Assembly: GCA_046290225.1 (NCBI GenBank)
Contig: JBKAGE010000070.1
Coordinates: 250,631-314,630, forward strand
DNA from: Bradymonadia bacterium
GTDB taxonomy: Bacteria; Myxococcota_A; Bradymonadia; UBA7976; UBA1532
Direction: 5' to 3'
Length of the DNA: 64,000 nt
The translations under genes were made by a program, and so were the position numbers. Positions 1 through 64,000 of this stretch are shown here, in pieces (position 1 is the first letter of the stretch; every line of letters starts with the position of its first letter). The notes below the pieces were generated by a model, which saw only the letters and a program-made list of their open reading frames with translations, was not told the DNA's origin and did not search any database.

Positions 1-2037
1 GGCCACGAGATTCACCACCAGCCCCACAGCGATAGAGAGGAGCGCCATCATGGCGCCAAAGGCCAGCGCGCGACGCTTGCTGTGCATCGAGGCCAGCACC
101 CCGAAGGTGGTGAGGTTGGTGGCCGGGCCCGTGAGCAGAAATGCGATGGCCGCACCAGGAGACAGCCCCTTGTGCAGCAACACCGCCACCATGGGGGTCG
201 CCCCCGAGGCACACACATACCCAGGCAACCCCACGAGGGTCAGGAGCAATACATCAACCCCCCAGGGCAGGCTCGACAGCCAACTCGCCGACATGAGGGG
301 CTCCATGAGGGCCGCGACGCCGAGGCCCACCACCACCCAGGGCAGTGTGTGATCGACGAGATCACCCAGGCCATATCGCAAGCCTTCCACGAGGCGCGTC
401 GACAGGGGCTCGGTGCGCACCTCCACGGTCTCGATGTCTGCAGGGCGCTGCACTTCGAAGAACCGCCCGAGCACCAACGCCACCACCAACGCCACGATGG
501 CGGCGGCGACGAGACGGGCGATGGCCAGCTCCTCGCCGAGCAAGGTCAGAGACAACAAGAACGCGTCGATGCCCAGCTCGGGGGTTGCCACCAGAAACGC
601 CAGCGCCGCCGTGGCCGAAACACCACCGCGTATGAGGGTCTGGTACAGCGGCAACACACCACACGAACAGATCGGCAGAGGCAGTCCGAAGAGCATGCCC
701 TTCGAGGCGCGGCTGAACGCCGCGCCGCCACTGAGCCAGCCCGCCTGCCCAGCATTGAAGAAGGCATGCATCAGCCCTGCGGCGAGAAAGGCCAGCAGCA
801 GCACCGGCGCGCTCTCCAGAGCCAGAGTGTAGAAGGTCTCTCCTGCGCCGAGCTCTTCAGAAGCCTCGTGCATGTGGGGGTGTATATCGGTGAGCAAGTA
901 CACCGTCACCAGGCCCACCATGGCGCCAAAGGCCGACGCCGCCTTCACGAGCGGCGAGAGCGCCTCATGATGGTGATGATGCCCATGGTCGTGGTGGGCA
1001 TGATCGTGATGCTCGTGGTGATGGCCATGCTTGTGGTCATCGTGGTGATGCGCATCGTGATGATGCCCATGGCCGTGGTGGTCGTGCCCTTCACCCTCAT
1101 CGTGTGCATGGTCATGATGGTCATGATATTCGTGGCCATGGTCGTGGTGTTCGTGACCATGCTCGTGGTGTTCGTGACCATGCTCGTGATGTGCGTGACC
1201 ATGCTCGTGATGTGCGTGACCATGGCCGTGATGGTGATGATGATCGTGACCGCACCCTTCGACACCACACCCGCTGTTCGACAGACCTGGGATCTCCGGA
1301 TGGTTGTGATTGTGCACATCTCCCTCAGGCACCGATGACGGGGGATGATGAAACACCACGTGGAGCAGTGAGCCCGCCACCAGCGCCTGGAACAACGCCA
1401 GGGCGTCTACGGGGAGCATCTTCACACCTTGCTCGCCGAGCAGGAACCCCGCCACCGTGGCACCGCTGATGCCCAGCAGCACACTCACGAGCCCCTTTGT
1501 GCCCCAGGACTCGCGAATCGCCCACCAGATGGCCAGCCCCATGGGCAGCCGGTGCAGAATGACCCCGATGGCCAGCTGCAGGGCACCACCGCTGTGTGCA
1601 CCATGATGAGCGTGGTGATCGTGATGGTCATGATCGTGATGGCCATGCTCGAGGAGCCCAGGATCGGGCAGGTCGTGTCCCAAGCCGTGCAAATGCCCCT
1701 CGGCACCCACCAGCGCGGCGCCATCCATGAGGGCGTGCAATGCCAGACCTACGAGGGCCGCCGTGGCCACCGCTGGTGCCCCCCAGGTGGGGCGGCCACC
1801 ACGACGCGCGAGGCGCTCGAGCATGGTGGGCAGTGCCAGCCCCACGAGGGCGAGCACCACCGCCCCCCAGCCCACCTGCATCACCGCATGGGGCAACACA
1901 TCGAGCAGGATCAGACCCCCAAGGGCCACCAATACAAAGCCATCGAGGGCGGCGAAGACGCTGGGGCGCCGGCCGGTGAGCGCCACCATGGCGGGGCCAG
2001 CGATGAGGGCCAGCAAACTGGCGGCGAGCAGTGTCAT
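1..2037 (-). CDS. Metal transporter fusion: ZIP-like N-terminal membrane domain, His-rich linker, DUF318/ArsP-family permease (3' end runs off the window)
   Basis: Manual minus-strand translation from ATG at 2037 is open to position 1 (no stop, so absent from the ORF track). ZIP-like LHALMDG and ILHRLPMG motifs; ~95-aa His-rich tract; permease motifs GLPLPICSCGVLP, FLVATPELGID, GYVCASGATP, GAAIAFLLTGPATN. Confidence 0.85.
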   Translation of the reverse strand, partial: MTLLAASLLALIAGPAMVALTGRRPSVFAALDGFVLVALGGLILLDVLPHAVMQVGWGAVVLALVGLALPTMLERLARRGGRPTWGAPAVATAALVGLALHALMDGAALVGAEGHLHGLGHDLPDPGLLEHGHHDHDHHDHHAHHGAHSGGALQLAIGVILHRLPMGLAIWWAIRESWGTKGLVSVLLGISGATVAGFLLGEQGVKMLPVDALALFQALVAGSLLHVVFHHPPSSVPEGDVHNHNHPEIPGLSNSGCGVEGCGHDHHHHHGHGHAHHEHGHAHHEHGHEHHEHGHEHHDHGHEYHDHHDHAHDEGEGHDHHGHGHHHDAHHHDDHKHGHHHEHHDHAHHDHGHHHHHEALSPLVKAASAFGAMVGLVTVYLLTDIHPHMHEASEELGAGETFYTLALESAPVLLLAFLAAGLMHAFFNAGQAGWLSGGAAFSRASKGMLFGLPLPICSCGVLPLYQTLIRGGVSATAALAFLVATPELGIDAFLLSLTLLGEELAIARLVAAAIVALVVALVLGRFFEVQRPADIETVEVRTEPLSTRLVEGLRYGLGDLVDHTLPWVVVGLGVAALMEPLMSASWLSSLPWGVDVLLLTLVGLPGYVCASGATPMVAVLLHKGLSPGAAIAFLLTGPATNLTTFGVLASMHSKRRALAFGAMMALLSIAVGLVVNLVA
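964..1251 (-). repeat. His-rich low-complexity coding tract with 21-bp tandem units (HGH[A/E]HHE)
   Basis: Repeated ccatgctcgtg(a/g)tg units around 1140-1225; reads as poly-His/Gly/Asp/Glu in the permease frame. Confidence 0.85.
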
Positions 2038-2115
2038 GAGGTGGTTTCGAGTTCTATGGGTTTGCAGCAGCACAGGCTGCCACAGATTTCTACCATTGAC
2101 ACTGGGTCGGCGCAT

Positions 2116-2132
2116 TTGCAACAAGGTTGCAT
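2116..2132. promoter_or_regulatory. Putative Zur box between the divergent permease and OM channel genes
   Basis: TTGCAAC-AAG-GTTGCAT: perfect TGCAAC-N3-GTTGCA palindrome, matching the ATGCAAC-N3-GTTGCAT type of Zur motif, in a znuABC context. Confidence 0.7.
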
Positions 2133-2160
2133 TTTCATCGACCTGCGGTGCGTGCTTTTC

Positions 2161-3507
2161 ATGTTCTCTCTCTCACCCCCATCGGGCCTGTGCAGTGTCT
2201 TGCTTCTCTGTGCAACTCACCCAGCTGCGTGGAGCTGCCCGGCGGAGCAGATTCCAGAGCGCATCGTCTCACAAGGCCAGCCCGCGACGCCCGAGACCGC
2301 AGTGCAGACGGCGCCTGCGACGCAGGACCTCCCAGAGTTGACGCCTGAAGAGCTCAAAGCGCTTCAAGAAGCCCTGGCCATCGACGCAGCAGATCAGGCG
2401 CCGGCCTTGAACACCGCCATGCCCTCTCTGGGCAACGCCAACCCGATGACGTCGTCTTTCGCCACCGGTGCAGTGCCTCTGCAGAGCGCCAACCCCGACA
2501 TCGCCTTCATCCTCGACACCGCAGGCTCGTGGTTCAGCGACGAACCCCAACAGCTCGGGGCCCACGATCCGAACCGCACAGGGTTCACCCTGCAGCAGCT
2601 CGAGATGAGCATCGGCAGCAACGTCGACCCGTTCTTTCGTATGGATGCCAACCTCGTCTTCTCCCAGTTCGGGGTCGAGGTCGAGGAAGCCTACGGCACC
2701 ACCCTCGCTCTGCCCCACGGACTTCAGGTGAGGATGGGCCAGCTCCTCACCCGCTTCGGCCGCCTGAACAATACCCACCCGCACAGCTGGCACTTCCTCG
2801 ATCAGCCTCTCGTGAACGGGAAGTTCTTCGGGGGTGAGGGCAGTCGCGGGCTCGGCGCCGAGATCTCGTGGCTCAGCCCCCTGCCCTGGTTCGCTGAGCT
2901 GGTGTTCTCGACCACTGATGCCGCCGGAGCCTGCTGTGCCCGCAGCTTCTATGGTGGGGACGACCTCGGTGTGGAAGAGCCCATCGATTTACTGGCCACG
3001 ACGGCTCTGAAGCAGTTTTTCCCCTTCGATGAAGACTGGTCCCTCGCCTGGGGTCTCTCAGGCCAGCTCGGTCCGAACCCCACCGGAAACGGCAACCGCA
3101 GCATGATTCTGGGCACTGATTTGTATCTGCGATACCGCCCGGTGGCCTCGGCAGTTCGCAGCGCGGTCTCGTTGCAGGTCGAGAGCATGTATCGCAGTCG
3201 GCAAACGCCTGGAGACCGTCTGGAAGACTGGGGCGCCTATGCCCAGTTGGTCTGGAACATCAACCTGCGATGGGAGACAGGTGCTCGCTACGAATACGTC
3301 ACCGGCGCGCTGGACGACTTCCTCGATCCAGAGTGGACTGAAGATCGTCAGCGTATCACCGGCCAGATTACGTACTATCCCTCTCACTTTTCGCGCTTGC
3401 GACTCCAGGCCTCCGAAGATCGTCTTGAATGGCTGGACGAGCCGATTTACGCGGTCATGTTCGGTACCGAGGTGCTCATCGGCGCCCACGGCTCACACGG
3501 TTTCTAG
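2161..3507 (+). CDS. Zinc-regulated outer-membrane beta-barrel channel/receptor
   Basis: C-terminal part of ORF 1429..3507 (the upstream part is antisense to the permease). NPDI, VEVEEAY, FGRLNNTHPHSWHF and terminal IGAHGSHGF motifs typical of porins encoded beside znuA. Start approximate. Confidence 0.75.
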   Translation: MFSLSPPSGLCSVLLLCATHPAAWSCPAEQIPERIVSQGQPATPETAVQTAPATQDLPELTPEELKALQEALAIDAADQAPALNTAMPSLGNANPMTSSFATGAVPLQSANPDIAFILDTAGSWFSDEPQQLGAHDPNRTGFTLQQLEMSIGSNVDPFFRMDANLVFSQFGVEVEEAYGTTLALPHGLQVRMGQLLTRFGRLNNTHPHSWHFLDQPLVNGKFFGGEGSRGLGAEISWLSPLPWFAELVFSTTDAAGACCARSFYGGDDLGVEEPIDLLATTALKQFFPFDEDWSLAWGLSGQLGPNPTGNGNRSMILGTDLYLRYRPVASAVRSAVSLQVESMYRSRQTPGDRLEDWGAYAQLVWNINLRWETGARYEYVTGALDDFLDPEWTEDRQRITGQITYYPSHFSRLRLQASEDRLEWLDEPIYAVMFGTEVLIGAHGSHGF

Positions 3508-3513
3508 AGCAGA

Positions 3514-4434
3514 ATGAGGCACCTCATGTTGAAACGCAGCACCTCCGTCGCACTGATGCTCGTACTCCTGGGCACCAGCGGCGCCCTGGCGAAGCTCAAA
3601 GTGGTGGCCACGATGCCCGACATCGGCGCTGTGGCTCAGGCCGTCGGTGGCGATCTCGTAGAGATCACCACCCTGGCAGCGCCGAACCAGGATCCACACT
3701 ATGTCGATCCCAGGCCGAGCTTGATGTTGCCGTTGAGCCGGGCTGATTTGCTCATCATCAACGGCATGGAGCTTGAGAAGGCCTGGCTCGATCCGCTCAT
3801 CACCGCGAGCCGCAACTCTGAACTACAGCCTGGCTCACAGGGCCTGCTCGACGCGTCGATCTTCGTGAAGCGCATGCAGGTGCCCACGGTGGCCCTCGAT
3901 CGCGCCATGGGCGACATCCACGCCGCGGGCAACCCGCACTACTCATATGATCCGAGGCAGATGCGGCAGGTGGCCCTGGGCATCGGCGAGCGCCTGAGCC
4001 GTCTCGATCCGGCCAACGCCGCTCAATACGCCGCTCGGGGCAACGCCTATGTCAAAGAGCTCGACGCGATCATCACCGCCGAGAGAGAGCGCTTCAGCAA
4101 GCTGCCTCCAGAGAAGCGCCGGGTGGTGAGTTATCACCAGAGCCTCATCTACCTGACGGACTGGCTCGGCATCCAAGAGATCATCAATGTCGAGCCTCGC
4201 CCGGGGATCCCCCCGACCCCGAGCCACACGGCCAAGGTGCTTCAAACCATGAAAGGGGCAAAGCTCGAGGTGATCTTGCAAGAGGAGTTCTACCCTCGAA
4301 AGGTCAGCGACACGCTCGCCCGCCTGGTGAAGGGCCGCGTGGTGCTCCTGCCGGGTGGGGTGACCAAGGGCGAGTCGTACATCGACCGGATTCGTCGCAC
4401 GGCGGAGGTGATCTATGTGGCGCTCTCGAAGTAA
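3514..4434 (+). CDS. znuA: Zn/Mn ABC transporter substrate-binding protein
   Basis: Signal peptide, KVVAT, QDPHY, NGMELE, GNPHY, YHQSL (cluster A-I solute-binding protein). Confidence 0.9.
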   Translation: MRHLMLKRSTSVALMLVLLGTSGALAKLKVVATMPDIGAVAQAVGGDLVEITTLAAPNQDPHYVDPRPSLMLPLSRADLLIINGMELEKAWLDPLITASRNSELQPGSQGLLDASIFVKRMQVPTVALDRAMGDIHAAGNPHYSYDPRQMRQVALGIGERLSRLDPANAAQYAARGNAYVKELDAIITAERERFSKLPPEKRRVVSYHQSLIYLTDWLGIQEIINVEPRPGIPPTPSHTAKVLQTMKGAKLEVILQEEFYPRKVSDTLARLVKGRVVLLPGGVTKGESYIDRIRRTAEVIYVALSK

Positions 4435-5245
4435 GTGGCTCGCCTGCGCCCTGGCTCTCACCTTCTCGGGCTGTGCTCTGGACGACGGTGAGCCGTGGGG
4501 GCAAGCCGAGGTGGAGCTCGAGGCGCGCTTTGCGCCCAGTGAGGGACGTCTCGAGAGCGGGCGCTTAAAGACCACCACCAATTACGCGGTGCAGGTCGAC
4601 GCCCTCGAAATCCGCTTCAACGCCCTCGCCATCGCCATGGGGGCTGAGGGCAGTACTGCCGGGTTCGATCCGGCAAACCCACCCCCACAGTACAGCCTGT
4701 GCCACAACGGCCACTGCCACCACGAAGATGGTCGACTGGTCGATTACGAGGACATCGCCCTGGAGCTCGCCGAGAGCGGCGGTGGAGGCCCGGTCATCAC
4801 ACAGGCCTTCGCTCAAGTCCCCGTGGCCCTCAGTGTCGAGCCCACATCGATCTCCCTGGGGGACTGCGCCTCGGATTGCCAATTGCCTCGAGGCGGGTTG
4901 GCCACAGCAACCCTCACCATCGGTCAGGTGCGTATCTCGGCGGTGATCTTCGACCGCCTCACTGAAGACGCTCAGCGCTTGCCTGATGAAGGCGTAGCCG
5001 TGGACTTCACCGTAGACGTGGTGATGAACTTCCCTGTCTCCATCTCTGGTGACGTGGGGAAGAACGAGGCAGTGCGTGTGGGCTTGTCCTCGAACTTCGA
5101 GGTGCCAGAGACCCTCTTCGACGGGATCGACTGGCAGGGCCTCCTCGATGGTGAGGGGGCAATCATCGATGAGACCGCTCTTGATGCTCAGATTCAGCGC
5201 AACCTCGAAGCAGATGGTGCATTCACGGTTCAGGTCGTGCGCTGA
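4415..5245 (+). CDS. Hypothetical lipoprotein with SLCHNGHCHH metal-binding motif
   Basis: Lipobox FSGC; overlaps the znuA stop; coding-like composition. Confidence 0.75.
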   Translation: MWRSRSKWLACALALTFSGCALDDGEPWGQAEVELEARFAPSEGRLESGRLKTTTNYAVQVDALEIRFNALAIAMGAEGSTAGFDPANPPPQYSLCHNGHCHHEDGRLVDYEDIALELAESGGGGPVITQAFAQVPVALSVEPTSISLGDCASDCQLPRGGLATATLTIGQVRISAVIFDRLTEDAQRLPDEGVAVDFTVDVVMNFPVSISGDVGKNEAVRVGLSSNFEVPETLFDGIDWQGLLDGEGAIIDETALDAQIQRNLEADGAFTVQVVR

Positions 5246-5453
5246 ACCACCTTAGAGGTCCTCACGAAACGACTCCCGTCGCCAGTGCCGCGATGCACTT
5301 CGTAAGGCGGCAGAAACCGTCCTCGACGATGCTTCGGCATCGCCTGCGGGTGTTTCTGACGCCTTGCTCGCGCCTCACGACCCTGCCTCGGTCCGCCGTT
5401 GTGTGAGGACCTCTTCTTCTTGCCATTGTGTGCTTAAAGCGACCCACCCACTG

Positions 5454-5497
5454 TTGCAACTGAGATGCATTTTCCGTAAAACGCAACAGCATTGCAT
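5454..5497. promoter_or_regulatory. Two tandem putative Zur boxes
   Basis: TTGCAAC-TGA-GATGCAT (5454-5470) and ACGCAAC-AGC-ATTGCAT (5481-5497), near-copies of the 2116 palindrome, 30-75 bp upstream of 5528. Confidence 0.6.
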
Positions 5498-5527
5498 TAA
5501 TCGTTCAACGATGGGAAGAACTGCACC

Positions 5528-6202
5528 ATGAACCTCAAGCACCTCACTCGCGTGACCCTCGCCAGCAGCATCGCGCTCTTCGCCTTCGGCTGTGACAGCG
5601 ACGATGATTCCGAAAGCTCACCGAACAACGAAGGCGCTGGCGCCGCTGGCGGTGAGATGGGCAGCGAGTCCGGAGCCCTCGAAGAGGCCTGCGGCCACGC
5701 TCAAAACGGCCCCTTCTCCGACACCACCGCCGCAGACACTGCCGAGGGCGCCCCTGACGTCGCCATCGAGCACACGCGCGTGGACATCAGCCTCGTAGAC
5801 GTCGAGGGTGGCAAGGGTGGCTTTGTCACCTTCGCCTCGGCCGAGGCTGCCGAGATCAGCTTCTTCCTCACCAACGACGTCCCCATGACCGTGGTGGACG
5901 CCAGCGCTGCGCCCCTGAGCCCGGAGAGCTCCGTGACCGAGATCGCCGCCTGCGGTGAGATCGCCGTGATGCACACCTTCGATCTCGATGTGGGCACGTA
6001 CACCTTCTTCTTCGGCCCCACCGACGCCACCACCCTCGGCTTCTTGTTCGAGGAGGCCGGCGGCCATGACCATGATCATGGCCATGACCACGAAGGTGAG
6101 GGGGAAGGCGAGGGCGAGCACGATCACGAAGGTGAAGGCGAGCACGACCATGAGGGCGAGGGCGAGGGCGAAGACGACCACGATGGTCACGATCACGAGT
6201 AG
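5528..6202 (+). CDS. Lipoprotein with C-terminal His/Asp/Glu/Gly-rich tail (possible zinc scavenger/chaperone)
   Basis: Lipobox AFGC; EEACGH motif; tail HDHDHGHDHEGEGEGEGEHDHE...; directly upstream of znuC. Confidence 0.8.
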   Translation: MNLKHLTRVTLASSIALFAFGCDSDDDSESSPNNEGAGAAGGEMGSESGALEEACGHAQNGPFSDTTAADTAEGAPDVAIEHTRVDISLVDVEGGKGGFVTFASAEAAEISFFLTNDVPMTVVDASAAPLSPESSVTEIAACGEIAVMHTFDLDVGTYTFFFGPTDATTLGFLFEEAGGHDHDHGHDHEGEGEGEGEHDHEGEGEHDHEGEGEGEDDHDGHDHE

Positions 6203-6205
6203 TCC

Positions 6206-7027
6206 ATGAACACCGCCGCCGTGCCCCTGAACACCTCCACCACACGAGAGAAGCCTCTCATCCACTGCAGTGGGTTACAGGTGGGGTATCGAGGCCGGGC
6301 GATACTGCCTTCGGTGGATCTCTCCATCGAGCAGGGGCAGATTTGGGCCTTCATCGGCCGCAATGGCGGTGGCAAAAGCACTCTCTTGCGTACCCTCCTG
6401 GGCCTTCAGCCCAAAATCGCCGGTACGCTCCAATGCCCTGCCTGTCCAGTCAGCTACGTCTCCCAACGCGGCACTTTCGATACTTCAGTGCCTGCTCGAG
6501 CCATCGACGTGGTGATGGCAGGCATGGATCGCCGCTGGAGCTTCCTCAGGCCTCGACTGGGTCGGGGTCGGAGCGCAGCCCTCCATGCCCTGGAAGAGGT
6601 CGGTCTGCCCCAGGTGGCCCGGCAGTCTTTCTCCGAGCTGAGCGAGGGGCAGAAGCAGCGGGTGCTCATGGCTCAGGCCCTCGTCTCCGAGCCTTCTCTG
6701 CTTGTGCTCGATGAGCCCACCAGCGCCATGGATGTCGAAGCCGAGCGCTCGATCTTCGAGTTGATCGCCCACCTGGTGAAGCGCCACCGCTTCGCCGTGC
6801 TCATCGCCAGCCATCAGCTGTCTTTTGTGCCCGAGTTCTCCAGCCACGTGGCCCTGCTCGACCGAGAGACCGGCGTGGCCATCACCGGGGACACCACCAC
6901 GGTGATGGCCTCCGAGATTTTCCAGTCTCGCTATGGCACCTTGATCCCTCGCAGCCCCGTCGACAATGATCCCCTCGGCCTCGCTGCCCATCACTGCGAC
7001 ACACCAGCGCCACGAAACGCTCACTGA
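6206..7027 (+). CDS. znuC: Zn/Mn ABC transporter ATP-binding protein
   Basis: Walker A GRNGGGKS, signature LSEGQKQR, Walker B LVLDEP, SH switch. Confidence 0.9.
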   Translation: MNTAAVPLNTSTTREKPLIHCSGLQVGYRGRAILPSVDLSIEQGQIWAFIGRNGGGKSTLLRTLLGLQPKIAGTLQCPACPVSYVSQRGTFDTSVPARAIDVVMAGMDRRWSFLRPRLGRGRSAALHALEEVGLPQVARQSFSELSEGQKQRVLMAQALVSEPSLLVLDEPTSAMDVEAERSIFELIAHLVKRHRFAVLIASHQLSFVPEFSSHVALLDRETGVAITGDTTTVMASEIFQSRYGTLIPRSPVDNDPLGLAAHHCDTPAPRNAH

Positions 7028-7048
7028 TCGCCAACGCGATCTGACCCC

Positions 7049-7978
7049 ATGCACGACGAACTCCTCACCCTCAGCTCGTTCTTCGAAGCCTGGCCTCTGT
7101 TCAGAGAGTCGGCTCTCTCCGGCGCCCTTGCTGGCGCCCTGTTGGGTGTGCTCGGGGTCTATGTCGTGCTCAGGCGCCTCGTGTTCCTCACCGCAGCAGT
7201 GGGGCAGGCCGCCGGCCTGGGCGTGACGCTGTCGTTCTACTTGCAGGGGGTCTTTGGCCTCACGGGCGTGCTGGCTTCCCCGACCATCGGGGCCGCGGTG
7301 CTCACCTTGCTCGCCGTGGTGTTGGTGCTCAGAGCTGGCGCTGACGGTCACTCTACAGGCCGGAACTCCACCCGACAGGACAGCATGCTGGGGGTGATCT
7401 GGCTCGTAGGCTCTGCAGGCACGTTGTCTCTGGGCACCCGCATCGTGCAGGAGATGCACGATGTGCAGACGCTGCTCTTTGGCACCGCCGTAGCGGTCGT
7501 GCCCGAAGACTACACGTTGCTGCTCTGGCTCACCGCGACATTGCTGCTCGTACACCTCGTGGGCTGGCGTGGCTTCTCGGCGGTCTCGTTCGATCCGCAG
7601 GGGGCCCGCATCCGCGGCTTGCCGGTTCGGGCCTTGGAGTGGGTGCTCTTCATCTCTTTGGCACTGGCGGTGTCGACGTGTACGGGCATCCTCGGTGCGC
7701 TGCCCACCTTCGCCTTCAGCGTGCTGCCGGCCCTGGGGGCCCTGGCCCTGATGTCGATGGCAGGTGTGGGCAATGTGCAGCGGGCCCTGGTCATCGCCGG
7801 TGTACTCGGCGCCGGCTGCGGCTTTGGCGGGTATGTGCTGGCCTACCTCTACGAGCTGCCCGTAGGCGCGTCGCAGACGCTTCTTGGCGGCGTAGTGGTG
7901 GTAAGCCTCTGGTTGCTCGGCTTGGGGGTGCAGCTGGGACGCCGCTGGTGGGGTCGCTCTCGGGCATCAGTGGCCTGA
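7049..7978 (+). CDS. znuB: Zn/Mn ABC transporter permease
   Basis: LGVYVVLRR, LFG, SFDPQGA, ELPVGA; multiple transmembrane helices (ABC-3 family). Confidence 0.9.
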   Translation: MHDELLTLSSFFEAWPLFRESALSGALAGALLGVLGVYVVLRRLVFLTAAVGQAAGLGVTLSFYLQGVFGLTGVLASPTIGAAVLTLLAVVLVLRAGADGHSTGRNSTRQDSMLGVIWLVGSAGTLSLGTRIVQEMHDVQTLLFGTAVAVVPEDYTLLLWLTATLLLVHLVGWRGFSAVSFDPQGARIRGLPVRALEWVLFISLALAVSTCTGILGALPTFAFSVLPALGALALMSMAGVGNVQRALVIAGVLGAGCGFGGYVLAYLYELPVGASQTLLGGVVVVSLWLLGLGVQLGRRWWGRSRASVA

Positions 7979-8016
7979 GCACCAGCCGCCTGAGTACTTC
8001 AAGAGAGTGGCGGCCC

Positions 8017-8583
8017 CTACTGAATCTGAACGCCGCCGTTCTTCTGCAGCGCCTCGAGCTTCTCGCGCACCACCTTGTTCGACTCCCACTTCAGCGCCTC
8101 GTTGATGGCCGCTTGCCCCTTCGCCCCCGGCACATCGGCGAGGGCCGTCGCCGCGGTGATGCGAATCTGCGGATCAGGATCCCGCAGCGCTGCCGCCAAA
8201 GGCGTCACTGACCGCTCAGCGAAGCTCTGAGCCAGATAACGCATCACGCGGTGACGCTGGCCCTCGGCCTGCTCTTTGGCGATGGCCGCCAAGTACAGGT
8301 CGAAGACCTCGTCGTCCGGCCAGTAGCCCAATGCCTCATAGGCGGCGTAGCGCTGAAAGTCGGGGACCGAAGCATCTTTGACCACCTGCTTCAAGATCGC
8401 CGGCGCCTCGGGGCTCGCCGCTTCGAACTGCTTCTGCACAGGCAGCTGGTGTCGGGCCAGCAGCAAAGACATCACCTGACCTCTGGGGGTCGTGTCGGCC
8501 TTGGGCGACGCCGAGCACGCCAGCGGCAGAGCGAGGGCGAAGGCCAGCGCCAGGGGCGCCCCGGTACGGTTCATCATCCCCAT
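8017..8583 (-). CDS. HEAT-repeat lipoprotein
   Basis: Lipobox PLAC; LRDPDPQIRITAATALA HEAT-like repeat. Confidence 0.75.
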   Translation of the reverse strand: MGMMNRTGAPLALAFALALPLACSASPKADTTPRGQVMSLLLARHQLPVQKQFEAASPEAPAILKQVVKDASVPDFQRYAAYEALGYWPDDEVFDLYLAAIAKEQAEGQRHRVMRYLAQSFAERSVTPLAAALRDPDPQIRITAATALADVPGAKGQAAINEALKWESNKVVREKLEALQKNGGVQIQ

Positions 8584-8588
8584 CGAGC

Positions 8589-10445
8589 TTACTCCTTCGT
8601 CAGGGGGTTGGCCTGGATCACCGAGGCCTGGTCTTCGGTGACGATGCTGTTGTCAGCGCCAGCGAGGGGGAACATCAAGTTGTTGCGGTCGGGGCAGTCG
8701 TTGGGGAACCCGGCGTTGCGACAGTCGGGGGTGTCGGCGAGGGGATCGGTGGTCTGCTGGTTCTGCTCCGTGGTGTGGAACAGGCCGATGTAGTGCCCCA
8801 CCTCGTGGGCCAGCACATTCCCGGTGAAGACATTGCCGTCCACCACTTGGCCGCCCCGCTCCTGGAACCGTGATCCGATGAACTCGCCGGTGAAGACCAC
8901 CCCGCTCGTCTGGGCGCCGTGCAGGCCCGCGGGGCCCGGCAGGCCCTGAGAGATGCCCAGCACCCCGCCGCCACCGGGCAGGGCGAAGGATCGGATGAAG
9001 ACGAGGTTGAGGCTGAGGGCGTCGTCGAGGGTGTCTCCGGGCAGCTCGGTGAGCTTGAGCACCTCGCCCACGTCACCCTGGCTACGGATCACCTGGAACC
9101 GCTGAGCGTCTTCACCCACAACGTCGATGTACCTGATCTCGCCGATCTCGATGCCTGCTGGGGCATACACCGACTCGAACTGGGCGAAGACCGCCTGCAT
9201 ATCGGGATCGTTGGGCGCGTTGTCGGCGGTGCGGCCGATGCCCACGAGGTAGACGTTGAAGTCGATGCGGGTACCGGGGCTCGACTCCTGCAGCGTGTAG
9301 TAGCACATGCGGGCGGAGTTGCTGTTGATGATGAAGGTGTGCTCGCCGGACTCGAGCTGATCAGCGTAGGCCCGAGTTGCCGGGACCACCGTAGGGCTCA
9401 CGGTGCCGAAGAGCTGCGCCGTGGCCCGCTGGAAGGCGTTGCCGCCGCGGAAGTTGATCACCTCGCCGCTGGGCAGGGCGATGCCTCGGGGGTCGACCTG
9501 CGTGCCGTCTTCGGAGAAAGGCACCACCATGTAGGCGCTGGTGTCGTCCTCGACGGTGAAGGGCAGGTCGAAACGCACACCGTCGTCGGGCTCGACGCAG
9601 GTGATGTCCACAGGCTGATCTTCGATCTCTTCCGGCGAGAGCAAAGGCTCATTGGGGTTGGGGAAGCACACCCCGATGCCCTGACCGAAGGGCTGGCAGA
9701 TGTATCCCTGCCGGCAATCGGAGGGGGCCCCGCAGATGCGCACGCAGAACTGCGGGTCATTGCTCACGAAGCATCGGTTGTCGACACTCTCGTCCGGACC
9801 ACGAGCGCAGTCCATGCGGTTCTGGCACCCCACGGTGGTGCAGAAGCCCCCGGGCCAGTCTTCGATGCAGGCACCACCGGCACACTGCCGGTCGTCATTG
9901 CAGGGCAGGCCGTCGATGCGGCCGTCGTTCTCGTCGCCGGGCAGGCAGACCGGGCGACCGTCGGCGTCGGCACATGCGTAACCAAAGCGACAGTCCTCGG
10001 GACCACAACTCTGGGCGCAGAACGAGCCCTCGGCCTCTTCGATGCACACCGCGCCATCTGGGCACCCGGTCTCGAGGCAACCCTCGACGGCGCAGTAGCC
10101 CTCGGGCCACTCCGGCCCGGTCAGACACGTGCCTTCGGCACAATCGTCGTCATCGACGCAGGGCTCTCCGGGCCCGCTGGCCTCCACAAGTGGCTCTGCG
10201 TCGGGTACTTCAGCGTCAGGGGCAGGCATGCCACCCAGACCACCTGCGCCTCCGACCTCGCCCCCCATGCCACCGGTGACTTCACCGCCAGTGCCTCCAG
10301 CGCCGCCTGGAGAGGCGTCGCCCTCCCCTTCACCCACGCTGGCGTCGGCCTGCGGCTCTGGATCATCAGTGGAAGAGGCGTCTTCGACACACCCCCAAGC
10401 GCTCCAGGTGAGGAGCAGCAAGGCGAGCGCCCGGCGATCGATCAT
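8589..10445 (-). CDS. Lipoprotein with Cys-rich repeats and C-terminal M43/pappalysin-like zinc metalloprotease
   Basis: MIDRRALALLLLTWSAWGC lipoprotein signal; Gly-rich linker; C-x4-C-xx-G-x-C...GYC repeats; HEVGHYIGLFHT zinc motif, DTP and NLM Met-turn. Confidence 0.85.
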   Translation of the reverse strand: MIDRRALALLLLTWSAWGCVEDASSTDDPEPQADASVGEGEGDASPGGAGGTGGEVTGGMGGEVGGAGGLGGMPAPDAEVPDAEPLVEASGPGEPCVDDDDCAEGTCLTGPEWPEGYCAVEGCLETGCPDGAVCIEEAEGSFCAQSCGPEDCRFGYACADADGRPVCLPGDENDGRIDGLPCNDDRQCAGGACIEDWPGGFCTTVGCQNRMDCARGPDESVDNRCFVSNDPQFCVRICGAPSDCRQGYICQPFGQGIGVCFPNPNEPLLSPEEIEDQPVDITCVEPDDGVRFDLPFTVEDDTSAYMVVPFSEDGTQVDPRGIALPSGEVINFRGGNAFQRATAQLFGTVSPTVVPATRAYADQLESGEHTFIINSNSARMCYYTLQESSPGTRIDFNVYLVGIGRTADNAPNDPDMQAVFAQFESVYAPAGIEIGEIRYIDVVGEDAQRFQVIRSQGDVGEVLKLTELPGDTLDDALSLNLVFIRSFALPGGGGVLGISQGLPGPAGLHGAQTSGVVFTGEFIGSRFQERGGQVVDGNVFTGNVLAHEVGHYIGLFHTTEQNQQTTDPLADTPDCRNAGFPNDCPDRNNLMFPLAGADNSIVTEDQASVIQANPLTKE

Positions 10446-10617
10446 GGAGATCTCCTGGAATGACAGAACAAGCGCACGCCTCACACGCAAGGGCCGGGCC
10501 ACATGATGCGTGCATATTCGCACGATATGTCGCCTCACCGATGCAACGCGGGCGCGCGAAGGGCCACTTTGAAGATTTGAATCCCCACCACAGCAAACTC
10601 CCCCACAGTGAGGGTCC

Positions 10618-12069
10618 ATGCTCCGCCCGATGCTCTACGCGCTCTGCATGCTGAGTCTGATCGCGTGCGACGACACCGCCGATGCAGATCCAGAAGAACA
10701 ACCTGACGGCGCCACAGATCTGTCAGATGCAGGCCCTGACACGCTGTCTGACGCCGCGCCGGATGCCGATGCACCTGATGGCGCCATGGCCCTGCCCTGC
10801 GCAGTATGGTTCAACGGCGAAGCTGCCCCCCTCGACACGCTGGAGGTGGGCGCCGGCAGCCGCATCGCCTTACAGGTGGAGTCTGCTGACGGCGTGGAGC
10901 GCGGCATCCCTCTGGTGCCTCCAGGCTGGTCCCTGGGGGGCCACCCCGAAGCCAACTGGGGCCTCGTGGCACCCTATACGCCTGTCGAACCTGACCCTGT
11001 GCTGAGGTGGCCCGTCAGATGCCCCGACGGCACCGAGTTCATGCTTGAGCAACCCCTCACGCTGCGCCCATTGACATGGTCTCGGACCTTTTTGTGGCTC
11101 GAAGGAGATGATGGCCCCCTCGCCCGCGAGTACTTCTCCATGTGGATCAACCCCACCAACACCGACGAGCTGTTGCTGTACGGGGGGTTCCACTATGTGC
11201 CGCAGCAATTCACCGTAGGCGACGATCTCTGGCTACGCGATCTGGTCTCGGGCCGCTGGCAACGGACTGAAACGCCAATGCTCACCCCCGCCACGGGTGG
11301 TGGGGGCTTGGCGTTGATCCCCGGAGAGGCCTCGGCGCTCTACTTTGGGGGCCTGCGCACGGAGGCAGGCGGATCTCAGATCCCAGGGGCGCTCTATCGC
11401 CTCGACTACGCCGACGAGCCACACACCTGGACGCCGCTCGAGCCCCTGGGGCTCCCAGAGTCGGGCAGCTACCAGCCCGCCTTCTTCTACGATACCCCTC
11501 GGGATCGATATCTTGCAGTGGGCGGGCAGCGACTGAACGGCACCCATATGGACGTCAGCCGCTTCTTCCTCCCGGAGATGAGCTGGGGCTCCGCTGAAGT
11601 GGCAGAGGGCGAAGCACCCACTGGCCGCACGGGCTTCTTCTGGGCCCATGACCCGGAGACAGAGCGTCTCTTCGTATTCAGCGGTGAGCAAGGCGGCGCC
11701 CCAAACTGCGACTGTGATCAAGAGACCTGGGCCCTCGAGCTCGCCGAGACGCCTATGCGCTGGGTGAAGCTGCGGCTCGACGATCCACCCGAGGGTCGCC
11801 GCAATGGGGCCTACGCCCTCGACCCCGTAGGTCACCGTCTCTTCGTGTGGGGTGGCACGCCAGATGGTATGAACGCATCAGAAGGGGTCTTCGCACTGCA
11901 CCTGGGGCGCAACGAAGAGCGCTGGGTCCGGGTGCCGATAGAAGGCGAGGCGCCACCACCACGGGCCTCTGGTGCCATGGTCTTCGATGGGGCTCGCAGC
12001 CGCATGTTGATGGGCTTCGGCAACAGCACTGCGGGGGTGTTTGCCGATTTGTGGTCGCTCGGGCTCTGA
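10618..12069 (+). CDS. Kelch-like beta-propeller lipoprotein
   Basis: Lipobox LIAC; repeated LYGG/YFGG/VWGG...W blades. Confidence 0.8.
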   Translation: MLRPMLYALCMLSLIACDDTADADPEEQPDGATDLSDAGPDTLSDAAPDADAPDGAMALPCAVWFNGEAAPLDTLEVGAGSRIALQVESADGVERGIPLVPPGWSLGGHPEANWGLVAPYTPVEPDPVLRWPVRCPDGTEFMLEQPLTLRPLTWSRTFLWLEGDDGPLAREYFSMWINPTNTDELLLYGGFHYVPQQFTVGDDLWLRDLVSGRWQRTETPMLTPATGGGGLALIPGEASALYFGGLRTEAGGSQIPGALYRLDYADEPHTWTPLEPLGLPESGSYQPAFFYDTPRDRYLAVGGQRLNGTHMDVSRFFLPEMSWGSAEVAEGEAPTGRTGFFWAHDPETERLFVFSGEQGGAPNCDCDQETWALELAETPMRWVKLRLDDPPEGRRNGAYALDPVGHRLFVWGGTPDGMNASEGVFALHLGRNEERWVRVPIEGEAPPPRASGAMVFDGARSRMLMGFGNSTAGVFADLWSLGL

Positions 12070-12099
12070 TGCCGCTGCAGCGGCATCAGAATCACCGCA

Positions 12100-13467
12100 T
12101 CACTGCCCCACGGCAGTCTCTACGTCACCCACAGTCTTGGGCGCCCCGGCTGTGAGCACCTTCGGCGCGCCCGCAGCCTGAATCAGGATGTCGTCCTCGA
12201 TCCGAATCCCCCGGACATCGGCAAACTTCGCCAACACCGTACGATCGAGGCGATCACCGGCTATGGCGGTGCGCGCGGCATCGTTCAGGATGGCCGGCAC
12301 CTGGTAGAATCCCGGCTCGATGGTCACCGCCATCCCCGCCTGCAGGTCCCGGTCGAGGCGCAAGAAGCCCAGGCCAAAGCGGTCGCTGCGCACTCGGCCT
12401 GCTGCGTAGCCCGCGGCGTCACCGAGATCTTCCATGTCGTGCACGTCGAGGCCCAGCAAATGCCCCACACCGTGCGGGAAGAACAGCGCATGCACGTCAT
12501 CGGCCACGAGCGTGTCGACGTCGCCCTTGAGGATGCCCAGATCGACGAGGCCTGCGGTGAGCACCCGAGCGGCTTCGAGGTGCACGTCGCGATAGCGCAC
12601 CCCCACCCTCGCAGTGTCGATGGCCGCCAGCTGGCTGGCGAGGACCACCTCGTAGATCGCCTTCTGGGTCGGTGAGAACTGCCCCGAGACCGGCCAGGTC
12701 CGGGTGACGTCGCCGGCCCAGCCGTCGGCGGTCTCAGCCCCAACATCGACGAGCAGCAGATCGCCTGCCTGCATGATGTTGTCGTGGTGGTGGTTGTGCA
12801 GCACCTCGCCGTGCACGCTCACGATGGGCCCGTATGAGGTGGTGCAGCGGCGGCGTCCGAGGGCCGCCACCATCTCCGCCGTCACCACCCACTCTCCCAT
12901 GCCTGGCCGTGTTGCCGACATGCCCGCCACGTGGGCCGCCACGGTGGCCTCTGCGGCCTCGGTGAGGCCCGCGATGGCCTGGGCGTCGTGCACCAGCCGC
13001 GTGTCGATCATGGCCTGAGCCACAGCGGCGTTGGCCTCGGGCTCTGCCGTGGGCACGAGCTCGAGGGTGCGGGCCGTGGTGACCGGATCTTGAGCAGCGA
13101 GCACCCCCAACGTGCGCTCGCTCACCGCAGCAGGCAGCGCCTCGAGAGGCCTCACAGGCAGGCCCAGACGCTCGGCGAGGGCGTCCAGAGGCTCTGTGGG
13201 GCCGTGCCAGAGGGCGTCGTCGGCGTCCGGAGCTCGGGCGTACAGCGTGGCACCACTGGGATCAACGATGAGCCATGCCCCCTCGACGCCTTCGCCGATG
13301 AGGTACCAGAAGTGGCTCGAGGGCCTGTACGGCCACGTGTTCGCAGGATAGTTCCGAGGTGCCGCCGCCCCTGCGGGCACGAGGGCCGAGTGGCCGCCGA
13401 GCCGGTCGGCGAAGGCGCGACGACGTCGAGCGCAGGCCTCGACGAGAGCAGCAGATGCACGGTGCAT
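12100..13467 (-). CDS. pepP: Xaa-Pro aminopeptidase (M24B)
   Basis: LLLVDVG, DVTRTWP, FPHGVGHLLGLDVHD, TIEPGFY, GIRIEDD. Confidence 0.93.
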   Translation of the reverse strand: MHRASAALVEACARRRRAFADRLGGHSALVPAGAAAPRNYPANTWPYRPSSHFWYLIGEGVEGAWLIVDPSGATLYARAPDADDALWHGPTEPLDALAERLGLPVRPLEALPAAVSERTLGVLAAQDPVTTARTLELVPTAEPEANAAVAQAMIDTRLVHDAQAIAGLTEAAEATVAAHVAGMSATRPGMGEWVVTAEMVAALGRRRCTTSYGPIVSVHGEVLHNHHHDNIMQAGDLLLVDVGAETADGWAGDVTRTWPVSGQFSPTQKAIYEVVLASQLAAIDTARVGVRYRDVHLEAARVLTAGLVDLGILKGDVDTLVADDVHALFFPHGVGHLLGLDVHDMEDLGDAAGYAAGRVRSDRFGLGFLRLDRDLQAGMAVTIEPGFYQVPAILNDAARTAIAGDRLDRTVLAKFADVRGIRIEDDILIQAAGAPKVLTAGAPKTVGDVETAVGQ

Positions 13468-13563
13468 GGAGGCTCCTGGGTTGATTCTGATCGTTCCGGT
13501 GTACTGTAGTCTCTCCCGCTGACAGTTGCACCACCGGGTGCTGAAGGATTATCTCTACCCCCC

Positions 13564-14805
13564 ATGATGGGCCTGACCATCCTCTCCACCACCGCCGCAG
13601 CCCTCATCACCCTCGGGGTTCTGGAGCAGCGGCGCCACCTGAAGGCCTTGGGGCAGATCCCCATCCGCATTCATGTGAACGGCACCCGGGGCAAGAGCAG
13701 CGTCACCCGCCTCATCGCCGCAGGGCTCAGAGCAGGTGGCATACGCACTGTGGCCAAGACCACCGGCACGCTGCCGCGGCTCATCGGGCCCGACGGCACC
13801 GAGCGCCCCATCGAGCGCCCGGGCCGCGCCAACGTCATCGAGCAGATTCACATCGTGGCCCGAGCTGCAGAGGCCGGCGCCGAGGCCCTCGTGGTGGAGT
13901 GCATGGCGCTGCAGCCCTACCTGCAGTGGCTCAGCGAGTCCCGGTTCATCAAGGCCACCCACGGCGTGATCACCAACGCCAGGCCTGACCACCTCGACGT
14001 GATGGGCCCCTCGGAGATCGACGTGGCCAGAGCCCTCGCCGGCATGGTGCCCACCACTGCAGGGGCCACGCTCTACACCGCTGAGCGAGATCACATCGAC
14101 GTCATCGCCCACGCGTGCACTGACAGAGGGGCGCGCCTCGTCGACATCGACGCCTCGGCGCTGCCACAGCTCGCCCCCGAGATCACCACCCCCCTCGAGG
14201 GGTTCCCCTACCTCGCCCATGGCGACAACGTGGCCCTCGCCCTCAAGATCTGCGTCGATCTCGGCGTTGATCCCCAGGTGGCCTTGGAGGGCATGTGGGG
14301 GGTGACGCCTGATCCCGGCGCCACCACGGTACACACCCTCGAGGTCGACGGGCGGCCGGTGGTGTTCTACAACGGCTTCGCCGCCAATGATCCCGAATCC
14401 ACTGAAGCCCTGTGGCGCATGGCCCTCGAACGACACCCTGACCTCGACGCCTCTGTGGCCCTGATCAACTGCCGGGCCGACCGACACGATCGCAGCCGCC
14501 AGCTGGGAGAGGCCATTGGACGGTGGCCCCTCGCCGACGAGGTGGCCCTCATGGGATCTGGCACTGACCTGTTCGCCCGAGCGGCCCACCACGTCGGGGT
14601 GCCCGATGCGCACGTCACTCACGTAGAGCATTTGTCTGCCATAGAGCTGGTGGCCCATCTGCTGGGTCGGCACACAGGGGGCCTGCTCATCGTCGGCATG
14701 GGCAACATCGGCGGCCTCGGGCTGCCTGTGGTCGACGCCTTTCGCGCACTTGATCCCACGTTGCTCGCCTCTGAGCCCGAGTCTCCTGGAGAGGCCGCCT
14801 CATGA
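13564..14805 (+). CDS. pgsB: Poly-gamma-glutamate synthase
   Basis: RIHVNGTRGKSSVTRLIAAGL, AKTTGT, ECMALQP, ITNARPDHLDVMGP, FAANDPEST. Confidence 0.93.
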   Translation: MMGLTILSTTAAALITLGVLEQRRHLKALGQIPIRIHVNGTRGKSSVTRLIAAGLRAGGIRTVAKTTGTLPRLIGPDGTERPIERPGRANVIEQIHIVARAAEAGAEALVVECMALQPYLQWLSESRFIKATHGVITNARPDHLDVMGPSEIDVARALAGMVPTTAGATLYTAERDHIDVIAHACTDRGARLVDIDASALPQLAPEITTPLEGFPYLAHGDNVALALKICVDLGVDPQVALEGMWGVTPDPGATTVHTLEVDGRPVVFYNGFAANDPESTEALWRMALERHPDLDASVALINCRADRHDRSRQLGEAIGRWPLADEVALMGSGTDLFARAAHHVGVPDAHVTHVEHLSAIELVAHLLGRHTGGLLIVGMGNIGGLGLPVVDAFRALDPTLLASEPESPGEAAS

Positions 14806-15263
14806 TCAGCTGGCTGCCGATCTCCGTGGGCTTGGGGCTGGCCATCAGCCTCTTGTTCTCCGAGGCCTTTGGCCTCGCCGCAGGGGGCCTCGTGGTACCC
14901 GGCTACCTCGCCATCGCCTTCAGCCGGCCTCTCATGGTGGTCTCCACCCTCGGCGCAGGGGTCATCGCCGCCCTCATCGTGCAGGGGTTGTCCTCGGTGA
15001 TGATTCTGTACGGTCGCCGTCGGACCGCCCTCACCCTGCTCATCGGCTACCTCATCGGGCTTTCGCTCGCCCCCCTCGCCCCACAGCTCGGCGGCCCCTC
15101 TGATCTGTATGCGGTCGTGGGCTTCATCCTGCCGGGCCTTGTTGCCCTGTGGTGCTTGCGGCAGGGGTATCGAGAGACGGTGGCCTCGGTGCTCCTCGTC
15201 TCTGCAGCGGTGCGGCTGCTGCTGATTCTGCTCGGCGCGCCGATTCTCGAGGGGGCAGGATGA
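14802..15263 (+). CDS. pgsC: Poly-gamma-glutamate biosynthesis membrane protein
   Basis: GLAAGGLVVPGYLA, LYGRRR, GFILPGLVA; ATGA overlap with pgsB. Confidence 0.92.
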   Translation: MISWLPISVGLGLAISLLFSEAFGLAAGGLVVPGYLAIAFSRPLMVVSTLGAGVIAALIVQGLSSVMILYGRRRTALTLLIGYLIGLSLAPLAPQLGGPSDLYAVVGFILPGLVALWCLRQGYRETVASVLLVSAAVRLLLILLGAPILEGAG

Positions 15264-16384
15264 AAGCGCTCTACTGGCGTGGCCGCCACCCGTCTCTCTG
15301 GGTGCTGCTCGTGGCCACGTGCTGGATGGTGGGCTCTACAGTGCTCGTGGAGCGCTGGCCTGAGCAGGTGGAGCAGTCCGGTCACGCGGGGAAGATCGCC
15401 GCCGCGGAGAAAGCAAAGGCGGCCTTCGAGCACATCAAGGGCGCGCGGGGGCACCTCGGGGTGGCCATCGACGCACGGCTCGACCCGCAAGGCTCGGGGC
15501 TCATCGGCGCCCCCATGAGCCCGGTGACCAGCAACAGCGGGCACTTGCCGGCGAAGCAGACCAGCATCAACCCCAACTTCGCCGCGGTGATCTATGGCCA
15601 GCTGCAACAGGCAGGCGTAGAGCGGGGTGATCTGGTGGCTGTGGGCGTCTCGGGCTCGTTCCCAGCACTCAACATCTGCACCTATGCCGCCCTCGAGACC
15701 CTCGGCGCCCGGCCGCTGGTGCTCGCCAGCGCCTCTGCATCGCAGTTCGGCGCCAACCTGCCAGAGCTGATGTGGCTCGACATGGAGCGAGTGCTCGCAG
15801 ATGCACAGGTGCTCACCACCCGAGCGTCGGGGGCCAGCCTCGGCGGCATTCAGGATCAAGCCCTGGGCATGGATGCCAAAGGGCGCGCGCTGTTGAAACA
15901 GGCCATGGCCCGCAACAACGTGCCCTTCATCGGCCTCGAGACCACGAGTGATCGGCCCCTCGACCTGAAGCCCGCGGTGGACGATCGTATCGCCCGATAC
16001 CGCGCAGCGGCTTCGGGCCAGCCCATCAAGGCGTACATCAACGTCGGCGGCAGCACCGTCTCCCTCGGCGGCACAGAGGGTCGGCGGGCCTTCAAGCCCG
16101 GACTCAACGCCGATCCGATCCTCGGGATAGAAGAGATCCCTGGGGTGATGGCCCGCTTTGCCGCAGAAGAGGTGCCGGTCATCCACCTTGCACAGGTGGA
16201 AGAGCTGGCCCGTCTCGAAGGGCTCCCGCTCCGCCCGCAGGTCGCACCTGCCGTGGGTGAAGGGGGGATCTACATCAAGGGAGAGCCCAGAGGCTGGCTC
16301 GCAGTGCTCTGTCTGATCATCGGCATCGCGCTGCTGGTCCTCGGGGACAAGCGCACGGGCCACACAGGGCAGACATCAAATTGA
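15260..16384 (+). CDS. pgsW: Poly-gamma-glutamate system protein PgsW
   Basis: GLIG..S.VT...G.L.AKQTS.NPNFAA, SGSFPALNI, ASQFGAN, YINVGG; ATGA overlap with pgsC. Confidence 0.85.
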   Translation: MKALYWRGRHPSLWVLLVATCWMVGSTVLVERWPEQVEQSGHAGKIAAAEKAKAAFEHIKGARGHLGVAIDARLDPQGSGLIGAPMSPVTSNSGHLPAKQTSINPNFAAVIYGQLQQAGVERGDLVAVGVSGSFPALNICTYAALETLGARPLVLASASASQFGANLPELMWLDMERVLADAQVLTTRASGASLGGIQDQALGMDAKGRALLKQAMARNNVPFIGLETTSDRPLDLKPAVDDRIARYRAAASGQPIKAYINVGGSTVSLGGTEGRRAFKPGLNADPILGIEEIPGVMARFAAEEVPVIHLAQVEELARLEGLPLRPQVAPAVGEGGIYIKGEPRGWLAVLCLIIGIALLVLGDKRTGHTGQTSN

Positions 16385-16466
16385 GCCGCAGAGCCGCAGG
16401 GCCACGAGGCCCCGCTCGAAGGTCAGCGCTGAACATCACCCGCCCCGTGAAGAGGCGGGATGACGC

Positions 16467-16748
16467 TCAGCCCCGGGCCTTGCGGATGCGGGTGCGGATG
16501 GCCCGAGCGCGCTTCGAGAGCACGTCGACGGGCTGCCTCATGATGAACTGGTCGAAGCCACCGACGTGATCGATGGACCGCAGGGTGTTGGCGGCCACGC
16601 TCAGGGTCACGAAGGTCTGCAGGGTGTCACTGTAAAGACGGCGGCGCTGCAGGTTGGGCTTGACCCACCGCTTGGTCTTGATGTGAGAGTGGCTGAGCAG
16701 GTTCTTGACGATGGGGCCTTTGCCGGTCAGCTCGCAACGGTGTGCCAT
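16467..16748 (-). CDS. rpmB: 50S ribosomal protein L28 (long form, no CxxC)
   Basis: RCELTGK, SHSHIKTKR, PNLQ, LRSIDHVGGFD. Confidence 0.92.
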   Translation of the reverse strand: MAHRCELTGKGPIVKNLLSHSHIKTKRWVKPNLQRRRLYSDTLQTFVTLSVAANTLRSIDHVGGFDQFIMRQPVDVLSKRARAIRTRIRKARG

Positions 16749-16853
16749 GATAATTCTCCAGCCCCCTAAGGGCAGTGTCTGTCACGATAGCCGGGGGGGT
16801 ATACACGATCCCGGACCCCGAAGTCGAGGGGTAGAGACGAGTGAGAGGTAGAA

Positions 16854-17918
16854 ATGAGTGAGATTCAGCCCCCCGCAGCAGCGGGCCCGGTCCGGGAGGC
16901 CCACCGATTCGACGAGGCGGCCCTCGCCCGGTGGATGTCGGAAAACGTCGAGGACTTCGAAGGCCCGTTGACCGTTCGGCAGTTCAAGGGGGGCCAGAGC
17001 AACCCGACTTTCTGGCTCGGCAGCCCCTCAGGGCGTTACGTCATGCGCAAGAAGCCCCCGGGCAAGCTGCTGCCCTCGGCCCACGCCATCGAGCGGGAGT
17101 ACCGCATCATGCACGCCCTCGCCGACACCGACGTGCCCGTGGCCCGCGTGCACGGCCTGTGCGAGGACAGCAGCCTCATCGGTACCCCTTTCTTCGTCAT
17201 GGATCACGTCGAGGGGCGCATCTTCTGGAACGTACAGCTGCCAGACATGCCGCCAGAAGAGCGCACGGCCATCTACGCAGAGATGCTCCGGGTGCTCGCC
17301 GCCCTGCACAGCGTGGACTTCGAGGCTGTCGGTCTCGGAGATTATGGGAAGGTCGGCGGCTATGTGGCCCGGCAGGTGCGCCGCTGGACGAAGCAGTACG
17401 AGGCCTCGGTCACCGACGACATCCCCGCCATGAACGCGCTCGGCGCCTGGCTCGCCGAGCACGTCCCTGACGCCGAAGGCGACGAGACCACGCTCACGCA
17501 CGGCGACTTCCGCCTCGACAACCTGATCTTTCACCCCACAGAGCCTCGTGTGCTCGCGGTCATCGACTGGGAGCTCTCCACCCTGGGGCACCCCATCTCC
17601 GATCTGGCCTATGGCGCCATGCTCTACCACATCGTGATGCCTGGGGTGGGTGGCCTCGAGGGGGTGGACTACGCCGCCACGGGGATCCCCGACGAAGACA
17701 CCTATGTGGCGCGCTATTGTACCCACACCGAGCGAGACGAGATCGCCCACTGGGCCTACTACAAGGCTTTCTCCTTGTTCAGGCTCGCCTCGATCCTCCA
17801 AGGGGTCTATGCCCGCAGCCTGCAGGGGAACGCCAGCTCGGAGAACGCCGGGATGTACGGTGCCGCTGTGCACGTGCTCGCGGGGATCGCCTGTCGGATC
17901 GCCGGCGTCAGCGTATAA
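16854..17918 (+). CDS. APH/ACAD10-like phosphotransferase family protein
   Basis: QFKGGQSNPT, LLPSAHAIEREY, HGDFRLDN, IDWELSTLG. Confidence 0.9.
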   Translation: MSEIQPPAAAGPVREAHRFDEAALARWMSENVEDFEGPLTVRQFKGGQSNPTFWLGSPSGRYVMRKKPPGKLLPSAHAIEREYRIMHALADTDVPVARVHGLCEDSSLIGTPFFVMDHVEGRIFWNVQLPDMPPEERTAIYAEMLRVLAALHSVDFEAVGLGDYGKVGGYVARQVRRWTKQYEASVTDDIPAMNALGAWLAEHVPDAEGDETTLTHGDFRLDNLIFHPTEPRVLAVIDWELSTLGHPISDLAYGAMLYHIVMPGVGGLEGVDYAATGIPDEDTYVARYCTHTERDEIAHWAYYKAFSLFRLASILQGVYARSLQGNASSENAGMYGAAVHVLAGIACRIAGVSV

Positions 17919-18013
17919 GGTAGGCCTCATCGGCATCAGCGCCCCTGCGTCGAGCCGACCACATCGATTTTTCAGACACGACACCGCAGCGCTTCCGCTC
18001 GGTTGGAGCCTCT

Positions 18014-18646
18014 ATGCCCAGTGAAGTCCACACCATCGACCACCCCCTGATTCAGCACAAGCTGACCCTGATGCGCCGCAAGGGCACGAGCACCAGCAAC
18101 TTCAGGGCCCTGCTCGCCGAGATCAGCACCCTGCTCGCCTATGAGGTGACCCGCGATCTGCCCACCACCATGCACGAGATCGAGACCCCACTGGCGAAGA
18201 TGAAGGCCCCGGTCCTCGACGGGAAGAAGATCGTGCTCATCTCGATCTTGCGGGCGGGGAACGGGCTGCTCGACGGCATGCTCCGCATCCTGCCCTCTGC
18301 CCGAGTGGGTCATGTGGGCCTGTATCGAGATCACCAGACCCTCGAGGCGGTGGAGTACTACTTCAAGGTGCCCCACGAGATGGAGAACCGCGACGTGATC
18401 GTGCTCGATCCGATGCTGGCCACGGGGAACTCCGCAGTGGCCGCCGTGGAGCGCATCAAGAAGACCCTGCCCCGCTCGATGAAGTTCGTGTGCCTGCTCG
18501 CTGCCCCCGAAGGCATCGAGGCGTTCCACGCAGTTCACCCCGACGTGCCCATCTTCACCGCCGCCGTGGACGAATATCTCAACGAGAAGAGCTACATCGT
18601 GCCGGGCCTCGGCGACGCAGGCGATCGACTCTTCGGTACCCGCTGA
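18014..18646 (+). CDS. upp: Uracil phosphoribosyltransferase
   Basis: [38 protein letters not shown]. Confidence 0.96.
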
Positions 18647-18817
18647 TCGTGTGCAGTGATTTTGCGTGTGCACACGGGGTGCACATGTGCACATCACGAC
18701 AAACACGCAGCAAAATCATCCACATTCTCTAAAATCACCACCCAAATCAGGTGAGGTCTACTGGCATCGACCTTGCTCTGCACACAGGCATCAATCAGTT
18801 CGATCGTGGAGCCTGTG

Positions 18818-20359
18818 ATGCACGCGTTGTGGCGCTGCCCTGAATGTCAACATGCCGTGAGCGTGTCCACCCCGGGCATCACCCCGGGGCTCAAATGCAT
18901 GAGCGGCTGTGCTCAAGTCGTCGTCGCCCCTGAGATCAAACAACGACACCCCTCTGACCCCTGGTTGGGGCGTCTGATCTCCGATCGATATGCCCTCATC
19001 GACGTGCGCCCCGGTGTCGGCGGGCCCGGTCGCTGCTACATCGGCTTGCAACTGCCCGAGGGCACCCCCGTGGAGATCCGCATCATCGCTCGGGGCACCA
19101 CCCCCATCGATGATCCGTTCTTTCGCCTCGCAGGGCGGATCGCGGCGTTGAGCCACCACGGATTGCAGCCCCTGCTGGACTACGGAGAGACCACCGACGG
19201 TCTCTCCTATCTCGTACACGGTCAGGCTGAGGGGCGCTCTCTCCTCGAGCGGCTGCAGCTACTGGGTCCGTTGACCCCTGCTCAGGCCATCGACATCACC
19301 CTCAGCGTGCTCGACGCGTTGCGCCCAGGGCACCTCGCCGGGGTGGATCACCGCGATCTCAAGCCGTCGAATGTGGTGGTGACGCCCCACGGCGACGGCT
19401 TCAAAGTGCTCCTCAAGTCATTTGGCGTCATGTCGATCCTCGAGCAATGCACCACCGGTGCTCAGGGTGGTCAGGCGCTGCTGGGCACCCCCAGCTATCT
19501 CGCCCCTGAGCGTCTGCTCGACCGACAGGCAGGGGTGCGTTCGGACATCTACGCCCTGGGCGTGATGTTGTATCGCATGATCTCCGGCCGCCTGCCGTTC
19601 ACCGGCCGCGACAACACCGAGATTCTCGCGCGGCAGATCCAAACGCCGCCACCTGCCCTGAACGTGCCTCTGCACCCAGCACTCGAGGCCGCCATCTTCA
19701 AGGCCCTGGCCAAGCGCCCCGAGGATCGGTTCGCCACCACCCAGAGCTTGCGTATGGCCCTCGAGGCTGCCGTGGCCCTCTGCGACGACAGCAACATGTC
19801 GATGAGCTCCATGGGCGACGAGCCTGAGACCGGCGTCTTCGCTCACACGGATTCAGCCCGCATGCCCCTGGACGATCAGCCCACTCGCATGCTCGCCGAG
19901 GCCCCAGAAGAAGACACGCTCAGCCTCGACGGCAGCGAAGATGGTGAGCTGACGAGCCCAGAGGCGATCAACGGGCACTCTCACCCCTGGACCGACGCCT
20001 TTGACAGCGATCTCGAAGAAGAGCCCACGCTGGTCACCGAGCTTGACGATGTCTCCCGATGGGTGGGCCTGATGGAAGCTCAGCGCCTGCCTCTCGATCC
20101 GGCCCCCATGGCCCGCACCCCGCTGGCGCGCATTCCCCTCACCCGGATGCCCACCGCCGCGCGGGCGCCAGTCCCCTCTCAGGCACCCAGCTCGAACGCC
20201 GAAGCGAAGGCGCCTACGCCCACTGCCGAAGAGTCAGAGAAGCCTTCGGGCTCGCTCCAACGCTGGCGGCTCTCATGGTTCTACGGCGGTCTGGTGCTGG
20301 TGAGCGCCCTCGGCGTACTCGGCGCTAAGGCGCTATCGCAATGGGTCCCGGGATATTGA
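18818..20359 (+). CDS. Membrane-anchored Ser/Thr kinase-like protein, probable pseudokinase
   Basis: HRDLKPSN, GTPSYLAPE and SDIYALG are present, but VAIK reads VEIR and DFG reads SFG; N-terminal CPEC...CMSGC; C-terminal transmembrane helix. Confidence 0.8.
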   Translation: MHALWRCPECQHAVSVSTPGITPGLKCMSGCAQVVVAPEIKQRHPSDPWLGRLISDRYALIDVRPGVGGPGRCYIGLQLPEGTPVEIRIIARGTTPIDDPFFRLAGRIAALSHHGLQPLLDYGETTDGLSYLVHGQAEGRSLLERLQLLGPLTPAQAIDITLSVLDALRPGHLAGVDHRDLKPSNVVVTPHGDGFKVLLKSFGVMSILEQCTTGAQGGQALLGTPSYLAPERLLDRQAGVRSDIYALGVMLYRMISGRLPFTGRDNTEILARQIQTPPPALNVPLHPALEAAIFKALAKRPEDRFATTQSLRMALEAAVALCDDSNMSMSSMGDEPETGVFAHTDSARMPLDDQPTRMLAEAPEEDTLSLDGSEDGELTSPEAINGHSHPWTDAFDSDLEEEPTLVTELDDVSRWVGLMEAQRLPLDPAPMARTPLARIPLTRMPTAARAPVPSQAPSSNAEAKAPTPTAEESEKPSGSLQRWRLSWFYGGLVLVSALGVLGAKALSQWVPGY

Positions 20360-21773
20360 GAGATCCCTCTCCGAGAGAGACCTCGCCGATCTCACCCACG
20401 TCACCGGGGCCGTCGATGCGCAGGATGGCGATGTTGGGGGGATCGTTCGGATCCACCGACGACAGGTAGACCGTGTCGGTGAGGGCACCTCGGGTGATGG
20501 AGGTCATCTGATCGGCGAGGCCTATCCCACCGATGCGATACGCCTCCACCATCACCCCGGCAGGGTTCTCGGCGAGGACCACCACCTGCCCGGGCTGAAA
20601 CAACGTGATCAAAGCCGTCTCACCGTCGCTGGAGAACAGCGCCTCCCCGGCCTCGTTTATACCCATGAGCCGTTCGGTCTCCACCAGCATCTCGCCGTCG
20701 AAGTCCACCACCGCCACCTGGTTCCCCTCTTCGGAGAAAGGGGAGCTGTTGGGCACCAGCAAGGTGCCACCGTTGGGGGAGATGGCCATGCGGGTGTGGG
20801 AGACAAAGTCACCGAAGATGTCAAAGGCGCCGATCTCGCGCCACCCGCGACCCTGGCGGGTGAGCAGCCGCAAATCGTTGTCGTCGACGAAGGGCTCGAA
20901 GGCGGCCTGCCCTCCCTGCAAGATGGCCAGCTCGGTCCCAGGCACCTTCACCATGGAGTTGGAGAGCACCACGTCGAAAAATGCGTTCCGGTCCTCTTCG
21001 AGGGTGCCGTCACAGGCCACCTGAACCGCAGCGATGCCACTGTCCTGGGCCTGGTTGTTCCCGTTGAGCGCCCAGGCCACCGTACCCTCGTCGGACAGGT
21101 GCAGATCGACATAGCTCACCCCAGGCAACTGGATGGCGTCGATGAGGCGCATGTCACCATCGGGGCTCACCTGCACCGAGACCAGAGTGCCATCTTCTCC
21201 GAGCACCAGGGCGAACTCCCCAGAGGGCACAAAAGCGATGCGTCGTGGGCGGGTGCCCACGTCGAGGCGACGGCCAGTGTCTACAGGGGTCGGCTCCCCA
21301 TCCACCACGAGGGCGCGTACCTCGGTCCCGTCTACGCCTGGCTCTCCAGTAAAGGGGTGACCCACGAGGATCACCCGTGGGGCGTCGGGCATCAGGGGCT
21401 TGGAGAAGCCACACTCGTCCTCACCACCTGCGCCGCCCATGGGCATCCCGCCCATCGGCTCGCCACCGGCTCCGCCGACGCCGCCCATCGACGCCCCGCC
21501 AACAGGCTCGCCGCCGGCGCCACCATCCCCAGCGGCACCACCAGCGCCACCCACAGGCACACCACCGGCGCCACCATCACCACCTGACGCGCCGCCAGCG
21601 CCTCCAATGGGCGCACCGCCGACACCACCGGCGCCGCCTGCAGGTGCGCCGCCAGCGCCACCGTCGCCACCGATGATGCCCGAGATTCCCCCGTCATCGA
21701 CGATGTTGGACACCTCGTCACAGCCCAGCGCTGCGCAGGCCAGCAAAGATGCCATCCAGGACACCCTCTGCAT
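20325..21773 (-). CDS. Lipoprotein with Gly-rich (GGAGG) linker and beta-propeller domain
   Basis: Lipobox ALGC; GGxGG repeats; FVPSG/SPDG/SPNG/SSDG blade motifs. Confidence 0.75.
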   Translation of the reverse strand: MQRVSWMASLLACAALGCDEVSNIVDDGGISGIIGGDGGAGGAPAGGAGGVGGAPIGGAGGASGGDGGAGGVPVGGAGGAAGDGGAGGEPVGGASMGGVGGAGGEPMGGMPMGGAGGEDECGFSKPLMPDAPRVILVGHPFTGEPGVDGTEVRALVVDGEPTPVDTGRRLDVGTRPRRIAFVPSGEFALVLGEDGTLVSVQVSPDGDMRLIDAIQLPGVSYVDLHLSDEGTVAWALNGNNQAQDSGIAAVQVACDGTLEEDRNAFFDVVLSNSMVKVPGTELAILQGGQAAFEPFVDDNDLRLLTRQGRGWREIGAFDIFGDFVSHTRMAISPNGGTLLVPNSSPFSEEGNQVAVVDFDGEMLVETERLMGINEAGEALFSSDGETALITLFQPGQVVVLAENPAGVMVEAYRIGGIGLADQMTSITRGALTDTVYLSSVDPNDPPNIAILRIDGPGDVGEIGEVSLGEGSLNIPGPIAIAP

Positions 21774-21983
21774 ACGTGATCGGCTCAGTGAACTGCTCAC
21801 AGTCTTCTCCGCTGAACATTTGAGGACAGACCTCAAGTTGCCCTCACCGATACGCGCCCACCTCGTCGAGATCAAGGCGCTGAGGCGTCATGACCGGCCC
21901 ATGACACAACAGTGATGGCGGGATGACCCCCCTCGTCGCCGGCTCTGTCAGTCTGCATGCACCACGACACGACGGAGAGAGAC

Positions 21984-22784
21984 ATGTTCCGCTTTGCCCA
22001 GCTCCTGATCGCCCTCAGCCTGCTCGCCCCCCTCTCGCTGGGATGCGGCGCCGCCCGCAAGGCCATGGACGCCGAAATGGCCATGAAGCCGATGAACATC
22101 GACTCGTCCCGGCAGAAGCCTGCACCACTCACCCGCAACGTCTTCAAGGCAGACAAGGTGAGGGCTCTCACCGAAGACGACCTGCGGGTGGTCCTCGACG
22201 CGCCGGTCTTCCTCGAGAAGAAGGCCCGCATCGGCGTTGTACCCGTGACCAACGGGTATGCGCCTCACCGTGACCTGCCTCTCGCCAAAATCACCGCCGA
22301 CATCGCCAAGACCCTCGACCGCACCGAGCTCTTCGAGATCGTGAGCGAGATCTCCACCGACTGGCCCACCCACGGCAACATTGCTGGCCTGAGAGAGCTC
22401 GCCGCCCGTTACCGCTCCGAATACTTGTTGCTCTACCGCCAGCGGTTCGTCGATCGGACCTACACCAACGGCTGGGGCTGGACCTGGGTCACGATCGTCG
22501 GCGGCCTGCTCGCCCCCACCCGCACCCTCGAAGCCGCAGGCGTGATGGAGGCCACCCTCTTCGACGTCAAGAGCGGCACCCTGCTCTTCACCGTCTATGC
22601 CCGGGTGAACGGCGAAGCCGACGAGACAGTCTGGGGCAATGATCGCAAACGGCGGGACCTCAAGATGCGGCTGCTCGACGAGGCCACCAGCGCCCTCGTC
22701 AAGCAGGTCGAGGCCAAGGTGGAGCAGCTCGCAGACGCCCGGCCCAAGACTGACAAGGCAGAAGAGGCCATTGGCGCGCTGTGA
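21984..22784 (+). CDS. Hypothetical lipoprotein
   Basis: GGAGAG RBS; lipobox SLGC; LRELAARY and LFDVKSG motifs; strong GC3 bias. Confidence 0.75.
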   Translation: MFRFAQLLIALSLLAPLSLGCGAARKAMDAEMAMKPMNIDSSRQKPAPLTRNVFKADKVRALTEDDLRVVLDAPVFLEKKARIGVVPVTNGYAPHRDLPLAKITADIAKTLDRTELFEIVSEISTDWPTHGNIAGLRELAARYRSEYLLLYRQRFVDRTYTNGWGWTWVTIVGGLLAPTRTLEAAGVMEATLFDVKSGTLLFTVYARVNGEADETVWGNDRKRRDLKMRLLDEATSALVKQVEAKVEQLADARPKTDKAEEAIGAL

Positions 22785-23001
22785 TCTCGACCCCGGGATC
22801 ATGACTCATCTGGGCTGGGCCATACGCGACCCCCTTCTGGTCCATGGCTGACCCAGGATGAATCAATTTGAACCAGCCTGATTCAGCTCGACCATCATTC
22901 CGCCGTCTCATGATGCAGGGCGTGACCAGTGCACTTGCTGGTCCAGGCTGCCGGGCGGGCAGCCAATTCTGTGGGAACATGTAAATCGGAGGCGGACCGA
23001 T

Positions 23002-23628
23002 ATGATCAACTCAAATGAAACCAAAGTCCTCATCATCGAAGATGATCCTCATGTGCGGGCCATCTTGGGCGAGGTCCTCGAACGCGCAGGGTTCGAGACG
23101 CACGAAGCCGTGGACGGGCAGGAAGGGTACGAGCGCGCCCGACGCATCAACCCCCACCTGATTCTGTGCGACATCGACATGAGTGGCCTCGACGGGCACA
23201 GCGTGTTGCGCATCATTCGGGAGGATCCTCAGCTGAGCCACATCCCCTTCATCTTCCTCACCGGCTCGGACTGTGAGGAGACCCGCAAAGAGGGATTCTC
23301 CCTCGGCGCCGACGACTACCTCACCAAACCATTCTCTGTGGAGACCCTGCTCAAGATCATCGAGACGCGCCTCAGTCGGCAGCGGGCGATGCAGGCCCAC
23401 TACGAGCAGATCTTGCAGGCCTTTGCCGGTCGCTTTACTGAAGAGATCCAAAAGCCTCTGCTCGAGATCACGGGTTACTCCATCGAGCTGCGTCATCAGT
23501 GGCGGGAGATGAGGCCCGCGGACATCGAGATGTTGCTCGAGCTCATCGAACGCCAGGGCCACTTCATCGCAGCCCTCACTCAGTCAGAGGTCCAACGCCA
23601 CCTCACGCCGGTCACCGAGCGCATCTGA
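23002..23628 (+). CDS. Response regulator (REC domain plus degenerate HisKA-like helix)
   Basis: LIIEDD, LCDIDM, FLT, GADDYLTKPF; GGAGG RBS. Confidence 0.88.
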   Translation: MINSNETKVLIIEDDPHVRAILGEVLERAGFETHEAVDGQEGYERARRINPHLILCDIDMSGLDGHSVLRIIREDPQLSHIPFIFLTGSDCEETRKEGFSLGADDYLTKPFSVETLLKIIETRLSRQRAMQAHYEQILQAFAGRFTEEIQKPLLEITGYSIELRHQWREMRPADIEMLLELIERQGHFIAALTQSEVQRHLTPVTERI

Positions 23629-23735
23629 CGACCTCTCCACGCATCCAACCCTCAGCCTGAGCATCCGCTGCTTCCCCCTGGACATTTTACAGTACGCCTG
23701 TATCGTAAGTGAGTCTCATCCGATATGGAGGCTCG

Positions 23736-24917
23736 ATGTCCGCCCCCCTCGCTGGCTTCAAGATCCTCGATCTCACGCGATTGTTGCCCGGGCCGTTGTG
23801 CAGCCTGCACCTTGCCGATCTCGGCGCCGAGGTCATCAAGATCGAAGACCCCTCCACAGGTGATCCCACTCGGGCCGACATCACAGGCCGTCAGGCCATG
23901 TCCACCTTGTTTCACTGCCTCAATCGCAACAAGCACGCGGTGGCCATCGATCTGCGCACGGCAGAAGGTGTGGAGATCTTCCTCACCCTCGCCGAGCAGG
24001 CGGACGCCATCATCGAAGGGTTCCGCCCTGGGGTGGTCGATCGATTGGGGGTGGGCTACGCAGCGGTGAAGGCCCGACGGGCCGACACTGTGTACGTGTC
24101 TCTCACGGGCTATGGCCAGGACGGCCCCTGGAAGCATCGCGCAGGGCACGACGTGAACTACGTGGCCACGGCAGGCATCCTAGACCAGCTCGGCGAGGCC
24201 GGCGGGCCGCCCATACTGCCCAACTTTCAGATCGCCGATCTCGCCGGGGGCGCGCTGAGCGCCACGGTGGCGGTGCTTGCCGCGCTGCTGCGCCGCTCGA
24301 GCAGTGGCGAGGGCAGCTACGTCGATGTGTCCATGACCGACTGCGCGCTGGCCCACGCGGTGATGCCTCTGGCCCAGATGTCGCTCTTCGGCGGTACACC
24401 CCCCAGAGGCCTCGACATCCTCACTGGGGGGCTGGCCTGCTACTCGATCTATCGCACCGCCGATGACCGACACCTCGCCGTGGGCGCTCTGGAGCGCAAA
24501 TTCTGGGACCAGGTCTGCGCAGGCTTGGGCCGAATGGATCTCGCCGATTTGCATCTCTCTCTGGGCCCCGCTGCGGTGGAGCTCAAAGCCACGGTGCAAG
24601 GCATCATCGGCGCTCAACCCCTGGCCCACTGGGCCGAGGTGTTCGAAGCCCTCGACGCCTGCGTCACGCCAGTGCTCACCCTCGAAGAGGCCATGACGCA
24701 CCCTCAGCTGGCGGCCCGGCACATCTTCATCGAGCACACTGATCCCCGTGATGGGGTGATCAAACAGTTCGCAACCCCCTGGAAGTTCGCTGATCACGTC
24801 TTCAGCGTTCGCCGCTCGGCGCCGCCCCTCGGCGCGGACACCGAAGCTGTCTTGACGGCGGCAGGGATAGACGCACCCACTCTGCACACACTCAAGGCCC
24901 GAGGCATCGTCCGCTGA
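23736..24917 (+). CDS. CaiB/BaiF class III CoA-transferase (alpha-methylacyl-CoA racemase-like)
   Basis: [43 protein letters not shown]. Confidence 0.92.
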
Positions 24918-24939
24918 GGGCCCCTGTTTTGGAGGCAGT

Positions 24940-26151
24940 ATGACCGAAGCGCTCATTTTCGACGCCGTCCGCACCCCACGAGGTCGGGGGAAAAAGACGG
25001 GATCTCTCGCAGAGGCCTCGCCGACGCAGCTGGCCACCACGGCCCTCACCGCGCTGCGGGATCGCCACGATCTCGACACCGGCCTCGTCGACGACGTGAT
25101 CCTCGGCTGTGTGGAGCCAGTGATGGATCAGGGCGCCAACATCGCCCGCACTGTGGCCCTCGCGGCGGGCTATGCCGAGCGCGTGGCCGGTGTGCAGGTG
25201 AACCGCTACTGCGGCTCGGGCCTCGAGGCGTGCAACCTCGCCGCAGCCCAGGTGGCCTCGGGCATGCACGATCTGGTGGTGGCCGGCGGCGTAGAGTCGA
25301 TGAGCCGGGTGCCCATGATGTCTTCTGGAGGGGCCTGGCCTGCAGATCCTCAGCTGGCGTTGCCCACCTACTTCGTGCCTCAGGGCATCTCTGCCGATCT
25401 GATCGCCACCAAGTTCGGCTACAGCCGCGAAGATCTGGACGCATACGCCGTGGCCTCTCAAGACCGCGCAGCTCGGGCATGGTCGGAGGGCCGGTTCGAG
25501 GGCAGCGTGGTGCCGGTGAAAGACCAGAACGGGCTCACGATCCTCGACCGCGACGAGCACATGCGACCGGGGACCACGGTGGCCGATCTGGCCCGCCTGA
25601 ACCCGTCCTTCCTGGGCATGGGCCAGATGATGCCGGGCTTCGACTTCGTCGCCCTGCAGCGCTATCCCGAGCTGGAGACCATCGAGCACCGCCACCACGC
25701 AGGGAACTCCAGCGGCATCGTCGACGGCGCCGCAGGTGTGCTCATCGGCACCCGCGAGGCCGGGGTCGCCGCGGGCCTGAAGCCCCGAGCACGGGTGAAG
25801 GCCGCCGCAGTGATGGGCACCGAGCCCACCATCATGCTCACAGGGCCGAGCTTCGCAGCGGAGAAAGCCCTGAAGCGGGCGGGCATGACCCCCAACGACA
25901 TCGATCTCTGGGAGCTCAACGAAGCCTTCGCCGCCGTGGTGCTGCGCTTCATGGAGGCCATGCACGTCGATCACTCGGTGATGAACGTGAACGGGGGCGC
26001 CATCGCCATGGGCCACCCCCTCGGGGCCACGGGGGCCATGATCCTGGGCACTCTGCTCGACGAGCTGGAGCGCCGCGACCTCTCTACGGGGCTGGTCACT
26101 CTCTGCATCGGTGCCGGGATGGGCATCGCAACCATCATCGAGCGGGTCTGA
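24940..26151 (+). CDS. Acetyl-CoA C-acyltransferase (thiolase)
   Basis: [38 protein letters not shown]. Confidence 0.95.
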
Positions 26152-26160
26152 GGAGGCGTG

Positions 26161-28299
26161 ATGTCCACGATCATCGAGTACACAGTCGACGCCGACGGCA
26201 TCGCCACGATCACCTGGTCCACCCCCGGGCCGGTGAACACCCTCTCCGAAGCCTCGATGTCGCAGTTCGCGGCGCACATGCAGAGCGCCCTCGACGACGA
26301 GGCGGTGAAGGGGGTGATCATCACCTCATCGAAGGCCGACTTCATCGCCGGGGCTGATCTGAGCATGTTGCTGACGATGCACGAGGCCGACGCCGCGAGC
26401 ATCTTCGAGCAGACGATGCAAATGCACGCCCTGACCCGCAAGATGGAGACCACGGGCAAGCCGGTGGTGGCGGCCATCAACGGCACCGCCCTCGGCGGGG
26501 GCTACGAGATCGCCCTCGCCTGCCACCACCGCGTCGCCGCCGACCACCCCAAGATCAAGATCGGGCTGCCCGAGGTGAAGTTGGGCCTGCTCCCTGGAGG
26601 TGGAGGCTGCCAGCGTCTGCCCCGGCTGGTGGGCATTCAAGAGGCGATGACCCTGCTGACCCAGGGCCGTCAGCTCAATCCTCAGAAAGCCCTCGCCAAG
26701 GGCCTCGTCGACGCCGTGGTACCTGCAGAAGAGCTGCTCTCAGCTGCGAAGGCCTGGGCCCTGGCGAACCCTCAGGCGAGTCAGCCCTGGGACGAGAAGC
26801 GTTTCAAGATCCCTGGCGGAGGCGTGCAGACCCCGAAGGGGGTACAGACCTTCGTCGGCGCCAACGCCATGCTGCGCAAGGAGACTTGGGGCAACTACCC
26901 GGCCCCCAAGGCGATCTTGAGCACGGTGTATCACGGCCTGCAGCTGCCCCTCGACACCGCCCTGCGCCACGAGGCACGGGCCTTCACCTCGTTGGTGAAG
27001 GGCAAAGTGGCCAGGAACATGATCAGCACGCTGTTCTTCGGCCTCAACGATGCCAACAAGCTCAAGGGTCGCCCTGCTGACGTGCCCCGCGAGACCTTCG
27101 AGAAGATCGGCGTGCTCGGCGCCGGCATGATGGGGGCAGGCATCGCCTATCAGGCCGCCGTCAACGGTATGCAGGTGGTGTTGCTCGATCGTGACCTCGC
27201 GTCGGCAGAGAAAGGTAAACAACACGCTGCAGACCTGCTGCGGAGCGCGGTGAACCGCAAGAAGACCACCGCCGAGGCGGCAGAGGCCACTCTGGGCCGC
27301 ATCACCGCCACGGCGAGCTATGCAGATCTCGAAGGCTGCACGTTGGTGGTTGAGGCGGTCTTCGAAGATCGTGGCATCAAGGCCGACGTCACCGCGAAGA
27401 CCGAGGCGGTGATCCCCGAGGGGGCCATCTTCGCTTCCAACACCTCGACGCTGCCCATCACCGGCCTCGCGGAGGCGAGCATCCGCCCGGAGCAGTTCAT
27501 CGGGCTGCACTTCTTCTCACCGGTGCACAAGATGCCCCTGGTGGAGATCATCGTCGGCGCCCGAACCTCCGACGCCACCCTGGCTCGATCCATGGACTTC
27601 GTGAAGGCCCTCAAAAAGACCCCCATCGTGGTGAACGACAGCCGGGGCTTCTTTACCAGCAGGGTCTTCGCCACCTATGTGCAAGAAGGCATCGCCATGG
27701 TGGCAGAGGGGGTGAGCCCTGCGTTGATCGAGCACGGCGGCCGCCTCGCAGGTATGCCTGTGGGCCCGCTGGCCCTCGCTGACGAGGTCTCTCTGGAGCT
27801 GATGCTGCGCATCGCCCGGCAGACCCGGGCTGATCTCGGGGACGACGCCCCGAGTCACCCGGCCCTCGCCGTGGCAGATCGCCTCGCCGGTGAAGACGGC
27901 CTGGGTCGTGTGGGCAAGAAGGCGAAGGCGGGTTTCTATGAGTACCCCGCAGGCGAAAACAAGCGCCTGTGGTCGGGCCTCGCGGAGCACTTCCCGCTGG
28001 CAGACGTGCAGCCCGATCTCGACACGGTGAAGCGCCGACTGCTGCACATTCAGGCCATCGAGTCCACCCGCTGCCTCGAAGAAGGTGTGCTCCGTGCACC
28101 GGTCGACGCCGACATCGGCTCGATCCTGGGCTGGGGCTTCTGCCCATTCCACGGCGGCGTGATTCGCTACATCGACACGGTGGGTGTACGGACCCTCGTG
28201 GGGGAGTGCAACGCCCTCGCCGAGACCTGTGGGCCACGCTTTGCGCCGCCAGCTTCTCTGGTGCAGATGGCTGAGTCCGGCGAGCGCTTCTACAGCTGA
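26161..28299 (+). CDS. fadJ: Fatty-acid oxidation multifunctional enzyme (enoyl-CoA hydratase/3-hydroxyacyl-CoA dehydrogenase)
   Basis: [50 protein letters not shown]. Confidence 0.92.
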
Positions 28300-28320
28300 C
28301 GCGTCAGCCTATCCAGAGGG

Positions 28321-29784
28321 CTACGTCTGCGACTCGTGGAACTCACCGCTCGGGTGCTGAGTCATCACCTCAGGATCCCCTCGGTAGCCCCCGTAGTCGA
28401 TGTCGTACTCTTCACACAGTCGATAGAGCTTTCGGCGATCGATCCCCATCACCGCCGCGGCGGCCTTCATCACCCCCTGAGTCTCCTTGAGCACCGCGAT
28501 CACAGTGTCTGCGTCGGGCTTGCCGACGCTCGGAGGCACCGAGACCATGGGCACCCGTGAATGCAGAGGGTTGCGGCGGGCCGTGCGCCGGCCGCTGCTG
28601 AGCTCTTCGCTGAGATGCTTGGCCTCCAGGGTATATGCGCCCTCGCACTCCAGCAGCGCAGTGCCGATGGCCATGCGCAGCCCGCGCAGGTTGTCGGACC
28701 AGTTGTGGATCAAGAGACACTCGGCAAACCCTGCGTTCCAACGTGGTGCCTGCAACTCGAAACGCTGGGCCTCTTCGTGGATGAAGGTCCGGGCCCACGA
28801 CAGGATGTCTTCCCGCCGCTCGCGCAATGGAGGCAAGCGCACGGGTGCCACGGGGGCCCGCAGCCGGGCGAGCAGATCTTGTCTGAACTGCCCGTCCGCC
28901 ACAGCCTGCTCGAGAGGCACATTGGTGGCGGCCACCACCCGCACATCGGCATGCAACTGGCCCTCACCGCCCACCCTGCGGTAGCCACCATCTTGAAGGA
29001 ACCGGATGAGCTCTACTTGCACCTCGGCGTCGAGATCACCGATCTCGTCGAGGAACAAGGTGCCTTGATGCGCTTGGGTGACGAGGCCGTGCTGTCGTGT
29101 CTTTGCATCGGTGTAAGCGCCTGCCTCCCGGCCGAAGAGCTCCGCTCGGCTCACCCCTCGGGTGAGCTCTCCACAGTTCACCGGCACAAAAGCGCCGCCG
29201 GGTTTACCGGCCATCTCGTGTACCGCCCGCGCAGCGAATTCCTTGCCCGTCCCCGTCTCGCCGAGAATCAACAACGGCACCCTGTGACGCGCGATCTGGT
29301 GAATGCGTTTGCGGGCATACACGATCTTCGGAGCATGCCCTGGGAGGAACGGATCAGACCACGGCCCTTCGTGGGGGTCAGAGTCCCGATAGATGAGCAG
29401 ACTGTCACCCACGCGAATCACATCACCGTCTCGCAGACTCACCCACTGCTTGGGCACCGGGCGGCCGTTGAGGAAGCTCCCGTTTCGAGACTCGAGATCA
29501 CGGATCGTGGTCCCGCTCAGGCGGCGGTTGATGTGCAGGTGCTTCCGCGAGATCCCCCGATCGGGGAGAACAATCGTCTGATGCTCGAGTGAGTGTCCGG
29601 AAGACCGGCCAAGCACGTATTCACCGTAGCGAAGAGTGAACGCTACGCCCTCGTCGACGCCATCTGCCCGATGGACCACTCGCAGATGCCCCACAGAAGG
29701 GCCCTCTGGCGTCATCTGCTCGACGAGCGAGTCATAATGCTCGATCGTCTCCTGAGTTTCTGTGGCTTTGTGCTGACTACTCAT
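28321..29784 (-). CDS. FHA-domain sigma-54-dependent transcriptional activator (Fis-type HTH)
   Basis: FHA GR...SRKH...DLESRNGS; Walker A GETGTGKE; GAYTDA loop; LFLDEIG; C-terminal HTH. Confidence 0.9.
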   Translation of the reverse strand: MSSQHKATETQETIEHYDSLVEQMTPEGPSVGHLRVVHRADGVDEGVAFTLRYGEYVLGRSSGHSLEHQTIVLPDRGISRKHLHINRRLSGTTIRDLESRNGSFLNGRPVPKQWVSLRDGDVIRVGDSLLIYRDSDPHEGPWSDPFLPGHAPKIVYARKRIHQIARHRVPLLILGETGTGKEFAARAVHEMAGKPGGAFVPVNCGELTRGVSRAELFGREAGAYTDAKTRQHGLVTQAHQGTLFLDEIGDLDAEVQVELIRFLQDGGYRRVGGEGQLHADVRVVAATNVPLEQAVADGQFRQDLLARLRAPVAPVRLPPLRERREDILSWARTFIHEEAQRFELQAPRWNAGFAECLLIHNWSDNLRGLRMAIGTALLECEGAYTLEAKHLSEELSSGRRTARRNPLHSRVPMVSVPPSVGKPDADTVIAVLKETQGVMKAAAAVMGIDRRKLYRLCEEYDIDYGGYRGDPEVMTQHPSGEFHESQT

Positions 29785-29920
29785 ATGCTCCCCGCAACGC
29801 TCAAGCTTCTGAAACTATCACACCGTTTCTTACATTGTGAATGACGTGCATGGCTTCACGTGCCTTTTCGGCACACTTTCTCTAACCTTCTGCAGCTGAA
29901 ACGACGTCAACAGGCTCAGT

Positions 29921-32900
29921 GTGACACGCAATTCGTCCGATTCTGCATCCATCAAGCGCTCCTCTGCCGCGCACAGCGTCAGCACCGAGACCTTGACGCC
30001 CTCCATCGACTCTGCAGAAGCCAGTGACGAGCATCGCCAAGCATCGGTTCGTCTTCAGCCCGGCACACGCCTTGGTGACTTCGAGGTAAAGCAAGAGATA
30101 GGCCATGGCGGTGGCGGCCGGGTCTACCTCGCCCTCGACACCGTGCTCGAGCGCCAGGTGGCCCTCAAACTGCTTCGGCGTGATCTGATCGACATCACCC
30201 GTGTGCAGGTGTTCCTGAACGAAGCCCGCACCACAGCGCGATTCCATCACCCCCACGTGGTGATGGTGCACAGCGCGCAACTCTATCAGAACACCCCCTA
30301 TCTGGTGCTTGAGTACCTCGACGGCGGCTCGCTGCGGGATCGTCTGCGCGACGGCCCCCTGCCCGTGGCCGAGGCCATGTCCATCGGCCTCGCCATCGCC
30401 AGCGTGCTCGGCGCAGCCCACGAGCGAGGGATCCTGCACTGCGATCTCAAGCCGGAGAACATCGTGTTCTCCGGTGACGGCGTGGCCAAAGTGGTGGACT
30501 TCGGGCTTACCGCCGCCATCGGTGATCCAGTGCGTCGCCGCCTCGTGGGCACGCCGGCCTATATGTCGCCAGAGCAATGGCGACAAGAGTCGCTGATGCC
30601 CGCCTCAGATGTCTGGGCCCTGTCTGTTCTGCTCTACGAGATGTTTGCTGGACATCGGCCATATGAGCGGGCGGACTTGATCCCCCTGCCGCCGGTGGAC
30701 CCACACCCCGACATCCCTCCGGCGCTCATGGATCTCATCGAAGAAGGCCTCAGCGTCGAGATCAGCCATCGGCCAGACGCCCGTGTCTTCGAGGCCACCC
30801 TCGACGGCCTGCTCGCCGAGCGTCACCTGCAATCGGTTCTGCAAGAGAAAGGGCAGATCCTCGGTCGCGGCCCGGAGCAGGCAAAGCTGCGCCGTGCCGT
30901 CGAACGCATGACGCTCGGTGTTGGCTCGGTGACTGTCATCGAAGGCAACGCCGGCCTGGGCAAGAGCCTCTTGCTCACAGATTTCGTCGCGTGGGCCCAG
31001 GGGAGAGGGCACCGTGTGCTCACAGGTGTCGCCGAGGTGTTGTCCCAGGGCACCCCCTATCTGCCATGGCGGCGGGTGATCTCATCGCTGCTCTGCGACA
31101 CCCACATGCCCACCGTAGAAGAGCTCAAACAGGGTCTGCAGAGCCGGGCCCCTCAGGGGCTCCAACATCAGCTCGCCCTCTTCAACGCCGTGATCCCCCT
31201 CGGGCTTGACGAAGGCCCTGATCTCGGAGCCAAACGGGCATCGACCCAAGGCGAGATCACGCACCGGTTCCTCGTCGACCTGCTCGACGCCCTCTGCCCG
31301 GAGCCGGTGATCATCGTGCTCGACGACTGCCACTGGATGGACTCTTCCTCCTGGCGGCTCATTCGGCATGTGGCAGAGCAGCTGCCTCACCTGATGCTGG
31401 TGTTGTTCACCCGACCCATGTTGCCCGCGCCTGAGGAGATGGAGGCGCTCAAGCGCCTCGAGCACATGGAGATCATCTCTCTGCCCCCTCTCTCGCCAGA
31501 GATCATCCGCCAACTGGTGGCCACCCGCATGGGCAATGGCCCTGGGGCTGATCTCGTGGCCGATCGCGTGGTGGAGCGGGCCGACGGCAACCCTTTGTTC
31601 GCCGAGGCCCTCATCGACGTTGTGCATCCATCACGCAATCTCTCGGAAGACCCCCACACGGTCAGTCAGGCGATCCGTACCCACATCAGGGGACTGCCAC
31701 CGGTGGCCGAGCGGGTACTCAAGCAGGCCAGCGTCATCGGACACCGTTTCTCTCGCCTGTTCCTCGCGGCGGTGTATCACACGCCCGGAGAGCTGGCGCC
31801 GGGCCTCGAGGCCCTGATCAAGAACCGCCTCCTGGTACCCACCTCAGGCGACGAGCTGGCGTTCTATCACGCCATCACCCGAGAGGCCGCTTACGCCCTC
31901 CTGGGCCCTCAAGAGCGCGCCATGGCCCACCGGGCCGTAGGCCTGAAGCTCGAGATGGAGCCCGAGCAGAGGTGGGCACAGCTGGCCCATCACTGGGATC
32001 AGGCGGGCGATGAAGCCCGGGCACTCAAGTACGCCGATGCAGCTGGGCAGCGTGCCCTCAAAGAGGGTGCCTGGGCCGAAGCGCAGCGCTTCTTCACACG
32101 GGCGCTGGAGCTGATGCCCGACGGCACCCACTACGCAGCACAGCGCGCAGAGTGTCACGAGCGTCTGTGTGCCGCAGCCTATGGCCTCGGCGATCTGCCC
32201 ACGGTGGAGCTGCACGCCCGCCAGATCCTCGATCGCCCGGAGCCCGAGGGGCCTGTCTCCCGGGTGCTCTCTGTGTTGGTGAAAGGGGCGCAGCTCTACT
32301 GGCGGCTGCGACATCCAGCCCGGCAGATGCCCGCTCAAGCGGCGACGACTCGCAAACAGCTCGCCCGCACTCGCGCCTGGTCCCACCTCGGTGGGGTGTA
32401 CTGGTTCAACAACCGTGGGTTGCCCACCCTGCACGCGCTGATCAGAGCACTGGAGACCGCTGAGCCTCTCGGCGGCTCGAAAGAGCAGGCCGCCGCCTGC
32501 GCAGAGCTCGGAGCGGGGCTGAGCTTCAGCGGATTTCATCGGATCGGGCCGTGGCTGCTCAAACGCGGTCGTCAGCAAGCCGCCGCCTATGGCGGGCCGC
32601 TTTCGGTGGCGTACGGTCATATGTTCGAGGGCATCTATCGCACAGGCCTAGGTGAGTGGCCCGACGCCCAGGCCCACATCGAACGCGCCCAGTCGATCTA
32701 CGAGCCTGTGGGCGATCTGTATGGGTGGTGCAACTGCCAGGTGGTCCGCTTCTGGTGCCACCTGTACCAGGGTGAATTCAAGCAGGCCGAGACCGCCATC
32801 AAGGCCCTGCTCAAAGGGGCCCGGCGCACCGGCAACCGTCAGCACGAAATGTGGGCCCTGCGCAGCACGGCCATCACCAAACTGCGCCGCGGCGACTCTG

Positions 32901-33418
32901 CCGAGGCCCTCGCCGATCTCGAAGTGGCGCTGGGGCTCATGGAGAGCCCCCACCGCGCAGAGCGTGTGCCCACTCTGGGTGCACTCGCCCTCGCCCATAT
33001 GATGCAGGGTGAGCGCCCCCAGGCTCTCGAGCACGCTCGGGCCGCCATCGCTGCGGCGCAGGGCCGTCGCCCCACCTCTCATGCGCTGCTCGAGGGATGC
33101 GCAGCGGTGGTCCAGGTCACCCTGGTGGCCAGGGCCGAAGGGTGGTCGGGCACAGGCCTCGACACGCTCACCAGCAGGGCCCACGCGCTGATGAAGAGTT
33201 ATGCCAGGGCGTTCCCCATCGGCCGGAGCAGATGGTGCCTGCTGCAGGGCGCTCATGCTCATCAGAGCGGGCGTCCACGCAAAGCCGAGCGCCACTGGCG
33301 CCGGGGCCACCGTTTCGCCCTTCAGATGGGTATGCAGCAGGAGGCGAAGTGGCTCAAGGCATGTATTTCAGGCCAACCCCCCGAGATGCGCCATCTGACC
33401 CTGATAACCCCTCCCTGA
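29921..33418 (+). CDS. Ser/Thr protein kinase fused to STAND-type ATPase and TPR-like repeats
   Basis: GHGGGG, VALK, HCDLKPEN, DFG, GTPAYMSPEQ; Walker A GNAGLGKS; VLDDCHWMD; GNPLF; helical C-terminus. Confidence 0.88.
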   Translation: MTRNSSDSASIKRSSAAHSVSTETLTPSIDSAEASDEHRQASVRLQPGTRLGDFEVKQEIGHGGGGRVYLALDTVLERQVALKLLRRDLIDITRVQVFLNEARTTARFHHPHVVMVHSAQLYQNTPYLVLEYLDGGSLRDRLRDGPLPVAEAMSIGLAIASVLGAAHERGILHCDLKPENIVFSGDGVAKVVDFGLTAAIGDPVRRRLVGTPAYMSPEQWRQESLMPASDVWALSVLLYEMFAGHRPYERADLIPLPPVDPHPDIPPALMDLIEEGLSVEISHRPDARVFEATLDGLLAERHLQSVLQEKGQILGRGPEQAKLRRAVERMTLGVGSVTVIEGNAGLGKSLLLTDFVAWAQGRGHRVLTGVAEVLSQGTPYLPWRRVISSLLCDTHMPTVEELKQGLQSRAPQGLQHQLALFNAVIPLGLDEGPDLGAKRASTQGEITHRFLVDLLDALCPEPVIIVLDDCHWMDSSSWRLIRHVAEQLPHLMLVLFTRPMLPAPEEMEALKRLEHMEIISLPPLSPEIIRQLVATRMGNGPGADLVADRVVERADGNPLFAEALIDVVHPSRNLSEDPHTVSQAIRTHIRGLPPVAERVLKQASVIGHRFSRLFLAAVYHTPGELAPGLEALIKNRLLVPTSGDELAFYHAITREAAYALLGPQERAMAHRAVGLKLEMEPEQRWAQLAHHWDQAGDEARALKYADAAGQRALKEGAWAEAQRFFTRALELMPDGTHYAAQRAECHERLCAAAYGLGDLPTVELHARQILDRPEPEGPVSRVLSVLVKGAQLYWRLRHPARQMPAQAATTRKQLARTRAWSHLGGVYWFNNRGLPTLHALIRALETAEPLGGSKEQAAACAELGAGLSFSGFHRIGPWLLKRGRQQAAAYGGPLSVAYGHMFEGIYRTGLGEWPDAQAHIERAQSIYEPVGDLYGWCNCQVVRFWCHLYQGEFKQAETAIKALLKGARRTGNRQHEMWALRSTAITKLRRGDSAEALADLEVALGLMESPHRAERVPTLGALALAHMMQGERPQALEHARAAIAAAQGRRPTSHALLEGCAAVVQVTLVARAEGWSGTGLDTLTSRAHALMKSYARAFPIGRSRWCLLQGAHAHQSGRPRKAERHWRRGHRFALQMGMQQEAKWLKACISGQPPEMRHLTLITPP

Positions 33419-33528
33419 CCATCTGATGACGCATCGCGCAGTGCGTTCACACGGTATGGTGGTGTTGGGGGTTGTCACTCAGTGTGTCCCTATGAAACAC
33501 TCCATCATGTGCATGACATGGGGGTGGT

Positions 33529-36500
33529 ATGAACGGCGAACAGGCTGGCGTGTCGGCAGATGCTCATGTCCCCGTCGAACACAAAGAAAACATCGTCATT
33601 GGCTCTGGGTTTGGTGGGGCAGTCACAGCGCTCCGCCTCACTGAGGCACTGCTCGATGTGTGTTTGCTCGAGCGGGGCCGCCGGTACGAAAAGGGCGACT
33701 TCCCCCGCCCATTCCAAAGAGACAACGAGGGCCTCAGACAGAAGTTCCGACTTGATCGAATGCTCTGGCAGATCGATCACGGCCTGCTCGACAGCCGTAT
33801 GCTCGGTGACATGTCCACGTTGGTCGGCGCCGGATATGGGGGGGGCTCTCTCATCTATGCCAATGTGCACATGCGCCCACCGGCCGATCTCTTCAAGACA
33901 GATGCGTGGAAGCCCACAGGGCTCAACCCCACAGTGCTCGCCCCCTACTTCGACCGTGTGGAGCGTATCCTCGACGTCCAACCGGCCCCTGAAGACCTGC
34001 CTACAGAAGGCGGCGGTCGGCGCACGATCGACAAGACCGATGTGTTTCTCAGTGCAGTGAAGGGGCGCACCGCCTTCAAGCCCAACCTCGCCGTCCGCTT
34101 CGGCGAGCCCACCGCGTCCAATGACTTCAACCGATCACAGGGCACCTGTGTCGGGTGTGGTGGGTGCAACTTTGGCTGCCAGTATCACGCCAAGAACACA
34201 CTCGACCTCAACTACCTCGCCGCAGCAGAAGACAGCGGTCACCTCGAGGTACGCACCCTCGCCGAGGTCCACCGGATCGAGCAGGTCGATCCGAAGAATC
34301 GACCAGAGGACGCTCACCTCGACGCCCGCGCTCGATACCTCGTGGTGTACGTCGATCACCTTGCAGGCGGGGAGATGCGCACGCTGTCAGCACAACGTGT
34401 GTTTATCTGTGCAGGCGCTGTGGGCAGCACGGAGCTGCTCCTGAGATCACAGCGTGCTCAGGCAGGCCGCCTGCCTCACCGACAGCTCACGGGCCTCAGC
34501 GATCGCCTCGGACACAACTTCGCCGGTAACGCCGACGCTCTGGGTCTGGTGGTACAGACAGAGAAGGCTGCCGATCCGAACTTCGGCCCTGTGATCACGG
34601 CCACGACGGTCTACGACGGTCGCGTGCACAGCCGCACCCCCCAGGAGTATCTCCCGAAGAAGGCGCCTGACGCCTTTGAGGACTACCTGTCTCCAGAAGC
34701 GCTCGAGCGACACCAGGCGGGCAAGCCCGCAGGCGAGCCACCCAACTTGGGCGAAGCGCAGCCAGGTGATCCGATCGAGCCTGTGTGGTCACTGCTCCAA
34801 GATGGGGGCTTTCTCCAAGGATACGGCGCCTTCTTCGAACTGCTCGCTCAGGCGTGGTGGGTAGAAGAAGGCAAGGAGGTGAGCATCTGGCAGGAGGGGG
34901 TGAGCGAGCGTCTGGGCCGACGGTTCGAGCACCTCAAGGCGTGGACCGAGAGCGTCGTGCGACGCCGTCCACGGCCAGAGTCACCCCGGGGGCCGATCCG
35001 TCTCGGCGCCCTCACGGACTTTGCCGGGGGCCCTGCTGGTCCCGATCTCGGCTTCGAGCTCTCGGACCACCTCAAGCAGTTCCCCGCTCAGGTGCGCGAT
35101 CAGATCGTGCGCCTCTTCGTGGCCCAGGTCCTCAGCCACACAGGCATTGAAGATTTACTGCCTCTGGGCTTCGCACGAAGCGCCCTCACCCGTCAGCTTT
35201 CTCCAGCGGCTTTGAGCCAGTGGGCTGCCGATCTCGCCCACTTCTGCCTCGACCCCGAGCAGGACCGCGCCGACCGAGCAGTGTTCCTCGCCATGGGCCG
35301 GGATCTCGCACTCGGACGCCTCTGGCTCCACCCTGAAAACCCTTCGTCCCCACCGGCCAAAGGCGCCTGGCGAGCCACACCGCGTCTGCAGCTGACCACA
35401 GATCTCAACCACAACCGCGTGGTCTATCACACGCAAGAGCGGTTGATGCGAGACACCGCCGAAGCCATGGGCGGTCAGCTGCGGGTGAACCCGATGTGGT
35501 CCACCCTGCGCACACCGATCACGGTGCACGCTCAAGGAGGGTGCGTCATGGCGGCCTCACCCAAGGATGGCGTGGTGGATCTCAACGGTCAGGTTCATGG
35601 TCACGAGGATCTCTATGTGCTCGATGGCGCGATTTTCCCCGGGCCTGTGGGCGTGAACCCCTCCCACACCATCGCCGCCATTGCTGAGCACCACATCGAG
35701 CACATCATCCGTGGCATCGGCACGGCACAACGACCAGAGGCGCCGCTGGGCTCCAAGCCGCTCTCTACAACACGTCCAGATCCAGCGAAGTCCCGCCCTG
35801 AGGATTGGACGATCCCCAAACCCTATCCCCTGCTCTCGCCAGAAGCCTCCACCGGGGTGAAGTACCCCGACGTACTCACGGGCTTCATCGCCCAAGGAGG
35901 CAGCGGCTTCGATCACACCAAACCCATGACACCGACGCGGTTGGCGAAGTTCAACCCTGACCCTTTCCGCATCGGCGAGCAGGAGGGGCAAGGCGAGAGC
36001 GATTTCACGCATCGGCTCACCCTGAACCTGACGCTCGAGATCCCCGACATCGATCTCTTCATCGATCCGCGGCCTCGCATCTCGGCGAGCAAGATCAACG
36101 AGCGCGTCGCCCTTCAAGGGATCGCCAACGGTCATGTAGAGCTTCTGTCGTGTAAAACGACCGAAGGCACGCAAACCGCTCTGCAATCAAAGGTCGAAGG
36201 CACCTTCCTCATGCGGGCCCTCGATCCTGTAGATCCACCTCCAAAGCGCACGAGTCTGCCCCTGAGCTTGATCCCCGAGCCCACGGGGGGTCGCCGGACG
36301 ATGGAGTACACCCTCCGCTGGACCTTCCCCAAAGGCGCTCACCCCGACTTCGCCGGGCGCTCGGTCATTTTGAGAGGCCTCAAGACGCTCTACAGCACCC
36401 CAGGGCTCGACCTGATCTCCGACTTCTCCACGCTCTATGCCTCTCTCGAGGAGGTGCCTCCCAGAGGACAAAAGACAATCCCTTCTCCGGCGAAGGGACC

Positions 36501-36696
36501 ATGGCGGGGCATCTTCCGCGTGCATCTGATCGACTTTCTGGATCAGGCGGTGAGCCACTTCGAAGTCACGGGCCATGTGAAGAAAGACCCACAACAAGCA
36601 TTGGCGGCCATGACGCGCTTTGGTCGCCTGGTCTTCGGCGAGCTGTGGGACGTCTATGGCCCCAGCGTCGCACGACAGCGACTGCCGGAGGCATGA
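33529..36696 (+). CDS. GMC oxidoreductase, cholesterol-oxidase-like, with C-terminal extension
   Basis: IVIGSGFGG, LERG, GGGSLIYANV, CVGCGGCNFGC...AKNTLDLNYL, TVHAQGGC, GVNPSHTIAA. Confidence 0.88.
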   Translation: MNGEQAGVSADAHVPVEHKENIVIGSGFGGAVTALRLTEALLDVCLLERGRRYEKGDFPRPFQRDNEGLRQKFRLDRMLWQIDHGLLDSRMLGDMSTLVGAGYGGGSLIYANVHMRPPADLFKTDAWKPTGLNPTVLAPYFDRVERILDVQPAPEDLPTEGGGRRTIDKTDVFLSAVKGRTAFKPNLAVRFGEPTASNDFNRSQGTCVGCGGCNFGCQYHAKNTLDLNYLAAAEDSGHLEVRTLAEVHRIEQVDPKNRPEDAHLDARARYLVVYVDHLAGGEMRTLSAQRVFICAGAVGSTELLLRSQRAQAGRLPHRQLTGLSDRLGHNFAGNADALGLVVQTEKAADPNFGPVITATTVYDGRVHSRTPQEYLPKKAPDAFEDYLSPEALERHQAGKPAGEPPNLGEAQPGDPIEPVWSLLQDGGFLQGYGAFFELLAQAWWVEEGKEVSIWQEGVSERLGRRFEHLKAWTESVVRRRPRPESPRGPIRLGALTDFAGGPAGPDLGFELSDHLKQFPAQVRDQIVRLFVAQVLSHTGIEDLLPLGFARSALTRQLSPAALSQWAADLAHFCLDPEQDRADRAVFLAMGRDLALGRLWLHPENPSSPPAKGAWRATPRLQLTTDLNHNRVVYHTQERLMRDTAEAMGGQLRVNPMWSTLRTPITVHAQGGCVMAASPKDGVVDLNGQVHGHEDLYVLDGAIFPGPVGVNPSHTIAAIAEHHIEHIIRGIGTAQRPEAPLGSKPLSTTRPDPAKSRPEDWTIPKPYPLLSPEASTGVKYPDVLTGFIAQGGSGFDHTKPMTPTRLAKFNPDPFRIGEQEGQGESDFTHRLTLNLTLEIPDIDLFIDPRPRISASKINERVALQGIANGHVELLSCKTTEGTQTALQSKVEGTFLMRALDPVDPPPKRTSLPLSLIPEPTGGRRTMEYTLRWTFPKGAHPDFAGRSVILRGLKTLYSTPGLDLISDFSTLYASLEEVPPRGQKTIPSPAKGPWRGIFRVHLIDFLDQAVSHFEVTGHVKKDPQQALAAMTRFGRLVFGELWDVYGPSVARQRLPEA

Positions 36697-38000
36697 TGAG
36701 CGAACTCTATCCGGACCTGCGCATCGAGCCTCCTGTCCGCATCTACACAGGGGAGACCAGCTGTAAGCCTCCAGATCTACCGGGCAACCCTGTGTGGATG
36801 ACCCGCGTACGGCTCCCCAACGACGAGCAACTGACTCGAGGGCCGATCCTCTTGATTCATGGCCTGAGCGCCAACCGGTTCACCTTCTTGCCTCAACACC
36901 GCGGCGTGCCCGCCCTGGCCCCCTGGCTCGCCCGCCAGGGCTACGACGTGTGGATCGAGGAGTGGCGGGGCACCGGACAATGGGATCAGCAACGCCAGAT
37001 GTGTGATCTCAAGGTGCCCCGCAGCAGCTTCACCCTCGACGCCGTGGCAGAGCATGATCACCCCGCAGCGCTGAGCCACATCATCCAAAAGCGGCACGCC
37101 GACAACCTCAAAGAGTCCAAGATCGACGTCATCGCCCACTGCGTCGGCGCAGCGACGTTCGCCATGAGCGTCGCCAGAGGTCATGCCACTCAATGTGGCA
37201 AGGTGGTCCTCTCGGCCCTTGGCCTGTTCTATACCGTGGCCCCCCACCGGCTGATCCTCGCTCAAGATCACATCCTCGACGCCATCACCCGCCCACTGCA
37301 GCCCCAGGCCTGTGGTCCGCTCGACGGCAGGGACTGGATGCACCCACAGCCGCCCAGGGGCAAGTCGCCCAACGGCATCGACTATTACGACTACTGGTCC
37401 GAGCGCCAGCTCGCGTCGCTCTATGCGCTCTGGCGTGATTTCCACATCGACGGGATACAGCTGAGCCCTCGCTGTGGCCTCGAATATTGCAAGCGGGTGA
37501 GCTTCATGTACGGCGAGCCCTACCTGCATCGTCACCACGAGAAACTTCAAGATCACCTCGGCGACATCCACACTGCCGAGGCGCTGCCGATGTACTTCGG
37601 CCCGGCGCAGATTCAGCTGTTTCATCACGCCGTGCACTGCACACGCTCGGGTGTCATCCGGCCTCACCCCGCCCTGATCCAGGGTGAGCACACTGACATT
37701 CTGGAGGAGACCCCTGAGTGGGATTACCTCGGCGCTGCGTCGAGAGCGCGCTTCACCGACTTGGATCGGCTCACGCTGCTCACAGGGCACCAGAATCACC
37801 TCTGGAGCCGGGACAGCATCGATCGCATGTACGAGTGGCTGCTCAATGCCCCTCCCAAGGGCCCCGACAACCACCGAACTCGTTTTCACAAAAAAGTGCT
37901 GGCCAGCTTTGCCCATCAGGATCTGTACTGGGGCCATGATGCACCCCAAAACGCGATCTCCGAGGTCTACGAGGCGGTCCTCAAGCCGGCGCTGTCGTGA
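36693..38000 (+). CDS. Alpha/beta-hydrolase associated with the GMC oxidase
   Basis: ATGA overlap with the GMC gene; LLIHG, LARQGYDVW, IAHCVG elbow, HQD near the C-terminus. Confidence 0.82.
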   Translation: MMSELYPDLRIEPPVRIYTGETSCKPPDLPGNPVWMTRVRLPNDEQLTRGPILLIHGLSANRFTFLPQHRGVPALAPWLARQGYDVWIEEWRGTGQWDQQRQMCDLKVPRSSFTLDAVAEHDHPAALSHIIQKRHADNLKESKIDVIAHCVGAATFAMSVARGHATQCGKVVLSALGLFYTVAPHRLILAQDHILDAITRPLQPQACGPLDGRDWMHPQPPRGKSPNGIDYYDYWSERQLASLYALWRDFHIDGIQLSPRCGLEYCKRVSFMYGEPYLHRHHEKLQDHLGDIHTAEALPMYFGPAQIQLFHHAVHCTRSGVIRPHPALIQGEHTDILEETPEWDYLGAASRARFTDLDRLTLLTGHQNHLWSRDSIDRMYEWLLNAPPKGPDNHRTRFHKKVLASFAHQDLYWGHDAPQNAISEVYEAVLKPALS

Positions 38001-39270
38001 CCTTCTCCTTCTCACGATCACGCTGCTGTGCACTGCATGCGGTGCAGGCCCCAAGGCAGCGAACACCCTCGACACGGTCGAGCGTCGAGGGGTGCTCCGG
38101 GTAGGCAGCCCCGGCGACTACCCGCCCTTTGCCACAGCACACGACGACGGTCAGTGGCGCGGTATCGACGTAGATCTCGTGCAAGACCTAGCACAGGCCC
38201 TCGGCGTCGAGGTGCAGTGGGTGAAGACCCGCTGGTCCGATTTGATGACTGATTTCGAGGCTGATCGCTTCGATCTCGCAGTGGGCGGCATCACCATCAC
38301 CGAAGCCCGCCGTCAAAAGGGCGCCTTCACCGCGCCGCTCATGGCCTCGGGCAAAGTGCCCGTGGTCCGCTGCGCCGATCAGGCGAAGTACCCTGACCTC
38401 GACGCCTTCAACACATCAGGTGTGAGGCTGCGTTTTCTCGCTGGGGGCACCAATGAGGCCTTCGCCCGCGCGCGCCTGCCCAAGGCCGACCTGCAGACGT
38501 GGCCCGACAACCTCACCCTCTTCGATCAGGTGGTCTCCGGTGCCGCCGACGCAGTGATCACGGATCGCCCCGAGGCGCTGCATCAAGCCCGACATCACGC
38601 GTCACTGTGTGCGCTGCGCCCTGATGCCCCCATCACAGACGAGCACGTGGGCTGGTTGCTGCCCGATGATCCACGCTGGAAGGCCTACCTCGACGCCTGG
38701 CTGCAGCAACAACGCCGCCACGGCCACTTCGACGCTGTCGTAGCGCGTTGGACCAAACCCTCTGCGCCCACGAGCCAGCCCCACACTCAACCTCATGGGC
38801 ACGCTCACAGCCAGCCCCACAGTCAACCTCACAGCCAGCCCACACGTGTCTCCCCCGAGACCGCCCTCGCCCGAGTCACCCTGCTGCACGGTGGCCCTGG
38901 GCCATTCGCCGTCGCGGGGCACCGCATTGGCGAAGATGCCCTGATGCGGCTCGGCGTCGGTCGGGGCGATCGGACGCTGCAGGTGGTGCACCACAGCCCC
39001 AAGGCGGTGCGTTGGAGCTGCGTCGTCGACGGCGTGCAGGCCGCCACGGGCACCAGCGTGGGGCGATTGAGCTTGAGGTGGTCCAAGGCCAACCTCGCCG
39101 ATCTGCGCACTGAGGTGCGTGTCGAGAACGGGCCATCGCTGATCTATCGACTCACGCCGGCCTTCATCGAGCGCTTCGGCCCCATACAGCCAGACGGGCT
39201 CGAAGCCGCGGGCAAGGCCGTCATCGCGTTGCCCGCCCACGAGATCTTCACCATTGACTCCACCCACTGA
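37936..39270 (+). CDS. Cyclohexadienyl dehydratase/PBP3-type substrate-binding lipoprotein fused to an FmdE-like domain
   Basis: Lipobox-like [43 protein letters not shown] linker; [14 protein letters not shown] and [12 protein letters not shown]. Start uncertain. Confidence 0.75.
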
Positions 39271-39286
39271 TCCTCAGGAGAGATCC

Positions 39287-41038
39287 ATGACCCATGATCT
39301 GATCATCCGCGGCGGCCTGATCGTCGACGGCACCGGCGCCGAGCCTCGACCGGGCGACGTCGCCATCTCCGGCGGGCGCATCGTGGCCGTGGGTGAGGTG
39401 GAGGGCGACGCTCGAGAAGAGATCGACGCCGCCGGGGCCATCGTCACCCCGGGCTTCATCGACATCCACACCCACTACGATGGCCAGGCCACCTGGGATG
39501 CCGACATGGCCCCTTCGTGCGATCACGGGGTGACCACCTGCGTGATGGGGAACTGCGGGGTGGGCTTCGCCCCGGTGCGAGAGACGGATCGGGAGCGTCT
39601 GATCCGCCTGATGGAGGGCGTCGAAGACATCCCCGGCTCGGCCCTCGCCGAGGGCATCAAGTGGTCGTGGGAGAGCTTCCCCGAGTACATGCAAGCCCTG
39701 GACTTCCCGCGCACCATGGATGTCTGTGTGCAGGTGCCCCACGACGCCCTGCGGGTCTACGTGATGGGGGATCGCGCCGTGGCGGGACAAGCGGCCACTG
39801 AAGAGGACATCGAGGCCATGGCCCGCCTCGCCCGGGAGGCCCTCGAGGCGGGGGCCGTAGGCGTGAGCACGGGGCGCACCGACAACCACCGCACCGCCGA
39901 CGGTGATCCGACACCGGCCTCCGAGGCCACCCGCCGCGAGCTGGTGGGCCTCGCCAAGGCCTTCGAGGGCCTCGACCGCGGGGTGCTCCAAGCAGTGAGC
40001 GACTTCGACATGGAGGTGGGCCCCGAGCGCTTCGACGCCGAGTTCGACGTGCTTGAGGCCATGGCCGAGGCCTCGGGCCGGCCGATGTCGGTGTCGCTCC
40101 TGCAACGCGACATGGCCCCAGGGCAGTGGGAGAAGATTCTGCAACGCGCCGAGGCCCTCGACGCCCGGGGGGTGCCCTTCAGGGTGCAGGTAGCGGCCCG
40201 GGGCATCGGGGTGATGCTGGGCCTCGAGGCCACCTTCCACCCCTTCATGGGCTTCCCGAGCTACAAGTCGATCTGCCATCTGCCCCTGAGCGAGCAAGTG
40301 GCCCGCATGCGGGATCCCAACTTCAAGGCCCAGATGCTCACGGAGTCCTCGGAGAAAGTGGCGGGGGACGGCAGCTCCATCCCCCCCATGGCGGATATGT
40401 TCCTGTCGAAGCTGGAGTTTTTGTCCACCCGAGTGTTCCGCCTGGGCACCACGCCGGACTACGAGCCTGCCCTGGAGACCTCGCTCTACATGGACGCCCA
40501 GGCCCGTGGTGTCTCGGCTCTGGAAGCCCTCTACGACGCCCTGCTCGAAGACGAGGGCAAGGCGCTGCTCTATTTCCCGCTGTTCAACTACGCCCCCTTC
40601 GATCTGAGCGATGTGCACACGATGTTGCAGCACCCACTGGCCCTCGCGGGCCTGAGCGACGGCGGAGCCCACGTGGGCACGGTGTGCGACGCGAGTTTCC
40701 CCACCTTCATGCTCACCCACTGGACCCGAGATCGCACCCGCGGGCCTCAGCTGCCCTTGCCCCGTGTGGTGCAGATGATGACCGCGGCGAACGCGGATTA
40801 CCTCGGGCTGAGCGATCGCGGCCGCATCGCTGTGGGCCAGCGGGCAGATGTCAACGTGATCGACATGACCGAGCTGTCGCTGTCACGGCCGGAGATGGTG
40901 CAGGACCTGCCCGGCGGTGGCCGACGGCTACTTCAGTCGGCCCAGGGTTATCGCGCGACGGTGGTGGCGGGACAGGTGGTATCGCGCGATGGGGCCCGAA
41001 CGGGGGTATTGCCGGGGCGTTTGGTGCGTCTAGGGTAG
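39287..41038 (+). CDS. N-acyl-D-amino-acid deacylase family amidohydrolase
   Basis: [37 protein letters not shown]. Confidence 0.92.
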
Positions 41039-41042
41039 CCCG

Positions 41043-41285
41043 TCAGTCCTTGCACCACCCCGGTTTCAGACTTTCCTCTGAGTATTTCAAGATGAATGGA
41101 GAGTCAGGCCGAGTATCAATTGGGGGCTCGTCTTCTCGATAGAAAGCGATGTAATAGTCCCACCCCCAATTGTCCTCCCACCATCGACCAACAATGATGC
41201 CATACTCCATTCTGTAGCCATCTTTGTCGTTGCCACAGAGATGCTTCACACGATCGCCAACCTCATACACTGGCTCAGTTCGCAT
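41043..41285 (-). CDS. Small hypothetical protein (80 aa)
   Basis: Strong GGAGGGAGG RBS; fills the intergenic gap; YEVGDRV...GIIVG suggests an SH3-like fold. Confidence 0.6.
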   Translation of the reverse strand: MRTEPVYEVGDRVKHLCGNDKDGYRMEYGIIVGRWWEDNWGWDYYIAFYREDEPPIDTRPDSPFILKYSEESLKPGWCKD

Positions 41286-41356
41286 CTATCGTCCTCCCTC
41301 CACCCTGTTTATCCGCAAGACAAAACTTGTCTGGCATGGTTGACACACGATTTGTT

Positions 41357-41905
41357 TCACCCCCGACCCCTCAGCGCATACCACTGAGCAGCCGTCGCCC
41401 TGACGCCCCCAGTCTCCGGATCAACCAGCCAACGCATCTTCAACTTCGCTGGCACCCGAATTTGTGAGGGCGAGCGGTAGGTGCCGAACACCCAATCCCA
41501 AATCGGCGTGGTCACTCCGTGGTTGCTCTTCGGATCCTCGAAGTGATGGAAGAAGTGATGGCGGCGCATACGACGCCCATACGCCGTGGCACCTTCTGAT
41601 GCATGAGCCTGCCAGTGGAACCACTCGTACACGAGATACATACCCGTGAGGCCCACCGAGAAGGCCGCGCCGGCGACGCCCGCCACCCACACTGCCAAGG
41701 GGGTGAGCACGGCCAACACCATCAAGGCTGTGCGCAGTTTGAAGCTCACTGCGCTGAAATAGTTACCCTTGCTGTGATGGCGAATGTGCTCTTTGGAGAA
41801 GAAGTTCGGCCGGAAGCGCGGATCATGGCCGAGCCAGCGGTGAAAGGCGTATTCCATCAGCGTCCAGCCGGCGATGCCGGCGATGAGGCCTGTCCAGATC
41901 ATCAT
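41357..41905 (-). CDS. Sterol desaturase/fatty-acid hydroxylase family protein
   Basis: His boxes EYAFHRWLGH, HIRHH, YEWFHWQAH, RHHFFHHF, NHGVT..WDWVFGT. Confidence 0.9.
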   Translation of the reverse strand: MMIWTGLIAGIAGWTLMEYAFHRWLGHDPRFRPNFFSKEHIRHHSKGNYFSAVSFKLRTALMVLAVLTPLAVWVAGVAGAAFSVGLTGMYLVYEWFHWQAHASEGATAYGRRMRRHHFFHHFEDPKSNHGVTTPIWDWVFGTYRSPSQIRVPAKLKMRWLVDPETGGVRATAAQWYALRGRG

Positions 41906-41947
41906 CTCTGCACCTTTGTTCTGAGGTGAGCTGTGGTTTTGCGTTTC

Positions 41948-42287
41948 GGGGGTCGCTCCGCTGGCAAGAGAGTTTCGGGCACGGGCACGGGCACGGGCAC
42001 GGGCACGAGTTGATACATATGTGGACCCGTAGCCCTGCATGGCTCCGCTCGTAGTGCTGTGATGGTGGAGGCTCTACTCGGCCCCGCGTTTTCCTCAGTG
42101 GAGGCTGTGAGCTTCAGAGCCCCAAGATCTGAACTCTCAGGCTGTTCTGAAGCGCGCCATCTCAACTTCGATGGCGATCTTCGCCCTGGTGCCCAGGCTG
42201 GGCCACGGGTCCAGATATGTATCAACTCGTGCCCGTGCCCGTGCCCGTGCCCGTGCCCGAAACTCTCTTGCCAGCGGAGCGACCCCC
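41948..42287. repeat. 340-bp element with 83-bp inverted arms containing (GGGCAC)5 tandem hexamers
   Basis: 41948-42030 is the reverse complement of 42205-42287 with one mismatch. Confidence 0.92.
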
Positions 42288-42323
42288 AAGCCATCTTCAA
42301 CGCCCCAAATGCCGAGTCCCCCT

Positions 42324-43001
42324 TCATCCCCCCACCTCACCCAACGCCTCATCAAGCAAAGAAGAATCACACCCCCACCCTCTCAACAAATCCACCCCGA
42401 TCCGAGCCGCCACCCGCTCCATGGGCACCAGCTCCGGAGCCAGCGACGCCTGCTTGTGCAGTTGCAGCGCCCCCTGCGTCGCCGCAAAGAGCGCCACCGC
42501 ACGCTCCGCCACCGGACCTGGCTCGAGCAACCCTGACTCTGTGGCCTCCGTGAGGGCATCGTGTATCGGGCCCAGGGCGGTCGCCATGGCCACCATCGCC
42601 TCCTCCGCCTGCTCAAGCCGGGTGAAGAGCGATGTGGGGTGAGCCATCATCAATGTGAGCATGGCGAAGGCGTGGGGCTGCTCGTGAGCGAAGCGGCGAT
42701 ACACACCCAAGCCAGCGAGCAACTGGGTGATGGGCGCTTCGAAACGCGCAGTGGAAGCGGCCACCTGGGCAGCAAGCGCCTCGATGAGCTGCACCGTGAG
42801 CGCCCCGATGAGCGCATCTTTGTCGGGGAAGTATCGATAGAGCGCCGCCGGTGTGTAGTCCGCGGCGTCGGCGACCCGCTTGAGGGTGCAGGCGGCGAAG
42901 CCCTGCTCAGTGATGATGTGCAGGGCGACGTCGAGGATCCGGCTGATGGCCGCAGCTCGACGTCGAGCTCGGGGACTGTTTTCGGTGGTGGGCTGCCTCA
43001 T
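42324..43001 (-). CDS. TetR/AcrR family transcriptional regulator
   Basis: ILDVALHIITEQGFAACTLKRVADAADYTPAALYRYFPDKDAL. Confidence 0.93.
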   Translation of the reverse strand: MRQPTTENSPRARRRAAAISRILDVALHIITEQGFAACTLKRVADAADYTPAALYRYFPDKDALIGALTVQLIEALAAQVAASTARFEAPITQLLAGLGVYRRFAHEQPHAFAMLTLMMAHPTSLFTRLEQAEEAMVAMATALGPIHDALTEATESGLLEPGPVAERAVALFAATQGALQLHKQASLAPELVPMERVAARIGVDLLRGWGCDSSLLDEALGEVGG

Positions 43002-43007
43002 GCCCAC

Positions 43008-43028
43008 AAAGTTAACGTCATTAACTTT
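43008..43028. promoter_or_regulatory. Putative TetR autoregulatory operator
   Basis: AAAGTTAA-CGTCA-TTAACTTT perfect 8-bp inverted repeat immediately upstream of the TetR ATG. Confidence 0.7.
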
Positions 43029-43086
43029 ATGAATCAAGCATGCAAACCAGCTACCCGGCAGCGGAATCCACCATCGGAATCCACCA

Positions 43087-44058
43087 TCACTTCTTCAACG
43101 CCTTCGCCCGCTCTGCCTTCGCCGCGCTCTTGAGGGCATTGCCACTGCACGTCTTCTTGTCTTTCTTGCAGGTCTCGTAGTGCGCCTTGAGGGCGTCACG
43201 GTACTTGTCCCGGTCGTGGAAATCGAATGATCCCGTTCGGATGCGCGGGTCGAGCTTGCCATCAGGCACCCGCACCCCGTTCGGGTAGAGCTGCAACAGC
43301 TGCTGGCTGTTGTGCTGGTAGCGGCTCTCGCTGATCTGCGTGCTGATGCCTGGCACCTTGGGCACGATGTCCCTGTTCAAAGCGATGCGCAGTGTCTGCC
43401 CCACCGTCTTGAGCAGCGCCTGTCGGAAATCCTCGCCCCCCGCCCGGGGATTGCCCAGGAAGTAGGCGAAAACCTTCCCGCCAACGTTCTCTTTGAGATC
43501 GAGGGCGCACAGACTGGCCAGGGCGCCACCGAGGCTGAAGCCCGTCACGTAGATGCGCTTGCCCTTGTGCTTCTTGACCCGTTTGATGATCTGCTTCCGC
43601 ACCGCCACATAGTCGTCGTAGAAGCCTTTGTGCACCTTCACCTTGCCGTGCTTCTTGGAGAACTTCAGCTTCACCATCCGCAGGAACTTCAGATCGGTTT
43701 TCACGTTCTTGAGGAACTCCCCGAGCTTGTCGGACTTCGTACCTCTGAACGCCACCACCACGTTGTCTCCACCCACGGCAACGTAGGCCTGCAGGCCGCT
43801 GCCGCCCTTCCCGTGGATCACATCACCCACGAGGCGGTAACCCTTGCGCTCGAGCTTGCGTTTGATGTCGACGTCCTTGGCGCTCGACACCCACTCGGTG
43901 TGACGCTGCATGGCGATGGCCGTCCGCAACAGATCGGCGCCGTAGCTCCGGGCGGTGCTCAGGTTGTCGCTGGCCTTCGACTTCGCGCCGGCCACACCAG
44001 CGAGCATGCACATGCTCAGCATGGCGCCGAGCACGGTGACGAGGTGATTGCGTTTCAT
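43087..44058 (-). CDS. Secreted class 3 lipase (Lys-rich, basic)
   Basis: Signal peptide; VVAFRGT, VHKGF, TGFSLGGALA, GNPRAG, DIVPKVP. Confidence 0.88.
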   Translation of the reverse strand: MKRNHLVTVLGAMLSMCMLAGVAGAKSKASDNLSTARSYGADLLRTAIAMQRHTEWVSSAKDVDIKRKLERKGYRLVGDVIHGKGGSGLQAYVAVGGDNVVVAFRGTKSDKLGEFLKNVKTDLKFLRMVKLKFSKKHGKVKVHKGFYDDYVAVRKQIIKRVKKHKGKRIYVTGFSLGGALASLCALDLKENVGGKVFAYFLGNPRAGGEDFRQALLKTVGQTLRIALNRDIVPKVPGISTQISESRYQHNSQQLLQLYPNGVRVPDGKLDPRIRTGSFDFHDRDKYRDALKAHYETCKKDKKTCSGNALKSAAKAERAKALKK

Positions 44059-44179
44059 CTCCAACTCCCATGATGGATGGTGCCCTCTGAGAGTCGGCAC
44101 ATCGCCACCCCCCGATGAATCACCGTTGTCATCATGGGTATTTGCCTCTCTGCACAGGTCTCTGACATGCTCCGCAGCC

Positions 44180-44791
44180 ATGTGGCAGATCACACACTTC
44201 AGCAGGCCCCATAAAGGGGAAGACGTCGCCCACGGGCTCAAACTCTCACCGAACCGCTGGGGGGTGGTGCTCGCCGACGGCGCCGGTGGCCTCTCTGGTG
44301 GGTGGCGGGCGGCTGCGCGCACGGTGGACACCCTCATCGGGCAACTCGAGGATGATCCGGCCAACACCGCCACAGGCATCGCTCGCTGGATGGAGACGGT
44401 GGACAATGCCCTGGTCAAAGACAAAAAAGCGGGCGAGGCCGCAGCGATCACCCTGGTGGTGGACGAGCAAGGGGTCCGCGGGGCTCAGGCGGGCAACGTA
44501 GCGGCCTGGGCGATGGCCAATGGGCAGGTGACACGCCTTGATGTGACTGATCGCAAGATCCCACGACTGGGCACCAAGCTCTGTCTGCCGGCACCACTCT
44601 CGCTCTCCGGGCACATCGACGCTGTGTTGCTGCTCTCAGCTGGCGCCTGGGGACCTCTCGGTGGCGAGCTGACGCAGGCTGTGGCTGCAGCACTCTCCCA
44701 AGCTCTCGAAGGGGATGCGAGCACAGCACTGCCGACCCTGGTCCGTGCTGGCTCAGATGACTCGACAGGCATCCTGCTCGTTCGGCGATGA
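44180..44791 (+). CDS. Degenerate PP2C-like phosphatase
   Basis: GED, LADGAGG and terminal DDST; the GD and SDG motifs are replaced by GN and SAG. Confidence 0.65.
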   Translation: MWQITHFSRPHKGEDVAHGLKLSPNRWGVVLADGAGGLSGGWRAAARTVDTLIGQLEDDPANTATGIARWMETVDNALVKDKKAGEAAAITLVVDEQGVRGAQAGNVAAWAMANGQVTRLDVTDRKIPRLGTKLCLPAPLSLSGHIDAVLLLSAGAWGPLGGELTQAVAAALSQALEGDASTALPTLVRAGSDDSTGILLVRR

Positions 44792-45010
44792 CACCCACCA
44801 CTCCCCTCTCTCCGAAGGCCTGAGCCACCTTCAACTGCCGACACCCACTTGTCGGAAACACTACCAAACAAGTCGTCAACCCACCTGTCGCCCTTGGGCC
44901 GAATCGGTCAGAGTGTCTTCACGGTTCGGCGAGCAAGCGGCGGACCCACCAAACACACTGTCGTGATGCCATCAGTGCATCACATATCTGATTGATGATG
45001 GAGGTTTCCC

Positions 45011-45724
45011 ATGAGCATCTCGAGTCTGTCTTTCAGCAGCGTCACTGGCATCACCCTGGCCCAGGCCGGCAGCCCGACACAGGCCACTCGAATTCAGATG
45101 AACGCAGCAAATGGTGAGCTTGCGGCTCTCCTGACTCAGGCAGGGCCTCTCGTCAAGGAGACAGAGCCCAAGACCACGGCCTGGTTCGGCCTTCGAGCCC
45201 ATGGCCCACACGCTCAGGATCAAGTGGCCATCGTAGACTTCTTCACCGACGAGAGCGGCCGAGCGGCCCACTTCTCCGGCAAGGTTGCGGGCGTTCTGAA
45301 GCAAAACGCCCCTGCGATGGTCCGGGGTGGCTGGACTGAAGGGGTGCTCGCCAATGTCGAAAACAGTACCGTCCTCTCTCATGTGCGTCGCGGCAACGTC
45401 GGTGAATCCACCCTCGCAGTGGCCATCGCCTTCGAAGCACTCCCCGGGAAGGCTCATCTCGTCGAAGAGTTCCTGGTCAATGCGGCTCGGACTGTAGAAG
45501 CCACTGAGCCTGGCACCCTGTTCTGGGTCTCTCTCAAAGTCGCCGAGGGCGCGTATGTCATCTTCGACACCTTCGCTGACGCCTCAGGTGCCGATGCTCA
45601 CTTTGCTGGTGATGTGGCTGCAGCGTTGAAGGATGGTGGTGCGGATCAATTGTTGAAGGGTGGGTGGGACGAGGGCGTGCTCGCTCATGTCTCGAAGTTC
45701 GACGTGCTCTCCCACAACTTCTGA
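45011..45724 (+). CDS. Tandem ABM (dimeric alpha+beta barrel) domain protein, putative monooxygenase
   Basis: Two similar halves: EPKTTAWF...DFFTDESGRAAHFSG and EPGTLFW...DTFADASGADAHFAG; GGAGG RBS. Confidence 0.8.
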   Translation: MSISSLSFSSVTGITLAQAGSPTQATRIQMNAANGELAALLTQAGPLVKETEPKTTAWFGLRAHGPHAQDQVAIVDFFTDESGRAAHFSGKVAGVLKQNAPAMVRGGWTEGVLANVENSTVLSHVRRGNVGESTLAVAIAFEALPGKAHLVEEFLVNAARTVEATEPGTLFWVSLKVAEGAYVIFDTFADASGADAHFAGDVAAALKDGGADQLLKGGWDEGVLAHVSKFDVLSHNF

Positions 45725-45769
45725 TCGTGTCGTTACGTCAGTGCATGGCTGTGCGCCCTCGATGGTGCT

Positions 45770-47746
45770 CTAAAGTCTGATCACGTGCTCGCTGTCGATC
45801 TCTTTGTGCGACACCAGGATCACCTGAGCCACCGAGCGCGTCAGCCCCCGCAACGCGTCGACCGTAAAGCCCGCTCGATCCCGATCCATGGCCGCGTCGA
45901 CCTCGTCGGCGAGGAACACTGGGAACACCCGATGGGTGAGCACCTGCCCGAGGGCTAGGCGCAGCGCCAGGTTCGCCACCGCCTTCCCGCTGCCCGACAG
46001 CGTGGCCAGCGGTTGGCCGTCGACGGCGATGTTGAACTGCTCGTCCACCTTCACGTCGCCGCGCACCCCACCCGTCATCTGCGACAACAGCCGTGAGGCC
46101 ACCGTGTTGAGACTCGGCAACAAGAACCCCTTGATGCGACCACGGAGATCGACAAGGGCTCTCTTCGCCGATCGCCAGTGCTCTGCCTCTGCCTGACGTG
46201 CCTGCAGATCGGCCTGGGCCGCTTCGTAGCGCTCGAGATCGTGCGTGTATCTCTGTCGAGCGCCCTCGTAGACCACCGCACGTGTCAGAGACTCTCGGGC
46301 CTGAGAGAGCTGCTCGGGGACCTCGACCAGAGTCTCGAGCTCGGCCTCTTTCTTCGTGCGCTCTGCCAGCCAGGTGGTGTATCGCCCTTGCGCTTCTGAC
46401 CAGGCAGATCGGGCCAGATCGTAGCGCTGTCGCGCCTGAAGCAGATGATCCACGTCAGGATAATCGGCGAGCTGACTCTGCAACTCTGCGACCTGAGTGT
46501 TCAGGGCTTCCCGTCGAGCAACAGAAGACAACGCCAGCCGTGCCTGACGCAGCGCCTCTTCGGTGAGATTGGGTCGCTCCATGTCATCAGGGACGTCGGC
46601 GTAGTGTGCTCTCAGCTCCGCGGTCTGTTGCCACTGCTCCACGACGGCGCGGGCGCGACGCAGTGCGGCTCGGCCTGTGGCTGGGGGCTCAACGGGATCT
46701 ACGTCGGCATATGCTTCGAGAGCCTCCGCGGCCTGGGGCCACTGATGGCCACACGAGGGGCATTCCAGCTCACCGTGGGCCAGCAGCTCTGACTTCGCCA
46801 GCCAGCGATCGTGTTGAGCCCAGGTCTGCTCCATGACTTCGATGGATTCGAGGGTCAGCTCGGGGGGCTCGAGGCCTGCGAGGGCCCGACGCTTTTCGAT
46901 GTGTTGATGCCAGAGCGCCCACTGAGCCTCGACGGCGTCGACCTCTTGCGCCGTGAGCGAGATGGGTGGCAGGCCCTGCAACTCCACAGAGGCCGCCTGG
47001 AGCGCGCTCACCACAGCCCTGCGCGCCTCTGACTTCGCCCGCAAGATCTCTACGGTCTCTTCTGTGGGGCACACAGGCTCCACTGGCGCCTCGAGAGTGT
47101 GCGCCAACCAACCTACGAGGGCCGCCCGAGCCGTCTCTTTGCTCTGCAGAGTGTGCACCTTGAGCTTCAGCTGCGCCGAGGGGGCATACCCCGAGGGTTC
47201 CTCGGGCGCCACGGGCTTCTCGATCACCCGGGCCATGGCCTCGGCCTCGCGATCGAAGGCCCTGGCCTGCTCGCTCACCCACTGACCCACCCCCTCGAGG
47301 AGGGACAAACCCACGGTCTGATCCACCATGTGTTTGCGCTGGCTCGGCGTCATCGAGCCCAGAGCCTCAATCTGTCCCTGGTTACAGGCGTTGGCGGTGT
47401 CGAAGACCGTCATGTCGTAGCCCAGGGTACGCCGGATGGCGGCGTTCACCGGGCGGATGCCCTCTGCGAGGGGCTCTCCGTCTCGAAACAGCCAGGCGCG
47501 ATTGCCCTTGCGGCGCACCTGATGGGGGGCCCCCTGCACCATGAAGTCGAGGATCACTTCGAGCTTCCGGTAGTCGTCGGCGGTGCCCCTGAGGGCCGCC
47601 GAGCCGAAGAGGGCGAACCGGATCATCTCCAAGATGAGCGACTTGCCGCTCTCGTTGGGGCCGGTGATCACCGTGAGCCCCTGCTTGAACTCGAAGGTGC
47701 GCTCGTGGTGGGTAAAGCAGTTCTTCAGGGTGATGGCGGTGATCAC
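45770..47746 (-). CDS. Rad50/SbcC-like SMC ATPase (short, phage-like)
   Basis: Walker A GPNESGKS, Q-loop NQGQI, zinc hook CPSCG, signature LSGSG, Walker B FLADEVD, VSH. Confidence 0.88.
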   Translation of the reverse strand: MITAITLKNCFTHHERTFEFKQGLTVITGPNESGKSLILEMIRFALFGSAALRGTADDYRKLEVILDFMVQGAPHQVRRKGNRAWLFRDGEPLAEGIRPVNAAIRRTLGYDMTVFDTANACNQGQIEALGSMTPSQRKHMVDQTVGLSLLEGVGQWVSEQARAFDREAEAMARVIEKPVAPEEPSGYAPSAQLKLKVHTLQSKETARAALVGWLAHTLEAPVEPVCPTEETVEILRAKSEARRAVVSALQAASVELQGLPPISLTAQEVDAVEAQWALWHQHIEKRRALAGLEPPELTLESIEVMEQTWAQHDRWLAKSELLAHGELECPSCGHQWPQAAEALEAYADVDPVEPPATGRAALRRARAVVEQWQQTAELRAHYADVPDDMERPNLTEEALRQARLALSSVARREALNTQVAELQSQLADYPDVDHLLQARQRYDLARSAWSEAQGRYTTWLAERTKKEAELETLVEVPEQLSQARESLTRAVVYEGARQRYTHDLERYEAAQADLQARQAEAEHWRSAKRALVDLRGRIKGFLLPSLNTVASRLLSQMTGGVRGDVKVDEQFNIAVDGQPLATLSGSGKAVANLALRLALGQVLTHRVFPVFLADEVDAAMDRDRAGFTVDALRGLTRSVAQVILVSHKEIDSEHVIRL

Positions 47747-48789
47747 TGAGCGCCCTCTGCGGCCTCGGCCCGAGCCTCGGCGAGGCGGGCCCTGATCTGA
47801 TCGACGATGGCCTCGGGCACCCCGTGAGCGGCGAAGGTCTCGTCAAAGAGGGCGTCGACGTCAAAGCGCTCGAATTCCACCATGGGCTCGTCATCTTCAG
47901 CGTCATCGAGACGCTTCACCAGCAACTGCAGACACTCGATGCCGTCGGGGATCGCCTCGCCTGGCGGGACCTCGATGCGCAGGCAGACATCCTGGAACCG
48001 TTTGGGATCTTCGCTCAGCGCCTGCTCTACAGCGTCGAGCGGGTGGGTCTGGTACAGGGTGCCTGTGGGATCTTCCCCGTGGGCATATGGCTGCATCGAT
48101 CCCACCACGTTGACCTCGAGATCACCCATGGTGCGCACGCTCGGCAGGTGTACGTGGCCGCTGTAGGCCACGGTGGTGATGCTGTGCAGCACGCCATGTG
48201 GGATCACGTTGTGGGCGTCTTGGCCATAGGCATCGAGATCCCAGTGGCCAAAGGCAGCGTCGATGGCGGTGATGCCCTCTTCGGACATCTCGTCGATGAG
48301 GGTCTGCACCATCGCCGTGGCTGAGGTGAACGGGTGCCAGGGCAACAATGCTAGACGCAAAGGATCGCCCTCAGGTGTCGGCAGCTCTACCCATTGCCCT
48401 TCTCCCTGCACCACCAGCACATTGTCGAAGGGCTGCAGCAACCGGCTGAGCACGTCGAGGGCCGAGCGGAAGTCGGCATCGCGGGTGTCGTCGTGGTTGC
48501 CCTTGAGGATCAAGAAGCGTGTCTCGGGGTGACGACGGGCGGCCCGTCGATAGGCGTCGGCGGTCTTGAGAATGACGTTGAAGGGCACCACGGATCGGTC
48601 GAAGAGATCACCGAGGCAGATATGGGCCCCAACGCCCCCGGCTGCCTTCAGGCTGCGGTGGAAATCAGCCCATACAGTGCGCTCTCGATCCCAGCGGCGA
48701 TGCAAGGGCACCCCGGTGACGAACCGGCGGCCGAGGTGGGGATCTCCGAGCAGCTCGATCTCGACGCCCTTGAGGGTGATTCGGGGCAC
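47743..48789 (-). CDS. Mre11/SbcD-like metallophosphoesterase nuclease
   Basis: GDPHLG, GDLFD, GNHD, FGHW, SGHVH, VGS; 4-bp overlap with the ATPase gene. Confidence 0.88.
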   Translation of the reverse strand: MPRITLKGVEIELLGDPHLGRRFVTGVPLHRRWDRERTVWADFHRSLKAAGGVGAHICLGDLFDRSVVPFNVILKTADAYRRAARRHPETRFLILKGNHDDTRDADFRSALDVLSRLLQPFDNVLVVQGEGQWVELPTPEGDPLRLALLPWHPFTSATAMVQTLIDEMSEEGITAIDAAFGHWDLDAYGQDAHNVIPHGVLHSITTVAYSGHVHLPSVRTMGDLEVNVVGSMQPYAHGEDPTGTLYQTHPLDAVEQALSEDPKRFQDVCLRIEVPPGEAIPDGIECLQLLVKRLDDAEDDEPMVEFERFDVDALFDETFAAHGVPEAIVDQIRARLAEARAEAAEGAQ

Positions 48790-48906
48790 GGCCTAAAACC
48801 TGAACAAAACACTGAACAAGATTGGGACAATATCTCTCTTTTCACCGTTTGTCTCCCATGTTGCGCAAATACCTGAAATGTGGCATCTTTACCCTCCCTG
48901 TCCCAT

Positions 48907-50262
48907 ATGAGAGCAGCCATGAACACACCAACACATGTTCTGGGCCTCGCCTTGAGTCTCTGGGGTTCTACAGCCCTGGCAGGCCCGTCCTCGACATTTG
49001 AGCACACAGATGGATCGCCCATGCTGATGGTGCCCTTCGAGGACTGGGCCGTGAACAGACGGATCGTTTTCAAGGTACCACCGCTGGCTTTGGGGAGCTC
49101 TGGCGCGGTTGTCCTCGAGCCTCAAGGAGAAGGTCAGTATTCGGCCTCGTGTACTTTGCCCGCAGGCCAAGGTGGCCGGGTGATGATCCGCTGGTCCGAC
49201 TTGTCGACCCGGCCACAGTGTCAATCACTCTTCGAACCACAGAGCGATCGCAGCTGGTCGGTACAGACCACCGACGGCCGCGTACTCACCCGGCTGGTGC
49301 GCGCCCTGCCACCGACGATCCCCGGCGATGCATTGTCGATCCACCTGCGACCTGACGGTGGCATGTACTGGGGCGGTGTTGAGGGACGCCGCCCCCGTCT
49401 CACCGTCGATCTGCAGGTCTGTCAGTCTCAAGAGGCATGGGTCGGCCACGGCGCCGCCCTGGAGAAGATCACCCTGGGCGGTTGCCCGATGGAGGATCCC
49501 CGGCTGTTCCTGCCCACACAGGCGAGCCGCACCTTCTTTGCTGGTCGCCCGGGCCGCGCCATCGTCCGCGTCAAGGCGCCGCTGTTCCCTGGGGGCCAGT
49601 GGCGCTCAGTGACCATCAAGTACCTGCCTCCTGGCTCGGTCCCTGTGGCGCAGAGGGCTCCGGCTCCCTCAGTCAAAGGGCCTGACACCTCGGAGATCCT
49701 CGCCAAGACCGTGAAGCCCCTGGCCCCCAAGCTCGCGGAGCCCATCCCCCCGATGGCGCCTGCCATGGCCTACACCACTGGTCCATCTCCCGCGGCAGCG
49801 AAGGAAGTCTACTCTGGTGCCCTTCGCCTCGGGGTGAATTACAGCTACGTGCCCACCGGCGCGCGATATTCCAACCGGCAGATCGGTGGCGAGAACACCG
49901 TTCACGTGGAATCCGACGAGCACCACACCGAGCTTACGGCGGGGTACAGCTGGTTCATCGACGATCTCACCGAAGACGATCGCTTCGTGTGGGGCCGCGG
50001 CATCTACGCCGGGCTGACGTTGCTGTCGACCCAGGAAGGCAACAACCCCTTCCGCGCCGTGCACGCGGGGCTCGACATCCTCGCCCTGGATCCGGGCACG
50101 GCCCTCACCCTCGCCTTCTCGTTCCGCCAGATGTCCACGCTGCGCAATGGCGTCGAGGATGGCGATCCCCTGCCAGAAGGTGCCGACGCACCCACTCGCA
50201 ACCAGATGGGCGTGGGCATCTCCCTCATGCTCAACATCTCACCGCGCCTCATCAGCCGCTGA
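48907..50262 (+). CDS. Hypothetical secreted protein with C-terminal beta-strand-rich (OM-like) domain
   Basis: Signal peptide ending ALA; Pro-rich linker; amphipathic beta-strands at the C-terminus. Start at 48907 or 48919. Confidence 0.6.
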   Translation: MRAAMNTPTHVLGLALSLWGSTALAGPSSTFEHTDGSPMLMVPFEDWAVNRRIVFKVPPLALGSSGAVVLEPQGEGQYSASCTLPAGQGGRVMIRWSDLSTRPQCQSLFEPQSDRSWSVQTTDGRVLTRLVRALPPTIPGDALSIHLRPDGGMYWGGVEGRRPRLTVDLQVCQSQEAWVGHGAALEKITLGGCPMEDPRLFLPTQASRTFFAGRPGRAIVRVKAPLFPGGQWRSVTIKYLPPGSVPVAQRAPAPSVKGPDTSEILAKTVKPLAPKLAEPIPPMAPAMAYTTGPSPAAAKEVYSGALRLGVNYSYVPTGARYSNRQIGGENTVHVESDEHHTELTAGYSWFIDDLTEDDRFVWGRGIYAGLTLLSTQEGNNPFRAVHAGLDILALDPGTALTLAFSFRQMSTLRNGVEDGDPLPEGADAPTRNQMGVGISLMLNISPRLISR

Positions 50263-52194
50263 GATCCGATCCACCTTGAGCGCCCTGAGCTGGTGCTTGA
50301 TCTCGTCGAGCCGCCCCTGAGCCACCCTCCACTTTTCTGCCAGAGCATTCAGTTGGGCCTCAGCCTCTTCTCTGAGACGAGCGAGGTGATGAGGTCCATC
50401 TCTCAACCGACCCTCGAGGCGTGATCGCGCCACGGCTCTCGCCCGCTCGGTGAGCGTCTCGGTCACCGCTCGGCGATCGAAACGGACGCCCTTCTCTTGC
50501 GTCTTTCTCCACTGGAGCAGGCGGCCGATCAGCTGCTCACCGATGTTGCCGACACCTTCAAGGGTGTCGCGACGTACGTCGGCGGCGGTCTCCACACCTG
50601 CATGACGCAGACGTTTGAGGCGGCGCTGATTCAGGGCAGGCAATTTGAGCTGGTCGAGGCGGAATGTACTCAGATGTTGCTCGAGGGCCTGCTGCCGTGC
50701 GGCCATCACTTCATCTTTGATGGCCTGTGGATCGACCTGAATCCCTGCAAACCCACCCTCAAGATCGGCCAACAACCTCTGTCTGACTCCAAACCACTGC
50801 TGGAGGATGTCGACCCACTGTTTCTTGAAGATCTGGATGTGTTTGTGAAGTTGAAGCGCCTCGGTACTGAGCTCGGTGACAAGGCTTCGTCGCGCTCGGA
50901 CTGCCTGCCACCACCACCCCATCGCCACGAGGCCTCCGATCCCGCCGCCGAGGGCGAGGGCCAGGCGTTCAGTGCCCAGGCCGGCGGCCACCGCCCCTGC
51001 TGATACTCCAGCACAGAGAAGCGGACCAAGGAGGACGCCTCCACCCGTCGAGGCAGAGTGCGAGGGTGAATCGAACACCGGGCGCTCTGGCAGCGCTGGC
51101 AAAGCCTCGAGCTGGCGCTTGATGCTCGCCGCATCAAAGGGCGCCTGGGTCAGGCTGGGGGTGAACAGGTCGTGACCCAGCTGATCTTGGAGCGTGCACC
51201 ACGGACAACCCCAGGCGGCTTGAGGGTAGATGTGGCTCTCATCTCGACTGCAACTGCGCAGACCCTCCTGATGCAGGTGGCTGAGGTGCATCCTCCACTG
51301 TTGTGCTGACGGGCGCCCGGCGGACTGAGCCGCAAAGGCCTGCTCGAAGCACCTGGCGATCTCCTGGGGGACGAGGCTCAGTGCTGGTGTATGGGGTGGC
51401 CGATCTATCCCTCGCGCGCGCGCCTGAGATCCATAAGCGAAGAGCGCAGCCTTGATCGCCTCGGGGATAGACGGTGCCGTACCACCATCGAGAGCCACCC
51501 CTGCATGGGGATGGCGGCCGAGGAACAACACGTGAAAAATGAGCACCGCCAACCCGAAGGCATCTGTGTCGGGGGTCCTCAGCTGATCCACGAGTGACTT
51601 GCCCGAAAGCTCGGGAGGGAGAAACTCCGGCGCCCCCACTCGACACAGCCACCGCTGCCCCTCTGAGGTGATTTGAAAGCTGTCGGTGTCGATGAGTTTG
51701 AGCTTCACCTCACCGTCGTGGATGCCCACCAATACATTGTTCGGGTTTACGTCGCCGACGCAGTGGCCCCGTTGATGGAGCACGTCGAAGGCCTCTGCCA
51801 GGGCTGCGGAGACGTGCACCAGAGACGCCCAGGTGGCTTGGGGGAACTCCCTGCGTCGATCCTTCGGGCTGTAGAGCAGGTGTACCGGCTTGAGGCCCTC
51901 CACTCGGGGCATCAGCAAGCCCACCACCACACCACTCGGCGTGCTCAACACGTCGAGCGGCCAGGCGCTCACCGACATCAGCCCTGCATCTCGCAGGCTG
52001 AGCATGGCCCTGAGTTTGCCGATCTGCTCTTCCGCAGGCGGGCGGTGATAGAGCTTCGCCGCCAGGGTCTCGTGATCCCGCACGCTGTAAACGCTGCCCT
52101 CGCCCCCCTGGCCCAGGCGAGGGCCCAGGATCACCCGGGCGCCGGTGCTGCTGAGGAGCGGCCCTCGGTGGCCGGCAGGTGCCGGAGGACTCAT
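50239..52194 (-). CDS. TerY-P triad Ser/Thr kinase (YegI-like) with transmembrane segment and HhH-like C-terminus
   Basis: LGQGGEG, AAKLYH, AWP, VGDVNPNN, LIDTDSFQ, PPEL, GRHP, CPWC, GVETAADV...VGNIGE. Confidence 0.88.
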   Translation of the reverse strand: MSPPAPAGHRGPLLSSTGARVILGPRLGQGGEGSVYSVRDHETLAAKLYHRPPAEEQIGKLRAMLSLRDAGLMSVSAWPLDVLSTPSGVVVGLLMPRVEGLKPVHLLYSPKDRRREFPQATWASLVHVSAALAEAFDVLHQRGHCVGDVNPNNVLVGIHDGEVKLKLIDTDSFQITSEGQRWLCRVGAPEFLPPELSGKSLVDQLRTPDTDAFGLAVLIFHVLFLGRHPHAGVALDGGTAPSIPEAIKAALFAYGSQARARGIDRPPHTPALSLVPQEIARCFEQAFAAQSAGRPSAQQWRMHLSHLHQEGLRSCSRDESHIYPQAAWGCPWCTLQDQLGHDLFTPSLTQAPFDAASIKRQLEALPALPERPVFDSPSHSASTGGGVLLGPLLCAGVSAGAVAAGLGTERLALALGGGIGGLVAMGWWWQAVRARRSLVTELSTEALQLHKHIQIFKKQWVDILQQWFGVRQRLLADLEGGFAGIQVDPQAIKDEVMAARQQALEQHLSTFRLDQLKLPALNQRRLKRLRHAGVETAADVRRDTLEGVGNIGEQLIGRLLQWRKTQEKGVRFDRRAVTETLTERARAVARSRLEGRLRDGPHHLARLREEAEAQLNALAEKWRVAQGRLDEIKHQLRALKVDRISAADEAR

Positions 52195-52976
52195 GCCTGC
52201 GTGCCCCTTCGAGAGGCCAGGATCAGGCTCTTGTCGTCATCTGTGCGCTCGTTCACCGATGCAGAAGACAGGAAGCTCAACAGCGGCGCCTCGAGATCGC
52301 TCCCGGGCTCCGCTTGCTCCACAAAGCCGAACATCTGGTCGAAGAACGGGCCGTGGGCGGTGCGGGTTTCATAGTGCAGCACCAGATGCTGCAGGCCATC
52401 CGTGAAGGCGGCGAAGGCCTCGATGGGCCCCTGCACCAGGGCCCATTCCAGATGTAGCTCGGCATCTGAGGCCGTGGCGAACCAGGTCTCGTTGGCAAAC
52501 TCGCCGCGGGCTGGCCAGAACACCCAGTCGTACCCACCTCGGTGGCCCGCGCTGGGGATCACCATGGCCCCATCTCCGATCTGGAAGAACACCCCATATC
52601 GATCGTCGATGAGGGCCACCATCACCGTGCAGGCATACGCTCTGGGCACCGCACCTGCGGCATCGGCCCGTGACTGAATGGCGGTCTGAAACGCACTGAG
52701 CCAGTTCAGAGCCCAGGCGCGATCGAGCTCGGCAGCACCTCCGCCGCCCTCGACCAGCGCGCCCATGGCGTCGAGGGCCATGTCGCACGCGAGGCGGGCA
52801 CCCTCTGCACCCAGCTCCGCGGTGCCAGCACCGTCGGCCATGGCGCACAGGAGGCAGGGGCCATGAGGGCCCTCCACCACCCGCACTTCACAGGCGTCCT
52901 GGCAAGGGGTGTCATCTTTGAGGTGGGCCGTCCCCGGTGCCGATGCCGCGACATGTGTCCACGGGCTCGGGCTCAC
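52191..52976 (-). CDS. TerY-P triad PP2C phosphatase (YegK-like)
   Basis: GTAH....[34 protein letters not shown]. Confidence 0.92.
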
Positions 52977-53638
52977 ACCACCACCGTGGCCCAGCCGTCC
53001 GGGGCCGCCGGGTTTTCGAGGGCCAGCTGATCACCCGGGCGAGATCTCGACACTGAAGACAGAGAACTCGACAGCCAGGTGAACAGGCGTTCGAAGGCCA
53101 GCCCCTTGAGAGCCACCGGCTCTCGCACCGAGAGGCTCTTCAAGATCGACACGTCAGCGCCCTCTACCCCGACGGAGAAGAACATGAAGGCCCGCTCGGC
53201 CTCGCCGCGCTTCACCAGATCAGCAGCCTCGGCCCACTCGTCGGTGGGGGCGCCGTCGGTGATCAAGAAGACCCAGGGCCGGTAGTAGGCGATGCCGTTG
53301 GCCCGGTACGCCTCCTTGCGCAAGCGGAGCATCTCGAGGCCCACGGTGATCGCCTTGCCCATGGGGGTGCCCCCGGTGGTCACCAGAGGCGGCGGGTCGA
53401 AGTCATAGGCGGGCACGAAGTCGGCGATCTGCTGCACAGGGCCAAAGGTGACCATGGCCACCTCCACCCGCTTGGTGGCGAGGCGATCTGCCTGAAGAGA
53501 CTGTTGAAAGGTCTTGAGGCCGGCGTTGAGCTGCTCGATGGGCGCCCCCTCCATGGAGTGGGAGGTGTCGAGCAACAGCAGGCAGGGGCACCGGGGCTCC
53601 GGGTTCTCGGCAAATTCCGGATTGAGGATCAACGACAA
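52973..53638 (-). CDS. terY: TerY vWA domain protein (YegL-like)
   Basis: [46 protein letters not shown], FxWLSSS. Confidence 0.92.
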
Positions 53639-53833
53639 CGATCTCTCCAGTCGAGCTCAAGGCTGCACGTTGAGACTATAGCCTGCTCCACTGTGACGAG
53701 CTTCATTTTTCCCCTGGGCCCGTTTCTGGCCTGCTCTGGCCCCTCTTCAAGGGCGTCCGTCATGACCCAACGCTTATATATCCTCCATATGCGCCGATTT
53801 CTGTAGGGCGTGCAGACATCAGAGGAGAACCCC

Positions 53834-54376
53834 ATGCGCCACGTCGGACTCATCGCCCTCGGCTTCGTCACAGCGGGCCTCAGCGCCTCAGCAGCCTTTG
53901 CTGGCAGCCCGGCTCAGGTGTACGCCCGGTACGCCGCTTCGAATAGCCCGTACAGCCAGGCCGTACATGCCGACGCTGCCGCAGAGGCCCTCGCCACCGA
54001 GGCAGATCCGCATGCCGTAGGCACCCCCGGCACCCGCTGGAACCCCACGGAGCGCGTGGCCCCGGCGACGGGGGTGGTGGACTGCGCCACCCACAGCCTC
54101 ATCGATCACCCTCTCGGACCGCATGTCGCCCGCGATCTCATCACCGAAGCCTGTCAAAAGATGGGCGAGGGCGATCTGGTGGCTCTCGATCACACCGGGC
54201 GCTGGCCCGACAGCGGCGCCCAGGCTGTGCAGACCCTCGTGGTGGCCGTCAAAGTCCCGGGCAAGAATCAGGTCGTGCTGTCGGCGCAGCCCTGGCGTGA
54301 CGCCGGAGGGGCTGCGGCAGAGCTCAACGCCATGTTCAAGGGGCAGCGGCCGGAGAGGGCTCGGCGAAAGAAGTAG
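53834..54376 (+). CDS. Hypothetical secreted protein
   Basis: GAGGAG RBS; signal peptide ending AFA. Confidence 0.6.
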   Translation: MRHVGLIALGFVTAGLSASAAFAGSPAQVYARYAASNSPYSQAVHADAAAEALATEADPHAVGTPGTRWNPTERVAPATGVVDCATHSLIDHPLGPHVARDLITEACQKMGEGDLVALDHTGRWPDSGAQAVQTLVVAVKVPGKNQVVLSAQPWRDAGGAAAELNAMFKGQRPERARRKK

Positions 54377-54384
54377 AGGTCAGC

Positions 54385-55686
54385 TCACTCGTAGCAGCTG
54401 TAATCGTAGGTGGTGGTCAGGACCTCGCCGGCGCCCTCTCGAGGCGTGCGGACCACCTTGCTGATGTTGCCGAACTCGTCGTAGGTGTACGACAAGGTGA
54501 AGTCGAGCAGCTCTTCGGGCATCTCGCCACCGTAGACCACGCTGTACCGCTCCAGGCTCTGGACCAGCGGCGCCTCCCCCTCGACATAGTTGAAGATCCA
54601 GTAGGCATCGAGCAGATCCTGCTGCTCCCCCTCACCGGTGAGGCGACGGCGCAAGATGCGGTTGGTCCGGCTGCGACGGCCCTTGGCGTCGAAGGAGAAT
54701 CGCCAGATCTCGTCGGTGTCGAGCGGGTCGAGGGCGTCGACGGTCATCTCGGTGAGTCGGCTGTTGGCGTCGTAGACGAACGACGTCGTCCACTGATCGT
54801 CACCGCGGACCACCTGACGCCGGGTCATACGGCCCGCGCTGTCGAATTCGTAGTCCCGGGTCTCGCCCTTGTTAAACGAGGTGCCGTTCACCGTGAGACG
54901 CTGGCCCCCAGGATCAAGCTCGTAGGTGAAGGTCTCGAAGGTGGCTCCGTCGATGCCGTCCTCGAAGCCTTCCACCCGCAACCGCAGGTTCCCGTTGGTG
55001 TACCGGGCGGTGTAGGTCGACGCGGTGTACTCGCCGATGTCGAGACGGTTGAGCTCGATGCGGGTGATGTTCCCGAAATCGTTGTAGCTGTAGACGCTGT
55101 CGGAGATGAGCTCCCCATCACGATCACCGGTCCAGTACGACTGGGTGCGCTGGGTGAGGCGGCTGGTCTCGTCGAAGGTGTAGATCGTCCGCTGGGGGCG
55201 GAAGCCGTCGGTCTCCACCACACAAGGCAACGGGTAGTTGTTGTTCACCACTGGCCCGTCGATGGGATAGAACTGGCGGAACTCAGACTCCGAGACCCGG
55301 CTCAGACACTCACAGGCTGTGTAGCTGTTCCCCGGCAGGCAGGTCCGGAAGCCCGGGGTGTCGAAGCGGGGCAGGTTGCCCTCGGCGTCACGGCAGGCGC
55401 ACAGCTGTCGGGAGCCTGGATCACACTCTTCAGGGCCCTCTTCTTCACACACGCACTCACCGAACTGCCCAGCGTTGCTGCACACCTGAGTACCGTCGGC
55501 CACCATGTCGGGTGAGTCGGGATCAGGGCAGGTGCACGCTTGCTCCTCGCCAGCGGTACACTCCGGGGCTGGCGCCATGTCGGGCACATCAGCGTCGACG
55601 CTGTCACCGCCACCTCCGTCGTCACAGCCAGAGATCGCCGCAGCCAGGACCGCTGCGCAGCCCACCATCCAAAACCTCGTGTTCAT
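54385..55686 (-). CDS. Lipoprotein with Cys-rich repeats and YD/RHS-like beta repeats
   Basis: Lipobox ISGC; CTAGEEQACTC and CDPGSRQLCAC repeats; YTFDETSR, YSYNDFGN, YEFDSAGR, YDANSR, YTYDEFGN. Confidence 0.75.
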   Translation of the reverse strand: MNTRFWMVGCAAVLAAAISGCDDGGGGDSVDADVPDMAPAPECTAGEEQACTCPDPDSPDMVADGTQVCSNAGQFGECVCEEEGPEECDPGSRQLCACRDAEGNLPRFDTPGFRTCLPGNSYTACECLSRVSESEFRQFYPIDGPVVNNNYPLPCVVETDGFRPQRTIYTFDETSRLTQRTQSYWTGDRDGELISDSVYSYNDFGNITRIELNRLDIGEYTASTYTARYTNGNLRLRVEGFEDGIDGATFETFTYELDPGGQRLTVNGTSFNKGETRDYEFDSAGRMTRRQVVRGDDQWTTSFVYDANSRLTEMTVDALDPLDTDEIWRFSFDAKGRRSRTNRILRRRLTGEGEQQDLLDAYWIFNYVEGEAPLVQSLERYSVVYGGEMPEELLDFTLSYTYDEFGNISKVVRTPREGAGEVLTTTYDYSCYE

Positions 55687-55866
55687 GCTCACCTCATCTC
55701 CACGCATCTGACCACCGCGACTCTGTGCAGGTCGCGCCACGGATGACCATCGGCGGTCTTCTCGATTGGGGGAGGGTACAGGGAATGGCCGATGTGGTGA
55801 AACAGGTAGAGTCGTCTACCTTGACAATGTGCCCTCGATCAGACTCCATCCGTCGCGCCGAGAGAG

Positions 55867-56742
<876 letters not shown>

Positions 56743-56751
56743 GCGCACTGC

Positions 56752-59160
56752 TTGATGAGCCTCGCGGCCCCTGCCCTCGTCACCTGCCTCGCCGACGCCG
56801 AGCAGCCCCTCGTCGAGGCCTTGCAGGGGATCACGCTCGTCGATGATCAGTCTCCGGAGGCCATCGCCCGGGCTCTGATCCATCTCACTGTCCTCTGCCG
56901 ATTTGCATCAGAAGGCACGACGCTCGCCACGTTGCCCTGCGCCCACCCCGCAGTCAGCGACATGTGCGACGCGCTGAGCATGCTCGCCGACCACGGCCCT
57001 GTGGCGTCTCAGCTCCGAGCCTTGAGACACACCCTGGCCCGACACCCCAAATGGCCCGCGCTCTCTTTCGAAGAGACCACCCACTTGCTGCCGCTGTGCA
57101 TCCGCAGACGCAATCCGGATCGAGCCTCGGCCCTCGGCCTCTTTACCACCCCAGCACCTGTGGCCCGAGCCATGATGTCCCTCGTAGCCGATCTCGGCGG
57201 CCTCGAGGGAGATCGGCCCTTTCTCGACCCTGCCTCGGGCACCGGCGCGTTCCCCATCGCCTTGCTCGAAGTCGCCCGCCAACGGCTGGGCTCGCGCTGG
57301 TCTACCCAGGCCCCCCATCTGGTGACCCGGATACATGGCCTCGAACTCGACTGGGTGATGTGGTTGGTGGGGCACGTCAGAGTGGCGATCTGGCTGCACA
57401 ACCACGGCGTCTCTGTCACGCCCACGCTCAGGCTTCCTCTCGAGCGCGGTGACGGCCTCACAGCCCCATGGCCTGAAGCCCTTCAGCTCGTGATGGGCAA
57501 CCCGCCCTACGCGCGTTTGCCCACGGGTGATCCTCGACGGCGCTGGATCACCCCCTTTGCCCAGGACAGCCGCGCCCAGGGTGCTGGAGGCCACGTCAAG
57601 AGCCTCTACAACCTTTATGTCGCGTTCTGGGGCCGCGCACACGCCGCAGTGACTCAGGGTCAGATCTGTCTCGTGACCCCTTCGGCCTGGCTCAACGGCC
57701 CTGGCTTCATCGGCATGCGGACGACCCTCTCCACCCCATCGGGCGACCTCTACGCCCTCGACCTGCGCGGTGATCAATTCGGAGGCCGGCGCACCGCCAA
57801 CCTGCTCAAAGTGCGTCCCCCCATCGCCATTGGCCTCAGCCATCGAAGAGAAGGTGCTCAGGCCACATCGGCTCGACTCTTCACGCTGCCGAGCGATCTC
57901 GACGCCCGACTACAATGGCTCGAAGGTCAGCCCTCGATCGGAGACATCCCCTGGCGATCGATGTCATCGCCCCTCGAAGCCCCCGTCCACGAGACTTCCC
58001 GTGGCTCAACTGAGCTGAAGGCGCCCCTGCTCACAGACATTTTCACGTGGCAGACCTCAGGGGTGCAATTCAAGCGTACCTGGCCTGTCGCTCACCGACC
58101 CTCGCTCCTGGTCGAGCGCTGGCGCATGTTGTTGAGCCACCCTGATCTCGGCGCGGCGCTGAAGTTGACCCGGGACCGCAACCCGACGCGCCCTGGCCGG
58201 CGAATCGTGGACCACGCCCGACTCGATGCACTTCACCCCGACATCGCCGAGCCGATACGCGCAGCCCTGGCGCAGGGTTGGGATCCTGAGGCGCCGCTCG
58301 GCAGCTTGAACCCCGATGCGCCCCACCCGCCCATCGTGCCTTATGGCTGGCGTGCCTTCGATGATCAGTGGTGTTTCCTCGACGATCGGCTCTGTGACTG
58401 CCCTCGTCGACCGCTCTGGAGACAGCACACCCCGCAGCAGCGCTACCTCGTCTCTCTGCTGACCAAACCCTTGGGCCGTGGACCCTCGGTCCTGCCTGGC
58501 ATGCTGGTCCCCGACATGGATCATTTCTGCAATCGAGGCGGCCGAGACATCGTGCCTCTCTGGCGAGATGATGGCGAAGGGGGCCAAGCCCCCAACATCG
58601 CCCCCGATCTTCTAAACACTCTATCGGCTACATGGAACAGGGCGGTCACCCCAGAGGATCTCTACAACTACACCCTGGCGCTGCTCGCTCACCCCAGTCA
58701 TGGCCGCGTGCTCGATGGCGCGCTTGTAGATCCGGGGCCGCGTGTGCCCCTCACTGCGGACGGCCCCCTTGCCGTCGAGGTGATACAACTGGGCCAGCAA
58801 CTCTTTGAAGTCTTTAAGAATTCACCTCCGGACCGAACGCTCTGCTGGTCCTCTCCACCTCAGCCTGAAGCCCCCCCGAGCTATGCCCTCAGAGACAACG
58901 CGATTTTTCTTTGTGGAGGTCGCTTCGAATTACCTCGGCCAGAAGTCGTCGAGCGTATCTCCGGCTTCGATCCGATCCGCAGCTGGGTGAAGCGGCGGGT
59001 TTCGAGAGGCAAAAAAGGGGTGATCCAATCCTCGGAAGAATTTTTTTTATCAGGCGATGAGATTTTTTTGGGGGTGGCCCGTCTGGTCTCTCGCTTATCG
59101 ACTTGGGCGTCGTTTTGGCCCGCTCAAGCAGCTTTTTTAGGAAAAGCGCTTAAGTTTTGA
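56752..59160 (+). CDS. N6-adenine DNA methyltransferase with type ISP (LlaBIII-like) C-terminal specificity domain; no nuclease or helicase seen
   Basis: FTTP, motif I DPASGTGAF, motif IV MGNPPY, NLYVAFW; C-terminal YGWRAFDDQW, PRRPLW, PLWRD, PRVPL, ISGFDPIRSW. Confidence 0.8.
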   Translation: MMSLAAPALVTCLADAEQPLVEALQGITLVDDQSPEAIARALIHLTVLCRFASEGTTLATLPCAHPAVSDMCDALSMLADHGPVASQLRALRHTLARHPKWPALSFEETTHLLPLCIRRRNPDRASALGLFTTPAPVARAMMSLVADLGGLEGDRPFLDPASGTGAFPIALLEVARQRLGSRWSTQAPHLVTRIHGLELDWVMWLVGHVRVAIWLHNHGVSVTPTLRLPLERGDGLTAPWPEALQLVMGNPPYARLPTGDPRRRWITPFAQDSRAQGAGGHVKSLYNLYVAFWGRAHAAVTQGQICLVTPSAWLNGPGFIGMRTTLSTPSGDLYALDLRGDQFGGRRTANLLKVRPPIAIGLSHRREGAQATSARLFTLPSDLDARLQWLEGQPSIGDIPWRSMSSPLEAPVHETSRGSTELKAPLLTDIFTWQTSGVQFKRTWPVAHRPSLLVERWRMLLSHPDLGAALKLTRDRNPTRPGRRIVDHARLDALHPDIAEPIRAALAQGWDPEAPLGSLNPDAPHPPIVPYGWRAFDDQWCFLDDRLCDCPRRPLWRQHTPQQRYLVSLLTKPLGRGPSVLPGMLVPDMDHFCNRGGRDIVPLWRDDGEGGQAPNIAPDLLNTLSATWNRAVTPEDLYNYTLALLAHPSHGRVLDGALVDPGPRVPLTADGPLAVEVIQLGQQLFEVFKNSPPDRTLCWSSPPQPEAPPSYALRDNAIFLCGGRFELPRPEVVERISGFDPIRSWVKRRVSRGKKGVIQSSEEFFLSGDEIFLGVARLVSRLSTWASFWPAQAAFLGKALKF

Positions 59161-59380
59161 GGGGTGGGTGTTTGAGCACCCATATCGCACCTTTCCATTC
59201 CGGAACATAAATATGTGCAAAGGCCCGCTTGAATGTTGCCGTTGCAAGGCCCGAAACGGGCTACACTGAACAAACGCTCACCTATGCACGGGTGCCGATT
59301 TGCGTAGAAATGAATGGGTGATAGTGGGACGGAAGTGGGCTACTTCCGGCAGGGTAATTCGGAATTTGAGGAGAACGGGC

Positions 59381-62300
59381 ATGGGCAAGATGCACGATCA
59401 GAAGATTCAGAAGAACCGCAAGTTCATCAAGGGTTTGGGCGTTGTGGCTGCACTGTCGGTCACAGCTCTGGTCAACGGCACGGACAACGTGCCCCTTGAG
59501 AAAAACTCTTCAACCCCTCAGCAGAATGCACCTCAGGTGGCCCGGCACGTCGTCGCCGCGCCCACTCTGCATCAGGGTTCGGCCGTCGTGGGCAACCACA
59601 CCAACGTGCCTGTTTCTTATGCGTCGCATTTGCAGGTCGATGCTGCAGCCCCTCATATCGCCATTACGGCACGGGGTGAAGTGGCCTTGAGCGAAATCAT
59701 CATTCGGACTGAAAAAAAGTTCGATGAAGATGCTGCGGCCCGCATCGCCGAGCGCTTTGGTGCCCAAGTGGTGGCCTCGCCCATGGCCCACTTCGCCCAT
59801 GTCAAGCTCCCCGAAGGTCAGGATCTCGCCGAGGCCATGACCTTCATCAACGCCCTCGACGGCGTGAGCCCCTCGTACAACGCCATCATGCGGGCCACTG
59901 GCCTCGGCTCCAGCTCCCGCGATGCCCAGATCCAAGCCCAGCTGGACTACGCCCCCATCGACCCCATCGCCGCCGCCGCGCTTGCCCCGCTGCAGTGGCA
60001 GATGGACGACAGCGCCTTCGGTCCTGGCAGCTGGCGCAGCACCCTCGCCCGCAGCTCCAGCGACGGCGTCACCGTGGCCATCCTCGACAGTGGGGTCAGC
60101 ATCGCCCCCTCCATCGAGTGCGCCGAGACGGTGGCCCCCTACGACTTCGTCAACGACGATGCTGATCCTTCTGATGATCACGGCCACGGCACCCACATCG
60201 CCACCCTCGTGGCCGCCAACCCCGAGTGTGGTGCGGTGTTCCAGGGCTACGCGCCCAACGTGACCCTCATGCCCGTGAAGGTGCTCGACAAGCAGCTCGC
60301 CGGCACCGAGTACGCCCTCGCCTCCGGCATCCTGCACGCTGTGGAGCACGGGGCCGACGTCATCAACATGAGCCTGTCGTTCAGCAAGGGCTACCAGCCT
60401 GGGGCCATGCTCCAGGCCGCCATTCAGAAGGCCGCCGATGCTGGCGTGGTCATGATCGGCTCCACCGGCAACGCCGGCATCGAGTTCGTGGGCTGGCCCG
60501 CCGCCTCCCCCCGGGTCATCGCCGTGGGCGCCTACGACGCTCAGGGCATGTCCGGTGAGGCTTCAGCCCGCACCGACTACTCCAACTTCGGCGCCGCCGT
60601 CGACGTGCTCGCCCCTGGTGGCACCCTCAAGGATCGCAACGAAGACGGCCTGCCCGACGCCATGCTCGGCGAGGCCCCCGTTCTCGGCTCTGACGGCGAG
60701 TTCCAGTTCTACCTCTCCGCCGGCACCTCACAGGCCGCCGCTGCGGTGACAGGTCTCGCCGCGCACCTCGTGGCTCAGGGTCACGATCCCGCGGTGGTGC
60801 CCTCTATCATCTCCGCCAGCGCCGAGCGCCCCGAGGGTCACGATCACGAGGCGGGCTCCGGCCTGCTGAGCCCCGGTCACGCCCTGGCCTTCGCTGATCG
60901 CGCCGACTTCCCCGGCAACGAGGCCCTCGAGGCCCGGTTCCAGGTGAACACCGTCATGGCCCTCACCGAGGGCGCCGAGGGTCCCGAGGCCACCGTGAAG
61001 GTGGCGGTGCGCATGAGTCACCCCGAGAAGGGCTCCATCACCCTCGCCGACGCCGGCATCGACTCCGCCGTGAAGGTGAGCGGTCACTGGTCCGGCGCCG
61101 TCTCCGGCACCGACAGCTGCGAGGTGCAGCCCGGTGAGTCCAGCTGCGAGTTCACCCTCGGCCTCGGCAAGACCGTCGCAGGCACCCTCGTGGGCTTCGA
61201 GGTCGACACCGTCACCGCCATGGGCGACGGCTCCGGCATCCTCGACGACTGGGGCCGCCCCGCCGAGAGCTTCTACGGGCTCAAGGGCGAGTGGGCCGAC
61301 ACCCTCGTGAACCACGACACGCACCACGTCTTCTTCGAGATGAACCAGGAGAACGCCGGAGAGACCTTCGGCGACGCCACCATCATCTCCAGCATGCTCT
61401 ACCGCCCCTTGGGTGCTTCCGGTGTGATGCCTCCTTCGGCCTGGTTGCTCGACGGCGGCTTCTTCAACGCGCTGCACGTGGGCGAGGGTGAAGCCACTGG
61501 CGACGGCCTCGGCTCCAGCAGCCACATCATGGGTCTCGGCTCCAGCAGCCTGGTGTTCCAGTTCAACTCCACCCTGCTCAGCCCCCAGCTCGCAGTGATC
61601 GAGGGCAACGGCCTCGGCTCAAGCAGCCTCGACTTCGAGTCCGTCATGGGCCTCGGCTCCAGCAGCCTGATCTTCACCGGCGCCAACACCATGGGGCACC
61701 TGCTCGCTTACGGGAACGGTCTCGGCTCCAGCAGCCTCGACTTCGAGTCCGTCATGGGCCTCGGCTCCAGCAGCAATGTCTTCAACCAGTACCTCGGCCT
61801 CTACACTGTGCAGGTGGCCTACGGGAACGGTCTCGGCTCCAGCAGCTACATCGGCGAGGACAACTTCCTCACCGGTGCGCACTCCAACGTGCTCGATCAG
61901 ATGGGTGGGCTCTCCAAGTTCTACGGCTCGGTGACCGCCATCGCCCAGGGCAACGGCCTCGGCTCCAGCAGCCTCGATCATGAAGAGGTCATGGGCCTCG
62001 GCTCCAGCAGCCTCTCCGCGATCATTTACAACCTCTACGCCGGCTTCAACAGCTTCAACGCTCAGGGCAACGGCCTCGGCTCCAGCAGCCACGACGCCGA
62101 CAACTTCATGGGTCTCGGCCCCAGCACGCACTTCGAGCGCCTGTTCCGTCGCGTGTTCGCCCCCCAGCAGGCCACCGGGAACGGCCTCGGCTCCAGCAGC
62201 CGCGACTTCGAGGCGGTCATGGGCCTCGGCTCCAGCAGCAACATCTTCAAGCTGATGATGCTCACCCTCTCGGTTCAGGCTGAGGGCAACGGCCTCGGCT

Positions 62301-63001
62301 CCAGCAGCATCAACTGGTCCCTGGTGAGCCCCGAGAGCGGCCCCGACATGACCCCGGGCCTGATCTTCATGGGCCTCGGCTCCAGCAGCAACGTCATGCA
62401 GGGCAACGGCCTCGGCTCCAGCAGCATCAACTGGTCCTTCTTTGCCGGCCTCGACAGCGGCAGCAACTTCGCTGACCTCTCCGCGGCCATGGGCCTCGGC
62501 TCCAGCAGCAACGTCATGCAGGGCAATGGCCTCGGCTCCAGCAGCCTCGACTTCTCGATGTACATGGGCCTCGGCTCCAGCAGCCACATCCTCAACTTCG
62601 CTGAGGTCATGGGCCTGGGCTCCAGCAGCAACAACATGCAGGGCAACGGCCTCGGCTCCAGCAGCATCGACTGGACCATCTTCGCCGGCCTCGGCAGCAG
62701 CAGCAACGTGGTGGATCTGTCTTCGGTGATGGGCCTGGGCTCCAGCAGCCACGACATGCAGGGCAACGGCCTCGGCTCCAGCAGCCTCGATTTCTCGGCC
62801 GTGATGGGTCTCGGCTCCAGCAGCCTCGACTTCTCCGCTGTGATGGGCCTGGGCTCCAGCAGCTACGGCATGCAGGGCAACGGTCTTGGCTCCAGCAGCC
62901 TCGATCACGAAGAGGTCATGGGCCTCGGCTCCAGCAGCCAGCCCATCGGCCACATCACCCGCTCCCTGTTCCCCGTGAACGTGCAGCAGTTCGGGCTCTG
63001 A
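59381..63001 (+). CDS. Secreted S8 (subtilisin-like) serine protease with prodomain, Ig-like domain and GLGSSS-repeat tail
   Basis: GAGGAG RBS before ATG 59381; N-terminal hydrophobic helix; catalytic VAILDSG (D), HGHGTHIA (H), STGN (oxyanion N), AGTSQAA (S). Confidence 0.92.
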   Translation: MGKMHDQKIQKNRKFIKGLGVVAALSVTALVNGTDNVPLEKNSSTPQQNAPQVARHVVAAPTLHQGSAVVGNHTNVPVSYASHLQVDAAAPHIAITARGEVALSEIIIRTEKKFDEDAAARIAERFGAQVVASPMAHFAHVKLPEGQDLAEAMTFINALDGVSPSYNAIMRATGLGSSSRDAQIQAQLDYAPIDPIAAAALAPLQWQMDDSAFGPGSWRSTLARSSSDGVTVAILDSGVSIAPSIECAETVAPYDFVNDDADPSDDHGHGTHIATLVAANPECGAVFQGYAPNVTLMPVKVLDKQLAGTEYALASGILHAVEHGADVINMSLSFSKGYQPGAMLQAAIQKAADAGVVMIGSTGNAGIEFVGWPAASPRVIAVGAYDAQGMSGEASARTDYSNFGAAVDVLAPGGTLKDRNEDGLPDAMLGEAPVLGSDGEFQFYLSAGTSQAAAAVTGLAAHLVAQGHDPAVVPSIISASAERPEGHDHEAGSGLLSPGHALAFADRADFPGNEALEARFQVNTVMALTEGAEGPEATVKVAVRMSHPEKGSITLADAGIDSAVKVSGHWSGAVSGTDSCEVQPGESSCEFTLGLGKTVAGTLVGFEVDTVTAMGDGSGILDDWGRPAESFYGLKGEWADTLVNHDTHHVFFEMNQENAGETFGDATIISSMLYRPLGASGVMPPSAWLLDGGFFNALHVGEGEATGDGLGSSSHIMGLGSSSLVFQFNSTLLSPQLAVIEGNGLGSSSLDFESVMGLGSSSLIFTGANTMGHLLAYGNGLGSSSLDFESVMGLGSSSNVFNQYLGLYTVQVAYGNGLGSSSYIGEDNFLTGAHSNVLDQMGGLSKFYGSVTAIAQGNGLGSSSLDHEEVMGLGSSSLSAIIYNLYAGFNSFNAQGNGLGSSSHDADNFMGLGPSTHFERLFRRVFAPQQATGNGLGSSSRDFEAVMGLGSSSNIFKLMMLTLSVQAEGNGLGSSSINWSLVSPESGPDMTPGLIFMGLGSSSNVMQGNGLGSSSINWSFFAGLDSGSNFADLSAAMGLGSSSNVMQGNGLGSSSLDFSMYMGLGSSSHILNFAEVMGLGSSSNNMQGNGLGSSSIDWTIFAGLGSSSNVVDLSSVMGLGSSSHDMQGNGLGSSSLDFSAVMGLGSSSLDFSAVMGLGSSSYGMQGNGLGSSSLDHEEVMGLGSSSQPIGHITRSLFPVNVQQFGL
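61505..62938 (+). repeat. In-frame array of 27 GGCCTCGGCTCCAGCAGC-type (GLGSSS) repeats with variable spacers
   Basis: 27 exact GLGSSS plus two variants (GLGPST, GLDSGS) counted in the translation; all spacers are multiples of 3 nt. Confidence 0.95.
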
Positions 63002-63049
63002 GACCACCTCGATCCCTGAGCGCTCTCCCGCCGCATCCAGCCTCCCACT

Positions 63050-64000
63050 TCAGTACCGCGTCATCCCTTGAAAGTGGATCGCCTCGGAGACCAGCGACGA
63101 GGCATGTGACGGATCGTAGGGCCGCCAGCACGCCGCGGCGATCTGCAGACCTCGTGCGCCCTCTGCCAGCATGCCTTCGGCGATCAATTGCCGGCTGGAT
63201 CGCTCCAGCAGTCGACGCGCACATGGATGTGGATACACACCACATGCACTGAACACCCGCCACGCACGCTCCATGCACATCGACGCCCCAGCGAGATCGC
63301 CCATGCGCATGCTTGCCCCCGAGAGGAGCACCCACGCCACGGGGCGCCACCGGTAGGCCAGCCCGTCGAGGTGATGCTCCGTGAGCCGGCGAAGCAATGC
63401 GTGACAGCGCTCGACCTCTTCGGCATCACAGCGAATCATCGCCAAGTGCAGGAGCCCCGCTGACAGATGTTGGGTGCTGGTCTCCGACCATAGACCCACA
63501 GCGCCTTCGAGGCATGTGGCCGCCTCGTTGAGATCACCCTCCAGCCAGGCGATGTTGCCTTGGAGCAGTCGGGTCGACGCCACGCCGTTGATGGCGCCGA
63601 TCGCCTTGAAAGCATCCATGGCTTTGCGAGCGCCCTCTTCGCCCTCTGGAGACTCGCCCCAGATCCAGGCGGCGGCCTCACCATGCAGGCACCAGGCCCA
63701 CTCCACCGCCAGCTCGGGGATCCCTTCCACCATCTTGCGACCGGCAGTGAAGCGACCACGGGCCACCTCGTGCAGCCCTTGGGCCATGAGCGTCCAGCCT
63801 TCACCGCGCAGCGCCCGGGTGGCCCCAGCGAGATCTCCAATCCGCTCGTAGACTCGAGCGGCTTCGAGATAGGCCCGGTGTGCCGCCTCGATCTCCCCTT
63901 CGCTCAGCGCGCTCATGGCTTCCAGGCGGAACAGCGCAGCCCAGCCCTCGGGGTAGTCGTAGACTTCTACTACGCGGCGCAACCGCTGGCGGGCGTAGTG
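63050..64000 (-). CDS. C-terminal TPR-repeat region of a larger protein (5' end outside the window)
   Basis: Frame open to the window edge; A...Y..A...Y..IGD..G TPR-like repeats typical of kinase/STAND C-termini. Confidence 0.7.
   Translation of the reverse strand, partial: HYARQRLRRVVEVYDYPEGWAALFRLEAMSALSEGEIEAAHRAYLEAARVYERIGDLAGATRALRGEGWTLMAQGLHEVARGRFTAGRKMVEGIPELAVEWAWCLHGEAAAWIWGESPEGEEGARKAMDAFKAIGAINGVASTRLLQGNIAWLEGDLNEAATCLEGAVGLWSETSTQHLSAGLLHLAMIRCDAEEVERCHALLRRLTEHHLDGLAYRWRPVAWVLLSGASMRMGDLAGASMCMERAWRVFSACGVYPHPCARRLLERSSRQLIAEGMLAEGARGLQIAAACWRPYDPSHASSLVSEAIHFQGMTRY

Follow-up and report, generated by a model that had tools for sequence, protein, structure and literature searches.

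A Myxococcota subtilase with a hexapeptide-array tail and a matching copy at its prodomain junction: a candidate self-processing protease

The gene that we describe here, found in a 64,000-nucleotide window (the whole stretch of DNA that was analysed), encodes a putatively exported pre-pro-subtilase whose tail of about 500 residues carries 27 exact copies of the hexapeptide GLGSSS, with one more in the linker after the prodomain, making 28 in the protein. To judge from its sequence relationships, it is a recently amplified and extreme member of a Myxococcota-specific S8 family with repeat tails, and we think it plausible, and tentatively prefer the idea, that the exported protease reads its own motif and trims its own tail. 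Its features, numbered from the first letter of the window, are as follows.

59381 to 63001, forward strand: whole coding sequence of the repeat-tailed pre-pro-subtilase (ATG at 59381, stop at 63001; 1206 aa plus stop)
59381 to 59479, forward strand: signal-peptide-like N-terminus, aa 1-33, a basic stretch followed by hydrophobic GLGVVAALSVTALV, as read from the sequence (pLDDT <50)
59657 to 59893, forward strand: prodomain of fervidolysin/I9 type, aa 93-171 (PF22148 and AlphaFold fold)
59900 to 59917, forward strand: exact GLGSSS copy no. 28, aa 174-179, in the linker right after the prodomain (IMRAT-GLGSSS-RDAQ)
60062 to 60775, forward strand: Peptidase S8 catalytic domain, aa 228-465 by Pfam (PF00082), with D236/H269/N364/S450 intact
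60935 to 61480, forward strand: middle region, aa 519-700, a beta-sandwich (Ig/MG-like) and then a small mixed subdomain, conserved across the family
61505 to 62938, forward strand: motif array, aa 709-1186, 27 exact GLGSSS plus GLGPST and GLDSGS, with spacers of 3-36 aa
62939 to 62998, forward strand: C-terminal 20 residues past the last motif (QPIGHITRSLFPVNVQQFGL), dissimilar to the C-termini of the paralogues

The sequence-only reading had recognised an intact subtilisin domain, and both Pfam and the family alignment bear this out: PF00082 scores 123.9 bits against a cut-off of 21.8 (E 1.1e-35), the catalytic Asp, His and Ser stand in S8 order with the oxyanion Asn present, and D236, H269, N364 and S450 are all invariant columns of a 121-sequence alignment (A1). 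An alternative start codon is a TTG at 59300 on the forward strand. The prodomain model PF22148 falls just below its cut-off on residues 105-162 (19.6 bits against 21) and exceeds it in five of the eight homologues scanned, and AlphaFold builds a beta-alpha-beta fold over residues 93-171 at pLDDT 87-95. As for the Ig-like domain that had been proposed, a beta-sandwich is confidently modelled at residues ~519-613, and its equivalent in a homologue matches the macroglobulin (MG) domains of complement C5 and C4 at a middling Z of 8.3-8.4. The homologue model resembles thermitase (Z 40), fervidolysin (Z 35.5) and Tk-SP (Z 35), and the PatA protease domain (3ZXX, Z 31.6) is not closer than these generic subtilisins. 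Classical pro-subtilases, such as fervidolysin (1R6V), Tk-SP (3AFG) and NisP (4MZD), have an N-terminal prodomain of I9/fervidolysin type and a C-terminal extension, and they share the order of prodomain, catalytic domain and beta-sandwich, but the solved relatives found align nowhere to the motif array. A T7SS mycosin was considered and rejected (TIGR03921, 143.3 bits against a cut-off of 278.75).

The tail comprises 29 motif positions, the two degenerate copies staying in register, together with 28 spacers of 25 distinct sequences and the 20-residue end. All 27 exact copies counted by the sequence-only reading are there, as are the spacer peptides it quoted; the junction copy had escaped it. 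Most spacers are 6-9 residues long (17 of the 28 have 9 or fewer), and they recur in classes, namely [LR]D[FH]xxVM, xxMQGN, I[ND]WxxFA and a long hydrophobic x[VI]F...GN, while the final 180 residues are built of 40-residue (120-nt) units with three motifs apiece. Serine makes up 21% of the tail and glycine 17%. When the 8.58-Mb genome was scanned in full in six frames (17.2 million residues), GLGSSS turned up in only seven long ORFs, plus singletons in nine other, mostly short, frames, so that 27 copies in 500 residues are far beyond chance. AlphaFold models the tail at pLDDT 24-39 with no secondary structure, and the tail is accordingly predicted to be disordered or flexible, although the low pLDDT may be caused by lack of aligned relatives alone. 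A left-handed beta-helix or hexapeptide solenoid was rejected, because spacings of 12, 13 and 15 residues give no hexad register; the model also holds no strands for such a helix, which at its low confidence weighs only weakly against a fold. A search of 1.84 billion proteins returned no relatives of the tail elsewhere, and its top non-self match, P0002, a repeat precursor with 'YDPALKYMGLGKR' units, probably reflects a chance 'MGLG' likeness.

Aligned with its relatives, the tail proves to be derived from a family-wide module and is no orphan invention. The family, which apparently is undescribed, consists of several hundred environmental, mostly marine Myxococcota proteins, 287 of which match at E<=1e-10; we examined the best 120 of these, 121 with this protein. 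Homology runs over residues 200-705 (the S8 domain plus the conserved middle domain), and the top matches reach 93-98% query coverage at 40-42% identity. At least three C-terminal copies of a motif that is constant inside each protein, and varies from protein to protein, are present in 103 of the 121, this protein among them, and pairwise identity across the set is 88% within the motif and 14% over the 10 residues that follow it, just as had been anticipated for an array whose motif is fixed per protein while the spacers diversify. The family motif is G-x-G-[LIMF]-x-[ST]-S-[PS], usually in 3-8 copies at a modal period of 20 residues and mostly with Pro after G-L-x-S-S, and GNGLGSSSLDF of this protein aligns position by position with GTGLSSSPLGF of the family. 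The architecture had also been called unfamiliar; a 27-hexapeptide tail with a maturation-junction copy was indeed not found in Pfam, NCBIfam, PDB sequences or paper searches, but the array as such is family-wide and not unique to this gene.

The family also furnishes the best arguments for a quite different explanation, in which the array is never cut and is a beta-rich structural or anchoring module, or a multivalent binding module, for a surface, a matrix polymer or the substrate. The present tail would then be a hyper-expanded, flexible, high-avidity stalk that stays attached and releases no defined peptides, which we regard as a real possibility but lean against. In P0063, a typical member, the AlphaFold model reaches pLDDT 86-94 over the first four repeats and places one beta-strand in every spacer, so that the module looks folded, unlike an open substrate. 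Period and copy number are stable across the family, and spacers are kept position by position between orthologues, at identities of 0.41-0.83 against 0.54-0.86 for the body, as for an ordinary domain. C-terminal repeat modules of secreted proteases usually bind something, which again favours an uncleaved module, as does the purifying selection on spacers in this gene. A confidently folded repeat domain with conserved spacers had been named beforehand as the outcome that would speak against peptide release, and at the level of the family this is partly what we see, in the fold of P0063 and in orthologue spacers conserved nearly as well as the body, whereas the tail at issue is itself modelled without structure. 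An uncleaved module also sits poorly with the 17 short spacers, which cannot hold the 20-residue unit seen elsewhere, and with 8-11 loop residues that stay almost perfectly conserved although their codons are randomised, which would be unusual for a purely structural turn.

Selection on the motif can be read from its codons. Synonymous codons differ in paralogue C1 and in the lipoproteins described below, and same-codon use among motif copies is near the codon-usage expectation in five of the 12 analysable family genes; on this evidence the motif is under selection at the protein level. In P0005/P0006, all three copies have shifted jointly to GNG[LM]GASS, compared with GNGLGSSS in C1. In the gene under study, by comparison, an identical 18-mer encodes 17 of the 28 motif copies and same-codon use is 0.87 against 0.38 expected, a pattern that reflects recent amplification as much as selection, and since its motif uniformity is thus largely DNA-level identity, it lends less support to self-processing. 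The spacers, on the other hand, are constrained and not junk, going by a pN/pS of 0.27 (62 codons), or 0.31 for the period-aligned unit pair U1 versus U3, which points to purifying selection; the LDFSAVM pair shows three synonymous and no nonsynonymous differences and so keeps an identical peptide. The array was thus amplified recently. In our reading it began with a few copies and reached 27 through recombination at the 18-nt motif DNA while most spacers shrank to 6-9 residues, which would have left the flexible, Ser/Gly-rich tail of ~480 residues.

Highly uniform motif DNA does of course raise the suspicion that the assembly has expanded a short repeat, or that the array is functionless runaway slippage, all the more so as the gene lies 1.6 kb from a contig end, no contig from four public marine-metagenome runs spans the whole array and one 202-nt metagenome contig omits 108 nt, exactly one double cassette. 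We nevertheless hold this to be very improbable: the frame is open for 1206 codons, 25 distinct spacers are not something that a collapsed or expanded assembly could invent, and short independent contigs from the same four runs align to parts of the gene, among them parts of the tail, in most cases with 95-99% identity. The low spacer pN/pS and the recurrence of the same architecture in paralogues and in about 100 homologues argue in the same direction.

The junction between prodomain and catalytic domain is where subtilases autoprocess, and the exact GLGSSS at residues 174-179 lies three residues past the last prodomain strand (residues 162-171). A distant homologue from an adjacent branch of the tree, P0112, carries the motif of its own tail, GIGTSP(I), in the corresponding place. 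A protein's own exact 6-mer occurs in its own junction in two of 85 proteins, against six of 6722 mismatched motif/junction pairs, and in none of the 85 enzyme bodies, which are 5.8-fold longer than the junction. When whole motifs were scored against junctions in 98 proteins, a fraction of 0.37 of positions matched, against 0.35-0.36 in controls, and across these alignments the junction match is sporadic, not family-wide. The six-frame scan adds a second setting, as conserved GLGSSS doublets occur in three giant lipoproteins of this genome that are paralogues of one another, carry Big_5, MopE motifs and RCC1 and are unrelated to the S8 protein. The doublets lie in the best-conserved block of the N-terminal region, with flanks that read 'GLGSSSRD', like the junction, and 'GLGSSSRVF', like the tail of paralogue C82. 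An uncleaved module leaves unexplained both the junction copies in two lineages and these isolated doublets in a linker of unrelated proteins, although it gains from three other genomes, each scanned for its local motif, in which no carrier outside S8 genes was found.

These placements are among our reasons for favouring self-processing, in which the motif would be a short linear recognition element, read in the substrate cleft both of this protease and of the three paralogues. Once the protein is exported, a first cut would fall at the copy behind the prodomain, and the enzyme would next shorten its own tail at the copies of the array, shedding peptides of 12-24 residues. The tail might thus be a tethered, consumable cis-substrate, a pro-region at the C-terminus that would delay or tune activity or set the enzyme free, and the same enzymes may clip the three giant lipoproteins at their doublets. 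Self-processing is further favoured by a motif that is fixed within proteins, changes between them and is selected as protein, by a tail that is predicted to be accessible (unstructured and rich in Ser and Gly), by the constraint on its spacers and by precedents among other S8 proteases that we come to below. Four S8 paralogues of the genome carry GNGLG-type motifs, and since their loci have no common neighbour, the protease is the only candidate reader always inherited with the tail. While the architecture, the family, the protein-level selection, the recent amplification, the junction copy and the copies in other proteins are observed, we infer that the protease is the reader and that it cleaves, as well as where the scissile bond would lie and any role of the released peptides. 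Against self-processing stand the folded repeats of P0063, the ordinary conservation of spacers between orthologues, the sporadic junction match, the restriction of the motif to S8 genes in three other genomes, the lack of RiPP genes nearby and the Pro that follows G-L-x-S-S in most family members; in a PatA-like register, Pro at P1' would block subtilisin-type cleavage.

A reader other than the protease, such as an enzyme that O-glycosylates or otherwise modifies Ser, or a machinery for sorting or attachment that acts on S8 tails and lipoproteins alike, would suit the Ser-rich core (SSS, SSP, TSP), the sharing of the motif by two classes of exported protein that are unrelated but belong to one genome, and the GNGLG-type motifs of its four paralogues. 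We find this improbable, as none of the four paralogue loci has a candidate enzyme linked to it, the junction position is left unexplained and the two paralogues of G005 have differing motifs, GLGASS and GLMASG, a poor fit to one shared reader.

Several known systems are instructive here. Cyanobactin PatA/PatG with the multicore precursor PatE likewise pairs an S8 protease with a constant recognition site flanking variable cassettes, but PatE is a separate precursor, whereas enzyme and array here form one chain. According to PMC10885120, PatA-like S8 proteases cut after G(L/V)E(A/P)S, a site that resembles G-L-G-S-S of this tail, and NisP cleaves off its own C-terminal portion. The sequence-only reading had leaned on the RiPP and cyanobactin analogy, and repeated sites around variable cores, as in multicore RiPPs, are certainly present (27 exact and two degenerate sites, 25 distinct spacers), but membership does not follow: TIGR03895 scores 57 bits against a cut-off of 421.05, and the locus lacks a heterocyclase, DUF, PatB/C or separate PatE-like precursor. 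The neighbours are a Type ISP-like methyltransferase, a PurU-like formyltransferase, a TPR protein, an RHS protein and a kinase/PP2C/VWA group, with no tailoring enzyme, transporter, immunity gene, receptor or separate precursor in ~10 kb upstream or in the 1 kb up to the contig end, so that a multicore RiPP with co-encoded tailoring or export/immunity was likewise rejected. KEPs and multi-copy neuropeptide or pheromone precursors hold many cores beside a constant site cut by the S8 protease kexin (PMC9769878, PMC6339444 and PMC7329392), and P0002 is a precursor of this sort. KEPs are secreted, as this tail would be, but they are eukaryotic, use dibasic sites, keep protease and substrate in separate proteins and have no homology to it. 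Plant fused burpitides join an enzyme domain to repeated core peptides in one polypeptide (PMC11253845), the enzyme being a copper-dependent cyclase and not a protease, in a plant system of no sequence relation.

Fused burpitides and KEPs are nonetheless the precedents for a bolder idea, that of a fused protease-precursor whose released spacer peptides are themselves the product, a library of signals, antimicrobials or matrix peptides, much as in a multicore RiPP or a Kex2-processed repeat precursor, but with enzyme and peptides encoded as one chain. Everything that speaks for self-cleavage counts here too, as do the recurrent, selected spacer classes, the preserved LDFSAVM pair and the basic, amphipathic-looking spacers of paralogue C82. 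We judge it doubtful, and on balance unlikely, given the bare neighbourhoods of this gene and its paralogues, the failed PatA/PatG membership, a tail whose lack of relatives leaves no conserved 'product' visible and a family module whose ancestral form resembles a folded domain.

Subtilases are among the best-studied enzymes, and yet the C-terminal motif array of this clade, nearly invariant within each protein even with randomised codons, is accounted for by no domain library, solved structure or paper that we searched. This gene is the most informative of the family, since its hexapeptide recurs both at its maturation site and in three further exported proteins. In the fullest version of events, which we consider unlikely, one exported chain would combine a subtilase with its own multi-cassette substrate, the 12-24-residue peptides would act outside the cell and the three lipoproteins would be shed; were this true, we would have a single-chain bacterial counterpart of Kex2-processed repeat precursors, and it would suggest that a protease is fused to its substrate in several hundred Myxococcota S8 proteins with repeat tails. 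Should the motif be the site at which the enzyme itself cuts, it would offer a new bacterial route to peptides or protease timing, and a ready-made pair of specific protease and tag; if it is not, the family would still define a new surface or binding module.

In its enzyme part, P0001 is an ordinary subtilase, and both of the folds that the sequence-only reading had named there hold up. The claimed intact D/H/N/S subtilisin agrees with the residues D236, H269, N364 and S450, which are invariant in an alignment of 121 family sequences, and with a strong Pfam match; the claimed Ig-like domain agrees with fold searches using the model of P0063, a typical family member, which returned a subtilase core (thermitase, Z 40.2) and a middling MG/Ig-like sandwich (Z 8.3-8.4), and aligned no structure to the tail, that is, to the C-terminal array of GLGSSS copies and spacers. 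The features are as follows:

59381-63001, + strand: coding sequence of P0001, an ORF of 1206 aa
aa 105-162 of P0001: fervidolysin-type prodomain (Pfam, near-threshold)
aa 228-465 of P0001: Peptidase_S8 (Pfam, E 1.1e-35)

The N-terminus resembles a Sec signal peptide, an NCBIfam scan of P0001 gave sub-threshold matches only (mycosin, 143 bits vs 279; PatA/PatG, 57 bits vs 421), and the opposite strand has a 462-aa ORF that mirrors the GC-rich repeat.

The tail was said to hold 27 exact GLGSSS motifs, and that is the count we obtain, between aa 709 and 1186, with an additional copy at aa 174-179 making 28 in the protein. Including two degenerate copies, the tail has 29 motif positions, separated by 28 spacers of 3-36 aa (25 of them distinct) and followed by a 20-aa end. 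Ser makes up 21% of the tail and Gly 17%, and acidic residues outnumber basic ones by 32 to 7. GN precedes twelve of the GLGSSS copies and Met thirteen, and 19 of 28 copies have F, W or M as the third residue downstream. Across the 8.58-Mb genome (64.4% GC) the hexapeptide occurs in seven long ORFs only, plus singletons in nine other, mostly short, frames, and the 18-nt motif DNA of the P0001 gene has no further occurrence anywhere in it. The behaviour of the motif is that of a short linear element under selection that accompanies the protease.

The repeat tail belongs to a family. A search with aa 200-705 of P0001, the enzyme and middle domain, found 287 relatives at E<=1e-10, and our family counts rest on the best 120 of at least 287 matches, which with P0001 make 121. 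Most of the named relatives are called 'S8 family serine peptidase [Myxococcota bacterium]', and the full-length relatives among named genome records are for the most part MAGs with Myxococcota or Deltaproteobacteria labels, a few being labelled otherwise; cultured myxobacteria match via the catalytic domain only. In 103 of the 121 proteins the C-terminus carries at least 3 copies of a motif that is constant within the protein, and in 72 at least 4, with four conserved repeats in the family consensus, a modal spacing of 20 aa and a maximum of 8 copies in other members vs 27 in P0001 (28 with the copy at the junction between prodomain and catalytic domain). Typical forms are GSGLASSPLGF, GTGLSSSPLG, GSGISTSPFG, GSGFGSSTVG, GGGIATSPLT and GxGMASSSL, and the P0001 string GNGLGSSSLDF matches GTGLSSSPLGF position for position. 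The expectation that homologues would carry repeat tails with a per-protein motif is thus well supported, with a within-protein pairwise identity of 88% for the 10-aa motif and 14% for the following 10 aa. The accompanying idea of diversifying spacers survives within proteins but not between orthologues, where spacers are 0.41-0.83 identical, compared with 0.54-0.86 in the body and 0.75-0.98 in the motif.

In a tree of the enzyme region, motif variants track enzyme phylogeny. The source genome has three further paralogues, on contigs C1 (GNGLGSSS x3), C82 (G[TN]GLGSS[ST] x3) and C67 (GNGLGLAS x2), and the P0001 clade reads (C82,(C70,(C1,(P0005,P0006)))), C70 being the P0001 gene, within a basal group mostly without the Pro of the 'SSP' majority. 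The idea of an organism-specific reader was dropped, because the tree has C1, C70 and C82 simply keeping an ancestral GLGSSS. Among P0004-P0123, Phe lies three residues after Ser-Pro (SPFG) in 10 of 16 G-x-G-I proteins and in 3 of 78 with Leu (raw counts, phylogeny uncorrected), which suggests that the hydrophobic side chain and this Phe may share a pocket or pack together. Two loci in other genomes, C75 of G005 (P0008) and C121 of G008, have spacers rich in aromatics and Gly (for example, LTWNWYGMWGWNFG) or a Trp-containing motif (GLWGSG x3).

What, then, recognises the motif? The junction copy in P0001 lies 3 residues past the last prodomain strand, and in P0112, a distant homologue, the equivalent position is taken by that protein's own motif, GIGTSP(I); overall, an exact own 6-mer occurs at its own junction in 2 of 85 proteins vs 6 of 6722 mismatched pairs, and in 0 of 85 enzyme bodies. 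These junction copies suggest the enzyme's own cleft as the reader. That tail motif and junction correspond across the family was rejected, with a matched fraction of 0.37 vs 0.35-0.36 in controls (98 proteins). Covariation between motif and enzyme columns drew on 37 sister pairs, just 1-11 of them informative per position; for the hydrophobic motif position the two top columns fall in the cleft segment SLSF..GY.PS, but on 2 of 4 pairs and with a patternless cross-tabulation. Two published precedents are consistent with the own-cleft reading of GLGSSS, namely cleavage by PatA behind G(L/V)E(A/P)S and the autocleavage by NisP of its own C-terminus (PMC10885120). Self-recognition and self-trimming of the tail by the enzyme is what we rank first, as a tentative choice to which we would give somewhat less than even chances.

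The competing view, that the tail is a structural or binding module which stays uncleaved, comes a close second and is possible in our estimation, because the family-level evidence fits a folded domain. Indeed, AlphaFold predicts repeats 1-4 of P0063 (aa 621-710) with pLDDT 86-94 and one strand per spacer, later repeats falling to 44-73, and these folded repeats, together with spacers conserved between orthologues, are as expected of such a domain. The structure prediction that the sequence-only reading had proposed therefore has a divided outcome, since in P0001 itself the tail (aa 705-1196) is predicted at pLDDT 24-39, essentially without secondary structure; with the family alignment as input, the prodomain, catalytic domain and middle region are mostly above 85, and the linker bearing the junction motif is also low. 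Because the alignment had no rows over most of the tail, the low values are weak evidence that it may be disordered. A hexapeptide beta-helix was rejected for want of any hexad register. Returning to self-trimming, a Pro after G-L-x-S-S would block subtilisin cleavage in the PatA register; this residue is Pro in most of the family and Ser in the P0001 clade, and we speculate that the change from Pro to Ser could have turned a binding loop into a substrate.

The motif also occurs in three predicted giant lipoproteins of the same genome, paralogues in frames of 1333-2001 aa with lipoboxes LLAC, LVGC and LFAC, at loci L017 and L018:

contig C41, about 31300-36080, - strand: giant lipoprotein
contig C54, 33833-37832 and 37835-43838, + strand: two giant lipoproteins

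In the C41 protein, to which domain scanning was confined, a Big_5 domain is accompanied by RCC1 repeats and numerous Cys-rich metal-binding motifs of MopE type. All three carry the doublet 'LPLDARAGLGSSSRDPAxPRxGLGSSS' about 150 aa from the N-terminus, where it is the best-conserved block, with varied codons, of a region otherwise 56-70% identical; its 'GLGSSSRD' is the junction context of P0001, and 'GLGSSSRVF' is the start of the C82 tail. Among 113 genomes of the class, the N-terminal 300 aa were found in their own genome only. The loci of the four protease paralogues have no neighbour gene, and no conserved partner, in common. In three other genomes examined the local motif is confined to S8 genes: in G005, a degenerate DNA pattern of GLGASS type gave 23 matches beyond the S8 gene vs 40 control matches, and GLASSPLG is restricted to three S8 paralogues in G113 and to one S8 gene in G114.

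The array in P0001 has a history of its own. An identical 18-mer encodes 17 of 28 motif copies, and the motif Ser codons are TCC-AGC-AGC in 26-28 of 28, the remainder of the gene mixing six Ser codons; same-codon use among copies is 0.87 vs 0.38 expected. Tandem Repeats Finder reports periods of 120 and 240 nt at 77-84% identity, and in aligned units the motif codons have pS 0.14 and the spacer codons pS 0.43, pN 0.11 and pN/pS 0.27, with 0.31 for U1 vs U3, which were aligned by period, the other pairs having been chosen for similarity, which biases pN downward. Taken together, the uniform codons, the periods and the unit values mean that motif DNA seeded a fairly recent amplification of the array, with spacers nevertheless constrained. 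Outside P0001 it is clearly the protein sequence of the motif that is maintained, because synonymous codons differ among the three C1 copies and six lipoprotein copies, and codon sharing is near random expectation in 5 of 12 analysable family genes (above it in 7). A 202-nt contig of the marine metagenome run X1 joins 61621 to 61730, omitting 108 nt (one LDFESVM-plus-long-spacer double cassette), which is either copy-number polymorphism or short-read assembly collapse; no public metagenome contig matching the gene covers the whole array. A second, independent type of runaway motif amplification is seen in P0103 (779 aa, partial), whose C-terminus runs off the record in at least 5 spacerless tandem 'GDGFASSSL' nonapeptides.

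The full 'peptide library' hypothesis, in which released spacer peptides are the product, is in our opinion unlikely. The genes adjoining P0001 have no relation to peptide biosynthesis, and the titles and abstracts of open-access literature on fused RiPP/subtilisin systems gave no protease-precursor fusion. Directly upstream (56752-59160, + strand) is an 802-aa ORF that combines motifs of the N6-adenine methylase/Eco57I kind with a C-terminal specificity domain of Type ISP. No nuclease-helicase part was seen in it, and it may represent a Type ISP-like restriction-modification component that is truncated or stands alone. Further off (50239-55740, - strand) are a Ser/Thr protein kinase (651 aa), a PP2C phosphatase, a VWA-domain protein and an RHS-repeat protein (451 aa), a run unrelated to P0001 in any test made.

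For the tail itself, no sequence relatives were found. A homologue search with aa 700-1206 found none among 8000 scored candidates of 663-2111 aa; a phmmer search of 1.84 billion representatives yielded just two repeat proteins, both weak matches and unrelated; the ESM Atlas gave nothing usable; and a search of 60 relatives' genomes did not find it, save for one weak match (E 8.5e-5). The top non-self match, P0002 (952 aa), is built of 'YDPALKYMGLGK[KR]' units and looks like a eukaryotic multi-copy amidated neuropeptide precursor, a functional analogue of the tail whose similarity via 'MGLG' is probably due to chance. In open-access text 'GLGSSS' appears only in one unrelated plant proteomics paper, five family-motif strings have unrelated matches only, and myxobacterial subtilisin repeats led to one unrelated preprint. 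The earlier impression that this architecture had gone undescribed is upheld, in that Pfam, NCBIfam, PDB sequences and open-access papers offered no family model, solved structure or paper on the repeat module. What is new, then, is the tail family, together with a 27-copy member whose motif also stands at the junction and in other proteins.

What the first reader, a model, noticed from the sequence alone, without database searches (positions are those of the whole stretch)
59870..59920. The tail motif also sits at the protease's own prodomain/catalytic junction
Seen: the only GLGSSS outside the tail is at 59900-59917 (SPSYNAIMRAT-GLGSSS-RDAQ), ~1.6 kb upstream of the array. It follows an I9-like prodomain (IIIRT...IAERFGAQV...HVKLP...V.PSYNAIMRA) and precedes the QW...VTVAILDSG start of the catalytic domain. 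GLGSSS-RD and a nearby upstream AT also recur in a tail unit (QATGNGLGSSSRDF). Established: subtilisins self-cleave at the end of the prodomain. Inference: GLGSSS marks this enzyme's recognition site, so each tail repeat is a programmed cut site or a competitive pseudo-substrate. This is the strongest internal evidence for the processing model.
Basis: partly seen in the sequence, partly recalled or inferred. Interest (0 to 1): 0.85.

Follow-up and report, generated by a model that had tools for sequence, protein, structure and literature searches.

The report
Protease carrying its own recognition tag
A secreted bacterial protease carries the same six-residue tag where it is expected to cut itself to become active and 28 more times in its tail; in many relatives the tag changes letter for letter at both places together, which suggests each enzyme reads a private tag of its own.

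Summary
Observation confirmed. GLGSSS at 59900-59917 is the window's only copy outside the tail (27 copies plus one GLGPST) of an intact subtilisin-type (S8) protease, and directly follows the prodomain's last strand. Among 258 family members with a repeated tail hexamer (73 variants), 73 have a similar hexamer at the junction, and in 69 it equals the protein's own tail hexamer (shuffled mean 10.7, maximum 22). The other 185, including this protein's seven nearest relatives, have no junction copy, so maturation does not need it. Codons differ between copies, pointing to selection on the peptide. Motif positions co-vary preferentially with substrate-cleft residues (phylogeny not removed). Three large lipoproteins of this genome also carry two conserved GLGSSS. 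Best reading: an enzyme-specific sequence read in the active-site cleft on the prime side, cut before Gly (0.45); bound but uncut (0.2); structural repeat (0.15). Against simple cut sites: AlphaFold2 folds a typical relative's tail with ordered motif loops. No cleavage is shown. No paper on this family was found; the scan earlier noted other repeat-tailed S8 families on other DNA, none matching by sequence.

The parts
59381..63001 (+). S8 protease gene, 1206 aa (ATG 7 nt after GAGGAG at 59368-59373)
59423..59479 (+). hydrophobic stretch (residues 15-33) after a basic N-terminus: signal peptide or membrane anchor (inferred)
   Evidence: highest 19-residue hydropathy window of the protein
59681..59899 (+). 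I9-like prodomain; last strand ends ..NAIMRAT, predicted P4-P1 = M-R-A-T
   Evidence: Pfam PF22148 weak hit; AF2 block pLDDT 83-93; family profile P4 hydrophobic, P2 G/A, P1 A/T/S
59900..59917 (+). junction copy of GLGSSS, predicted P1'-P6' and new N-terminus of the mature enzyme
59996..60892 (+). subtilisin catalytic domain; Asp236 (60086), His269 (60185), oxyanion Asn364 (60470), Ser450 (60728)
   Evidence: invariant in 60 aligned relatives; Pfam; PDB hits
60935..61477 (+). folded C-terminal beta-rich region with no Pfam hit (Big_1-like lead in a relative, score under 0.9)
   Evidence: AF2 block pLDDT 73-95; ESM Atlas 0.83 for P0233
61505..62938 (+). tail array: 27 GLGSSS plus 1 GLGPST (62111), preceded mostly by Met or Asn, spacers of 3-36 residues
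   Evidence: AF2 pLDDT under 50 here

Best explanation
GLGSSS is this enzyme's own extended recognition sequence, read mainly on the prime side of the active-site cleft, with the bond cut just before the Gly. Shown: intact S8 catalytic residues; motif starts directly after the prodomain's last strand; junction and tail hexamers change together in one clade; codons differ between copies. Inferred: after export the zymogen cuts RAT|GLGSSS, and then binds and cuts the same sequence in its own tail loops. That would shed the tail or release peptides that all begin with GLGSSS. Possibly it also cuts three surface lipoproteins of this genome about 130 residues past their lipidated Cys, releasing their large outer part. 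The junction copy is optional because the bound prodomain already presents that bond; where present it must match the enzyme's specificity, hence the co-variation.
For: Co-variation: 69 of 73, shuffled mean 10.7, maximum 22 in 10000; 16 of 20 independent pairs. In the batch found afterwards, 65 of 89 exact matches over 17 different hexamers; cross-protein control 1 of 8840. Register: the first Gly lies 7 residues after the Asn of the prodomain strand in 33 of 69 matching proteins (no such Asn found in 26) and 10-14 residues before the conserved Trp in 64 of 69. Where an insertion displaces the hexamer it keeps a G-[TSAN] in front. Tail copies in the first set have Gly at -2 in 96% and Thr/Ser at -1 in 82% of 650 copies, like the junction's Gly 86%, Ala 86%. 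Synonymous codons differ, including TCN/AGY serine switches. 7 of 15 top co-varying columns line the substrate cleft, against a control mean of 1.5, reached in 0 of 20000 draws; the strongest single pair is motif position 3 with Ala447, three residues before the catalytic Ser (z 6.3). The motif is portable: back-to-back 7-residue repeats, 2-27 copies, and a copy in a beta-hairpin in three proteins. Lipoproteins: a 19-residue invariant run over the motif among paralogues 53-70% identical. Precedent: LicP self-cleaves at NTAVNE and cuts NDVNPE (PMC6054071).
Against: No cleavage data. 185 of 258 relatives lack a junction copy. AF2 folds the tail of typical member P0074, four motif loops included, with block pLDDT 75-97 over residues 600-760. 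225 of 258 hexamers end in Pro. Three of the co-varying cleft columns (Leu306, Ser361, Gly371) are non-prime sites by recalled subtilisin numbering and do not fit a prime-side register. The cleft set was drawn from recalled subsites after I had seen the first co-variation lists, and phylogeny was not removed. For the strongest pair only 3 well-supported independent pairs exist, p 0.5. Within the junction clade Ala447 is invariant while the motif still changes. No tagged non-protease protein was seen in other genomes.
Confidence: 0.45

Rival explanations
1. Built-in pseudo-substrate. The motif binds the enzyme's own cleft but is not cut, or only slowly. With the hydrophobic residue in S4 and the fifth residue in S1, the Pro that follows in most members would sit at P1' and block cleavage. 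The tail would then be a multi-headed self-inhibitor, or a linker between enzyme molecules.
For: Pro ends 225 of 258 hexamers. Motif positions 4-6 co-vary with Leu306, Thr309, Gly371 and Ser361 on the non-prime side. Motif loops are ordered in the P0074 model. Precedent: the LIPY/F pro-peptide of intracellular subtilisins, where a Pro displaces the bond from the catalytic Ser (PMC6220982).
Against: The junction copy begins exactly after the predicted P1 of the zymogen, not five residues earlier. This protein has Ser, not Pro, at the last position. It does not readily explain the lipoprotein copies.
Confidence: 0.2
2. Structural or homotypic repeat. The motif is a turn that packs on identical copies of itself, so all copies in one protein, including the mature N-terminus, must match; the active site is not involved.
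For: AF2 model of P0074, pTM 0.89, with motifs as ordered loops between strands. In most central members the first copy sits in a conserved strand-loop-strand. 995 of 1101 tail copies within two mismatches are identical to their protein's commonest hexamer.
Against: Copy number 2-27, spacing from 7 residues upward (median 26) and low-complexity spacers do not fit one fold. This protein's tail is predicted unfolded, though its alignment there is poor. It does not explain why the junction copy starts exactly at P1', nor the cleft co-variation.
Confidence: 0.15
3. Cleavage site in the PatA register: the hexamer is P5-P1' and the cut falls after GLGSS, as PatA cuts after G(L/V)E(A/P)S.
For: Same pattern Gly-hydrophobic-variable-small-Ser (PatA consensus from PMC10885120; family profile). 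Position 5 co-varies with Gly371, the S1 floor by recalled numbering.
Against: P1' would be Pro in 225 of 258 members; NisP, for one, does not cut before Pro (PMC10885120). Junction position fits the other register. PatA family score 57 against cut-off 421.
Confidence: 0.08
4. Tag for an outside reader, such as a glycosyltransferase, kinase, receptor or export factor.
For: Ser/Thr-Pro-rich motif in loops of exported proteins; shared by three protease paralogues and three lipoproteins in this genome.
Against: Paralogues in one genome carry different hexamers: GLGSSS and GLGLAS in G000, GFASIP and GLLSSP in G044, GLVTAP and GLVTTP in G045. No conserved partner gene among 46 neighbouring frames scanned.
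Confidence: 0.07
5. DNA-level homogenisation only: short repeats copied within the gene by conversion or slippage, tolerated in loops, with no function.
For: Many copies share codons: all five in L038, most in this tail. Some copying is needed to explain quick concerted switches between sister proteins.
Against: Synonymous differences with unchanged residues in C1, C82, L032, L033 and L150; the junction copy ends in TCC where the tail copies have AGC; the lipoprotein copies use other codons altogether. The junction copy sits at one fixed position in 69 proteins.
Confidence: 0.05

Closest known systems
Class II lanthipeptide protease LicP (S8; PDB 4ZOQ; PMC6054071)
   Same: Exported S8 zymogen whose self-cleavage site resembles the sequence it cuts in its substrate; hexapeptide recognition; structural match Z 34.6 to the P0074 model.
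   Different: LicP's motif is on the P side and tolerant at P1'; its substrate is a separate lanthipeptide. Here the shared motif lies after the expected bond, is repeated inside the enzyme, and differs between sister enzymes.
Cyanobactin proteases PatA and PatG (S8; PMC10885120, PMC4663559)
   Same: Short recognition sequences repeated around variable cassettes; PatG reads the sequence after the cut (AYDG); PatA consensus G(L/V)E(A/P)S looks like the family hexamer.
   Different: TIGR03895 score 57 against 421; cassettes are fused to the enzyme, not a separate precursor; signal-like N-terminus; no tailoring enzymes among neighbours scanned.
NisP (S8; PMC10885120)
   Same: Secreted pro-subtilase that autocleaves its own C-terminal part.
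   Different: One C-terminal cut is reported; no repeated motif array.
Intracellular subtilisins with the LIPY/F pro-peptide (PMC6220982)
   Same: A Pro-containing self peptide occupying the cleft as a non-cleaved pseudo-substrate is the model for the main rival.
   Different: Those have a short N-terminal extension in place of signal and I9 prodomain, one fixed motif, no C-terminal array.
Thermitase/Ak.1-type S8 proteases and Tk-SP (PDB 1DBI, 1THM, 3AFG, 9RK9)
   Same: Best sequence and fold matches of prodomain and catalytic domain.
   Different: Broad-specificity enzymes. This family has a nearly invariant Glu310 (256 of 258), Phe334 (252) and Gln451 (251) around the cleft and the repeat-bearing C-terminal region.

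Membership tests
Peptidase family S8 (subtilisin) | Asp-His-Ser triad in that order, with oxyanion Asn | tested here: met
   D236, H269, N364, S450 invariant in 60 aligned sequences; PF00082 123.9 bits against 21.8
Peptidase family S8 (subtilisin) | subtilisin fold with I9-like prodomain whose last strand ends at the maturation bond | tested here: met
   AF2 model and Foldseek hits to pro-subtilisins 3AFG, 3WHI; Z 43 to 3WHI for P0074 over model residues 69-456. The cut position itself is inferred.
Peptidase family S8 (subtilisin) | proteolytic activity and self-maturation | not testable with these tools
   needs protein work
PatA/PatG cyanobactin proteases | TIGR03895 at curated cut-off | tested here: not met
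   57 bits against 421.05
PatA/PatG cyanobactin proteases | cluster with separate precursor E, second protease and tailoring enzymes | tested here: inconclusive
   none among 46 of 116 candidate neighbouring frames from 11 loci or the four window neighbours scanned; the window's contig ends 1 kb downstream
LanP lanthipeptide proteases (LicP type) | self-cleavage site resembles the substrate's recognition sequence | tested here: inconclusive
   junction and tail hexamers match in 69 of 73, but neither is shown to be cut
LanP lanthipeptide proteases (LicP type) | located in a lanthipeptide gene cluster | tested here: inconclusive
   no such gene among the neighbours scanned; not all frames were scanned
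Mycosins (type VII secretion) | TIGR03921 at curated cut-off | tested here: not met
   143.3 bits against 278.75
Intracellular subtilisins (LIPY/F pro-peptide) | no export signal, short pro-peptide in place of I9 prodomain | tested here: not met
   hydrophobic N-terminal stretch and folded I9-like prodomain
Catalogued repeat or solenoid families | Pfam repeat model over the tail | tested here: not met
   only PF00082 and PF22148 hit the whole protein at E up to 0.1

The most novel reading that the evidence does not exclude
A family of several hundred secreted subtilases in Myxococcota, each with a private, fast-changing six-residue address read on the prime side. The address is written into the enzyme's own maturation site, into loop arrays of its tail and, in this genome, into surface lipoproteins that it sheds. 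This would be a natural set of near-orthogonal protease-tag pairs, a possible self versus non-self code on the cell surface. Because every cut would both consume and create a Gly-hydrophobic N-terminus, PatG-like transpeptidation (cyclising or cross-linking tail units) is not excluded.
Probability: 0.25. Interest if true: 0.88.

Novelty: new variant of a known kind. Interest (0 to 1): 0.72.

Why it matters
Subtilisin specificity is classically set by P4-P1, and substrates of environmental S8 proteases are almost never predictable. Here each gene appears to spell out its own recognition sequence, in at least 73 variants that switch between sister proteins. That makes specificity directly testable with short peptides and swap experiments, gives named candidate substrates (three surface lipoproteins), and, if the pairs are orthogonal, offers a natural library of tag-specific proteases. 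If instead the loops are uncut, it is an undescribed multi-headed self-inhibitory or self-assembling module. Either way a large myxobacterial protease family with this architecture was not found in the papers searched.

Tried and rejected
Complex prediction of the mature enzyme with lipoprotein residues 126-200: no verdict, score 0.00, controls not folded; not counted either way. Search for tagged non-protease proteins in other genomes: GLGASS, GVGPSPL, GLLSSP, GLASSPL and GFASIPL patterns in five genomes each gave clusters only in S8-family genes (eight loci read, most single hits not read). Tandem GLGSSS in 28 genomes of the family: true double GLGSSS only in G000. Tandem G[IV]xTSP in 401 genomes: 9 genomes with a match, control matches in 14; of five loci read, one was a family tail and four looked like non-coding or opposite frames. 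One fixed-spacing junction pattern in 301 genomes: none. Lipoprotein N-terminal region: no clear homologue in 40 relatives or in the protein database at 876-2788 residues; ESM Atlas leads under 0.9 only. Tree test of one origin for this junction copy and the large junction clade: not rejected, p-AU 0.144, although the two groups are separate at 98 and 99 SH-aLRT. Independent-pair test of motif Leu/Met with Glu/Gln at the Ala447 column: 12 of 14 against 3 of 156 raw, 3 supported pairs, p 0.5. No structural match was seen for the repeat-bearing domain; the whole-model searches were filled by subtilisin hits, so it is barely tested. Prodomain-only PDB sequence search: nothing. Promoter/terminator scan: nothing above shuffles. 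Sequencing runs: no RNA holder listed; one DNA run with share 0.12, whose contig at depth 2 spans 59880-60030 with no difference listed inside the motif, too thin to count. A GNGLGLASV match in a histidine kinase (G000 C79) is the ATP-binding G2 box (name recalled) and was rejected as chance. Paper searches without a paper on this family; subscription journals are mostly outside this library, and no supplements were read.

Full report
The sequence. The finding lies in a 1206-residue ORF, 59381-63001 (+), with a ribosome-binding site 7 nt before the ATG. It has a hydrophobic N-terminal stretch, an I9-like prodomain, a subtilisin domain with all catalytic residues, a folded beta-rich region and a 498-residue tail. 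GLGSSS occurs once at 59900-59917 and 27 times in the tail, plus one GLGPST, and nowhere else in the window in six frames. Chance would give 0.00025 copies in the first 700 residues. In the AlphaFold2 model the prodomain's last strand runs to Arg171 at high confidence and the motif follows at low confidence. Subtilisins cut themselves at the end of that strand (established knowledge), so the motif would be P1'-P6' and the new N-terminus. That register is inferred, not shown.

The family. Three searches gave 318 proteins in which I could place the catalytic Asp, this one included. Where sources name them they are mostly Myxococcota, some Kofleriaceae. In 258 there is a hexamer repeated at least twice after the catalytic domain, an N-terminal part of at least 90 residues and a locatable catalytic Ser; the other 60 were left out of the counts. 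The hexamer has the form Gly-hydrophobic-x-Ser/Thr-Ser-Pro/Ser, in 73 variants, and is uniform within a protein: 995 of 1101 similar copies are identical to their protein's commonest one.

The co-variation test. In the first 170 usable proteins only 4 had their own hexamer in the N-terminal part, all at the junction and each different; the cross-protein control was 1 of 8840. A search seeded with those and their relatives pulled out the clade: 65 of 89 usable new proteins have an exact copy 34-43 residues before the catalytic Asp, in 17 hexamers. That search was seeded with junction-bearing proteins, so the share of such proteins in my set is not a share of the family. Overall 73 of 258 have a family-like junction hexamer and 69 equal the protein's own tail; shuffling gives 10.7, at most 22 in 10000. 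In 16 of 20 tree-independent pairs with different tails both junctions follow. The remaining 185 have none, among them the seven nearest relatives of this protein, two of them paralogues in the same genome. This protein's copy most likely arose apart from the large clade, but one origin was not rejected (p-AU 0.144).

Peptide or DNA. Copies often share codons, so duplication or conversion helps keep them alike. But unchanged residues sit on different codons in several genes, including TCN/AGY serine switches; the junction copy here ends in TCC where the tail has AGC. The constraint is therefore on the peptide (inference).

What reads it. Paralogues in one genome can differ in hexamer, which points to the enzyme itself rather than a genome-wide modifier. 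Across 258 proteins, 7 of the 15 catalytic-domain columns that co-vary best with motif positions 2-6 line the substrate cleft; 49 control columns from other domains give 1.5 on average, and 0 of 20000 draws reach 7. Three cautions: the cleft set comes from recalled subtilisin BPN' subsites and was fixed after I had seen the lists; phylogeny is not removed; and the strongest pair has only three supported independent contrasts (p 0.5). The columns also disagree on register: Ala447 is prime side, while Leu306, Ser361 and Gly371 are non-prime.

Against a plain array of cut sites. For P0074, a typical member with four copies, AlphaFold2 folds the whole tail (pTM 0.89; block pLDDT 75-97 over residues 600-760) with the motifs as ordered loops between strands. 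I could not see coordinates. Most hexamers end in Pro (225 of 258), which fits a bound but uncut peptide as in the LIPY/F pro-peptide (PMC6220982, passages seen). On the other hand copy number runs from 2 to 27, spacing from 7 residues, some arrays are back-to-back low-complexity repeats, and three proteins carry a copy inside a beta-hairpin. That is how a portable tag behaves, not a fixed fold.

Possible targets in trans. Genome-wide, GLGSSS occurs 38 times in coding-like frames against 0.77 expected: 28 here, 4 in two paralogous proteases and 6 in three large proteins with a lipoprotein-like N-terminus and Big_5 and MopE-type domains, on contigs C41 and C54. Each has two copies 14 residues apart, about 130-150 residues past the Cys. 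The first lies in a 19-residue invariant run, the longest in 307 columns where the next is 6, on codons unlike the protease's. The three are paralogues, so they count as one event. No such tagged protein was found in other genomes, so this rests on one genome.

Mechanism and rivals. Most likely (0.45) the hexamer is the enzyme's prime-side recognition sequence, cut before Gly, at the junction, in tail loops and perhaps in the lipoproteins. Adding the uncut pseudo-substrate (0.2) and the PatA-like register (0.08), binding in the enzyme's own cleft totals about 0.73. A structural repeat (0.15), an outside reader (0.07) and neutral copying (0.05) make up the rest. These odds are my judgement.

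Known systems. It works like LicP, whose self-cleavage site resembles its substrate site (PMC6054071, passages seen), and like PatA and PatG with repeated recognition sequences (PMC10885120 and PMC4663559, passages seen). It is an S8 member but falls far below the PatA/PatG and mycosin cut-offs, and no peptide-tailoring genes were seen among 46 of 116 candidate neighbouring frames. Six searches found no paper on this family (listings only); supplements were not read and could hold family lists. Earlier notes of this scan describe other S8 families with repeated short motifs in tail or junction; none matched by sequence and I did not test them.

Verdict. Interest 0.72; new variant of a known kind.

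Noticed in passing
G000 C41:31298-36079 (-), C54:33834-37832 (+), C54:37836-43838 (+); loci L021, L022: Three large paralogous lipoprotein-like proteins (Big_5, MopE-type repeats, one with RCC1 repeats), each with two GLGSSS copies in the most conserved stretch of the N-terminal region; no clear homologue found elsewhere.
   Followed up: partly
G000 C1:39870-42518 (-), C82:82173-85088 (+), C67:4797-7667 (-); loci L024-L026: Three paralogous S8 proteases with 2-3 tail motifs (GLGSSS, GLGSS[ST], GLGLAS) and no junction copy.
   Followed up: yes
window 60308-60310, 60380-60382, 60731-60733 (Glu310, Phe334, Gln451): Nearly invariant family residues around the cleft (256, 252 and 251 of 258) where broad-specificity subtilisins have other residues (recalled); they suggest a narrowed, specialised site.
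   Followed up: partly
window 63050-64000 (-): Convergent TPR-repeat gene cut off by the contig end. Kinase, TPR or STAND-type signalling genes also flank four of 11 related loci (L023, L031, L032, L048); uncontrolled, and such genes are common in these genomes.
   Followed up: partly
window 56752-59160 (+): 802-aa type ISP restriction-modification-like protein (methylase plus Type_ISP_C domain) directly upstream; shorter than typical full-length ISP enzymes (recalled).
   Followed up: no
window 50239-53638 (-): Three-gene run that reads like vWA/TerY, PP2C-like phosphatase and kinase; judged from sequence only, not scanned.
   Followed up: no
window 973-1651: Short-period tandem repeats that read as a His-rich stretch on the minus strand.
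   Followed up: no
L023:1805-4000, L006, L008, L048: Distant family members with different tail motifs (GLMASG, GLWGSG, GFMASG, GIASGT), suggesting the principle extends beyond the hexamer class counted here.
   Followed up: no
L032:5515-11034: Tandem paralogues with slightly different tags (mostly GLVTAP versus GLVTTP): a natural pair for a cross-specificity test.
   Followed up: partly
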